Shown: positions 1 through 64,000 of the stretch, in pieces
Numbering within the stretch: position 1 is the stretch's first letter
Layout of the letters: every line of letters starts with the position of its first letter
Origin: Takakia lepidozioides
Taxonomy: Eukaryota > Plantae > Bryophyta
DNA length: 64,000 nt
Direction of reading: 5' to 3'
NCBI GenBank assembly: GCA_030704615.1
Contig: CM060732.1
Location: 65,844,001 to 65,908,000, forward strand
The notes under the pieces: generated by a model
Seen by the model: the letters and a program-made list of their open reading frames with translations, nothing else
Told to the model about the DNA's origin: nothing
The model's database searches: none
Translations under genes and position numbers: made by a program

Positions 1-348
1 AGTTGTTTTGAAGGAGGGTGGAGCGTTCGCAATACATTTCCTAAATGACAAACTTTCAATAAATAAAGGCTCTGCTGATAAATGGTGTCTGAAGAAAGAC
101 CTTCCTGGCGAGGTGAGATCAGTTTCCTACGATATTGATATTGATCATCATTTATACAATTTTATCGCTGCATTGTTGTGGATGTCCATAACAAATTAAT
201 GGAGAGCATTGACTTATTAGGTGAGCTACGCGCTTCGATATCCATACCACAAAAGTTTGCCTCTTATTGATATCAAAAGCTACATCAATAAATATGGAGT
301 TGACGATGCTTGGATTGGCAAAACGTTGTACAGGTATGTTTGTACTCT

Positions 349-383
<35 letters not shown>

Positions 384-1962
384 TGGGTGTATCTTGTATT
401 GTATTGTATTGTGTACATGTTTTCTTCTTGTACGCGTTTACTGTCATTATATAAAGCTTAAATAATCATCCATTGGCTATAATGACGTGTTGTTATGGTC
501 AAATATCTCAGATTACCATTGGTGAACAACCGGATGTATCTTGACCTCGCCAAAGCGGAATACAATGCGCATCAATCAATTTTTCGAGCTGAGATTGATA
601 TAATACTAAGGTAATATTTTCCTCCATCAATTATTTATTTGTGCCTTGAAAAAAATTTCTCTCTTGCGATTTCATAAATGTCTTCTACTTCAAATACAGC
701 TGGTACAAAGCGACAGGAATGGCACAACTCTCATTTGTCCGCCACAGACCAATCGAAGTATTTTATTCCATTGCGGCAAATTTATATGAAGCAGAATTTT
801 CAGCAGTAAGGCTATACTGGACCAGATGTGCAATCTTGACATACGTTCTGGATGACTTATTCGACAATCATGCCAGTATCCCGGATCTGCAAATTTTTGT
901 AGATTCATTAATCAGGTTTGATCTCCATAATCTCTGCTAAAGACTTGTGTTTGCAAAGAACTTGACTTTTATAATTAAATACCTCTTTTGAATTATGGAC
1001 AAGAATGACGTGTAATTTGGGTTGTTCAATTATAGGTGGGATATAAATCTGGTGCAGCATGCTCTTCCCGATGAATTAAAAGTTTGTTTTATGGCTTTGT
1101 ACAACGAGACGAACAATGTTATCAAAATGGCTTCAAACTCTCCACACAAGGATGAGACCATTGTATATATTCGACAAGTGGTGAGTATAAACACTGACCT
1201 ACAACCAATCTTTTGATTTTATCTTACGTCTTAATTTCATGACCATTCACATAAGGTTCACTATTAACCATATATTTTGCAATTACAGTGGGAAAGACTT
1301 TTGAAAGCGTATCTTGTCGAAGCTGAGTGGATGTCACAAAATATAACATCAACCTCCAAGGAATACAAGAAAGTTGCTATTTTCTCAGCTGCCGTGGAAC
1401 CAACAGTGATGACTGCATCATTTGCCTCCGGAGTGTTGATGAACAACTCCATACTCTTTCAATTAGATATGCGCGGAAAAGCCATGCAATACATCTCATA
1501 TTCTGCACGTCTCCTCAATGACATCGCGACTTATGCGGTATGCAACAAATTCATAATAGTCTCAGTACAGTTATCATGCATGCTATTGTGTACATAAGGT
1601 TCAATATGTTTTTCCGATAGCCAATGGCACACTCATTTTATAAACAATTATCCAACTTGTCAAAATTGTTGCAGTATGAGCGACGAGTCGGCAAATGCAA
1701 TAGTATTTCATGCTACATGAATGAAAATTCTAATGCGACTGAGGAGATGGCGGTTGCGAATTTTCAAGCGGAGCTTGATCACTTGCGGGAGCAAATCAAT
1801 TCGGAGATGATGAAACTTACAGTTCCGGATGTTTGCAAGCGCATACTGTTCAGTATGTATCGTGCGTTTAATCATTTCTATGACTGTGGCACAGATGCAG
1901 TGACAGCCAATACAGAAATACAATATTTTGTTCGACAAACACTATTCGAGCCTATTGATTGA
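1..1962 (+). CDS. Diterpene synthase (CPS/KS-like), 3' portion; 5' end lies outside the window
   Basis: GT-AG exons 1-112, 221-333, 512-610, 700-915, 1036-1180, 1289-1537, 1675-1962 splice in frame. Motifs: DKWCLKKDLPGEV, DDAWIGKTLYR, class I DDxxD (YVLDDLFD), NSE/DTE (RLLNDIATYAYE), C-terminus LFEPID*. Confidence 0.92.
351..381. repeat. (AT)15 microsatellite in terpene synthase intron
   Basis: Direct reading. Confidence 0.97.
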
Positions 1963-3008
1963 TGTGCACTAGAATGACAAACCTTCATTAACCCAATGGT
2001 GTTTCTTTCAACTACAATATTTCAATTGCTATCCAAAGAGGGATGGATTAGTCCAAATGCACTGCTCAACTTCTTACCAAATGGAGACAAAGAGATATCA
2101 ATGGGAAAAGTAAGTAGAGGTAGGCCTACAAAAGTGGTCCACGCGGGTAATATGTCTTTAATCAAAATGTAGTTTTGATCAAGAATTTCCAGAAAATTGG
2201 GGGTTGTAATTAAATACACTTATGCAATGTGTCTTTTTCATAGTCCATACCTGGATAGTCAATAATTCATTAGAGGTCCACCTCAAAAAAATTTAATCGC
2301 TAGCTGGTTAAGGTTGGTACTAGATTGGACAACAAGTTTTTATCAATGGAATTCCCACTAAGATAGGAATGAAACTATTATTTTAATTTAATTTTATATG
2401 TTAGAAAAATCATTTTTTATTGAACAAAGAGGAGAAATAAAATCCCTCTAGTGCCCATAAGACGAGAAGCCATCTTAGCTTCAAATGAGGCCAATTGAAA
2501 AGCTATTTGGAGTAGTAAAAAGATACCAAAGAAATTGACGTCAGTTGGTCAACTAAAATCTGTCTTGGAGATACACGATACATCGCTTTAATTAATCTTC
2601 GTCATTTGTGTACAACTTTGGAAACATTGAAATAATGATGTAGTTGATCTAGTATAAATTGTTAAGGTAGAAATACATTGCTTGAAGGTTGTGAGGTTAA
2701 GAATATAGAACTGGCCAGTCAATGCAATGAGGTTGTTTATTAGTCCTCAGTAGGGTAGCCTGTGCCGTTGGCCCATGTGTGAAGAATTGAAATCTAAGCC
2801 CAAGTGCAATCTCTTATGTATGCAAGTGCTTCTCCCATGTAGATGCCCAAGTTCGACCTCTAGTGTCCAATGTCATCTAAGTCCAAGTGCAATCCCCTAT
2901 GCATCTAGAGACCCTGGCACAGTTTGGGAGATCACCACATCATTGTTCTAACAAAGTCCACTGCTATTTTTTCAATCTTCCCTGTCGAGGCTTCATAAAT
3001 TGATATAT

Positions 3009-3166
3009 CCACTTTGGTATTTTTTGCGAATTTCCAGCAACCAAAAGTACTTGAAATTCCAAATCTCCCACATGAAGGGCCAATCATTGCTCTAGGAAAG
3101 CCCACTTTGCTATTTTTCGCGAATTTCCAACGACCCAAAGCACTTGAGATTCCACATCTCCCATAC
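3009..3166. repeat. Diverged ~93-bp tandem duplication
   Basis: ccactttggtattttttgcgaatttccagcaacc... and ccactttgctatttttcgcgaatttccaacgacc... Confidence 0.75.
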
Positions 3167-3562
3167 CACGGGTCCAAAAATTATGAGACCAAGCCGGTGC
3201 AACCCTCCTCATTGAGGGCTTTCCAATGGCACCAAACACCTAGGCTGGGACCCCGCGGTTCGGGAGATCTCAACGATGCTACAAAACAAAACAAAACATC
3301 TCGCTTCATATACGTTCCAGGACACCACATTTCATCTAGCCATGTTGTTCCATTTGCATCCTACCGCATGATTGAAGCAAGTGGAGTACAGGGCCTTGGG
3401 TATGGAGTGCATCCGGCATGGTAAGGAGAACACGAGAAGATGCATGCTATCCCATCAGTGAGTGATCAGAAAGAGGCAGAAAGATATGTTGTTCTAGTAT
3501 GTACTTGCAACAAATATTACAAAATAGGTTCTTCTATACAAGGGAAACGATCATCTCTCATA

Positions 3563-3786
3563 AACCCTAAACTTGTTTAGCAACAAGATCTGGGATTAAG
3601 ATGTAAGAAAAGAGACAGAAAGATATGTTTAGGCGCCGCATCTACTTGCAACCCTGGGCCCAATGCAAAGAGATAATCATCTTCCCTAAATCCTAAACTT
3701 GCTTAGCAACCAGATCCGGGAAGATATGGTGAAAAGAGACAGAAAGATACGTTTAGGCGTATCTACTTGAAACCCTGGGCCCAATG
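3563..3786. repeat. Diverged ~125-bp tandem duplication
   Basis: cctaaacttg(t/c)ttagcaac...aaaagagacagaaagata(t/c)gtttaggcg...accctgggcccaatg occurs twice. Confidence 0.75.
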
Positions 3787-6174
3787 GAAGAAAGGATTGC
3801 AACATAGTAGGTTCATCTACACATGTCAAACAATCATCACTTTGCTCATATGTCTCTAAAGTCTCCAATATCCGCGCCTATGCTATGCATGTTCTTGGAT
3901 TTGGAAATTACCTCGATTTGTTTAGGCAAATTATCAAAATCGTAGGTCTGGTAGATCAAGGTCGTTGGTCTGTTTTCAACCTAGGTTGGTAGTTTGCAGC
4001 TTACTCTCATCCGTCTCATAAAGAGAAAGCTTCAACAGTATGTAGGACTTGGGCAATTTTGGTGCAAAACATACACAATATTAGATTGTTATATCGTTTA
4101 GAATCTGACGATTATGAGAATTATCCAGTGCGTGATTTAACTTTTGGAGTTGTGCGATGCTTGTTCCACCTCGTCCACTTAATCGCCTTTCATCCATTTA
4201 TATATTCATCCCTTCAAACATTCAAACACTCTTACAATCAACTATTTGACACATGTTTATATCTCACACACCATAGGTTGTCACGTGTATTCATGTGCTT
4301 ATTTTAATATGTTTAATAGTCATTGAGTCATAAATAAAAGAACACGTCATCCTACTGTAGTCTTAGTTATGACTATTAGTCATATCAATCCACGTAGTAA
4401 TAAGTCAACGAACTTTGATCGCACATCCATAGTCCATTGCGGAGTCATGTAGTCATTAATCCATTTGGCGCACCTTGGAAATAAGGGCATCGTGGGCATA
4501 TACAACTCCGTGTCATTTTTATCATCAGATATACGAATGACTGTAAAAAAAATATGCAGTATGAAAAACCGCCATTTGTTGTAATGAGGGTAGTATTGGT
4601 GGCGGGGCATGCACCCGGATGTGCAATAGTTAGTGACAATGTGCATGGTGTGTGATAGGATGTGCGTTTCCTTTAATGCACCTACTTCACAATTGCATCT
4701 TTTACCCATTATCGATGTATGTTGTGGCACGATGCTTAGGTGCACAACAGCTGTCATGGTTTTAGTCATGGTTAACTAGAAATGATTTATTTCTAGTTAA
4801 TTAGGACAATATACATGTATATTTATATTTAGTTGGCATTGGGACTTCACTTGGTTCCATGTGCCAAGTGAGGTGACAAATCACACTTCCAATGTGGAGA
4901 GGGTTATCTCCACGTGAGGCTCATGAAGGCTCGTCTTCTTGTAGTGGAGCCTCTCGAGGCCTCTCTCACTGCCACAGTTCTAATTCTTGAGATGGAGTGT
5001 GGTGGATTCCTTTAACAAATGTTCCATTAGCTCCACTTATATGAAATGATACAGTGGATTCATATATTTTCACATCTTGTATCATTATGATATAGCTTTC
5101 TATGATTGTGTGCTAGGAAGTACGGTTGGACAACGATGTATTTTGTGGCACAATGTTTAGGTGCACAACAGATTAAAAACAAAGTCAAGCAAATTTAACC
5201 TTACTAGATGGAACAGATTCCACTATAGAATTTAAAACATTTTAAGGAAAAACTTGATACCTACAAATTGGGCCTCGGACAAACCCTTAGTTAGGATAAT
5301 CTTACAAGAGGACATGTGGTGTCCCTCCTATACTACCTAAATTATAAGCTAAGATGGAAATTTAGACAATTCATAGAAAAAACCATATATGTGTTTAGTT
5401 AATTTACTTGCAGTGTGAGATTAGCTAGAAAGTCTAGTTTTTGTATTTCAATGAGTGAAATTATAAGATCAAGTATTAAGTGAGATATTAAGATAAACTT
5501 CACACCTCTAGATGTTTATCTCATGCTTGTGGTCATGATTTGAGCCTCCGCGACTTAGCTCTTTTTCATGTGTGTGAGTGTTTTTATAAAGGAAAAATAG
5601 GTTGTTGTGGGATGGAGTTCTAACAGCTTGGGACGTAACAAAAGAGCCACTTCACCTTGTGGCTACTGCCCCATTTCGGGGGTGGGCTTTGTAACAAATA
5701 GAAGTAGGACCGGTTGTTTTAGATGGGTTGGTTGTTTTCAAGTTTTCGTTTGGTAATTATAGCAGTGAGAGAACGGATAGCAGTTAGCTGAATATCTTTG
5801 AAGCATTTGGAGATGTTTTTATAGAAAAGTTTAAAATTTGAATTTCGAGAGTTGATGTTTTTTGTGTGGATGCCACCTCGGACACCGACCGTGATGACTC
5901 TAAATGGGCCTACTACCTAGGTTCGTTGTCGGAGGGTATGACTGGATTATATGTTTTATGTTTTGATAGTATGGCTTGTGACGGGTAACAATCATGACAG
6001 AATGTGAATTCAATGAGGTGGATAGTGAGAGCTTGGGTGGGAGGAAGTGGTATGGGCAAGCCGTGTGTTAGAAAAATATCTGGACAGAGACGTGCGGGAT
6101 AAAGCAGGGGGGTGTTGGACATAAGCATGGGAGAAGCCATGGTGAGATGGTGTGGAGGTCGACCTTGGTATGTG

Positions 6175-6660
6175 CAAGTGTTGGGCGGTTATTTATATAT
6201 TTTTTGTTAACAGACGGTTGCGGTTACATTGGAACTCAATATTGAAAGAACCTTACAGGCCGGTTACTTCAATTTATTGACTTTCTAATAACCTGCCAGT
6301 TGCAGTTAAGAGTGACATGTTTTTTTGGCCAGGTAATCCAGTTATCATTTTCGCTATAACTGAGGGTTATACAGCCGGTTATGTATATATATTTATTTAT
6401 TTATAAAAAAATGGAATTATAGCTGAAACTTTTGTCAATCGTAAATATTTTTTCAAGCCTGCATTAGTACAATAGAGCTGGGCCTGCAGATTAAAATAAA
6501 TATATAAAAGATGGTTTGTCCTTATAAATGCTAGCACATACCAATGTTGGGCGGTTATTTATTCTTGTCTCCAATAACAGTTGGTTATCTATCCGGTTAT
6601 ATATATATATAACCGTAGGAGATGAAAATTTGAAATAACCGGTCCCGTTAGGAACCGGCA
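6175..6660. mobile_element. Degenerate hAT/MITE-like remnant with CGGTTA/TAACCG-rich subterminal motifs
   Basis: tgttgggcggttatttat at ~6178 and ~6545; many cggtta/taaccg motifs; no TSD or matching inverted end found. Confidence 0.4.
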
Positions 6661-7616
6661 AAGTGTAGGATACAAGTAATGAGTAATTTGTGGAAGTGCC
6701 AAACTGCTTGGTTATGTCTAGTGATGCGTAGTCCATGGATGATTGGGTGTGTGCACTTGTTTAGTAGATATGGCCATGTGTCCTTGGCAGGGGGAATGAC
6801 AGAGAGGTCAGTAGGGTGAGGGATAGAGGGTGGGCCAAAATATAGGTTTGCGTTGGTTACCCATATATTGGGCATATTGGAAGTGTAGAATTTGTTTGAT
6901 TTGGGCGTCTTGGCTGTGTTAGTGGTCCAGAAATAATTTGAGAGGTTGTGGTCGAGGACCTTGGAAAGCATCTATTTTTGGATGTGGGTTTTGGTGTGTG
7001 CCAAAGATTTGACAGCTTGTAGTTGTGCTTCTTTGTTAAGGTATAGATATTGACCAACTGCCATGAAATATTTAAGACTAATGATAGCCTCAACATTATA
7101 AAGGATGAATAAGGAGACATAGGAGACATATGGGAGCATGGCCATCACATGCACTTGTGTGTTTCCCTCTATAAAAAGAAGACAGAACAGCCCATACAAG
7201 CAAAATGCATAGTGGTAATCATATTCATGATAATTGATTTACAAACGTCATAGAAAAGAACTATTTATTCATTTCATCAAGCCTCTGGACCGATGGTAGT
7301 TCTTAAACGCCCTCGAGCTGATGATTGCGGCTACCAGATGTTAGGTTTGATCAAATGAATGAACAATGCTTGATTTATCACACTTAGACATGAACTTGAT
7401 GATACAAAGCGACCGCCCTTGTTGTCATAGTATATGTTGACCCAGGGATGTTGGCGTATCATAGCTTATCTTAATATATACAGGGCAAGTTTTGATCTGG
7501 GCACCCTTATTTATGCAAGGCAAGTTTTCTAGACCCTTTGGTGTGAGGGACGACCCAATAACTCAATGCATATGGACATGTGACCTATCAAACCTGTGGA
7601 ACATCACATAAAACAT

Positions 7617-7744
7617 TGCAAACATTAGGGATGATTGGAAGAAATGGGACCGCATCAGAGACACCCCCTCTCCTCTAAATGCAAACATTATGGATGGGTG
7701 GAAGAAATGTGGACCTCATCACAGAGACCCCGTCCCCTCTAAAT
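7617..7744. repeat. ~63-bp tandem duplication
   Basis: gcaaacatta...ggaagaaatg...cctctaaat twice. Confidence 0.7.
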
Positions 7745-7789
7745 TGATGTGACATGTGCAAACCTTGTCCAAATATAAATATTTTACAT

Positions 7790-10660
7790 TCATATTAAAA
7801 TGATGTAAACCTGTACAACTTTATTTACAGGAAACATGAGGTATTTGAACATATGATAGAAAAACCAAAACCTGGGAAAGAACAAGGAAGGGAGGAAAGG
7901 GAAGCAAGCTAAACTCAACTATTCAAACTTATCAGTCATCCCAACCTACTGCCTGAAGTAGGTCAGAGGGCAACATGGGTGTAACGTCTGGGAGAGTTGG
8001 GAGGTGGGATGAAACCGATCCAGCTACGTCCGCCCGATGTAAAATGACCATTGCTTGAGATCTTCGTAATGCAACGGCCACTTTTTGTCTGTAAAAGGCC
8101 ACAAGAACAGACGCATAAGGAATGCCCGTGGCCTTGTTTTGGGCTGCTTGATGGGCGCATGAACGGAGTAGGTCGTCAAACTAGCGATGGAGATAGTTGA
8201 ATACCTCTACAGCCAAGAGGATGAAAGTGTCGGTAGGATGTTTGTCCCGATAGTCGCATTCCTTGACTTGAGCAACAACCATTGAAGCCGCGGAAGCCCT
8301 GGGAGGATGCCGAACGTGAAAGTAGGTCGGATCGGGTAGGGTCGGCAATGACAACGTCGGCTAGGGTGCGAAGACCATCTTTAGAGAGGATGATGTCGAC
8401 GTGTCATCGTGTGGACTGAAAAGTGTGAGAAGGGATGACATAAGATTGCTCTCATAGGACATGAAAACCAGCCTCTCACGTAATCGATGCGACAACGTCT
8501 CGGACAACGTCATGGGTGGTGGTGCGATCTTCCTCACATTGACATTGAAAGAGGTGGATAACAAGTGCGTTGATAGGCTGGTGACAAACACAATGTCGAA
8601 GACCTAACACAGAGGGATGCGGTAGCCCAAATTGCAAACGAAGAGCTGTAGCAAAGATGGGTGATGACAAACGAAAGGGGGTGATGGTGGGTTGAACTGT
8701 CAGCCATGCACCTGCACCTGGCCTTGCATAAGATAGAAGCCTGGCACAATGCACATAAGAGGAAAAGCTACTGGAAAGCATGCCGAAGAAGGAGTGTCGG
8801 TGCACGCGGTCCATGAGAGTCTCCTGTAGGTGATCGATGCCTTGGGAGCAAGCAACTGCTCGAAGGGAGGAAGATGCGCTCTTGCTGTGCCGGAAGAAGA
8901 TCTCGTGCAGAACAAAAATGTTGTTGGAAAGGGAAGATGCCAATGTTGACGTGAGCAATGGGGTCCATGAGCAGGGGTCGTTGACTGCACAGAAAGCGGG
9001 GTGCAAGAGCAGGGGCAATTAATGCCCAACTACCCAAGAACGCATAGGGGGAAGTGCTGACTTTGGAGAGCAAGCCTACACCTCCAAAGGAGATTGGAAG
9101 AACAACTTGTTGGCGAGCTAAAGCACCCTCGGATCCATCCAAATCCCCCGGTCCCAGAAGACGACCAAAGATATTCATGATGGTAGTATCAAACCTTGAC
9201 AATAATCACAAAAACTCAGGGGTAGGGGGAACGGTGACTGTAGAAAAGGAGGGCGGCAGAAGCATAGAACAGTCTGACAAAAGGGATGATTTGGTGAAAA
9301 TCTCCTCCAGCTGAGCGAAATTATTGGAAGATGACGTTGCGGGAGACGGAGCTAAAAGCGTTTGCTACATCGACTTGAAACACAACCGAGTCCGGCTGAA
9401 GGTCGAGAATAGCCCGAATCCCATGTACCACAGCCTCACAACCGCCTGGAGCACCAAACTGATGTGGGAAGAGGTGGGTAGAGAATGCATCACGGTACTG
9501 CATGACAAGGGAACGGCTGACGAGATGATACAAAACTTCCCCGATGGCAATGGGACGGATGCCATTTCCGGAGTGTTTGGTCATGGCTAGTAGTCGGGAG
9601 GCTCCGAGAATATGTGCCACTGCAGAGGGGATGCGGTGATGAAGGAACAGACTTGAAAGAGTTGGGAGAAGTCACTTAGCAGAGTCTTGTAGAGAAAAGC
9701 AGTCGCGCAAATGTTCGTATAACATACCAGATGGTCCTGGTGCAGAAAGATGTGGACTGCGGATGAAGGCCCTGGTGAACAGAGAGAGATCCAGTTGAAG
9801 GTCCTGATGCGGCTCGAAGTCATCGACAAAAGCTGGAAGGATGTTGTCTGCCTCAAGATGGAGAGCCTGTAGAGCGGCAATAGTGTCCATAGAAGGTGGG
9901 GCGGGGGCAAAGGTGACAGAGCGCGAGCTGCACGGGAATACTCGCCTACCAGTCCCAAGATGAGGCGGTGCCGAAGCCGCATGTGAGCAGAAGAGCCTGG
10001 TTGTGAGGAAGTGTCAGTAGGAGCACGTGCTGTCAGGGCTTGTGCTCGGAGATAATGCTCTTCTTGAAGATTCTCCCAGTCTCCCGCGAGAAAGCGTTGG
10101 AGCCGGATGCCAGTCTCTCTATGACCATCCTTGCCACCATGTGGTGCCAAAACCCAACACCACTGGGCAGACAACAGAAGAAGATACCACGCCTGATCCT
10201 CGGCCAGTTTGTCTAGAGGCATGCGAAAGCAATTTTGGACCTCTTGACAAAGGGTCACCGGGATGCGTTTGTAGAGCGGGGGCGGGGTACTCCCAAATGA
10301 AAAGCTCCAAGGACATCCAATGAGGAGAGCCACGCCCATGCAGTGGGTGGAGGGGGAGCTTGCAAAACACCGATGGGAGTCGGCACAAAAGAACCTTCAT
10401 GGTTAGCTTGCCGAAAGGCCGTGCAAGTGCGTTGGTGGAGAGCCAAACCTCTGATTCAGGCGAATATGCGACCGCAAGCCGAGCAATGAAGTACGAACAA
10501 CTGGTGATTGTGGAAATGGTGGAACCGTTTGGAGGGGGTGGAGCTGCTGGAGGGGACGTCAAAATGGAAGGTACAAGGGCAAAAGAGAGCTTTGCAAGGA
10601 ACTTTGAATGGATGAAATGTGTTAAAAACTTCATCCAACAGGGATGGAAACATCCTTAAG
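7790..10660 (-). mobile_element. Decayed non-LTR retrotransposon with RT and restriction-like endonuclease (CRE-like); boundaries approximate
   Basis: RT motifs IRPIAIGE, HQFGAPGGCEAVVHG, QVDVANAFSSVSR; LPISFGGVGL; ARPGAGAWLTVQP, RLQFGLPHP, C-x-C..H..C zinc knuckle followed by HDVVRD; REL-like DIILSKDGLRTLADVVIADP. Frameshifted, and the central RT (YxDD) is missing. AATAAA near the 3' end (~7820). Confidence 0.85.
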
Positions 10661-10882
10661 TGTCAACTCATCCTAGTGTCCTTAAGTGACCTTTGAAGCA
10701 CAAAATTTCAAGATAAAGCTCAACAGCAGCATTGAGATCCAGGACCAGTCAGGGCCTCATTTGGGTCTTCTTTATAAAGGTGTACACAGTGTTTCATGGA
10801 TATTCCTCATAAAACTTTACAGAGATTCATGTGAAGATGTTGGACTTGACTTGGAAATTGCATTTCTGTGAGAAACAAGGGA

Positions 10883-13800
10883 ATGCTTGGTTGTCTGCAA
10901 TCTCCCACAGGCACAGGGATGGCAGCGCGCTGTGCCGCGCAGGGAGAAGCCATACCCAAGGCCGTTTGTTCTCCCTGGGGTACAGGGGCAGGAAGTCTTA
11001 CCTCATGGAGCAGATTAGCTGGCCTGGCTGTGGAGGTGAAATGGGTACCCAGCGTAGGAAAGACGGCCCTCGGATCCTTGCGCTTGAAGTCTATGATAGC
11101 TCGTCAATCTTCAGGAATACAGGAGGAAGGTATAGACATTTATATCTTACTCATTCTCTTGGGTTTCTAAACTTCCTTCAATGACTGCTGATTTATCTGA
11201 AAGGTACGGGAATTCATCTTCTTCCTTTCCTTGAATGAGAGAGGTAGGTGCTTATGTACATTGCGGCCATATCTCTTGCGGAATGATAGACGTTGAAATT
11301 CAAGAAATTTTATTGTGCTCTAGCCTCCAGTGCACGTGCGATTGTGATGGCATTGCCAGTCACCGGTGCTTGAGAGGGAGGGAGAATTTTTTTGGTGGCA
11401 AGCCACCTCTAGTTCTCAAGACTCAAGGCTCAAAGACAATTAATGGCTGCTAAAGATCTATATGTACAATGTGTTTGCATGCAGGCCAGACAATGAGCAG
11501 TGATCGGCTCTGGCAGGAGTTCTTCTCAGATCCTTCGCAGTGGTGGGACAACAGGTTTGATAAGGTGAGGGTGCCTTCACATGAAAAAGTTTGTGAGCGA
11601 GAGCTTGTGATTGAGGTTGCTTGCATTAATGTCAATTTTTCTGTTTGTCTTGGAAGAGTTGCAAAACGCTGGTTCATTGGTATTGATATCAGAAGGTGGT
11701 TCTTCCTTATTAGCTAGGCATCAAAGTAGGACATACTATGCTTTTCCCCTGTTGTTTGAGAGATGCTTGAAGATTAACTGTTTGTAGGCTAGTGTAGCAT
11801 GTTTGTGTTTAAAGTTACAGCTGCTCAGCTTGGTTTTCACAGAAAAATCCAAACTCACCAGACTTCAGACATAAGCACACGAAGGAGGGCCTTTGGGTTG
11901 AGGGTTGGTCAAACCCATCTTGGGTGAAAGCAGAGCTAGCTGCCATGATACAAGGTCAAGCACAATGTCATGATGTCAGAACACTATGCATGGCAGGTCA
12001 ACTGAAACAGGCCCTGCACATTTTGAACCAACAAGTCATTTCAGCAGATTCTGACACTTACGTTTGTCTCCTGCGGGAGTGCACCAACATGCAATGCCTA
12101 GCAGAGGGAAAGCAGGTGCATGCCCACATTATCAGAAGTGGATTGAAGCCCAATGTCTTTCTACTCAACACCCTTGTAAACATGTATGCCAAATGCGGGA
12201 GTGTGGTGGATGCACGCCAAGTGTTTGACAAAATACCTGAACGAAATATGTTCGCATGGAATATAATGATAGCAGGATATGCCAAGCATGGGTGTGATGG
12301 GGAGGCCTTTGAGATCTATGAGCAAATGAAACGGGAAGGGGTGGCACCCAACAGGGTCACAATCACTTGCGTTCTCAAGGCATGTGCCAGTCTGGCAGCC
12401 CTGGAGAAGGGCACGGAGGTCCACGTGGACATTCTCAAAGCTGGAATTGAGCCAGATCTCATTCTCAACAACACTCTCATTGGCATGTATGCCAAATGTG
12501 GGAGCACAAAGGATGCACGCCAAGTGTTTGACAATATGACTGAGCGAGATGTGGTGTCTTGGAATTCCATGGTTGGAGGATATGCCCAGCATGGATGTGG
12601 TAGGGAGGCTTTTGAGGTATATCATCAAATGATATGGGATGGGGTGACACCTAACAGGGTCACATTCATTTGCATTCTCAAGGCCTGTGCCAGCCTGGCA
12701 GACCTGGAAAAGGGCAAAGAGGTTCATGCAATTATCATCAAATCTGGTGTTGAACCAGATACCATTCTTCATAATACCCTGATTGACATGTATGCCAAAT
12801 GCGGGAGCACAAGGGATGCGCGTCAAGTGTTTGACAATATGGCCAGGCGAGATGTGGTGTCATGGAACACGATGATCGCAGCATATGCTCAGCATGGGTA
12901 TGGTATGGAGGCTTTTGAGATCTATGAGCAAATGATACAGGAAAGGGTGACACCAGACAAAGTCACGTTGGTTGCTGTTCTGAAGGCGTGTGCCAGCACC
13001 AGAGCCATTTTCCAGGGCAAAGAGGTCCATGATGATATCATTGCAGCGGCAGTTGGGATAGATATGATTCTGGAGACTGCCCTTGTCAACATGTATGCCA
13101 AATGTGGGGACATGCAGGATGCACGTCAAGTGTTTGACAATATGGCTAAAAGAGATTTGGTCTCATGGAGTGCAATGATTGCAGGATATGCTCAGAATCG
13201 GTGTGATAGGGATGCTTTAAAGATGTATGAGCAAATGATACAGGAAGGGGTGACACCCAACAAGGTCACGTTCGTTTGCATTCTCAATGCTTGTGCTGGC
13301 CTAGGAGACCTGGAAAAGGCGAAAGAGGTTCATGCTGATGTCATGAAAGCTGGGATTGCATCATACATGAATTTGGAGAATAGCCTTGTTGACATGTATG
13401 CGAAGTGTGGGAGCATTAAGGATGCACGGGAAGTGTTTGACAGCATGGCTGAACGAGATGTGGTCTCATGGAGTGCAATGATTGGAGGATATGTTCAACA
13501 TGGTCGTGGTAGGGAGGCTTTCGACATGTATGAGCAAATGATAGGGGATGGAGTGAAACCTGACAAGGTCACATTCACTTATGTCCTCAATGCTTGTGCC
13601 AGCCTGACCGACCTGGAAATGGGCAAAGCGGTCCATGCGGAGATCGTCAAAGCTGATATTGTACAAGACATCAATTTTGCTAACACCCTTGTGAACATGT
13701 ATGCCAAATGTGGGAGTGTACGAGATGCACGTGAAGCGTTTGACAAAATGGCTGAACGAGATGTGGTCTCATGGAGCACCATGATTGCAGGATATGCTCA

Positions 13801-14488
13801 GCATGGGCGTGATACAGAGGCTTTGGAGATGTATGAGCAAATGAAACAGGAAAAGGTGACGCCTGACAAGGTCGCGATCTTTGGCGTTCTACATGTGTGT
13901 GTCCACCTGGCAGCCCTGGAAAAGGGCAAGGAGGTACATGCTGACATGATTGCAGCTGGAATTGTGCCAGATATCAATTTAAATAATACCCTTGTGAACA
14001 TGTATGCCAAATGTGGCAGCATAGAGTGTGCACAAGAAGTCTTTGACAATATGGCCGAAAGAGATGTGGTGTCATGGAAGGCCATGATTGCAGGATATGC
14101 TCAACATGGGTATAGTAGGGAGGTCCTGCAACTATTCGAACAAATGCAGCAAAGAGGCTTGAGGCCCGAGGGTGCAATCTTTATATGTGTTCTCTCTGCA
14201 TGTAGCCACATGGGCCTAGTGGATGAAGGCCGTCAATACTTCGAGTCCATGACTCGTGATCATAACCTCACCCCTACAGTGGATCATTTTGGCTGCGTGG
14301 TGGAGCTTTTTGGCCAAGCAGGGCGACTGGAGGAGGTAGAGGACGTCATAAACAAAATTCTAATTGAGCCAAATGCTGACGTGTGGAGGGCCTTGCTTGA
14401 TGCCTGCAGAACTCATGACAATCTCACGATAGCAGAAAGTGCGGCACAATGCCTTTGCAAGTTGGATGCACAGAAAGGGGCGACTTAA
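10883..14488 (+). CDS. PLS-class PPR protein with N-terminal putative transit peptide and OSB-type PDF motif; truncated in the E domain
   Basis: Exons 10883-11129 (phase 1), 11485-11564 (phase 0), 11843-14488 with GT-AG sites join in frame. PDF motif RLWQEFFSDPSQWWDNRFDK|KNPNSPDFRHKHTKEGLWVEGWSNPSWV, then 7 L-S-P triplets plus L2-S2 and E1 (VWRALLDACRTH). Start codon could be 10883 or 10919. Confidence 0.9.
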
Positions 14489-14915
14489 GAGCTGCTATCA
14501 GACATGACATGTGGGACAATGAAGGTGTAATGAGAAAAACGACACAGGAGAGGAATGTCAGAAAGGAGCAGGGTGCAGCTGCATTGAGGTGGAGAGCCGA
14601 GTGCATGCATTCCCTGTAGAAGATCAATTGCGTCTCCATATTGGCAAAATCAGAGGAAGGAGGTGGATTATGTGCTTGACACTATATGTATTTGCATGAT
14701 GTGGAGGAGCATAAGGAACTTCTCTTTGCTACCAGAGCCATTGCTTCTGGGCTGAGAAGCATGTCCCTGGCACGTCCATCCGCGTCTTGGAAATTCTCTG
14801 GGTTTCGTAGCAAATGCCAGCTTATCTCAAAGATTGTTAAGCAAGCAGTTGTCATATAGGATGCTGGTGCTTCCACCACTCAAAGTCAGGTCTTGTTTTT
14901 GTTTGGAGCAGCATG
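14489..14915 (+). pseudogene. Decayed E2/E+/DYW tail of the upstream PPR gene
   Basis: Frameshifted remnants VRKE.GCSCIEVESRVHAF, LHDVEEHKE, AIASGL, LISKIV, FHH, CFC immediately after the premature TAA. Confidence 0.8.
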
Positions 14916-16438
14916 ACAAAGGATGTGTCACTTCAAATGACTGTAAGATACCATCACTCCTTTGAGCAAGAGGAATAAAGTTGAAACAACGCAGTTACTG
15001 TCACTGCCGGGTAATGATAACCATTCCCAGCAAGTGATCATGGGCAGCAGTGACGAAGTTATGGAAATTGTTCTTGTGGAGGAATTTTGGACAACTATCC
15101 CACTTCTTTTCCAACTGGGAGGAGACAGACAATTGCACTCTGTTACAAGCAGTCCTCATCTTTGAGCTCCCACCTGCAAAGAGTTTAGTTGCACACCATA
15201 AGAGACTGTGCCTGTAGCAAAGCATTGAACACTAGTTGATAGATGCATTGCAAACACTTGCTCAACACTGACCTCACTCACATATTCTAAGTCACAACGT
15301 GCTCAAGGGAGTTGCCCTCATCAACAGACAGCTAGTCGCCATGGCCAAAGTTGGAGAGGAAGACAGGAAGGTGGAAGTCAGTAAGAAGCACAATGCGTAA
15401 GGCAGGAGATTTGCACCTAGATTCGTTGCAATAGCATCCCCATAGCCTCAGCCTGGAAGCTCAATACAGCCTCTTAGGAACAGTAAAATAACCAGTGTTG
15501 TGTGTATACAGTTTTGGACATACCCTCCGGGTCAGTATTGATCTAGACATACCATCAGAGAAGAGTTGGTATCCGGGGCTCCCCAGAGAAAGTTTTGTAT
15601 TAGCCTTTGATCTTAATGATAGAGGAGCCCGGGGACCATAGGGAAGCAATAAACCATATCGAGCCTGATAGAATTTGGTTGGCAATAAGCACGCGGCCTG
15701 CTAGAGAGGCGATATTGCGCAGAGTAGTAGGCATACTGGAGGACCTCTATAGCTAAAATGATTATTGAGCATTCGGAGCTATAGGAACTTTAGATGCATA
15801 TTCATCTCATGCTCGGACAACCTCTCACACAATGATTCAAGCAAGCCTGTTCAAGTTCAAACTTCACATGCACAGAATGCTAAGTGCTACAGTGCTCCAT
15901 TTCTGCTATTGCTAGCCGCTTCCAGTATTCTAGTTGGTACACATTGCCACAGGGCCACTAGAGCATTGAGCTTTATAATGAATCCACAAACAAGTGCTGG
16001 CAAAATTCATACACATTTGAACGAGCGACACTGGGCCACTGCTAGTCAGCATCCTTTGAAGATTAGACACTTGTTCTCTGGTGGGCACAAGCTGGTCCGA
16101 ATACAGAAAATATGTTGATCATTTGCTATCAGGTTTCCAAGTTCAGAAATCGATTGTCAATTGTCATGTTGTGGTCATGTATATTCAATATGCTACATGT
16201 CTGTATCATATCTGTGATTCTGGGTTTGTTGTTTCTGTGGACAACTCTTAGCTCCAAATTTGTGAGGCAGCTCTTGAGTGAACTCAGAAAGCATGACAAC
16301 ATCCCCTTGGGATTGTATACTAGCTGGGGTCCTGGATCTCCCGTGTATCTGCAAGCTATTGTTGACAAAGATTACTCCTGAGATATATACATCTGTGAAG
16401 TGAGCTAGGAACATAGATAATCTATGAATCTGCATCAA

Positions 16439-17035
16439 CTAAACTCTAGCCATTGCAGCGATGACTCCCAATCCAACCATTCCGTGTTCGTGTGCGTAGC
16501 GTCTTATAAGCGCCACCTCGGTCCATCTTCCCTTCAAAGTTTCAGTGTTGTGATGAAGCCCACCCGAACTCACCGAATAATCTCTATCACCTGCACCGAT
16601 GTACATGAGTTCTTTATTAAAGATACTCGACTTCGGCAAGCGAGGTTTCATCACCAGAGAGTACTTGCATGCACGACTGTCGTAATTGACGGTGATCTTG
16701 TCATTATCGATCACATCATACGAGGAAAAGGTGAGAATGTCACTAACATGCTCTTCCTGAATACGCTGCAGTGTACATCTCAAGTGCCTAGGAAGTCTCA
16801 CCCGTGTCTCATCGTGTCTCATCGGCCAGCATTGTGGTCGGCTCCGGCTTATACACCATGTGACGCTTGTTGATACAGACCCATAAGCAGCCGCACAAGT
16901 ATGGAAAACGCTAAGTCGAGCATATGGTTGGACCACTAAGCTCGGCTGAGGCGGTTTCAGGAAAGAACCCTCGATCCGTGTGACATAAAGTGTCTTGTTG
17001 GTGTTGTTGAACAGGTCCGCAGAAACTATCCCCAT
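16439..17035 (-). CDS. Intronless orphan ORF, 198 aa, unknown function
   Basis: ATG-initiated, normal composition, not antisense to any recognised gene; TATAAA on the minus strand at 17156-17161. Confidence 0.55.
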   Translation of the reverse strand: MGIVSADLFNNTNKTLYVTRIEGSFLKPPQPSLVVQPYARLSVFHTCAAAYGSVSTSVTWCISRSRPQCWPMRHDETRVRLPRHLRCTLQRIQEEHVSDILTFSSYDVIDNDKITVNYDSRACKYSLVMKPRLPKSSIFNKELMYIGAGDRDYSVSSGGLHHNTETLKGRWTEVALIRRYAHEHGMVGLGVIAAMARV

Positions 17036-18395
17036 GTATCCAAGCTCCTACACACCCCTCGTCTAAGCGCAAAGTAGCAGGAAGAATGAGGGAGGAATGA
17101 GGAGATGGGTCACCTTCGAAGCTTGAATGCGTACTGTGTGTTGTTGGTGACATGATTTATATGTAGAGATAAAAGCATGCTCGAATTAGAAGTGAGGGCT
17201 CGGATCCCCCTATTTTTGGAAAAAGAAGAAGAATCCTGCTTCGCTGGCCGCTTTCAGTTATTCTAGTTGGTACACAATCTCGGGTAGTGGAAGGAGACGA
17301 CCCGAGAAGACATCACATAACTGATTTGCTCACAGCTGCTTGTATTAGTACCACCTTTTTCCTCGAAGAGATTTTCCATACTCATACTCGATAATTGTTG
17401 AATCTCAGTTCAAAGTCGCTGTGCGAGATCACACCATCAGTTAAATCCACATCTGTTTGTAGCACTTGGACTATTTACCTCGTTTCTACTGTTCCTTGCC
17501 ATGGAAGTGTGTAACGGAAGCATGGATTCCGCCGATTATACGCCCGATCCAGATGCAAGATTCATGCCTCTACATCAGCGCGGACTCGAAACGCCCCTTG
17601 GGCATTCCTGCAGCTGACGATCCCCTCCAATTCACGCACACACACACTCGGCATTCTCTTGCCACATCTCTAATCTCACCAAGCCCATCTAAGCTCATCT
17701 ACGCCTCAAAGTGGGTGAAATAATTTCAATAGTGAACACCCCTGGAGGGGATTGCATTGCATCTTCGGTGGGGTCTGGAAGCGTGAGGTCAAGAGGTGGC
17801 CAGCGTCGGAAGGGGAGAATACTGGCTGTCGATAGGAGGAGCGACACTGGCCAGTAGTTGTGCAGGAAGCTCTGGTAGAATTCCAGGTTAATTAGTCATA
17901 CTCCTTCCTCTCGTTCATGCTGTGTGGATGTGATAACTTGTGAGGAATCCTTGAATGGACTTGGGAGGAGTGATGTTGTGTGACGTGCATGTCCTTAGAT
18001 GGGCCATCTTGCTCTTGTGCTGTGTGGCTTTTGAGGAGAGGATAAGTACATAGAGTAGCACCAAGATCCAGGCATACCTCCCGACCTCCAAAAGACCTGC
18101 CTTTCAGTGTATGTCAACTTTGGAAGCGCACTGAGCATTTCATTTTTTGCAGTGAAAGATAAGCGGAGTGTAGTTCCTACGTGATAGTGAAAACAGCTTC
18201 GCCTCTGACTGGCGATAATATATTGTTTTAGAAAGCATGAGATTGCGACGGTGATCGTAAATTGAGGATGCTACAATTGCCATTTTCATTTGACATCAAA
18301 TACTTTGTAATTCGTCATACTCATCCCAGCTTGTGTTGGACAAATCCCCCATGTTCACAGCAAGAAAGGGTTCCATACTCCATAACAAATCAGAT

Positions 18396-20904
18396 TCAAG
18401 ACAAAAGTGCCTTTGTTAGCACAATTGCATTATAGAGACCATGCATCACAAATGGGGTGGCCAGATTTCCCGTCCAAGTGTACACTACCCCTAAGGCACA
18501 ACCAATTAAAAAGAGAGCAGGCAACCCTGGCAATGAAAAATGGCTCAAGGCAAAACCTAAAGAACTTAGTACAATTGCAAATGGCCATCGCATGTATGTT
18601 CCTAGAGAAGATAGCAAAAACCCTCTATACACAAATTCTTCCAAACAGGGCGTGATGGCGCAGTATGCTAGATATGTGGTGTACTGGGCAAAGGTGGAGC
18701 TCGTGAGCAGACTGGCAAGAGCAGATGGAGCATCGTCAGGCTGCAAACAGAACTACAATTTAGCCCTAATATACTGACCACTGGACCTGTCATTTGCAAT
18801 AGTTCTACAAAAGCTGGCTCAGCAACTTCTTTGGCCTGTATCTGTACATTTTTGACCCCATGCACAATTTTTCAGTCCTTGTTAACTTTGGCTTTACATT
18901 GAAAATATGCTTCATATGGCTTACCTCTGACGGAAAGAGCTGCTCAGTAAAACTTGCTGTGGCTCCCAAAACAAACAACAAGGCCAGTAGCCCAAGAGCT
19001 GAAGCAGGTAGCCAACCCCTGTCCCTCCACACTTTGGTGAAGTTGACATGAAAGTGCTCAGGCAGGGGCCCAAACGGCTGCAGTGTGGATTGTATCAGCC
19101 AGACAGTCCCTGCCAGCTCCAGCAGCTGTAGCACCACTACTGACACTGCCTGCAATCACACTGATAAAAATAGTCAAACCCATGTACTAGTAGGTCGTAA
19201 AATAGATGCTAATTTTTACTCTCTGAGATATCATGAGAGGGAATCTAAACGGGATCAAGCAGGGATTTCACATTTATAGATTGAGCAACATCTGTGAATT
19301 TATGGGAAACTTTGAGGATAGAAACTGGGTTAGCTTGCTGAGACATATTCTGCGGGCCCAGCATGATGGTCACATGGCTGAAACTTACGCAACCTTGACA
19401 AACCCATATCAACGTGCATAGAAAGCATGCACCACCCGAAACAACTGATGAATAGGGACCTACCATAATGGCTGCTTGCTTTGCAGAGCCAATGATGTTG
19501 TACAGACATGATGCTACTTCAAAAGCAACTATTGCAAACATGCCAATTAAGAAGAGAGCACGTTGATTGCAACCTCTACTGAAACTAAAAGATCATGATC
19601 AATACCATGGGCTGCCAGTTGAGTGAATATTCCAGACTGCAATGCTACTCAGTAAATGAAGCTCCTTTCATTGCAGACAGATGACAGTTTTGACAAACAT
19701 TGTAGTGTCCATAGCAGACCTGTGTTTGTGGATCCAAAACCTGTTGAGGGAGGAGTTTGGCTACTATTGCCAGGCCTCCCAGGCCTAGGGGCATGTGAAA
19801 GCCACCCAAATATATCACCATGGTCGAAGCCACTAAGCCACTGTCCCAAGGAACCTGGGACTGCAGTCGTGAAAAGGATGGCACCTACAAAAGCCAGAGT
19901 GAAAAGAAGCAATCAATCTCAGAACATAATTCTGCACAACTGTTGGTTGATTGTAGTCACAGTCTACAGAATGGGTTGCTGTTTTCTACTTCAAAGGCAC
20001 TTAGGTTGCCATGGAAGGAGTGCACAACCAGTGAAAGCCCCCTGTCCTTGCAAGATTGTCTACCTTTATATGTGATGATAATGCATATCACCCCAAGAGA
20101 TAAACATGTAATAGCTTAAGGGGAATTCTCCTCTAGAAAACTCTGCTTGCGTTGGGACCAGTTGCTGTGAGCAACCTAATCTGCCTCATGAGTGTCCTTT
20201 GATTTCAGGTGTGCACGAACTGATACACTCATACTCTCGAATTCAGCTACTTAGGAAATAATATCGCACGTGTTGAAGATTTCGCTTGGCTAGCGAAGAT
20301 TTCCACTGTTTCTCCTTTCGCATTCAAAGACAGAAAAAGGAAGTACTTGTTCTCTTCCGCTTGGTGCAAACACTTGCAAGACTCAATCAATTGTTTTAGA
20401 CATTCGCCCCCTTTGGCGTAAGACTGACTCTAAGAACTAGTTTCTAAGTGTTCTAATCTAGATTAGAGACTCGAAACAAAGGGGCAATCGTTTGACCTGC
20501 ACAATCCCAGCATCTACATCTGCAGAAACTTTGTCATTGGCATCCCTCGACTCCGTATCGGAAACTTGATGCTGTGATTTGTTGGAACACACTGGAAAAC
20601 TGCTGGGCTGTGTCCTGCCATAATGTTCTGTATTGTGCCCAAAGTGAAATACTCCACTCCTAGGTAATCTATCAATTAAGGATTGGAAAAACTTAAACCG
20701 CTGTATTCTTCTTCTTATTTGCTGCTCTTGTCTGATAGGCAACTGGTGCTTCACGAGCAACGATTCAGCAGTACCGACCAATCGAGTGAATGCCCTGCAA
20801 TCACCCACAGAAACCCTGTATATGGAGTGACTGGAAAGGGCTGCTGTTGGTGGTCGCGCAACCATACCACAACCAAGGAACGTTGTAACTGTACATGATC
20901 CCAT
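18396..20904 (-). CDS. CAAX protease-like (CPBP/Abi family) intramembrane metalloprotease, probably plastid-targeted
   Basis: Multi-exon. Transit-peptide-like first exon (20904-~20497); PWDSGLV..FHMPLGLGGL; LQLLELAG; C-terminal LEEFVYRGFLL, FALSHFS, HGLYN motifs. Confidence 0.88.
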
Positions 20905-21901
20905 GTGGCCTCAGACTGTACCTAGGGGTAAGTCGACCATTACTTGCTTGTTGATTCTCTGACAGGCATGCATCTGCGGTGTTGCACCATCACCTGCCTG
21001 CTGACCACTCCAAATTCCGTGCTAACTCAATGAATGCACTGTCCTCGCACCTCTGTCTGTTTGTGATCTTCACCACATTGGTAACGCAAAGTCGCTCTAA
21101 CAATGCTCGGAAGAATGTTTCCAGATATCGACAAACAAAGAGCATTTGGGGAAGGTGATGCTCATCAAATCCTGGCAAAAGTCTTCCAACAGCTAGAGAA
21201 AGGGTTCAGTGCACTTTCTGTGGATAGGGCAATGAGAAAAAGTGCTGCTGGGCCCAAACCCAAATGAGATGGGGAAGATCAAGGTCCATTCACACAAGCT
21301 CCAGTGAGGGTCATATCATTTTCTTGGACTGGCCCTGTCAAGTCCTTCCGATGATTCGTCAAGAGGATATAGCAGAACCATTGTGTCAGTAAAGTAGTAG
21401 AGAGATGGGAAGCGAGATCACAGAACGCTTTCGCATTCTCCAACCCAGCCTCTAAAACCTCACAAACACCTTGCGCTAATTGCTGTACACCGGCAAGTTT
21501 TGCGGTTTGATGCCCAATATTCTGCATTGTGCAGTAGGTATGAGGGCCAGGATAAGCTTTCGTGTTTGTCGTTTGTTCCTGTGTGAGCTTTTGGGTTTCT
21601 GAGATCAGGATGGCAATCTCCTTCGTTTGTTGCTCATCTCTGACAATAGCTATGACAAGAATGTTGCGCAAACTTTGACAGTGAAATCAGTTGAGAAGAT
21701 GGTGTCCGTTGCAAAGGTGGAGACTGGAGACGCGGCCTATTTTCATTTAGGACGAACGGCTCAGAGTGGTTGCTGAAAACATTTCCACTAGCACTGGGCT
21801 ATGCTGACAGTGCAGGCACCATTGCAGGTGTGACTTGAGGCTAGAAGGCTTGCACAGTGATTATCTTATGCATGATGCTGTCTGACTAGGAACACAATTA
21901 T

Positions 21902-24900
21902 TCACACTTTTATCACATAAGTGAAACCACTTCCACAAAATACTCGTGATTGGAGCTTGTGGTTTGAGCTACCCGTCTCACTGGAAACGGAGACCTCTGA
22001 AAGAAAACTGTGGTCTTCAATTGGTACTTGTTGTGGAAGGTTCTGATCATTAGTGGTGCCCAAACCGAGCTGCCCATGCTCTGCCCACCCCCAAACCATC
22101 AATGTGCCATCCTCTGCATTCAACCACCGTGTCTTTACATTACTAAACATCGCAGGCAGCTAACATGAGCTCTACCTAATGTTACCATCCACCTAGGAAT
22201 TTTGAATAGCAACAAGTGTTAATCTTACCAAGTACAGCAGTTGAATGCTCTGCTCCAGCAGATACCCACAATGCCCGCCTGCACCCCAGATTCCCAACTT
22301 TTCGAAGCCCTGGCAATGAGACTTCTGAAATTAGCTGCACACCAAAGTCTCTCCTCAGCTCACCCTTCCCTTCATCTTTGCCAACTGCCAAGGCCCTTAA
22401 AGATAAAGACGCTTCCAAAAGGGCATGCTCATTGCTCTTCATGTTGCATATATGATCACTTTCTGCATTTGCAACTGGGAAATGGGAGCCACCCCGGCTT
22501 TTCTCCAATGCATAGGATGTACTGGCGGCTACCATTTCAGACTGGTTCTCTGCATCCTTAGAAGCTTCCTCACATGTTCTCCTCTCTGTTTGGGGATCTG
22601 ATAGCAGGTTGCAATCCGAGTCCTGGGATCCCAACTGTCCGCAACGATTACTTCCCCATGCCCTGCTGTTCTTCTGCCCTAGGTTGATCATACCGAGTTA
22701 GACAGTGGCACAATAACATTGTATCTCCACTAGTACTTCCTAGAATAGTCTGGAAGTTCAAAAAGTAGGGTAAACATTATGAATAGTAATCTGACAAATG
22801 CTATATCGTCGAGTACTATATCCATCTATACTTGCAGGGGACCTGTCCTTTGAGAACAAAGTACAACCGTTCAGACTGGTACCTCGCACAAAACTTAATT
22901 TGGATAATCAACAAATGATCCGTGAAGTTCAGTCATACCTGAAAGAGCCAGACCGTGGCTCCAACCAAGAGAGATTTGCCGTAACTGCAGACCTGGAGCT
23001 GCTGCAGAAGGAAGGAAAATATCGGGGCTACTGTTGAAACCCCTGCCCCAGATATACAAGTGTCCTGTCCCTGCAAAGAAAAGAATGAGTTACAAAGAAT
23101 GACTAAGTAGCCAAATCACTTTTGTGCACGCCTGCAAGTTTGCAACTTACCAGTCAGAGCAGCACTGTGGTCTCCATTTGCAGAAACGGTCACTATTCTC
23201 TGCATGTCCAATGCTGAGATGGGCTGAGGGCAAGAAACTCGCCCAACCCCCTTGGTCCCGCTATCACTTCTCTCCCAAGGAGGAGTACCGAGCTGACCTC
23301 GTTTACTTGATCCAAATGCAAACACTGTTGCTGCCTCTGATGGCCCTGATGTAGCAGTCATAACCAACAACCCTCTCACTTAGAGACCACCAGCCACTTT
23401 CCCATAGGAACTTGCAGATCATACATTATGTAGTGGATAAAGTTGCTTATCGTTCAGCAAATTTCTGTGGATGTATCAATTGGCCACTGTTGACTATTGG
23501 AGCAGAAGCTCATTTCATAGTTGATTGAATGGGAGCTTCCTCGAGAGCGTCCGATTTGAAATGGAACACTGGCAATCGCTTGTTGATAGGAGAATTCCAC
23601 TTGTAGTTTAGTTGTGTAGGTTGCTAAACAACAAACAACCTGACTGTAGCAGCCCCAGGGAAGAATCAAGGGTTCTTTCTTGAGTCAACTTTGACAGACA
23701 AAATTTAACAACAGATTCTCACCTTGGACAAGGGCAAGAGTGTGGCGCATGACACAGGCAGCCATGGAAACCCTGCCAAACGCCAGATGCTCAACTAGAC
23801 AGGGCCGAAGGCGCACTCCAAAGTCATCAAGCCCAAGCTGCCCAAACTTCCCATCCCCGCATGTATAAAGCTCTCCACTCTCTGCAAGGCACAAGACTTC
23901 CAATGTCATAGATCCTCCCTGGCTGTGTTCTGTAGTATCCTGGTGTCTGCAGGTGTCTGCCTGGCTCCTGTTCCACCCTCTCTCTGTCTGTTTATGTCGG
24001 TGCTTCTACCTGTGTAAGGGGACAAGTAAGTGTTTTTCCTTCTCACAGCCACTAGTTTCTTTCTCTCCTCCTTGTATCTAGGGGAAACCTGCCAAAATCT
24101 ACAGACGCACTGACCTGACCAAAATCTACTCCTATGAGCCAGATGCAGCAGTGAAGCTGTTGTCCCCGGAAAAAAATGAGACTTTCCAAAAAACGCCTAT
24201 GGGTAACATATCCCATGTGTCCTTCGGGCCTTCAAACTCATTACAGTTGCAAGGATTTCTGAAATACTGCAGGACACAAACACTCCATCAACTGCCCTGC
24301 CAGAGCATTACGACGCCCTTGTAGAATTGAGAGGGAAAGCTGACCTGTAACAAAGGCTGTGTGGTTCCAGCCAGCAGCAACACTGTGGATTCGAACACCC
24401 TGCAGTGCTTTGACAGGTCTTGGCAAGCTACTGCTTGCTTCATCACCATGACCAAGTGGCCCTGACTGACCACGTCCCCAGGTGTCCACTTCGCCTCCTT
24501 CTACATCAATCAACCACCGTGATCAACTGCAAATTTTGGCGGAGGAAACCCCCACGTTCAAACCATTCATGATCTCCGAAACCCATGTTGAAGGGGCCCT
24601 TCTTTGAAGGAGGGCACCAAGGAAAGGGACAAGCCTAGTTGAACATATTAGCAACCTCTGAACTCATGGAAACTTAAAGCCCTCCTCTAAGCTGAGCAAT
24701 TTTGCACCGCAACGCATGCAGAGACCTTGCCACACATACAAGGCCTGTCATCGGAATTTGCAGATGGCTGTTTGCCTCCATCCTTTCAGCTGAGCATTCT
24801 TCTACTTCAGCCCTCCATCAACGAGGATCCTTTCTCCCAGGGTGCTGCTGGCAGCGATAGCTGCACATTAGCAACGCCCTTCAAAAAATTGACCCGGGAA

Positions 24901-25226
24901 AATGACAACCTCTTCTCCTCACAAAAATGGACGAGCTTCTTAAACCCTGCCTTCCAGAACAACTGTAGAATGCCGTCCCCACTGAATGCCAACTTCAAAC
25001 TACCATACCACAGAGAAAATTGCAAAGTGTTTGGTTGCCTCAAACTCACAGTGCATACGTGCATACCAAGGACTGCAACAGCATGGGCGCCTCCACAAGC
25101 CATGTGGGTGATCGTTAGCCCGCATAATGCAGGCACACGCTGGGGTGCTAAAGCGTCACTCCAGGAACCAGAGCCCAGCTGCCCGTGCGTGCCCGCCCCC
25201 CAGCTCCATACTTCCGCCTCCCTCAT
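21902..25226 (-). CDS. RCC1/UVR8-like repeat protein
   Basis: Exons with VWSWGAGTHGQLG, ACGGAHAVA, AAGWNHTAF, LYTCGDGKFGQLG, SANGDHSAA, LGWSHGLAL, SAGAEHSTA, WGWAEHGQLGLG..VFCGSGFTY. Confidence 0.9.
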
Positions 25227-25732
25227 GACTACTGGTCAGATTGCTTTGACCTCCGCTCCCAAATGCAACCGCTCATCGAATTGAGATTGCATGTAATGTT
25301 TAGGAGCTGAATTTTTCCATCAGATACACAGACTTAGAAACTTAACATGGAGGGATTGGAGACTGATCGCCTCCACAGGGAACTTCCTAAACCCGCGAAA
25401 CGTGAGCGGGATCTCTTGCTTGGCAGATAAACGTTCCTGGAGCCATTCCTCACTTCCGTTTGGCACTCTCTGTCCTCAATCAAACGGTTCTGGTGCTCGT
25501 TTCACTACGGAAGCCACCGCAAGAACGGACGAAAGGGGAAACGATGATTGTAGAGGTCAATGAGAATCATCAGCACTTGCACTGAATCGAGGACCCTTCC
25601 CACTGTCCAGGAGACGGATTTAGCATTGCAGCAAAGAGGCACAAATGATGTGGAAATGCTGATATTGTGATGGAGAGATGTTGTCACGGATGATGTGTAG
25701 AGGTTGTGAAGCATTGTCAGTACGCAACCAAC

Positions 25733-29414
<3,682 letters not shown>

Positions 29415-29791
29415 TCTGCCACAAAAGGAATATTTGTCCTTCAGAATTGATAAACATGTTGGTGAATTCCTTTATGTACAACTAACAAGAAAGAAATTTA
29501 CATCGAATTGTGTGCTTTCCCATTGATGTAAATTAAGAAGAGAAATAGCTTTAACTACGAAGTCATAAATTGTTGCAGATACCCCAGCCACCAATATCTG
29601 TGCAGTCTATTATGTGGAGCTTCCAGGTTCAGTGGTATACAAATGGGGCGCTGGACTTTGCTTTTTTCTGCTCCTTGAAGACATCACTCAGGTCTGATGG
29701 ATAAGCAGAGAATCTGAAGGTGCTGCTTGTTGCTTGCATGCTTTTGGGTCTGTTGGCGGGTCTGCTTATTCCAGGTAAAAATGAGGGATGG

Positions 29792-32119
29792 TCATGATTT
29801 CCAAACTCGAATGGTGCTGTCCACAGAGGAGGTGAGCATGCAACTCTCGGTCGGATGATAGGACACACTTGTCACCTGCAATGGAAATTTGTACTACCCA
29901 ATGTCAATATGCAATCACGCCTGCAAATACAAATCCTAATGGAGGACTAAGATGTGATATGCATAATAATACCCACACGACAATGCGAGCTTCCCATAAA
30001 ACTTTAAAAGCTCCTCCGTAGCATCTACTTGAAGGCAATGAACATGAAGCACATTCTTGCTTCACATGCAACCCAATGAAATGGTCATCAGGCATCCATG
30101 AAGATTATAAACAGAAATCCAATGGGCTTACCACTGAGGTATGGGCTTTGAATGAGGAAACAACCGAAGCATCCACAAGGTCCCAAAAAAATACACGCCC
30201 ATCTTCAGAACCACTCACAACATGAGCGTCTGTATTAGTGAGACAGCTGTCCATCTTGTATGACTGCACAGTGGGACACACATGTTTAAACACGATATAG
30301 CGTAAATTTAAACTGTCTAATGTGCAGTTGATATTTAAAAAGAAGAAAATGCAGAACACCAATATCCCAAAAATGCATCTGTGGCTGAGCTACAGCCATG
30401 GACCACTGAAGCACACATTACAAAAGTGAACACATACACACCTACCAACCCACCTTGTTGTCGTGTCCCTTGTATTCCTGCAAAATCTCCCCTGATGCCC
30501 TGCAACAACATTCATTTCCTTGCTTTTTACTGGGGTGATAATCAGATCCAGAGTGAAGTTATGCTAAACGGGACTCATTCCACAACTGATTGTCAAGTGC
30601 TGCTAGGCATATCAAAGTCAGGAAAGAACTGGGTAACAGAGCAGCAGTGGCCACAACAGACTGGTAACACTAGCCATGGAAACACATGAGCTGCTGGCTC
30701 CTGAGCAGATTCCTTGGAGAGGGGCAGAGAAGAGAAAAACGAGGAGAACCTGTCAAGGAGGCGAAGAGTAGAATCAAGGCACCCAGCAAGGACACAGTTC
30801 TCATCATTAGACAATGCCACGCTATTGACTGCCTGCCCTAGCTCATCAACCACTTCCCTGCACACCCATCCATTCCCACCGAGCTAGAAGCGTCATGTTT
30901 ACTGTTACATTCCCATTTCAAACCATCACTGCACACAGCTACTGTAAGCTGGTGCCTTCAAGGGCAACTGTAAACCATCATACCTGCCAATTCTGATGTC
31001 AAAGGTGCGAACAGACCCATCCACACAGCCTGCCAAGATCTCTGTCTTGGTCACTACGACTGATGTCACACTGTCACCAAAGGTATCAATTACCTGCCAT
31101 GATTGCATACCCTAGTAATTAGCTACCACAGACACAGCAAAGGCCACTTGACAATCAAAAGCATTTCATGAAAACGCGTGAAGCACTCTATTCCAGATTG
31201 TTGTGTGACATTTTGAAAATATTTTCTGTTGGATTCTTCAGGCAAGTATTTCAGTTCCAACCGAGGCCACACATCAAATACAATTTGGGCGAGCTGAACC
31301 TGGATAGGATCCATACTGTGCGACCGGCAGTCCCAGGCGCGTACTGTGCGGTCATATCCGCCCGATACAAGTACTGCTGCAAATTCGTTGAACTTGACGG
31401 AGTTAATCTGTAACCAGAACCGAAATTGGGTATCAAACTCAAAAGTCAGCGGTTTGTGTGGCCACCACAGAAAAGCCAAATGCTGATGCAGGCACCTCAA
31501 CGACCTTTCTGAGACATGAAATGCTTAAAATGCAATGAGGCAGCCTCCTATCAGGACTCAAAAGATTCTAGGTCAGAAAGCATACTTCACTCTCGTGCCC
31601 TCGGAACTTGCGGATGATACGGCCAGTAGTGACATCCCAATAGAAAAGCTGCCGATCACCTCCGCAAGAGCTCAGCTTTGCGTTGTCTCTGTCACCCCAA
31701 CAACCATCTCACATCTAAAGCTGTGGACACCTGTGATTGAAAACAGGGGAGACAAAAACCCACTTAGGTGCTGCTTCTCGGCCCCTAGTTCAGAACAAAA
31801 ATTCTTACCCAGAACTCAAACAGATCCTACAGCTCTCAAAATACAAAACTTATCAACAAAAACAAGACACTGGGTACTCGAATACATGGTGATGCCACAA
31901 TGCACACCTCGAGACAGCAGCATCCCGAACTTCGCGCGCATGCCCAGCATACGTCTTGATGTGCAGGCCATTGTGGGGGTTCCAGAGACGAAGAGACCGA
32001 TCCTTCCCACAGCTCAAGCAATACTTGCCATCGTGGTTGAAGCGCGCCGCCAGCACCGCCCCCTCGTGCCCCCGCAGCACAGCCGCCTCCCTGCTCGGAA
32101 TTCCCCCCTTGCACGCCAT
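29792..32119 (-). CDS. WDR83: WD40 repeat protein 83 (MORG1 homolog)
   Basis: Exons LRGHEGAVLAARFN.DGKYCLSCGKDRSLRLWNP, IRKFRGHES, SGGYDRTVRAWDCRSHS.DPIQ, ILAGCVDGSVRTFDIRIG, CLDSTLRLLDR, SYKMDSCLTNTDAHVVSGSEDG, last exon VTSVSYHP..LTSSVDSTIRVWKS*. Confidence 0.92.
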
Positions 32120-32532
32120 ACCCACATCTGCACTCTCCCTCGCACCTCCAATCCAATCCCACACCAAGACACACACTGAGGACCCTCTTTCCCTCCCTCT
32201 CCTCACTCAACAAGACCAACCCATCGCTTTCCTGCGCCTCCACAATCGCATTCGATGCACAAAATGTGTTGTGTACAATTCTAGCGACGACCGAAGGTCG
32301 GAAGCTAGTTTGGCGTAGAGCAGGAATAGGGTGCCATAGTGCCACGTCATCGTCGCCACGTTTCGTAGCCACGTTTCGTCGTCAAATTCTTTAAATCTGC
32401 CCGGATTGCCCGCCCAATAAACGCCAATAGAATTCGTGGCGCGTGTTTCGAAACTGCCCAAACTCCCCATTTCTTGATTCGCAAGAGGGGTTTCACAGGC
32501 CGATCGTGATTCGCAGGAGGGGTTCACAGATT

Positions 32533-33648
32533 ATGAGTACACAGCAGGAGCAATCGCAAGGTGTGGCCTTTCTTAATGCACGATGTGAAGAAGTTTGTCC
32601 ATCCTGCAAATGGGGGCTCCTAGTACCATGATTTGTTATTCTTCCTGATGTTTACAAGGTTCTTGGGAGATTCAGCTTGGTCTTAGCAGGCCGTGTTTCA
32701 ATCTCTACTTGCTCAGCTGCACCGTGGTGGTTCTCACATACCAATCCGACATTACCTGACTACAGACACAAGCAGCACACACAGAGGTCCTTTTGGGTTG
32801 ATGGTCGGCCAAATCCTCCATGGGTCATGACACAAGGTCAAAGACAATGTGGTGAGGGCACTTTCTTCTTCGAACTATTTCAACCTGTTTTGCCCTCTCA
32901 TCAGACTCGGCCCTGACAAGTTACTGCCGTTGTGGCAGCATGAAAGTATCCAAAAATAGATGACAGAGATGAGGAGAAGCTTTGCATGAACACTTTTCCG
33001 ACCCCAGTCAATGGTGGGACAATGGAGACAAAAAGATGAATGTCTGTTGGACTACAGAGAGAAGCAGATGCAATTCAGAATTGGGGTGTCAGCTGCTAGC
33101 AGGTCTCCATGGGTCATGAAACAAGGTCAAGGACAATGTGGTAAGGGCACCTTCTTCTTCGACCTATTTCAGCCTGTTTTGCCCTCTCATCAAATTCGAC
33201 CCTGAGATGTGGGTCCAGATTCATCCAAGAGGGCCGGATTTCAAGCTCCAAATCACCCATGATTCCTTGTGGAAATGATAGCTACAAGAAACCTGCATGG
33301 GTAGATGGTCAACTGGAAGCCGCAGCAGTAGTGGTACAATTGATAAATTCAGGCACTGCTAATGAAGGCACCTTCTTCAAAACATTTCACCCTGTTTTTC
33401 CCTCTTATCACAATCGGCCCTAAATTTTCATGTTAAATTCTGCAAGTTAGCTGGTTGAGTGAACCTTTGATAGTTTGGAGTGACTTTGACATGATACTAC
33501 CAATGTGACAACACGGAAGTATCCAGAAATAGGTAACAGAGACGAGGAGAGGCTGTGGAATCAATACTTTTCTGACCCCAGTCAATGGTGGGACAATGGA
33601 GGCAAAAGGTGAATGTCTGTTGGATTACAGAGAGTAGCAGATGCAATT
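32533..33648 (+). pseudogene. Decayed multi-PDF-motif (OSB-like) gene 5' region, paralogous to the N-terminus of the 10.9-kb PPR gene
   Basis: TNPTLPDYRHKQHTQRSFWVDGRPNPPWVMTQGQRQC (~32739); EEKL..HFSDPSQWWDNGDK (~32970); cag|IHPRGPDFKLQITHDSLW..SYKKPAWVDGQL (33219); DEERLWNQYFSDPSQWWDNGGK|gtgaat (33541); internal duplication 32818-32916 vs 33106-33205. Confidence 0.8.
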
Positions 33649-33659
33649 GAGGATAATAA

Positions 33660-34530
33660 CACTACTGCAAATAGGGGGGGTTAGCGACGCCAGCCGCAAT
33701 TCCACGTCTCGCGCGGCGCTGAGCGTGCGACGTCCGCCCCACGACGCATTTTGCGACGCCCCAGAGTCGCTTAACAGCCGGGACGTCACAAGGTGGCATG
33801 AAGGGCAAGAGACAGCCCTTCTGTACGACTCCCAGCCGTCGCATGGTGAGTAACCCCCCTGCCACGCCTGGCCGTCGCATTATGGCTTGACTTGCGAAAA
33901 GGCCTCGGCGACGACCGGGCATTGCAGGGGGGGTGTTGCGACGGGGATTTTCGGCTTATGACGGTGGGGGGTCGCAACAAAGGGGGGGGGGGGGTGGGGT
34001 TTCTTTCAGTTAAGGGGCAGGGAGAGGGGGTGGGGACGGGGGATGGGACTCTGGGGGGGGACTAATATTCCACTAATGGGAAGATGAGGACTAATATTGT
34101 GAAGTCAGTGTTCAAGGTCAGCTCAAAAACACAAACATCTCCTTCCTCAAGGCACTGGTGGAGTGCAAATTGTGCCCAATCTTGAGAGTCCAGCTCCCGA
34201 CTGTAAGGGTGCTCCCATGTGCATTGAGGATTCCACACTTTGCCAGTGGATGGCAACCACACCACCGATGGAGTTCTCATACTCCACATCTTAGAAGCCC
34301 ACATTGGCTACCATGGCTGCAAACTACATGTCATTGGGTGCGACAGAGAGTTAAACATCGACTATGACACCTAGACATTATTAATATATGGGAGGAATTG
34401 ACACCTCCAAAGGATTTTTTTCATGGATTTTCCATTGATAAATCATAGAAATAAGCTACATGCTTGTACATGTACAATCAATCGAAGGGATGGATACAGT
34501 TCTTGCGAGAATTATTACGTAGCTTTGATT
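33660..34530. mobile_element. Non-autonomous CACTA derivative (Pack-CACTA-like) carrying a B3 fragment
   Basis: Starts CACTACTGCAAATAGGGGG; GCGACG/CGTCGC subterminal repeats; 34440-34520 is a copy of the transposase 3' end seen at 35440-35525. Confidence 0.7.
34062..34304 (-). pseudogene. B3 DNA-binding domain (REM/VRN1-like) C-terminal fragment
   Basis: WAQFALHQCLEEGDVCVFEL..ILVLIFP matches the B3 end signature W..F.....L..GD.CVFEL. Confidence 0.72.
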
Positions 34531-37050
34531 CACTACAGCAAATGGGGGCAGGGGGGGGGGGGAGGGTTGTGATGCCAGCCACGCCCCGTGCGGCGCTGAG
34601 TGTGCGATGCTAACCCCGTGGAGCGTGTTTGCAACGTCGGGCCGTCGCAGCCAAACCCGCGGGTCGCCACCTGGCGCTCGGGCCAAGCGGCGACGCCTGG
34701 CCGTCGCAGCCAAACCCCACGGGTCGCCACCTAGCGCCGGGGCCAGGCGGCGACGCCTGGCTATCGCACGGGCGGATGAAGGGCAAAAGGCAACCCTTCC
34801 GTGCGACGCCCCCTAGCAAAGGGCAGAACGCAGCTCTTTCTGGCGACGGCCGGTCGTCGCACGCCGAAAAAAAAAACCCTTTCTTGCCCTTTCTTTCATC
34901 GCAGCCCTTTCTTGCGACGCCAGGCCGTTGCATGGTGGCATGAAGGGCAAAAGGCCCCTGCGACGGCCGGGCGTCGCAAACTGCCCGGCTGCCCTATTCT
35001 TGCAAAACAAAAAAAACAGGTCACAGTTTGCGACTGCTAGCCGTCGTCGTTTGCGACCCCAGGCCTCATAAATCCATTCAAAAAACAGGTCACAGTTGGC
35101 GACGGTTGGCCGTCGCCGTTTGCGACCCCAGCCTCATAAATCCTAAAAACCGCGTCGCAGGTGGCGACGCGTGGGGGTCGCAGGCAGCGACGATAAGGCT
35201 TTCTAGGTTTAGGTTTAGGGCCTTTAGGGGTTCCTAGTTTTTTTTTTTTTTTTCATATGGTACTGGGGTAGGGTGTTTGGTTTTATTTATGGTTTAGCTT
35301 GTTGTTGTGGACCTTCTTGTAGATTGTGACATTCATTTTGATAATTCTCTTGATACCACATCTATATGTGTTGCTCCAACATATTCATTGTCTCTGCCTT
35401 CTTTCTTGAAAGACTACCAGCCACAGCCATATTTGATCAATCATAGAAATAAAAGTATAATATGCATGTACATGTACAATCAATCGAAGGGATAGGTCCA
35501 GTTCGGTGCGAGAATTGTTATCATATAGGGTCCAGGATGCATTGTCCAGGGCGTCATCATCCTCTTCAACTCTACCCAACCTCCATCATCAGCATCATTA
35601 TGACCAGTCTCTCCGTCCACCGCAATTGCCTCACCCCATGGAGATCCGAGACCATGATAGATATGTCTTCCTCTTGGTTGAGCATGCACAACCACCTTCC
35701 AATTCCCCCCTCTTGTTTTGTCATCGGAGAAGAAAACTTGCTCCATGTCTGAAGGCCGTGAAAAATGCTCATCGGAGGGACGATGAGTAGGGTTGAGCCT
35801 ATCTGCATTGACGCGCATGAAACCACAATCATCTTGCACTAGTGTTGCGGAGGGCCCCACAAGATGTGGCTGGAACCACCTTCCCTTGAAGAGAAGAGGT
35901 CAGTACCTTGTATACTGAAGTTGGAGTATGCTCTCAAGCTCTCCAATGTACTCAAGTTTGCTCATAGCAGGTCGTGTATCTCCCTTGCCCCACACGGAGT
36001 CTTGCCAATATGTGGCACACAAGCCAGAATCAAAGGTTGTTTTGCGCTTCATGTCAAGAGCACGAATGCAGAAATGATGACCGTGAACCCAAACCGCCAT
36101 GTATGAGGTCGCGAATTGAGAGAGGCCCCTTGCAATGTCTTGCACCAAATCTGAAACCACCTCTCCTTGAGCAACGACGTCATAAACTGAAGTCCGAAGC
36201 CACTGTTGGAATGAACTTAGAGGCTGCAATTCCATGGGCAAATTTTGTGAAGGAACATTCCGGCGGCCCGCTCCTCATCGAGGGCGTCTAGTAACCGACC
36301 TTGGATGGTTCCGCCTCCATGCAAGCGTCTCCTCCTCTCATTGGCGCTGAACAAGATTATTGTATCTTGCCTCCCACTCATGTATGGATGGGGTGTTCGT
36401 CAGTATGAAGTCATGCGCTTGCTCAATCACCAAGGTCGGCAATTTTACCCTCTTCGATTTTTTGGGCAAAACGATGTCCTTGGTTCGTGCATCCTCCTCT
36501 TCCTTCCACATTCGAGGGGCTTCCTCATCCACCCTTGCCATGTACTCCGTGCAATAGAACATAGCTTCTTGCAACGTATACCCCTCCGCCATGCTACCCT
36601 CCGGGTGCGCCATTTGTCTTACAAATCCTTTCAAAGTCTTCATATAACGCTCAAGGAAGTACATCCACCGAGAATGAACGGGGCCGGCAATCGAAGCCTC
36701 TTCCACTAAGTGCACTTGGATGTCAAAGAAAGAGGGATGAATGTGCATATCCAACATACACATTACCTCCGCCGCCTCCTTCTTCATGTGTGGAAAATCT
36801 GTTTCTTCCAACTCTTTGGAGCAAATCCACCGAAACAAGCCTCCTAATCTATAGATTGTCTCACGAACCTCGGGAGTCAATGTTCCACGTACTGCAAGTG
36901 GCAAGATGTCTTGCAATAGATTGTGGTAGTCATGAGACTTCAAACCATGGACCCCGTCTTCTTCGCTGAACTTCATACGGAGGGATGACCCATAACCAGT
37001 TGGTGTTCGGACAGCACTTATGGTGGCTATCACTTTCTTGTATTCCTCCT
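34531..37050 (-). mobile_element. CACTA (En/Spm) transposon fragment: one terminus plus decayed transposase C-terminal half
   Basis: CACTACAGCAAATGGGGG terminus, dense GCGACG/CGTCGC subterminal repeats to ~35190; transposase motifs GLKSHDYHNLLQ, FFDIQVHL..GPVHSRWMYFLERYMKTLK, HPEGSMAEGY, QVFFSDD...WKVVV; frameshifted. Confidence 0.9.
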
Positions 37051-37051
37051 C

Positions 37052-39225
37052 TCTACAGCAACATGCTTGTCTTTGTCTTTTGAATGATGTTTCTGAATGT
37101 ATCCCATCCATGCCAGCAATCGGTGGTTGCCGTCCCAGACGTAGAACATGTGGTTGTAGAATTGTTGGGTGTTATTTCCCATCATGAGGCCCAGCTCGAA
37201 CTCCTCATTAACATCTTACCAACACTCATCCCAGGTATCGATGATCTCAGGAGACACTAATGTGTTTTTCCCATTTGTATCCATCAGTGGCATGCACCAA
37301 GTCTGTATCCATGCACAAAATCTGTTTCCAATTTTGTAATGTCATGGGAAAGTGGAGGATGCACAACAGGCATAGATATCATCCGGCATAGTGGGATGTC
37401 AAGACGCCCTCCAGAGACGAGCATGTCCCTAATAACCTCCTGAGAGTTTACCTTATGGAATGACATGAGTTCTTTCACCTTGTCAAGGTAGTGCACTTCA
37501 GGTTCATCTGTTTCATCGCTATTCTCCGAGCTCTTGGCATACTCGTCCCCATCTCCAGAACCTTTTGCCTATGTTCATGTCAGCTTGGACTTCACAGTTT
37601 TCTGCACGATGCCATGCCAATCAGACATTCAGTTATGTGCAAATAGTGATGGTTGGCACCGACAATCACAGTCCACAGGCAAAACAATGACAGCATAGTG
37701 ACTTCAAACTGATTAAAAATGTTCAATGCAACTTCTTTACAATAGAAAGTTCTCTATGTTCTGAAGGGACAACGATTGGCGGTACCGACAATCATAATCT
37801 ATACGTGTATCTTGTGTTGTGGAATATGGCAAACCAAATCACTGTGTCTGCAAAGTGAATGTCAGTACCGACCATCAGTTTGTCTTGTCTCAAATCACAG
37901 TGATTGGCGGCACCGACAATCACAACCATCTACACTAACAAAGCTGATATAGACGAATGCAAACCAAAACACTATGACTGCATAGTGATGGTCAGTACCA
38001 ACCATCACTCTCTTTCTGGGCAAGCAGGTACAGAAAGGTTTTGAGCATTAACGAACGGCGTTAACAACAATAAAAAAAACATTACACTCGAAAGACTGAC
38101 ATGATCGGTTTGGTGCAAAGAAATATATCTCATAGTGATTGGCGGCACCAACACTCACTTTAGTTTGTAACAGAAAGTGAGAGGAATGCACATTGTCTGA
38201 AATGCAAGAAGTCTATGTTGCAAAGGAAAGAGATCGACGTTAATCATAGAGACTCCATTGTGATGGTCGTTAAAGACAATCACTATTTCTTGTCTCTTTG
38301 GTATGTACTTTGCAACTGTTTTTAGACATGAAGCTACAGTATGGTCTCAAGAAAAGTGATTGGCGGTACTGCCATTCCTCTTCCCTAGTCTGTTCAACCT
38401 GAAACAGAGAAAATGCAATGCGAAACAATATGACTGAATAGTGATGGTCGGTGCCAACCATCACTCTCTCTCCATGCATGCAAGTACAAGAAGCTCACGA
38501 GGAGAATCAAATGGCGTTAACGACACTCACACTACACTAGAATGGAAAACATTGCGTTTGGTGCAAATCAATACTGGATCATAGTTACTGTCCGCACCGA
38601 CACTCACTTTCTTTTGTATTAGAATGTGAGTTTTGAAATGAAAGAGAATGACGTTGCCGACAATCACAGGTTCCTGCTACAGAAAGAAAGAGAAAGAGTG
38701 CTGGAAAGGCAATCAGACTGACTTTATGATCTGAAAAACAGTGAATGGCGGTACCACCAGTCACAAACAACTGGTATGGAAAACCTGAAACAGAAGAATG
38801 CAAAGCAAATCAACATGACTTCGTAGTGATGGTCAGTATCGACCATCACTTTCTAGGACATTTCACTCACTCACTTCGTACATCTGTAAACATGAAAAGG
38901 AATGGTGAAGAACACTTACTGGCGCCTTCTTCGGTTTTGAGTTTGGATCCATATCTACAGCTTTCCTCTTCCCCTTCACATCTGTCGGAATTCCTGTCTG
39001 GTCTAGGGTTTGTAGACCTTCTTCCGGTTCTGCATTCCCCGGACTTCCACCTCCTTCAGTTTCCTTGCGAATCATCTCTGCTTCCACAGTCTAGTTTCCA
39101 ACGCTCATTGTTCCTTCTGGTTGTGTGACAGCTGCAACCTCATTCTCGGTCTGCTCTTGTGTTGCAGTCTCCGCGTTCACCTGCTGCCGTGGCCCTGTGT
39201 TCTCCATCAAACGACGCCTCGTCAT
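37052..39225 (-). pseudogene. TE-associated gene with ParB/sulfiredoxin-like domain; two exons, 3'-truncated
   Basis: Exon 1 39225-38920, phase-0 GT-AG intron 38919-37602, exon 2 in frame: DIPLCRMISMPVVHPPLSHDITKLETDFVHGY ... MFYVWDGNHRLLAW (DGNHR at 37134-37120). In-frame stops are TAG/TGA/TAA consistent with C-to-T decay; one frameshift. Confidence 0.7.
37645..38850. repeat. Array of 13 imperfect 26-bp palindromes, idealised AGTGATGGTCGGTACCGACCATCACT
   Basis: Copies start at 37645, 37771, 37854, 37899, 37984, 38134, 38259, 38355, 38440, 38583, 38643, 38740, 38825. Confidence 0.88.
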
Positions 39226-40261
39226 TTGCTCTCTTGCTCTGAGTCTCTCTCTAAGGGAAGTAAAATAAAGTGACTTCCTTCTCTTTCGTATCGTAGAAGG
39301 AACCCTCTCCAGCTTGACTACCTCTCTCCCTCTACGTGCGGAAACAAGAAAGACAAAGTGACTCTCGATTTCTTGCGGAGTTGCGTGCGTTAGGGATTGT
39401 CTCTAGAAGCATCGGTTTCCCTCTCGCGTGACCATTACACAAATGTCATTCCCTTATTAGTGTACCTGCCAGCCATTAGTGGACAGCTGTTCGTCTACAA
39501 TGTAGTTTTCGAAGTCTGACGTGTGTCGCCCAAAATGAACGGCGTGTCGTTTATTTGAAAGGTTTCAATAATTGAATATAACAGCGACAAATATTATAAA
39601 TGAATATAACATTACAAATAAAAAAATAGTTGGTCTGACTGCTCCTAGAGAATTATCTGGAATATGCCTATGTTGAAACTATGGGGCCATCTGGCGCACA
39701 AACTCAGACAATGCCTATGCCATCAGAACCATGGCACCATGGAAAATATGGGACCATCTGGCATACAAACTCAGACAAATATATGTAAGTAAACGAGTAT
39801 TTGTTGACAAATTTCTGGATATCGTACACATTCATCCTTGTAAGCCCACCCCACGTTCGTTTCAAAGTTTGGACTTTCCAGGTGCGCATGATCAATGGTA
39901 CTGTTATTAAGATGCATTTACTTCATCTGCTATCCCACCCTCAGATCCTTTGGCACACTTCTGAGAAGTCGGCTGGTTATTATGTTAATTGATGACGTTC
40001 TCAATAAAGGTTTAACAGCTATCGAAATTGCTCCTAAGGATACTCCGTCTACAGGGCCCACAAAAAAAGTAATTAAAATGGATGGCGACATGTCAGGAAG
40101 AGCTTGCCAGAGGCAAGGAATAACAGAATGTGCACAATCATCGTGTGTACTTCCTCCGCGATATTATCTGCTCATGCTTCACCAGTGTTTTGGAGACCTC
40201 AGTCAACAGATTTCACTGAAGAGCTGCAATAGCAAGGGATCTTCGTACGAGAGGAGGCAAG

Positions 40262-42716
40262 ATGGCTTCTTCTGAAGCGGAGTTCTTCTCTGACGAGAAA
40301 CCAATACCGTTCTCCAAGGAAACCCTTGCCGATGGGTTTGTTGTTATTCTCGAACATGTCTTGGCGACCCGGTTTGAGCTACAAAATGGGACAATTTTCT
40401 TGGAGAGAGAAATTTACGGTTCAGACGGGAAGTTGTTAAAATACTCCTTCCAGAACCATGATAAGACAGCTCTGGTCAGACAGTGGAGAGTCCGCCTTGG
40501 AAGATACAGGGTCCTTGGGGAGCCTTGAAAGTCCCTTGGATCATATGTCACTCCAGGGACAACTGTTTCCATGGTTCAAGACAAAAGGGACTTTGTAGTG
40601 AAAAGAGAGGAAACATCCTCCACTCCCATCGTTGAGCTTTCAGATTCATCAGATGAAGACATCACTGAAATCACTATTAACGTGCATCCTCTTGTAGTTG
40701 TGCAAGACGATGTTCAGGAGATCTCTAGTGTCATTCCAAAACTACGGTCAATGGGAGGATGCCCGGTTTCAAAAGTGAGTTGCGGGGAATTCGTTGGGAC
40801 ACTTTCAATATTGTTCATGTGAAATATCTTCCAGAGACGTTTGATGGGGATATCCTTTTCGAGCTCCCTCCTCCTCCTCATATTGGAGGTATCTCAAGCC
40901 GGATGCATGGTATGGACAAGAGACACGATGGACACCCATGGTGTAGGACGAAAACGTCAAATATTCAAAATCATGACAAACTTATCTTTAGGAGAACAGT
41001 TTGTTATGGGCACCTCAGGTGCGAAAATTTCAATTGCAGACACTTTCTTCAATCGGGGGTTCACAACCAGAGCGAGTGGGAGGGTATCGCTGAAAATCCA
41101 TTTAAGCCAGGGGCAGCTCCTTCGCGGACGGACACTTTCATTTGCAAATTTTGGAAGCTTGTCCCATCCTGCTTGACGGTGTGTGGTGCAAGAATGTACT
41201 ACGTGGTGCACCGTTTGAAGACTGTGACTCGAGCTTGTGTGCATTTCGGTTTTCATAACCATCCAGTCTCAAAGGGCGATTATAGGGAAAGTCTTGAGAC
41301 AGTGTCGAGGTTGATTAAACAAGAGTACGAGAGCAACCCATCCGCAACCACATCTGCAATTGCTCTTGCCGCAAGCAAGAGCTTCTTGGATAGCCATATT
41401 TTCTGTGCAGTGGATTCTGTGGGAAGTAAATTTGATGGACCAGCATTGGACATTGTCATGGATCATTTTCCAACATTGAGTTCACCCAACATTCGTCATC
41501 AAGTGAATGCATTGAGAATGCGCTCTAGAAATAGAGGCTACATTGACAACATTCTGGAATTGAAATGAATGAGCAAGTATGACTAAATACAGGACAGTGT
41601 GTTTCCAGGGCAAGGAGCGACAAAATTATATCTTTTCAAAATGTCCACAACCAGGGAGGGCAGTGGGGTAAGCCTCGTCAGGCGGATGCAGAAGAGTGGT
41701 GACCTTGTTCCGATTCGTATAGGGCAGACCGTGATAACTTCTCCACGCCTCGTGTCCCTCTGCATGAGAGATATATATCCGGACCATCCCTTCTTGAGGA
41801 ACCTGCGACAGGAGGGCAGACTCCAACATATAACAACCCCATTGCAATGGTGCAAGAGATAAATTTGCTCCCTGATATTGTAGAGTCCATGTGCCCCGAC
41901 CACATTTGGCACATAGAGCGCACAACTGCAAGGTCTCGTGTCAAATGTACGGTGATCAGGGCAACCAATTCTGAGAAATGCACTTCTTTCCATATCTAGA
42001 GGTGGTGCCCGATTCCAACTCCAACTTTCACTGGTTTGATGCACCCGTATGGGTAGCCAGAAGCCAAGAACCACAAGTTCTGGTTCTATGCAGACGATTG
42101 TGGGAGATGTGTGCATGGAACTGTGCGACCTTCCGTGGTGATGAAGCCAAGTCCACCAACTGTTTGGCCCGTGAAGTTGGGAACAAATCTCACAAATCAA
42201 GAGATTGCAATGCTGGAAGAGGCAGGGTTTTCCCTTGCAAGACAACCCCGTTGTGCGTGCATCTGCTTCCAGTTCTGGGAGTACAAAGGTCCTTCCGATA
42301 GATGCTCATTTGTGACCAACAAAACGAAATGGAAAACTTGTTCGGCGTTTCCCTCCAACTGCAGAACACTTTGGCAAGGTGGAGTCCGCTAGAATGCTCC
42401 AAGCTCATGTTTCCAGCACGACGGAGGTGCCCGATCCTGGGTATGGTCGGATGTACACAATGATCACCTCGACATCTATTGTTCACGATAGGGCGTACGA
42501 CATCATCGTTTCCAATTTCCTTGCACCTGTCCTGATTTTGTTGGGATGCTATCAACCAGTTTGGGCAAGAGAGGTAAATTCGTACCCTGCAAACATGTGT
42601 ACTTCATCTTCGTGAAGATGATGGTTTGTGATCCCAAACATGACAACTTCATTCACCAGGCGACAATGAGTTTCAACGAGATCAATACTCTATTGCAACG
42701 GGATACAAGCACATAG
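40262..42716 (+). mobile_element. Decayed transposase-like gene with GCM-like zinc domain and C-terminal SWIM finger (Mutator/Zisupton-like architecture)
   Basis: CYGHLRCENFNC...CLTVCGARMYY...CVHFGFHNHP; SWIM CTCPDF-x-PCKHVYFIF at ~42522-42610; multiple stops and frameshifts; no recognisable DDE core. Confidence 0.72.
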
Positions 42717-43149
42717 GTAGATGACTTGCTGTTTATGGAATGTGGTGAAAGTTCAATCCGATATCGCAAATCTGAATTCAGGTTGGTTTCGACTGTGAGT
42801 ATGCAAAAGGTACAACCATGATGTGTACACTACAACAGATCCCGGCTTTAACATCTGCCACATTTGCCCAGTCGTAGCATATATGTCTACAAAATGCAAG
42901 GGGACAGTCCTGGTTGCCATTTGTGACCACCAGAAGTCGTATATGCCACCTTATACCTCCGCCACGTCAGGATCTTCGGTCAAACACGTTTGACCAGATA
43001 GGGGAAGATGGTAGATACGACTAGGAGTCATGGCCAAAACTGCAACAGGATGACGTGGGCATGGGAATGTATGACTGCCAGTATTCACGACTGCACGTGG
43101 CGATTGTCGGTTGCCCAAGGAGTGTCTACGTGGACGATGCAAACATAAA

Positions 43150-43775
43150 TGGATGAAACAGATGCATGATGTGATTGCAAATGACGACGTGTCAACATAT
43201 CATTGCTCGCGGGCACTAAGCCACACCCTGTGAATGAATGGATGAATGAATGATTAGGATGAATTAGGATGAGTGAACTAGGATGAATTAGGATGAATTA
43301 GGATGAATGTGCTCGAATTTAGGGTTGCTAGGTCGCAGTGTTAAGTATGAGGATAATAATTAGTAAAAACATTTAACTACTGTTTCACCGACCCAGCAGA
43401 TTAACAGTAAACTAATCGACTGCTGGTTAAGGTTAGTGAACAAAACGACTCTATTATCTCACCAAATGATACACAAACGCCTTGCTGGCAACTATTGGGA
43501 TGAACATATCAAACATAACTTTTGTGCACTAGATGAACGTATGAACGAATGATACAACAAACGCCTTGTTGGCAACTATTGGATGAACATAGGAACAAAT
43601 AATAATGCAAACGCTGAGCTGGCAGTATTGGATGAACTGACAGTGAAACTCATTTAAAGATTCATTTTGGATGAATGGATGAAATTAAAATGGCCAAAAA
43701 ATGGAAAAACAAATGAATGGATGTATTGATGGAAAACCCAAAATCCATCCATCCAGTCATGAGTAGAGGGGACTT
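43150..43775. repeat. GGATGAA-rich subterminal repeats and probable element terminus
   Basis: ttaggatgaa tandem copies 43254-43307, many further ggatgaa motifs, duplicated aaacgccttg.tggcaactatt.gatgaacat; ends catccatccagtcatgagtagaggggactt. Confidence 0.6.
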
Positions 43776-43814
43776 AGCGTTTTTTTGTCTCCCCTGCCAT
43801 CTGTTTGTCTTCTT

Positions 43815-43968
43815 TGTGTCGAGTTTGATCGTGAGAGACGACAAACAGGACGGAGCTGTGTTTGCTTTCTTTTAGTGTCGAGTCTGATCATGAGAGACGT
43901 CGATCAGGGCGGAGCTATGTTTGTTTTGTTTTAGTGTCGAGTCTGATCATGAGAGACGACGAGCGGAG
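43815..43968. repeat. Three ~60-bp tandem repeats
   Basis: gtgtcgagt(t/c)tgatc(g/a)tgagagacg...cggag three times. Confidence 0.85.
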
Positions 43969-43993
43969 TTGGTGGGATAGGGGGCGGACAGGG

Positions 43994-44074
43994 ACTCAAA
44001 CCCTAGAATCGGGGCATGAAGATGTGGTGCACGATGTGGCCATCGACTACTATGGGAAGCGGCTGGCCACCTTC
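43994..44074 (+). pseudogene. SEC13: SEC13 N-terminal fragment
   Basis: TQTLESGHEDVVHDVAIDYYGKRLAT matches the conserved SEC13 N-terminus GHxDxxHDxxxDYYGKRLAT; no continuation. Confidence 0.8.
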
Positions 44075-44164
44075 ACGATGGACAACCGCAATTGCAAGGT
44101 GTGGTTTTTTCTCAATGTACGATGTGAAGAAGTTTGTCCATCTTGCAACAAAAAGGCTTAAAGC

Positions 44165-46060
44165 CAAATGCGCTTGCGACCTATGAGCAAATTATTGAGC
44201 AAGGGGTATTGCCCGTCAAAGTCATGTTCATTTGCGTTCTCAATGCATGTGCGAGCCTGGCAACCCTGGAAAAGGGCAAAGAGGTCCATGCTGCGATTGA
44301 TGTTGGAACAGAGTCATATTTGAATTTGGAGAATACTCTCGTTGATATGTATGCCAAATGTGGGGCTGCAGCTGGCAGGTGGGGTGATCCCACAGAGGCG
44401 AGAGCAATGATGAAGGACAAAGGTGTCAGAAAGGAGGTAGGGCACAACTGCATTGAGGTTGACAATCGGGTGCATAATTTTACTGTGAATCGAGTGAATC
44501 TGATGCAAAGAGAAGGTGTGAAGGTAGATAAGGTCATTTTCTTATGCATCTTGAATGCATGTTCCAGCCCATTGTTGATAGAGCAAGGCAAGCAGCTCCA
44601 CGAGGGCATCATTAGAGCTGGATTTTAGTCAAATATCAGTATGGGGAACGCCCTCGTCAGCATGTATTGCAAATGCGGGGGTGTGGAAGATGCACGGGAA
44701 GTGTTTGCAAAATTGCCCAAGCGCGATGTGATCTCATGGAATGGGATGATGGCTGGATTAGCTCAGCCAGGTCATGCACAAGAGGCACTTGAACTATTGA
44801 CAGTGCAGCAAAAGGATTCTACTGAGAAAATTTGCCCTTTACATACCGGAGTGGCTGAGCCTGAACAGGAACTACAAACCCTACATGTGATGATAGTTGG
44901 ACTCGACAAGACTGCCAAGGCTGCTGATGAGAGGGCAGCTCCTCATGTGGGTAGTGCAATAGTAGTTAATGCCAGAATTTTGGTGCTTCAAGGACTGCCC
45001 CCAATCACACCTGAAAGCTGTTGGAGAACAACTTGATCTTTTGGCGGCTGACTTAACTGAGTTCAAACGGGAACAATGCAGCTCACAGCAGCAGGTAGCA
45101 GAGCTGGTCATGGGCAAAGAGGTGCATGGGGATATCATCAAAGCTGGAATTGTACCAAACGTCATTCTGAACACTGCCCTGGCAGCTCTGGAAAAGGGGA
45201 AAGAGGTCCATGGCGACATCTTCAGAGCTGGAATTGTACCAGATTTCATTTTGAGCAACACCCTGGTGGACATGTTTGCAAAATGTGGGTGCATCTAGGA
45301 TGCAAAGGGAGTGTTCAACACTATGGCTGAACAAGATGTGGCGTCGTGCAAGCCTGGCAGCCCTAGAGAAGGGCAAAGAGGTGCATGGGGATATCGTCAA
45401 AACTGGAAAGTACCAAATGTCTCTAAACACTGCCCTGGCAGCTCTGGAAAAGGGGAAAGAGGTCCATGGCGACATCTTCAGAGCTGGAATTGTACCAGAT
45501 GTCATTCTGAACAATACCCTGGTGGATATGATTGCAAAATGTGGGTGCATCTAGGATGCAAAGGGAGTGTTCGACACTATGGCAGATGTGGTGTCGTGGA
45601 GTGCGATGCTTGCAGGGTATGCACAACAGGGACGTGGGATGGAGGCTTTGTAGACCTATGAGCAAATGATTGGGGAAGCACATCATGTTTGTGTGCATTT
45701 GCAATGCTTGTGCAAGCCTGGCAGCCCTAGAGAAGGGCAAAGAGGTGCATGGGGATATCATCAAAGCTGGAATTGTACCAAACGTCATTCTAAACACTAC
45801 CCTAGCAGCTCTAGAAAAGAGGAAAGAGGTGCATGGCGACATCTTCAGAGCTGGAATTGTACCAGATGTCATTCTGAACAATACCCTGGTGGACATGTTT
45901 GCAAAATGTGGGTGTATCTAGGATGCAAAGGGAGTGTTCAACACTATGGCTGAACAAGATGTGCTGTCGTGCAAGCCTGGCAGCCCTAGAGAAGGGCAAA
46001 GAGGTGCATGGGGATATCGTCAAAGCTGGAATTGTACCAAATGTCAATCTGAACATTGCA
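44165..46060 (+). pseudogene. Mosaic PLS-PPR pseudogene fragments with internal tandem duplications
   Basis: L/S/P fragments, an E+ piece (AAGRW..MKDKGVRKEVGHNCIEVDNRVHNF), repeated KGKEVHGDI..AGIVP.VILNT units, stops and frameshifts. Confidence 0.9.
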
Positions 46061-46094
46061 TGAATCGTGTTTGCTGCATGAATTCTAGGCTGTC

Positions 46095-46565
46095 ATTGTC
46101 AGTTGCTAGCAACAAGGCAAAGATGTATGCATAATTTGTGCAGAGGCATGGATAGCTGAAGGAGCACGGATGGAGTGTGGGTCCAGATTCATCCAAGAGG
46201 GCCGGATTTCAAGCCACAGGATAGCTATAAGAAACCTGCATGGGTAGATGGTCAACTGGAAGCCGCAGCAACATCGGCACGATTGATAAAATCAAGCACA
46301 ACTCATGAAGGCACCTTCTTCAACATGTTTCACCCTCCAAAAACAGTAACAGAGATGAGGAGAAGCTGTGGAATGAATATTTTTCTGACCCCAGTCAATG
46401 GTGGGACAACCGAGGCAAAAAGGTGTATGTCGTCAATTACCAGATGTCATTCTGAATACTTCCCTGGTGGACATGTATGCCAAATGTGGGTGCATCGAGG
46501 AAGTAAAGGAGTGTTCAACACTATGGCTGAATGAGATGTGGTGTCGTGGAGTGCGATGCTTGCAG
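46095..46565 (+). pseudogene. PDF-motif relic joined to PPR fragment
   Basis: IHPRGPDFK..SYKKPAWVDGQL; DEEKLWNEYFSDPSQWWDNRGK; then PDVILNTSLVDMYAKCG. Confidence 0.8.
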
Positions 46566-46949
46566 CCACCGCGCTACCTGTTACAAGACAACTTCCAAAC
46601 CTCCAATCCTTGACTGCCAGAATGGGGTAAGGGTTCCCTACCTGCAATTTTCCATTTTGCACACATCAAGTTTGTGTAATGGTGCTTAGACATTCTTAGC
46701 GATGTTAGTTAGTTTCACATATGTCAATGTTGTTGTTGTTATATTGCCTGAAAGCTTGCTCATGTATCTTCTGCCGTTTTTGGGCTGGATGGCAGTTGAA
46801 GGTGGGTGACCAAGTCCGGCCAAGCCAGTGTATGCATCTTCTGCTCAGGCATTTGGAAGTCTACTAGACTTTGCAGCTTTGTGCATTTCTGTAGCAGAGG
46901 ATTAGATTATGAAACGGATCTCTGAACATTAAGTCACGTTGTATTTGAA

Positions 46950-48300
46950 TCGATGTTCCAATTTCAAATGTGCTTTCATGTTTCAATGGTGTATGCTTTC
47001 AATGGTGCTTTCATGTTTCAATGCTACGGTCGTGTACATGACTACTTCCCATCCACAGAGCCTCCGCCACGTGCCACTTTCACCCCTCGTGTTTGTCCAT
47101 ACTCGTGCCACGTGCAGTATCCAGAGTGCGCCATGGAAGTCATATGTTCCAGTCATAACAACCACCCCACCCCCATCCTGCATAATTTGACTCCACGTGT
47201 GGACTTGGGATTAAACGTCCGAAGTCATATATGCCAGTCACGAAAGACCCTCCCGCTCCATATTGTGTGCTACATGTCATGTCCAGTCTAATCCACGTGT
47301 TGTCCTGGGGTTAATCTGCGGAAGTCACCCTGTCATGCCACGTGTCGTTCCTGGTATTCTCCACGTGCTGTCCTAGGGTTAATCCGCGGAAGTCGTATAT
47401 GCCAGTCGTGAAGACCCTGTCGCCTTCCCTTTGACGTGACACGTGGCATATCCCTTCCGTTCCACGTGAAGCTGACATGGATTCGCAGTCATTTACTATG
47501 GTCCTATCAATGACTATAATTAGGCGTCCCCGTTTCCACATCAATAGTGAGCTCCATGACTGGCAGATACGACTCAATGGCGCTTACGACTCATTTGTCA
47601 CAACTGACTAGGTTTATCTGACTGGGCAGTCATGCAGTCATAAAGGCTGATATGACTGGAAAATAACAGATGTAAAAGCCGGGATCTGTTGTAGTGGTAA
47701 TGTGTAGTTGGAACATTGTCACTACCAAACATTTCAATTCAATAGCAGCATTCGTGAGGTTGTTGAATGATATGGCAGACCTTCTCCCTCCATTATGGTT
47801 CCAATTGTGTAATATATGTGCTATCTTTTGCAATTTTATGGAGCTCATGCATCATTGGTCCTGTGGGTGTCTACATGTGCTTCTTTCCAATGTTATCCGA
47901 ATTGTCAATGTTATTTGGGGAGAGTTAGGGTGTCCCTATGTCGTCATGTACGCCACTGAATTTGTGAGGTTAGTTTGTCGTCCTAGTAATTGTTAAATTG
48001 TCAAAATTACAGCATTAATTTCACTTATTCTGGACTGGACGCCGCAGTTGTGGGCTTATCTCCCAATTCGGATGTTCCATGGTAGTTTTCATGTTATTCA
48101 CCAAACTATTGCCCAACATATCCCACGGTCATAGGACCCTCGGGAATAGGCTCTTTATGTTTTCGCTGACGTGGCGGATGCTGATGTGGCGCCACATCAG
48201 CACACCCAACTCCATGTCAGCTTGCCGACATTAGGCTCATGCCACGTCACCAATCTGTGAGCGTACGCTCACGCGCAAGGCTCACGCCGTTGCGTCGTTG
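46950..48300. mobile_element. Non-autonomous DNA-TE-like remnant with CCACGTG/GAAGTC repeats and perfect palindromes
   Basis: Recurrent ccacgtg...ggaagtc.tatatgccagtc units 47100-47420, sharing gaagtcgtatatgcca with 42934; palindromes tgctgatgtggcgccacatcagca (48179-48202) and gtgagcgtacgctcac (48257-48272). Confidence 0.5.
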
Positions 48301-48329
48301 TTATGCAGGGATGCTAACTCTCTTTCTCA

Positions 48330-48700
48330 AAAAGATGCAGAGAGGAAAGGGAGATTGTCAATGCCCAATGTGAGGGTGGCCTGAAGACAATATCCATTTT
48401 CTGCTACAATGTCCGGGGATATTCTCATCAGGCTGAGCCTGACCTCTCTGAACTTGTTTCCAGTCTGTGACATGGGAGAGGCCATCATGGATGACCTCAA
48501 GGGTTTACCCACCCTCGGCACTAGACTGAAAATTGAACTCAGGGGCAACCTGAAGACACATGGATAGCATTGTGGCCGTGCCCCCAGTCTGGGCGGAACA
48601 AGAGCAAACCTTTGTGAGGGGCTCACTCCAGTAGCAATATCCATCAACATGACTCGAATATTTCATTTATGAAGTCCAGCCTTGAGATCCTACTAATGAA
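48330..48700 (+). mobile_element. Possible LINE ORF2 C-terminal zinc-finger remnant
   Basis: CQCPM*GWPEDNIHFLLQCP resembles the CxxC..E..H....C finger of L1-type RTs. Confidence 0.4.
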
Positions 48701-49384
48701 TGAAGAAAGAAAAAAGGTGGGTCTCTTTTGACCATATTCATGAAAGCTCACAGAACAAACTACCTTCGATTTCGAAGAGAAATACCCATATCCGCATCAG
48801 CACTTTTTATGAAGACACATTTTGTTCAAAACCGTATAATATTTGTCACTGAGTTTATGTAGACAACTATTTTTTTTAAAGAATGTATCTTCGAATATAC
48901 GATCGTTATCTATTAGATAAAATGCTAATGTCCACCGTAAACAATAAAAACTTGGGCACATATATAACTTCAAATAATATGGAAAAACAAAATGTTAATG
49001 CGGAGAGGCAGACAAAATAAACGATTTGAAATTTACACCAATTGCAAATAAAGATGAAAAAGATATCATATAAACAACATTCATAATCCAAATCCAAATC
49101 TGCTTGTTGTATCAAAATGAGCCACAATCATTACACCGTCAAATGAATCTTGAAATGAAATACAGAGGAAAAATACAAAAAAAAAACAAAAAACAAAAAA
49201 AGGGTTCCACTCCCCCTTACTTCTTGGGCATAGATAGAGGTAGCTGCATCAAACAATGAAATACAGAGATGTGACATACATAGATGTAAGACCATGGGAT
49301 GACCCACCCTTTTTGTACCAATTGGAGTGATTTTGACAAGTTACAGTAGGTAGGGTTGGAGTGTTTGTTGGAAGAACTTTGCGC

Positions 49385-51848
49385 CGTCAGTGTCAGCTGC
49401 TAGCAGCAAGGTTGAGGATGTATTCACGATATGTACACAGGCATGGATAGCTGAAGGAGCAATGATCGAGTGTGGGTCCAGATTCATCCAAAAGGGCCGG
49501 ATTTCAAGCTCCAGATTACCTATGATTTCCTGTGGAAGGATAGCTACAAGTAATAGATGGTCAACTGGAAGCCGCAGCAGCAGCGACACAATGGATAAAA
49601 TCAGGCACTGCTAATGAAGGCACCTTCTTCAACACATTTCACCCTGTTTTTCCCTCTTATCAGAATCGGCCCTAAATTTCCATGTTGAATTCTGCAAGTT
49701 AGTTGGTTGAGTGAATCTTGTTTGGAGTGACTTTGACATGATACTGCCAATGTGACAACAAGATAGTATCCAAAAACAGGTAACATAGATGAGGAAAAGT
49801 TGTGGAATGAATACTTTTCTGACACCAGTCAATGGTGGGACAACCGAGGCAAAAAGGTGAATGTCTGTCAGATTACCAGATGTGATTCTGAACACTGCCT
49901 TGGTGGACATGTATGCCAAATGTGGGAGTATCGAGGATGGCAAGGGAGCGTTCAACACTATGGCTGAACGAGATGTGGTGTTGTGGAGCGCGGTGCTTGC
50001 AGGGTATGCACAGCAGGGACGAGAGATGGAGGCGGGATGGAGGCTTTGGAGACCTATGCGCAATCGATGGGGGAAGGGGTGAAGCCTGACCACATCACGT
50101 TTGTGTGCAAGCCTGGCACCCTGGAAAAGGGCAAGAGGTGCATGGTTGCATCACCAAATCTGCGAAGGGAGGGTTCGACACTATGGCCAAATGTGATGTG
50201 GTGTCGTGGAACACGATGCTTGCAGGGTATGCACAGCAGGGGCCCGGGAGGAGGCTTTGGATACCTATGAGCAAATGATATTACATGTATGCCAATCAGG
50301 GAGTATGAAGGATGCGCATCAAGTGTTTAATAAAATGGGTCAACGGGATGTGGTCTCATGGAACACCATGATTGCAGGATATGCCCAGAATGGGTGTGGT
50401 AGGCAGGCTTTGGAGATCTATGAGAAGATGCAACGGGAAGGGGTGACACCCAACAGGGCCACGTTCCTCTGTGTGTTTGAACGCCTGTACAAGCCTAGGA
50501 GCCTTGAAAAAAGGCAAAGAGGTCCTTGTTAACATTCTCAAATCTGGAATTGCGTCATATATTAACTTGGAAACTGCCCTTGCGGACATATTGTACGCCA
50601 AATGCAGGAGCATGAAGGACGGATGACAAGTATTTAAGAGTATGGTTGTACGAGATGTGGTCTCATGGAGTGCCATGATTGCTGGGTATGCTCAGGATGG
50701 GTGTAGTAGAGAGGCATTTGAGGTTTATAAGAAAATGCAACAGGAAGGGGTGACACGCAATAGGGTCACCTTCATCTGCGTCAGATATAACTTTGGAGAA
50801 TACACTTGTGACATGTATGCCAAATGTGGGAACATGAAGGATGCGCATCAAGTGTTTGACAAGATGACTAAATGAGACGTGGTCTCATGGAGTGCCATGA
50901 TCGCATGATACGTACAGGATGGGTCTAGTAGGGAGGCTTTCAAGATCTATGAGCAGATGGAACTTGAAGGGGTGATGCCCAACCATGTCACATTTATTTG
51001 CATTCTCAATGCGTGTGCCAGCCTTGGAGCCTTGGGAAAGGGTAAAGAGGTCCATGCTGACATCCTGAAAGCTGGAATTATGTCATGTGTAAATCTGGAG
51101 ACTGCACTTGTAGACATGTAAGCCAAATGTGGGAGCTTAGAGGATGCGCGTGAAGTGTTTGACAGTATGGCTAAACAAGATGTGGTCTCATGGAATACGC
51201 TGATCATAGGATATGCTCAGCACGGGTGTGGTAGGGAGGCCTTGCTCCTATTGGAACAAATGCAACAGGAAGGTGTGAAGCCTAATAGTAGTACCTTCAT
51301 ATCTGTCTTTTCAGCATGCAGCCATGGGGGCCTAGTGGATGAAAGCCATCAGTGCTTTGATTCCTTGAGACAAGATCATGGTCTCACTGCTACAGTGTAG
51401 CATTTTAGCTGCATGGTGGACTTTCTTGGCCGTGCAGGGCGATTGATGAAGCAGAGGACTTAATTAACACATGCCAATCATGCCAGATGTTGGGGTATGG
51501 ACGGCCTTGCTTGGTGCCTGTAGAGTTTGGAGATGTGGAGATAGCAGAACATGCAGCAAAGAGCATTCTCAAGATTGATCTGGAGCACTCTGCGGCTTAT
51601 GTGTTGCTATCAAACATTTATGCTGCGACTGGCAGGTGGGATGATAAAGCAAGGGTGAGACAATGGTATCAGAAAGGAGCCAGGGTGCAGCTGCATTGAG
51701 GTTGACAACATGATGCATACTTTTGTTGTAAGAGACAAATTGCATCCACAAATTCAGGAAATTCATGCTGAGCTGCAGAGATTGTTTGGGCTGATGAAGG
51801 GGGTGGGATATGTTCCTGACACACGCTTTGTGTTACATGACATTTAGA
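49385..51848 (+). pseudogene. PDF relic + PLS-PPR + E/E+ pseudogene
   Basis: PDF block 49385-49860 (DEEKLWNEYFSDTSQWWDNRGK), many P/L/S motifs with stops, SACSHGGLVDE, AAYVLLSNIYAATGRWDD, KEPGCSCIEV, GYVPDTRFVLHD. Confidence 0.88.
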
Positions 51849-53705
51849 GGACATGTATGTCAAATGTGGGTGCATCGAGGATGCAAATGGAGTGTTTGAC
51901 AGTATAGCTGAACGTGATGTGGTGTCGTGGAGTGTGATGATTGCAAGATATGCACAGCAAGGGTGCGGGATGGAGGCTTTGGAGACCTATGAGCAAATGA
52001 TGTGCGAAGGGGTGAAAACCAACCACATCACATTTGTTTGTGTTTGCAATGCGTGTGCAAGCCTGGGAGCTCTGGGAAAGGGGAAAGAGGTCCATGGTGA
52101 CATCGTCAAAGCTGGAATTGTACCAGATGTCATCCTGAACACTGGGCGTGGGATGGAGGCTAGAGAGCTATGAGCAAATGATGTGCGAAGGGGTGAAGCC
52201 CAACCACATAACGTTTGTTTGCTTTTGCAATGCGTGTGCAAGCCTGGCTGCCCTGGAAAAAGGGAAAGAGGTCCATGGTGACATCGTCAAAGCTGGAATT
52301 GTACCAGATGTCATCCTGAACACTGGCCTGGTGGACATGTATGCCAAATGTGGGTGCATTAAGGATGCGAGGGGAGTTAATTTCAACACTATCGCTGAAC
52401 GAGATGTGGTGTCGTGGAAAGCGATGCTTGCAGGGGTATGCACAGCAGGGGCGTGGGATGGAGGCTTTGGAGACCTATGAGCAAATGATGGGGGAAGGGG
52501 TGAAGCCCAACCACATCACATTTTGTGTGCGTTTGCAGTGTGTGTGCAAGCTTGGCAGCCCTGGAAAAGGGCAAAGAAGTACATGGTTGCATCGCCAAAG
52601 CTGGAATTGTACCAGATGTGATTATGAACAATACCCTCGTGGACATATATGCCAAATGTGGGAGCATTGAGGATGCGGAGGGAGTGTTCAACAGTATGGC
52701 TGAACGAGATTTGGTGTCATGGAATACCATGTTTGCAGGATATGCACAGCAGGGGCGCGGGATGGAGGCCTTGGAGACCTATGAGCAAATGATGGGGGAA
52801 GGGGTGAAGTGCAACCACATCACATTTGTGTGCGTTTGCAATGCTTGTGCAAAGAGTGCATGGTGACATCATCAAAGGTAGAATTGTACCAAATGTCATT
52901 CTGGGCACTGCCCTGGTGGACATGTATGCGAAATGTTGGTGCATTGAGGATGCAAAGGGAGTATTTGATAATGTGGCTGGCTTGAAGCCGGACAATATCA
53001 CCTTTATATGTGTTCTCTCTGCATGCAGCCACACTGGCCTACTGAATGAAGGAAGACGCTACTTCGATTCCCTGAGTCAAGATCATGGTGTCACCCCGCC
53101 AGTAAAGCACTTTGGCTATGGTGGACCTTCTGGACGTGCGGGACAACTACATGAGGCAGTGGATCTGATTAATAAAATGCCAGATGTTGTGGTGTGGAAG
53201 GCCTTGCTTGGTGCCTGCAGAATCCATGGCAATGTGGAGATGGCTGAATATGTGGCAACATCTATCCTCAAGTGGGATGAACAGGATGCCGCGACTTATG
53301 TATTGCTATATCAAACATCTATGTTGCAGCTGGCAGGTGGGATGATACTGCAAAGGTGAGAAGAATGATGAAGGTCAGAGGGGTTAGAAAGGAGCCAGAT
53401 GACAAGTTGCATCCCAAAATTAAGGAAATCCATGCTGAACTGAGAAGATTGTCTGGGCAGATGAAGGAGGCGGGGTATGTGCCTGACACACGTTTTTTAT
53501 TGCATGATGTGGAGGAAGCTGAGAAGCTAGCCATTGGTTTTGGGCTGATCAACACGACTCATCAAGAATCTTCGAGTGTGTGGAGACTGCCACATCTCCA
53601 CCAAATTCAGCTCAAAGATTGTTGGCCGAGCAATTGTTGTATGGGACGCTAACTACTTTCCACCACTTTGAAGATGGGATTTGTTCTTGTGGTGATTATT
53701 GATGA
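51849..53705 (+). pseudogene. PLS-PPR-E-DYW pseudogene (C-to-U editing factor type)
   Basis: PPR motifs, [72 protein letters not shown] ; frameshifts; HS of HSE motif deleted. Confidence 0.92.
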
Positions 53706-53819
53706 AAGGATGTTTTCTTGGAAAGATGCTAGTGTCTGGTGACAGTGGATGGAATTCAGAGTGCCGTCCTAATTCTGTGTTTGGGTGGTGGAGCTTCTCC
53801 AAAGCTTGAAGATGGCAGT

Positions 53820-54888
53820 GAATACGAATTTTAATCCCTAAACGCCAGCTGGCCCAAAACGGGCCATTTTCTGGGCTCAAACAGGTCTGCCAGTCGCAGA
53901 TTTCGGTCGATTTTGATTTTTTTTGTTGGGTGCACTGCGTGTCGACGGCAGGATGGTCCATGCGAGAGCAATTGCCCAGATCAGGATGGACCAGGATGGA
54001 CGGTAGAAATCTAGGGCTTTTCTTGGGGTGATTCTGATTGCGCCTGCTCCCGCCTCTTTGTTTTCCTGTGCATAGCTCACAAAAGAGTATCTCATACCCC
54101 CTGCACTTTGACCAAGTCCCTGCTCTTGCCATGGGCTCCAATTCTGGTGATTTTGGGCTTGTTGGAACAAGGGGGACGTGGGGAACACCTTCTGGGGTAC
54201 AGCAGGCTGAGCCAATGCCATTTCGACATGCAAAATCTTGCAAATCTCCATTTTTTATTTTGTTTTTGCAAAAAATCCCAAAAATGGGTCCCACTCGCAA
54301 CGGTGGGGTTTTCGCAGCATTTGTCTGATTGGCTCGAAATTTGGGCAGGACCTGCCAGGGGTAGGTGGCAACATGTTGTCCGGTCGTTTTTTGCAGATGC
54401 ACTTTTCTCAAAAAATTACGCTCGTATTTCTGGCCGGGGGTCAATTTTTAGGGAAAAGTCAACGGAGGCCTGCGGGCGTTTACGAGTTAATGAGCTTGAT
54501 GAGAGGGCAGCCCTGTGCACAAGTTTGTTCAGCATCTTAAATTTGGACATGTTTGTTTGTTTGTCGTGTGGCTTTGGATGGAGCCCTTGACGAACTTGCA
54601 TGAATATTGTCAAAAGCTAGCCTTAACCCACCAAGATCCAATCCCATGGTGGATGCTTGAAAGTTCATATAGTGAATGTAAGGGTATTTGGGTATGTTGT
54701 TATTGATTGATGTGGCTTGTGAAAATTGAACATTGACATGCAGATCCACCATTTTTCTTCCAGAAAAAAACAAAACACGGGATCTCTGCATGTAACACCG
54801 TGGGGATGACCCACCCTTTTTTTGTGAAAAATTGAACGTAGTTCTCAGAATTCGTCACTAGTAGTGCGGAGCAACGCGAAGCCCTAGT
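53820..54888 (+). mobile_element. Repeat-like non-coding segment, possibly a Helitron-type 3' end
   Basis: No coding signal; ends gcggagcaacgcgaagccCTAGt; shares a ~30-bp segment with 49284-49314; hairpin is weak. Confidence 0.3.
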
Positions 54889-56188
54889 AATATATCATTG
54901 CAAGCTATCCTTACTATCAATCGGGTAGCTCAGTTGGTAGGGAACTGAGTGCCACAACGGTGGTTGTGGGTTCCACCTCACCTGCTGTCTTTGGAGTGTA
55001 ACTGTCCCTTCCCTTGGTGGGTCCCTTGAGCATCTGGTGAGAAAGAAAAGAAAAGAATCATGTACAATCACATTATGCATTCGAATTATCACCAATCTGC
55101 AAAAATAGTGCTGGTCTTGTATCATGTTCAGGACAACCAGACTGGTAGGATACCAAAGGTTCCACAAAATGTTCATACCAATCTGCTATACATATATTTG
55201 CAGATGTATTTTGTCTAGATACTCTGATATGAGTATCTAATATCATGATCACAATACCAGCTGGTCTCAGGATGCCAGACCATCGTATAGACATATTCAC
55301 AGACCAGACTTGGTCTGGTCTTACATACGAGTGCATATACCAATACAGTATAATTATATAGGGTAAAACATGTTGCCCGTGTAAACCTTGGTCATTAGCT
55401 AGATTGTAGAGTTATCGGTAAATTCTCAGGTCAATTCCACCCACTTGAAGGGCAATCTCGTCAGTGTCCAGCGAGGATGCGCGTTTGTATTCAATTGGGG
55501 TCCAAGTCCAAACTCAAAACACTTGCCTAGACTCATTGGCCGGTCTGAATTTGCGGATAATTCACTGAGAGTAAGAAGCCCAGTCTCTGCTTTATAGCAC
55601 CTCTGCCCACTTTCTCTGAAGTCATTTTCATTTGCTTGGGCAGACTAGAAAATCCAGGGAGGTCAGAGTCATGCAATGGCCTCAAAGTAACAAAGGAGAA
55701 GAATGAGCAGAAGGAGAATAGAGGGCAGGAATGGGGAGCAGGGCAGGTGGCAGGGGCATTGATGGGGGCACCCGGAGAGCAATGAAGAGCGGGGACAGCG
55801 ACAGTGAAGGTTGAGAGGGAAGGGCGGTCCTTGGATTCTGCCAGCGAGGGGGACCCACAAAAATACAAAGCGCAAGGTTGATGGCAGCGCGCAGTCTTGT
55901 CTGTACCAGCAGGTGAGAGTGTGTCAGAGGGTCAGACCAGCTCCGACCATGCCCACCTCCATCGCACTTACTAGGTATTGCGCCGACGGAAGGCGAACAA
56001 GGCAGGCCAGAGCGGGGACGAAGGAGTTGGTTGGGCTAGGGAGCAAGGAGACCCATTTCATTCCAGCAATCTATCTTCACCACAGTGTACAATGATGATG
56101 GTGTCCTCCAGTGCCAAATGGCTGCTTATGCAGAAGAAACAGTGGTGAGTGACGGTGATGGCTGCACGGTGATGGCTGCAGGAATGTG

Positions 56189-59100
56189 ATGCTTGTGTTA
56201 GAGAAAATGGAGAGTTTCACACGCACTGTTGGGGCACTGCTGTGGCTGGTGGCGTCTTTACCTGCATTGTGCGCGATCGCTCCAGACGCCGAGCTGCTTC
56301 TGGCTTTTAAGAACGGACTCCAGAGTCCTGGCGTTCTTGCTAACTCCTGGTTAGCGAGTAATGTGGACTCTGCTGGGTGCCCCCAGCAGTGGTACGGGTT
56401 AGAGCTCACAGAACCTAATTGTCGTGTTACTGCTCTTTCTCTAACAAGTCTGTCACTTTCTGGAGAAGTGACGCCTGCTACATTGGGCGGTCTGTCGCAG
56501 CTTATGTCCCTCTCCCTGTCTAATAATCTTATCAATGGTTCGCTGCCAAATGACCTGGGAACCCTGACGCTGCTTCAAAACATGGACTTTGCTCATAATT
56601 TTTTGGAAGGACCTATCCCTGATAGTTTTGGGGCCCTTCAAAGCCTGGTTAACATTTCGCTAGCTGGCAATGCCCTTTCGGGCAGCATCGCACCCGTTCT
56701 AGAGCTCCAGCAGCTGGAGTCGCTGAATCTCTCCGCAAATGCACTCACGGGTACCCTACAGTTCAACAGTACTCTCGTGCAAACCGCCAAATTGAAGGGG
56801 CTCGACCTCAGCAACAATCAGCTTGCAGGCGCGATCACGCCCTTGCTCGCCAGCTTGCCCTTTCTTTCTCTTTTGAACCTCTCCTCTAATTCCTTCTCCG
56901 GAATAATTCCTCCTGAACTTGGGCGATGCAGTTCACTGATCTCACTTGACCTTAGTAGGAATAAGCTATCAGGTCCCACACCCACCATGGACCTCATGGA
57001 GGCGCTAGCGACGCTCAGACTTAGTGATAATGCACTCATCGGCTTTGTTCCTCAGCAACTGCTAGACGACCGAGCACCGCTTCTGCAAGAGCTGGACTTG
57101 ACCAGGAACAGCCTTTCCGGTATTGCTCTCTATTTTCTTGTGTACCCAAGGAAGAGCTGGTGGTTTTTGATGTGTCGCTAGTGTCTCAAGTTGCAGTTTT
57201 GAAATTTGTCTACTTCTATGTACTTCGAGGGTTTGTTTGTGGCTGCCCTTGGAGGGTTGGCGGAAATAGGGACGAAAGGATGGGTTTGTAAAGTTGTAGT
57301 CACAAGCCTTGCAGATGTATACTGGTCTGTCAGGTTCTGCTGAATGAAAATTTTAAACTGGTTCTAAAATTGGAGTGAAACCGAATGTCAACTTTGTGAA
57401 TCAACTCGGTTTGTGTTCTTGCTCTCATGTTGGGTCCACGAGTTTACATATAGATGATGGGTGCAATGATGGGATGGGTTCTTGTTGTGGGCTATGGAGG
57501 GTGCAGGCATGTTGGGACAAATAACCTCAAGCACACTGAAAATAGTAAAGCTAGCTTCGAATAGGCTGGAGGGTCCACTCCCAGCTAAGCTAGGGTCATG
57601 TGTGGCGGTAGACCTCAGTAGTAACCTTTTTTCTGGTAACATTCCGTTGGGAGGCTGGACCTCTAATTTAGAAATGCTGAACCTTAGTAACAATTCCCTC
57701 ACAGGCCTTCTTGACCCCGAAGCTTTCAAGCAGCTCTTTAGATTAACATCTCTTGATGTTAGCTTCAATCAGCTGGTGGGATCAATTCCCTCCAAGCTTT
57801 TCACATCCCAATCTGTGACACAGCTAGTCTTGTCAAACAATGGTTTCACTGGATCTCTTCTTTCCTTGCCATCTCAGATGATGGCACCTCTTCAGATATT
57901 AGATCTTTCTGATAATCGCTTGACAGGACAGATCCCAAGCACAATAGGGGGTTTTCCAGGGCTGCAAGTGTTGAATCTAAGTGCTAATCAGCTGTCAGGG
58001 AGCATCCCATGGCAGCTGTCGAAGCTTTCTCTCCTGCAAGTCCTGGATGTTTCCATTAACTCTCTAAGTGGCCCAGTTCCTGCGATGCTTCCAGCTGGCC
58101 TTAAATGGTTAAATGTCTCATATAACAACCTAGCTGGCACTATTCCTGCAAGGCTAGTGACACTCTTCTCAAATTCATCCTTTTATCCAGGGAACCCACA
58201 TCTTCTGTGGCCAATCACACCTGCCTTTCCAGATCCTTCAAGTCAGGGAGTGCAGGTCAGCCTGAGGAGGGGTCGGAAAAGAACAGGGTTGGCTGTGAAA
58301 GTTGGGCTGATAGGAGGGTGCACTGTCGGAGCAGCACTGGTTATAGCATGCTTACTAGTTTACTACCGGAACACCTCCAGGTCTGCAAGGAGCCCCAAGT
58401 TGGTGAATGTGTATAGGGATGGCAAACCTGACCCTGATTTCAATGCCGACAATGAGCATGGTGAGCCCCTACCCTCGGTGCAAAGGGGGGCTGCTGGAAG
58501 GAATGTCTCAGTAGCAACAGTAAAGGCTGAGGTGAAGCTGGATGGACTAGACTTGCAGAAGAGTGAGGAATCACCAGTGCGGGCCAAGTGGCAGACAGCA
58601 GCAGCAGTGTCCTCTGATGACGACTCCTCACAGTCTGCCGAACATCCCATGGTATTGAAAGTCCGTTCACCTGACCGGCTTGCGGGCGACCTTTTCTTCC
58701 TTGATGCCTCTCTTCTCTTTACAGCTGAAGAGCTCTCACGTGCCCCAGCTGAGGTGTTGGGCAGGAGCAGCCATGGCACCTCCTACAGGGCCACACTAGA
58801 TAATGGCCATGTCCTCACTGTCAAGTGGCTCCGTGAGGGCCTAGCCAAGAGTAAGAAAGACTTTACTCGTGAAGCCAAAAAATTTGGCGGTATCAAGCAT
58901 CCTAATGTGGTTTCACTGAGAGGCTATTATTGGGGGCCTCGCGAACATGAGAAGCTCCTACTGTCGGATCACATCAGCGCAGGCAGCTTGGCTGCTCACC
59001 TCTATGGTGAGTCTCCATCCCATTTCATCATGTTGTTATGTTTGTCATTCACAAATGCCATGCCTACATTTGACAAATGTCACATCCCTTTGAAGATGCA

Positions 59101-61290
59101 ATTAAACTGACATGCAGAGTATTGGAAAAGTTTGTGCTTTGTTTGACAGTAGGTTGGCATGAGTGTTGTTTAGAAATTCCCAACCTTGGGGATGGATGTG
59201 CCTCGGGGCATGGTAGTCCAGATCCAAAGCTGTTAAGACAGTTACCCTGATCACACAACCTTTAAAAGACTCTTAGGACTACTTGAAGTGCCTAGTGGAC
59301 ACTAAACAACAGCTAATACTGTTCTTCCTCCAATTTTGCTGCATGACTGTATCTAATTGCATGTCTGCTGCTCTATTTTCACAGAGTGCCAGTAAGTGCA
59401 ATCTTCCAAATTTGATTGCCTGGTGTACCATAAATGTGTTGCAGCCTAGTGTTTTGAAAATCACACGCTAGCCTTTTGATAAAGACTGCACCACAGTGGA
59501 AGGAGGTAGATATTTTGGGCCTTCTTCAGACTGGTTATCTTGCAGCCACGCACCCAGTAGGCTAGACACCCTCCCAGTTGGGTCTTACTCTTGTATGATC
59601 TATTTTGTCTTTTGGCAGCCGGCAACGTTATCTGTAGCTGGTGGCAGTCAGGGAACATTGAGAAGTAAGTTATGGAAAGAGTCCAAAATGGTCTGTGGCG
59701 ATCATAATAAGAATATTGCCAACCCTGCTGGTCTTAAGTTCGTAGCAGTGAACATATTAGTACCTTCACTGCTAGTTTAAGTGTAGACCCTGCAAGCATA
59801 TGAACTGGAGGGAGGGACATGTCCTCATTAAACTCGGTTTGTTGCAGCCTTGTGGCCATACACCTGTAACCATTTTGGGTTAAGGTGGAGAGGGGGATAT
59901 GAAGAAGGGAATTTACAGCCATCAGCAGAGCTCGCTCCAGTATTGCAACCTCCATAACCTCAATTAATCCAGAAGGGGTTCTCCTTCTATTATATTGATT
60001 ACACTTATGCCTTCAAAGTCGCCTTGTAGACCTTGTTCCCAGACTTGGAGCTGTTTAGAGGATGAGGAGATAGAAGGAGAAGCAATGATGCACAAATCCT
60101 TGCTCCAAGAACAGGACTAGCAAGCTCTTTTGATTTCCCAGGTTTTCTCGCAATCGATATTCTACCCAAAATGATGTCCACAAGTGAGACAAAGGTGTTT
60201 TTTTCTGAATGGGTAAGCTTAGAACTTAAAAGATGACACATGACAGCGAGTGACTGCGGCACGGTTTCCTACTGTGGTGGTGGTGGTGTCACATTGTGAA
60301 GCAGCCCATGGTGTGGTTGTTATCCTTGAGTGCAGGTCGTGGCTTCAGAAAACTCGGTGAGTGGCTACAGTTGTTTATAGTGGTGTATAGACTTCATGTA
60401 TCCCCCGCCTGCCATCAGATGCTTTGCAGGTGATTGGATGAAGGTGGAGGCACTCGTGCATGAATGAATGAATCGTGCTACACTAGCAGAGCTGCACTCT
60501 TCTTTTCTGGTCAATGTGACTTTCAGGTCTCCTCAGCCTGGCCAGATGAACTACATGCCTGAGTTGAGTATGTAGTTTGTATTTCTTAGGGGCTTGGTGT
60601 AGCACACCTTGGAAAAGGTCTGGAAAGCCAGATCTGGAAAGAGCAAGGCTGTCTAGAGGAGAGGGTGCACCAGTTTTAAGTACATGGCTGGGTGCAGATA
60701 CGACAGGGTGCAGGCATCAATCTTTGACTTGGGAACAGCGACTGCAAGTAGCGGTGGGTGTTGCGAGTGGGTTGGCATATTTGCATGGTAAGCAGGGGGT
60801 GGCCCATGGCAATCTTAAGGCCAGTAATGTGCTACTGCAGGGCCCACAGCTGCAGGCACGTGTAGCTGACTACTGCCTGCATCGCCTTATGACTGCTGCG
60901 GGTACTGCCAACCAGATCCTGAATGCTGGTGCACTCGGCTACCGCTCACCAGAACTGGCTAGCACACGCAAACCCAAACCGTCACTGGCAGCAGATGTCT
61001 ATGCGCTGGGTGTAATCCTGCTGGAGCTCTTGACAGGCAAAGGTGCAGGCGACATTATGTCCGCCAACTGTGGGGCAGTGGATCTGCCTGATTGGGTGCG
61101 GCTGGTGGCCAATCAAGGGAGGCCTGTGGATTGTTTTGACTCGGCCCTTGTGGGTATTCACAGAGACCAGGACCCTCCCAAAGGAATGCATGAGGTGCTC
61201 ACCATCGGGCTTTCCTGCATGGTTCCTCAAGCAGCCAGACCGAACATCCAAGTTGTGTATGAGCAGCTTGCTGCTGTCTTGCCTAGCTGA
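56189..61290 (+). CDS. LRR receptor-like kinase, LRR-III subfamily (SIRK1/GHR1-like, atypical kinase)
   Basis: Exons 56189-57119, 57507-59006, 60698-61290 in frame; signal peptide, plant LRRs, TM (VGLIGGCTVGAALVIACLLVYY), SPDRLAGDLFFLD..FTAEELSRAPAEVLGRSSHGTSY, HGNLK, ADYCLHRL, GALGYRSPE. Confidence 0.95.
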
Positions 61291-62507
61291 CCTTTTTACA
61301 AAATGCACGTATTCATCAAAAAGGGAATGTGGATGCTGGAAAAGTAAAGGACTCTGCACTTGCTCCTCGCCCTTGCATACCTAGGGGTATGCTTCTCCAC
61401 TGACTGGAGGGAGCATTGTATTTGTGCCATTGAAAAGCCAGTGTTGGCCATTGGCCCTATTCAGAGAATAATGGAACCAGGATGACACCACCGAGTTCAG
61501 CTGGAAGGGGCCAGGTTGTCTTTTTCTTGGCTGAACTGAGAAGTATCCAGAGAGCACAAGGTTGTGGGCTAGTATCTCAAGATTGTGCTCCTCTTCCCGG
61601 TGACTTCCGGTTGCAACTCTGCTTGTGGGATGGCATTTGTGGACTAGAGCTTATGACACCTGAACTGTATCAAAGGAGACATTATACCATGCCATGCTGG
61701 AAAGCCTTTCCTCATCTGAGTCTCTGGCAGCAGCTGCAAGCTTGAGAAATACTCCATAGTACTCACGACATTGTGTGGCCTCGTTGTAAATGAGATGTGT
61801 AGCTTGGGAAGAGGAGCGCACAAGGATTCAGGCCTTTTGCCTGTGTGGGGTATTGGTGATTGTTGATCCTCTCCATGGTGTGAATGGAGAAAAATGTAGT
61901 GTTAGGTAGAGTGAACTAGGTTGAACTAGCTTAGAAGTGTAGAAGTGTGCGATGCAGCAGTTTTGTCCGGCAGTTTCCCAGCTCGGGAAAACTTTGCAAT
62001 TCAAGGTTATGAAATGTACATCACTGAAGATGGATACTTCATGGAGTTAAATTTGGGAACTTTCTGAAATACAAGGGCCCATTTGCATGGAGTTCCAAAG
62101 GATTTGCAAAGGATGGGCCTTGAGATACACCAAGAAACATTTTAGCTGGAAGCAGCTGTATTGATAGGTTAGCAAGCTAGGTGTAGAATGAATCCAATGC
62201 AAATGGTTGAAGAGGGATGCTGGAATTATCTATCCGGTAGAGTATTGTGATTGTCAGGGCAAGTTGTGCACACAGGCTGAAGCTACCATGTGAACTGTCA
62301 GTCCTTGTGACAGTGTTAAAGAAAGTGGGAACTCTCCACAAGGCTGGGCTGTGGTGCTTAAGTTTTTCTGATCACCAATGTGCACTCTATCCCTCGGTGG
62401 GTAATTTGTCAAAGTGACAACATTTTTGCTACCCAATTTTGTTGCACATGTAACAATCCACATCTGATTGAAAGTATCTATGCGCATAGCCAAGCTTGCA
62501 TACAATT

Positions 62508-62605
62508 GTCATCTCTAGTACGGCTTGATGATGCAGCCACATGTAGTCTTGCCACATGTAGTCTTGTCATCTCTAGTACGGCTTGACAATGCAGCCACAT
62601 GTAGT
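62508..62605. repeat. Short tandem duplication
   Basis: gtcatctctagtacggcttga..atgcagccacatgtagt twice with an inner gccacatgtagtctt duplication. Confidence 0.8.
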
Positions 62606-62619
62606 TGAGGCAGGGCTTG

Positions 62620-64000
62620 TAGATGTTGTTAGAGACTGAGTGGCTGTGAATGCTTGTTTCAAGGGTTTTCCTCCATGTACAGGGCTCCATGATAAGTTAT
62701 TTCGATATCCTTTTGCAGCACATCAATGATGTGTGCTTCATCTTTGTCATGAACTTCAACATTTCATAGCTGGTACTTCATGGGGACAAGCACCATCCGC
62801 GGTCTCATTCCACATCCATGATGAGTGCTTCAATTGCCGTGGAACTGGAGCTGTGACACTTTCTAATCATGACCAACAAGGGAATGCCTAAAAGTGTCAC
62901 ATCCCCCAATGGTCCTTAACTTTCCTCCAAGGAGGAAAGGGATAAGGCAGTGCCTCCACCTCGAGTGTAAATCAGCTCAATTCAGACATGGCATGAAGAG
63001 AGAATACCCAGTGTATACACTGGGACAACATCGTTATTGGAGCACAGTTCATGCAGAGATGAAATGAGGAAGAGGACACAGTTGATTCTACTACTACGAT
63101 TCGAGAGCCTACTAAAAGAGGTAATTGCCCTTTCGTCCAATCAGCATGTCAAACATGTCCTCTATTTTATTTCGCTTCGAATCTCGCTCAGCACTGGCAG
63201 CATCGCTGTCACCCGGAGCACGAACTTCCGATCTTTTTCCTCTCTTCTTCCTAGTAGACCCATCAGGGCTAATTTGAACTGTGGAAGCACCCCTCTTTTC
63301 TGTCGTGCTATTGATATCTAAACCAACATGACTTGCAGCTTCCTTAGCAGTGTGACGCTCCCTATTGGGGTAACCAGTTGTAACAGAAGCCACGCCTCGA
63401 GTCATTGCTGTGCTTGCAACCACCATCTCACTAGTATTCTTTGCATCCTGCTCAACACTTTCAGCATCTGCAACCCTTACAACCTTTGGATTCCTATCTT
63501 GCCTTTGCCCCCTAGAAACACTTTTTCCTGGGGGGACAGCTCTCTGTGCAGTTGGACTAGTATGTTTATATTTGCTTCCAAGATGGCCACCAAGAGTTGC
63601 ACCTGCAGAGCCAGGAGACTGTACCATGGGGGGACTAACTGGGGTGCATGCTATGGATGCCGTCGAGGCACTACTAGTTGCCATTTTGCTACTGTTGTTG
63701 GGGTCCTCTTCGGCACTTGCCTGCTGCACAACCCCCAGATCCCTTACCCCCAATTGGCCACCTTGCAGTAGCCCAATACAGGCACTGTCACATAAGGGTA
63801 CTTGAGCGGGCAAACCACTTTGTTCTTGTCTGCTCCCAAGATTAGTATATGGTCCACCAACAGGGGGAGGCTCTACCATGGGCAGACCAACATCTGCCAC
63901 ATGATCCGTTGGGTCTCTCTCAGCGTCCACAGCCTCCACGCTATCAAAACAACTACCCCCAAGTTTGCTACCTTGTGCTTCTTTGAACTCCAGAAACTTT
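62620..64000 (-). mobile_element. Probable decayed LINE: low-complexity ORF1 tail plus endonuclease-like remnants; continues beyond the window
   Basis: 275-aa S/A/P/K-rich ORF 63112-63939 ending in basic RKKRGKR segment, followed by degenerate SSRINCVLF...TGYSL text; no decisive motif. Confidence 0.4.

Follow-up and report, generated by a model that had tools for sequence, protein, structure and literature searches.

The locus described here lies on the forward strand of a 64,000-nucleotide stretch of the Takakia lepidozioides genome (contig CM060732.1, positions 65,844,001 to 65,908,000), called the window in the following, and all coordinates refer to this window. It is a transcribed and spliced PPR gene with an OSB PDF module at its N-terminus, a combination that is real, ancient and apparently undescribed. 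The putative exon 1 (10883-11129) comprises 82 codons plus one nucleotide, ends in phase 1 and is presequence-like, as it is rich in Ala, Gly and Ser and contains no Asp. Intron 1 (11130-11484, GT..AG) interrupts a Gly codon in phase 1 and is followed by exon 2 (11485-11564), by intron 2 (11565-11842, GT..AG, phase 0), which lies inside the PDF motif, and by exon 3. From its start at 11843, exon 3 is in frame with an open reading frame of 854 codons (11924-14488), and the translation agrees with the proposal of an earlier note on this DNA that the three exons splice in frame. The first half of the PDF motif is located at 11502-11564 and the second half at the start of exon 3 (11843-11947). The mRNA would give a product of about 990 residues, in which a presequence-like region precedes one whole PDF motif, the 24 PPR motifs and E1. 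A role of exon 1 as transit peptide or presequence is putative and deduced from its composition; a comparison with the N-termini of all fetched homologues revealed no similarity. An additional ATG is present upstream on the same strand (10837-10839), within a transcript contig that begins at 10837. This ATG is out of frame with the gene model, and a translation started there and read across the proposed junctions would not reach the PDF motif in its frame.

The transcript evidence is based on RNA-type contigs of the same organism from two runs of two studies, and the RNA nature of these runs is a guess; the introns are empty in these contigs, which therefore fit cDNA. Position 11564 is joined directly to 11843 in 3 + 1 contigs (joint 11562->11841, cut +2), with canonical ends. 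Both introns are uncovered, with no depth at 11235-11401 in intron 1 and a depth of about 0 at 11569-11735 in intron 2. The junction 11129|11485 is supported indirectly: an exact contig spans 10837-11127 and diverges from the genomic sequence beyond this point, close to the proposed donor of intron 1, and phase 1 together with the split Gly codon is found in the same way in the Sphagnum fallax gene L001. The PDF-PLS fusion is present in the mRNA. The depth of the exact-locus contigs is low (13-26) and contigs of paralogues dominate.

To identify the motif we used an HMM for which PDF motifs were taken solely from proteins with an SSB domain (OSB type). On this OSB-only HMM, exon 2 aligned with positions 2-22 (29.1 bits) and the beginning of exon 3, up to its residue 35, with positions 23-56 (46.3 bits), so that the two halves abut exactly. 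In the reciprocal direction, a profile of 26 PPR-borne PDF motifs matched 1206 representatives, among them true OSB proteins with an SSB domain and PDF motifs. The matches include an Asparagus protein named OSB2-like by NCBI (E 1.7e-36), whose Pfam SSB match is weak with 24.9 bits and lies under the curated cut-off of 26, and also P0152 (SSB 5e-14). Judged by these profile alignments, which bear out the assignment to the OSB type made in the earlier note, the motif in the window shares homology with the PDF motif of OSB proteins and is no chance match. The motif ends at residue 35 of exon 3, where the first PPR-like motif starts. Pfam contains no PDF model, and no Pfam family was found on exons 1 and 2 or on the N-termini of the full-length homologues. 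A homologue search limited to the PDF region gave no match for the window and only the protein itself and one paralogue for Ceratodon P0087; its word index is not fine enough for motifs of 50 residues, and these blanks carry no weight. The PDF module is predicted with confidence to fold into a small unit of helix, strands and helix (pLDDT 85.9). With this model Foldseek retrieved no relative from the PDB at E <= 0.001, and the best Z in a wide VIA-align search was 2.6; these blank fold searches do not show that the predicted PDF fold is new.

The PDF motif is directly adjoined by 24 PPR motifs (11945-14374), which were recognized by Pfam (PPR_2 7e-126, PPR 7.6e-119) and by motif parsing. They are arranged as seven P-L-S triplets followed by P2-L2-S2, which places the protein in the PLS class, with a period of 101 residues and a degenerate first motif. 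The PPR code of the array was derived from the same parsing. An E1 motif follows at 14375-14476 according to motif parsing and the alignment to Diphasiastrum P0064. Of the 23 PLS repeats, the E1 and the decayed DYW tail described in the earlier note, the latter two are correct and the number of repeats has to be changed to 24.

Behind E1 the reading frame is closed by a premature TAA (14486-14488), which replaces the first conserved residue of E2. A decayed remnant of E2 and the PG box is located in another frame at 14489-14624, and tblastn of intact homologues matches 14529-14624. The remnant of the DYW domain (14692-14915) contains a second stop (TAG 14858) and a further frame change, and HxE and CxxCH have been removed by two 4-codon deletions; no Pfam DYW match was obtained at the locus. 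In the whole E2/DYW tail there are at least two frame changes. Taken together, at least six disabling lesions fall into the tail of about 430 nt, compared with none in about 2.97 kb of coding sequence. The locus encodes no working deaminase, and both E2 and DYW are dead. The premature stop is retained in exact transcript contigs spanning 14202-14706, and the transcripts read through the stop into the dead DYW. Transcription extends on the plus strand into the 3' region (14916-15194), where a near-exact contig with 1 other letter reaches 14966 and a more divergent one with 5 other letters and 21 gaps reaches 15194. Transcripts of paralogues have one additional C after 14568. Four other decayed PDF/PPR fragments were found in the same window, so this region carries dead copies.

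Gene structure connects the PDF module of this locus with that of other genes. A phase-0 intron follows the conserved Lys of the PDF motif in the window (11564|11843), in Sphagnum L001 (3969|4116), in Diphasiastrum L003 (2147|2237) and in the Asparagus OSB2-like gene L002. In the latter gene all three PDF units are interrupted in phase 0 (4531|4632, 4935|5064 and 5439|5526), in unit 2 after an insert of four residues. The introns flanking the PDF units are in phase 1 where checked, and the PDF-PPR gene structure is annotated likewise in Sphagnum and Diphasiastrum. The combination of flanking phase-1 introns with a shared phase-0 split suggests that the PDF module moved as a two-exon cassette. 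The tree of the 59-residue PDF motifs was poorly resolved and only the AU test was used. The tree constrained to a single origin was better than the free tree (p-AU 0.78), and the test does not reject a single origin.

PDF-PPR proteins were found in mosses, one liverwort, one lycophyte and one fern, and in the sample examined the occurrence of PDF on PPR proteins is confined to seedless plants. Among the best 120 PPR homologues, 30 carry one to three N-terminal PDF motifs. In 11 of these 30 proteins the DYW motifs are intact. Members of the family were also found in Ceratodon and Calypogeia, and intact PDF-PLS-DYW members are present in Ceratodon and Diphasiastrum. Among 159 classified representatives the PDF precedes the PPR array in 12 proteins from Diphasiastrum, Adiantum and Sphagnum, and this layout is shared by all 12 PPR-bearing proteins of the set. 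Examples of the family are P0064 and P0068 of Diphasiastrum complanatum, P0087 of Ceratodon purpureus, P0297 of Sphagnum fallax, P0001 of Calypogeia fissa and P0149 of Adiantum capillus-veneris; the best Diphasiastrum matches are 50-53% identical over the PPR part. Of 30 PDF-PLS proteins annotated in Diphasiastrum, 19 have their C-terminus in E2 or at the PG box and may represent a tolerated subclass without DYW. The number of PDF modules in tandem varies from 1 to 13 depending on the protein. The public PDF-PLS proteins are annotated solely as hypothetical or PPR proteins, and a full-text literature search found no published description of the PDF-PPR architecture, in agreement with the earlier view that it is uncharacterised.

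A comparison with known systems underlines what is shared and what is special. The OSB proteins (Arabidopsis OSB1-4), which bind ssDNA in organelles, have the same PDF motif of about 50 residues with invariant Trp/Asp/Arg/Lys/Pro-Asp-Phe positions, their genes have the phase-0 intron inside the motif and phase-1 introns flanking it, and one to three tandem copies occur in OSB as well as in PPR-borne versions. However, OSB proteins contain an SSB-like OB-fold domain, whereas no PF00436 match was obtained on any exon of the window gene; therefore, the locus does not belong to the OSB genes and has just the module in common with them. In addition, the PDF is located C-terminal to the OB fold in 71 of 72 OSB-type representatives, in contrast to the N-terminal position in the window, where it leads into the PPR array. 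With the PLS-class editing factors (PLS-E1-E2-DYW) the window gene shares the P-L-S triplets, the terminal P2-L2-S2 triplet and E1, and it resembles the angiosperm E-class factors, which use a DYW in trans (PMC9522420, PMC7076377), in having no deaminase of its own. It differs from both by the added N-terminal PDF module, by an end before E2 and by the decayed DYW remnant in the 3' UTR. The combination of a PPR tract with a second small module is also known from maize PPR4 with an RRM, from PPR-SMR proteins and from OTP51 with LAGLIDADG (PMC9459714), but here this module is the OSB PDF motif, and PDF is not among the PPR accessory domains of this 2022 review (0 occurrences of “PDF”). The public PDF-PLS(-DYW) proteins agree with the window gene in architecture and, where checked, in exon structure, and differ in so far as 11 of the 30 PDF-bearing homologues keep the DYW motifs that the window copy has lost.

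Based on these data we consider it probable that this transcribed and spliced locus belongs to an old PDF-PLS family of seedless plants, which obtained its PDF as a cassette and whose DYW is dead in this copy. The two exons of the module, with intron phases 1-0-1, would have been acquired together, most simply in a single event early in land-plant evolution. The PPR tract would read a specific organellar RNA site, and the PDF module would add a grip that is independent of sequence, either on a single-stranded nucleic acid or on a partner. Lacking a deaminase, the protein could act only as a site-recognition factor that needs a DYW in trans or as a non-editing RNA binder, if it is functional at all. 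A point against this reading is that PPR56 of P. patens edits in E. coli with just 14 residues before the first PPR (PMC10482289), so that an N-terminal module is dispensable for catalysis as such. In the main competing explanation, which has a substantial chance of being correct but somewhat less than an even one, the locus is a transcribed pseudogene without protein function: the gene died with the loss of E2 and DYW, and its PDF-PLS part has not yet decayed or has been patched by gene conversion. The stop falls inside the normal architecture of the family, the DYW is heavily decayed, the exact contigs have low depth, the upstream ATG at 10837 is out of frame and further dead PDF/PPR fragments are present in the window. 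On the other hand, the concentration of all disabling lesions in the short tail speaks against a dead gene, as an intact upstream frame at the frameshift rate of the tail would be very unlikely (estimate ~1e-6). Furthermore, all 24 PPR motifs are still strong in score, and many Diphasiastrum PDF-PLS proteins (19 of 30) end likewise. The open PLS frame could also have been kept by gene conversion from paralogues and not by selection. A DYW-less site-recognition factor and a transcribed pseudogene are therefore roughly balanced for this copy.

The remaining explanations concern the module itself and its connection to the PPR tract. It is possible, if unlikely, that the PPR-borne PDF is a protein-protein or oligomerisation module instead of a nucleic-acid binder and assembles editing factors or recruits a trans-acting DYW or helper, in lineages that are not known to have MORF/RIP proteins. 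This would be in line with the restriction of PPR-borne PDF to seedless plants in the sample examined, with the 1-13 tandem copies in different proteins, with the frequent DYW-less members and with the tetrameric state of AtOSB2 (PMC6963530). However, no partner is known, and the sole experiment on the motif reported in PMC6963530 and PMC4166229 is the binding of ssDNA by the PDF of OSB1, for which the motif alone is sufficient (Zaegel et al., 2006, as cited there). This binding is also the experimental basis for the tethering to nucleoid ssDNA or R-loops that the earlier note put forward as a possibility. Since the OSB motif prefers ssDNA over RNA according to PMC4166229 and both Ceratodon and Diphasiastrum have intact PDF-PLS-DYW members, the PDF might also aim a PPR-DYW deaminase at ssDNA for C-to-U deamination of DNA, or couple editing to transcription at R-loops. 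We regard this as very improbable, because the PPR tract is an ordinary PLS array of the RNA-reading kind and no family member has been linked to DNA so far; for the window copy the idea of a deaminase on ssDNA, which had been put forward in the earlier note, fails, as HxE and CxxCH are deleted. The last alternative, in which the PDF exons form an upstream gene or fragment of their own and are connected to the PPR ORF by the model alone, has next to no probability. PPR genes are frequently intronless and decayed PDF fragments are scattered through the window, but the canonical joint of 11564 to 11843 and the lack of depth in both introns refute it unless the contigs are misassembled, and Sphagnum and Diphasiastrum are annotated with the same gene structure.

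With still less confidence than we give to the protein-protein module, the cassette-derived family can be placed in a broader picture. In seedless plants the PDF may give editing factors a further contact with single-stranded nucleic acid that does not depend on sequence, be it with nucleoid ssDNA, R-loops or nascent RNA, or may serve as a dock for partners, and would in this way couple site recognition to transcription or to the assembly of the editing complex. MORF/RIP may have taken over this role in seed plants, and the DYW-less copies would be recognition subunits.

PPR-DYW proteins are a model for programmable organellar RNA editing, and OSB proteins guard the stability of organellar genomes. 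The conserved transfer of the OSB ssDNA-binding module to the front of editing factors, marked by its introns, connects both systems in mosses, a liverwort, a lycophyte and a fern. This link offers a testable handle on the way in which editing factors locate their substrates in vivo, be it co-transcriptionally or at the nucleoid, and on what is bound by the PDF fold, for which the fold searches gave no solved relative. The locus itself is of smaller value in this respect, as an example of DYW-less PDF-PLS copies that have remained open and transcribed.

The PDF-PLS gene lies on the forward strand and is made up of three exons (10883-11129, 11485-11564 and 11843 onward), each of which translates as proposed in an earlier note. 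Exon 1 contributes 82 codons plus one base, exon 2 encodes the first half of the PDF motif, and exon 3 opens with the second half and continues in the frame of the ORF at 11924-14488. Intron 1 (11129|11485) interrupts a Gly codon (phase 1), and intron 2 (11564|11843) is a GT..AG intron in phase 0. To this model we mapped the contigs of two RNA runs from the same organism and two studies, for which only contigs are available and the RNA type is a guess. In the mapped region (10400-15400), the exons are covered, and the absence of contig depth at 11235-11401 and its near absence at 11569-11735 mark the two introns. A joint from 11562 to 11841, which after shifting the cut by two bases is the GT..AG junction 11564|11843, was seen directly in three contigs of one run and one of the other, and an exact contig of 126 nt crosses it. 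The evidence for junction 11129/11485 is indirect: the joint itself is not in the contigs, but an exact 344-nt contig matches 10837-11127, continues with 53 non-genomic letters and leaves the genome two bases short of the proposed donor. The PDF motif is put together by splicing in the mRNA. Contigs with at most one mismatch cover 14202-14966, and therefore the 3' end of the mRNA includes the stop codon as well as the dead DYW sequence. The depth of about 1950 over exon 2 stems from many paralogous transcripts that have this exon in common, and contig mapping revealed one extra C after 14568 in such transcripts. One contig in each run also contains a joint going back 395 nucleotides from 11902 to 11508, consistent with a paralogue that is expressed and has two PDF units in tandem, an arrangement found in several Diphasiastrum proteins.

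In searches with the separate exons, Pfam detected only PPR families in exon 3 (PPR_2, 7e-126) and no family in exon 1, exon 2 or the tail; a model of the PDF motif does not exist in Pfam. Motif parsing of exon 3 confirmed the E1 motif and corrected the repeat number from 23 PLS repeats to 24 PPR motifs, the first of them degenerate, arranged as seven P-L-S triplets and P2-L2-S2. The first PPR-like motif begins where the final helix predicted for the PDF module stops, and the fold of this module is confidently predicted (pLDDT 85.9) as a helix, three short strands and a helix; Foldseek against the PDB and VIA-align yielded no solved structural relative of this model.

For the identity of the motif we used a profile of 26 PPR-borne PDF motifs, which matched 1206 proteins at E <= 0.001 among 1.84 billion representatives. 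Most of the top matches are about 250-520 aa long and have several PDF copies, usually toward the C-terminus; the matches include an Asparagus protein named "protein OSB2, chloroplastic-like" (P0160, E 1.7e-36), which matches Pfam SSB weakly (24.9 bits, under the curated cut-off of 26), and P0152, with an SSB domain at 5e-14. Among 159 classified proteins, taken from this match list and cluster members, 72 have an SSB-like domain, which lies N-terminal of the PDF motifs in 71. An HMM built from 129 PDF motifs of SSB-bearing OSB-type proteins alone aligned with exon 2 at positions 2-22 (29.1 bits) and with residues 1-35 of exon 3 at positions 23-56 (46.3 bits), so that the halves abut exactly and the proposed OSB PDF identity stands. 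Some matching proteins have unusual architectures: about nine tandem PDF motifs in P0122 and its cluster members from an assembly of the dinoflagellate Effrenium voratum, on contigs of up to about 1 Mb; 13 PDF motifs and a weak SSB match in one 1160-aa protein of Kingdonia uniflora (P0121); three PDF motifs together with a kinesin motor in Coptis chinensis (P0165); and, in a Striga hermonthica protein named ROP interactor (P0158), PDF motifs alongside an SSB match that is weak (23 bits, under the Pfam cut-off). The last three may be merged gene models.

A search with the full ORF gave PLS-PPR proteins of Diphasiastrum complanatum as best matches (50-53% identity), and 30 of the 120 matches listed have one to three N-terminal PDF copies, among them Ceratodon purpureus P0087 (1420 aa, with DYW) and Calypogeia fissa P0001. 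Besides these two species, a PDF motif N-terminal of the PPR array occurs in many genes of D. complanatum, in Adiantum capillus-veneris and in Sphagnum fallax, S. jensenii, S. tenellum, S. troendelagicum and S. compactum; none of the conifer and Ginkgo PPR matches of this search has the motif, a small sample that is no proof of absence. In our full-text literature search, no paper connected OSB proteins or their PDF motif with PPR proteins, and the motif goes unmentioned in a review of PPR proteins in mosses from 2022 (PMC9459714). The hybrid family exists and seems not to have been described, in line with the earlier note, which knew of no characterised class of this kind; it represents PPR editing factors that have acquired a new accessory module.

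The same phase-0 intron follows a conserved mid-motif Lys in four genes: the window gene (11564|11843), the PPR genes of S. fallax (L001, 3969|4116) and Diphasiastrum (L003, 2147|2237), and the Asparagus OSB2-like gene (L002), where it is present in all three PDF units, in the second after a four-residue insert. The introns flanking the Asparagus units are in phase 1 (4749|4829 and 5202|5378), as is the flanking Sphagnum intron (3331|3890), which splits a Gly codon; 11129|11485 agrees with the latter in phase and split codon. The PDF unit is therefore a two-exon cassette with phases 1-0-1, a symmetry that makes exon duplication and shuffling possible, and an intron common to PPR and OSB genes argues against both convergence and retroposition. 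Resolution is poor in a tree built from the 59-residue motifs; when all PPR-borne motifs are constrained to one group, the best tree lies 27 log-likelihood units above the unconstrained quick tree, and the AU test does not reject it (p-AU 0.78). The simplest reading, short of proof, is that the fusion arose once, long ago, and that tandem duplication followed in the lycophyte.

Comparison with intact homologues corroborated the decay of the DYW tail. A TAA at 14486 takes the place of the first conserved E2 residue, the PG-box remnant (14529-14624) lies in another frame and the DYW remnant (14692-14865) in a third; the latter contains a TAG at 14858, its end is frame-shifted again, and two 4-codon deletions have removed HxE and CxxCH. 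The tail of about 430 nt thus has six or more disabling lesions, versus none in about 2.97 kb upstream. A rough Poisson estimate for an upstream frame open by chance at the tail's frameshift rate is ~1e-6, and therefore the PDF-PLS-E1 part was most likely retained after DYW loss, through selection or perhaps gene conversion. DYW-less copies are also common, since 19 of 30 PDF-bearing Diphasiastrum proteins stop within E2 or at the PG box. A pseudogene is nevertheless suggested by the low depth of exact contigs at the locus, by an exon 1 without homologue among the N-termini of other family proteins, by four other decayed PDF/PPR fragments in the window and by an out-of-frame ATG upstream of the proposed start. 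The single exact contig that covers exon 1 begins with this ATG (10837-10839), which is out of frame with the PDF motif when read through the proposed junctions and could reduce translation of the PDF-PPR frame. On balance we slightly favor a functional copy, with a pseudogene nearly as probable.

The window gene joins an RNA-reading scaffold of the PLS type to a PDF module of the OSB type and lacks a deaminase. The earlier note's observation of the fusion was borne out and its interpretation upheld in part; the idea of a deaminase directed at ssDNA is inapplicable to this DYW-dead copy. The OSB1 PDF motif alone is described as enough for ssDNA binding, and OSB1 and OSB2 as preferring ssDNA over dsDNA or RNA (PMC6963530, PMC4166229). 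Angiosperm E-class PPR proteins recruit DYW domains in trans (PMC9522420), and PPR56 of P. patens edits in E. coli with just 14 residues before its first PPR (PMC10482289), so the pre-PPR region is dispensable for catalysis, at least in PPR56. We infer that the PDF module of the family would be a putative accessory that grips single-stranded nucleic acid or a partner; in the window copy, site recognition could be its only possible role.

The decayed copies of the first-half PDF exon lie on the forward strand at 32990-33025, 33555-33610, 46355-46425 and 49795-49860. All four stop at the exon boundary of the window gene, with the Lys codon followed by GT. Near 33225-33275 there is also a decayed copy of the second half, and at 46430 and 49870 the PDF fragment leads almost directly into pieces of PPR S-motifs. 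These fragments resemble dead or rearranged members of the family and may be part of a repeat. DUF4218 is usually found in plant transposase-associated proteins; an ORF with this domain (36341-37111, reverse strand, 1.2e-28) adjoins a ParB-like TE gene noted earlier. Forward-strand ORFs at 56186-61290 with LRRNT_2, LRR repeats and a protein kinase domain fit a multi-exon LRR receptor-like kinase gene.
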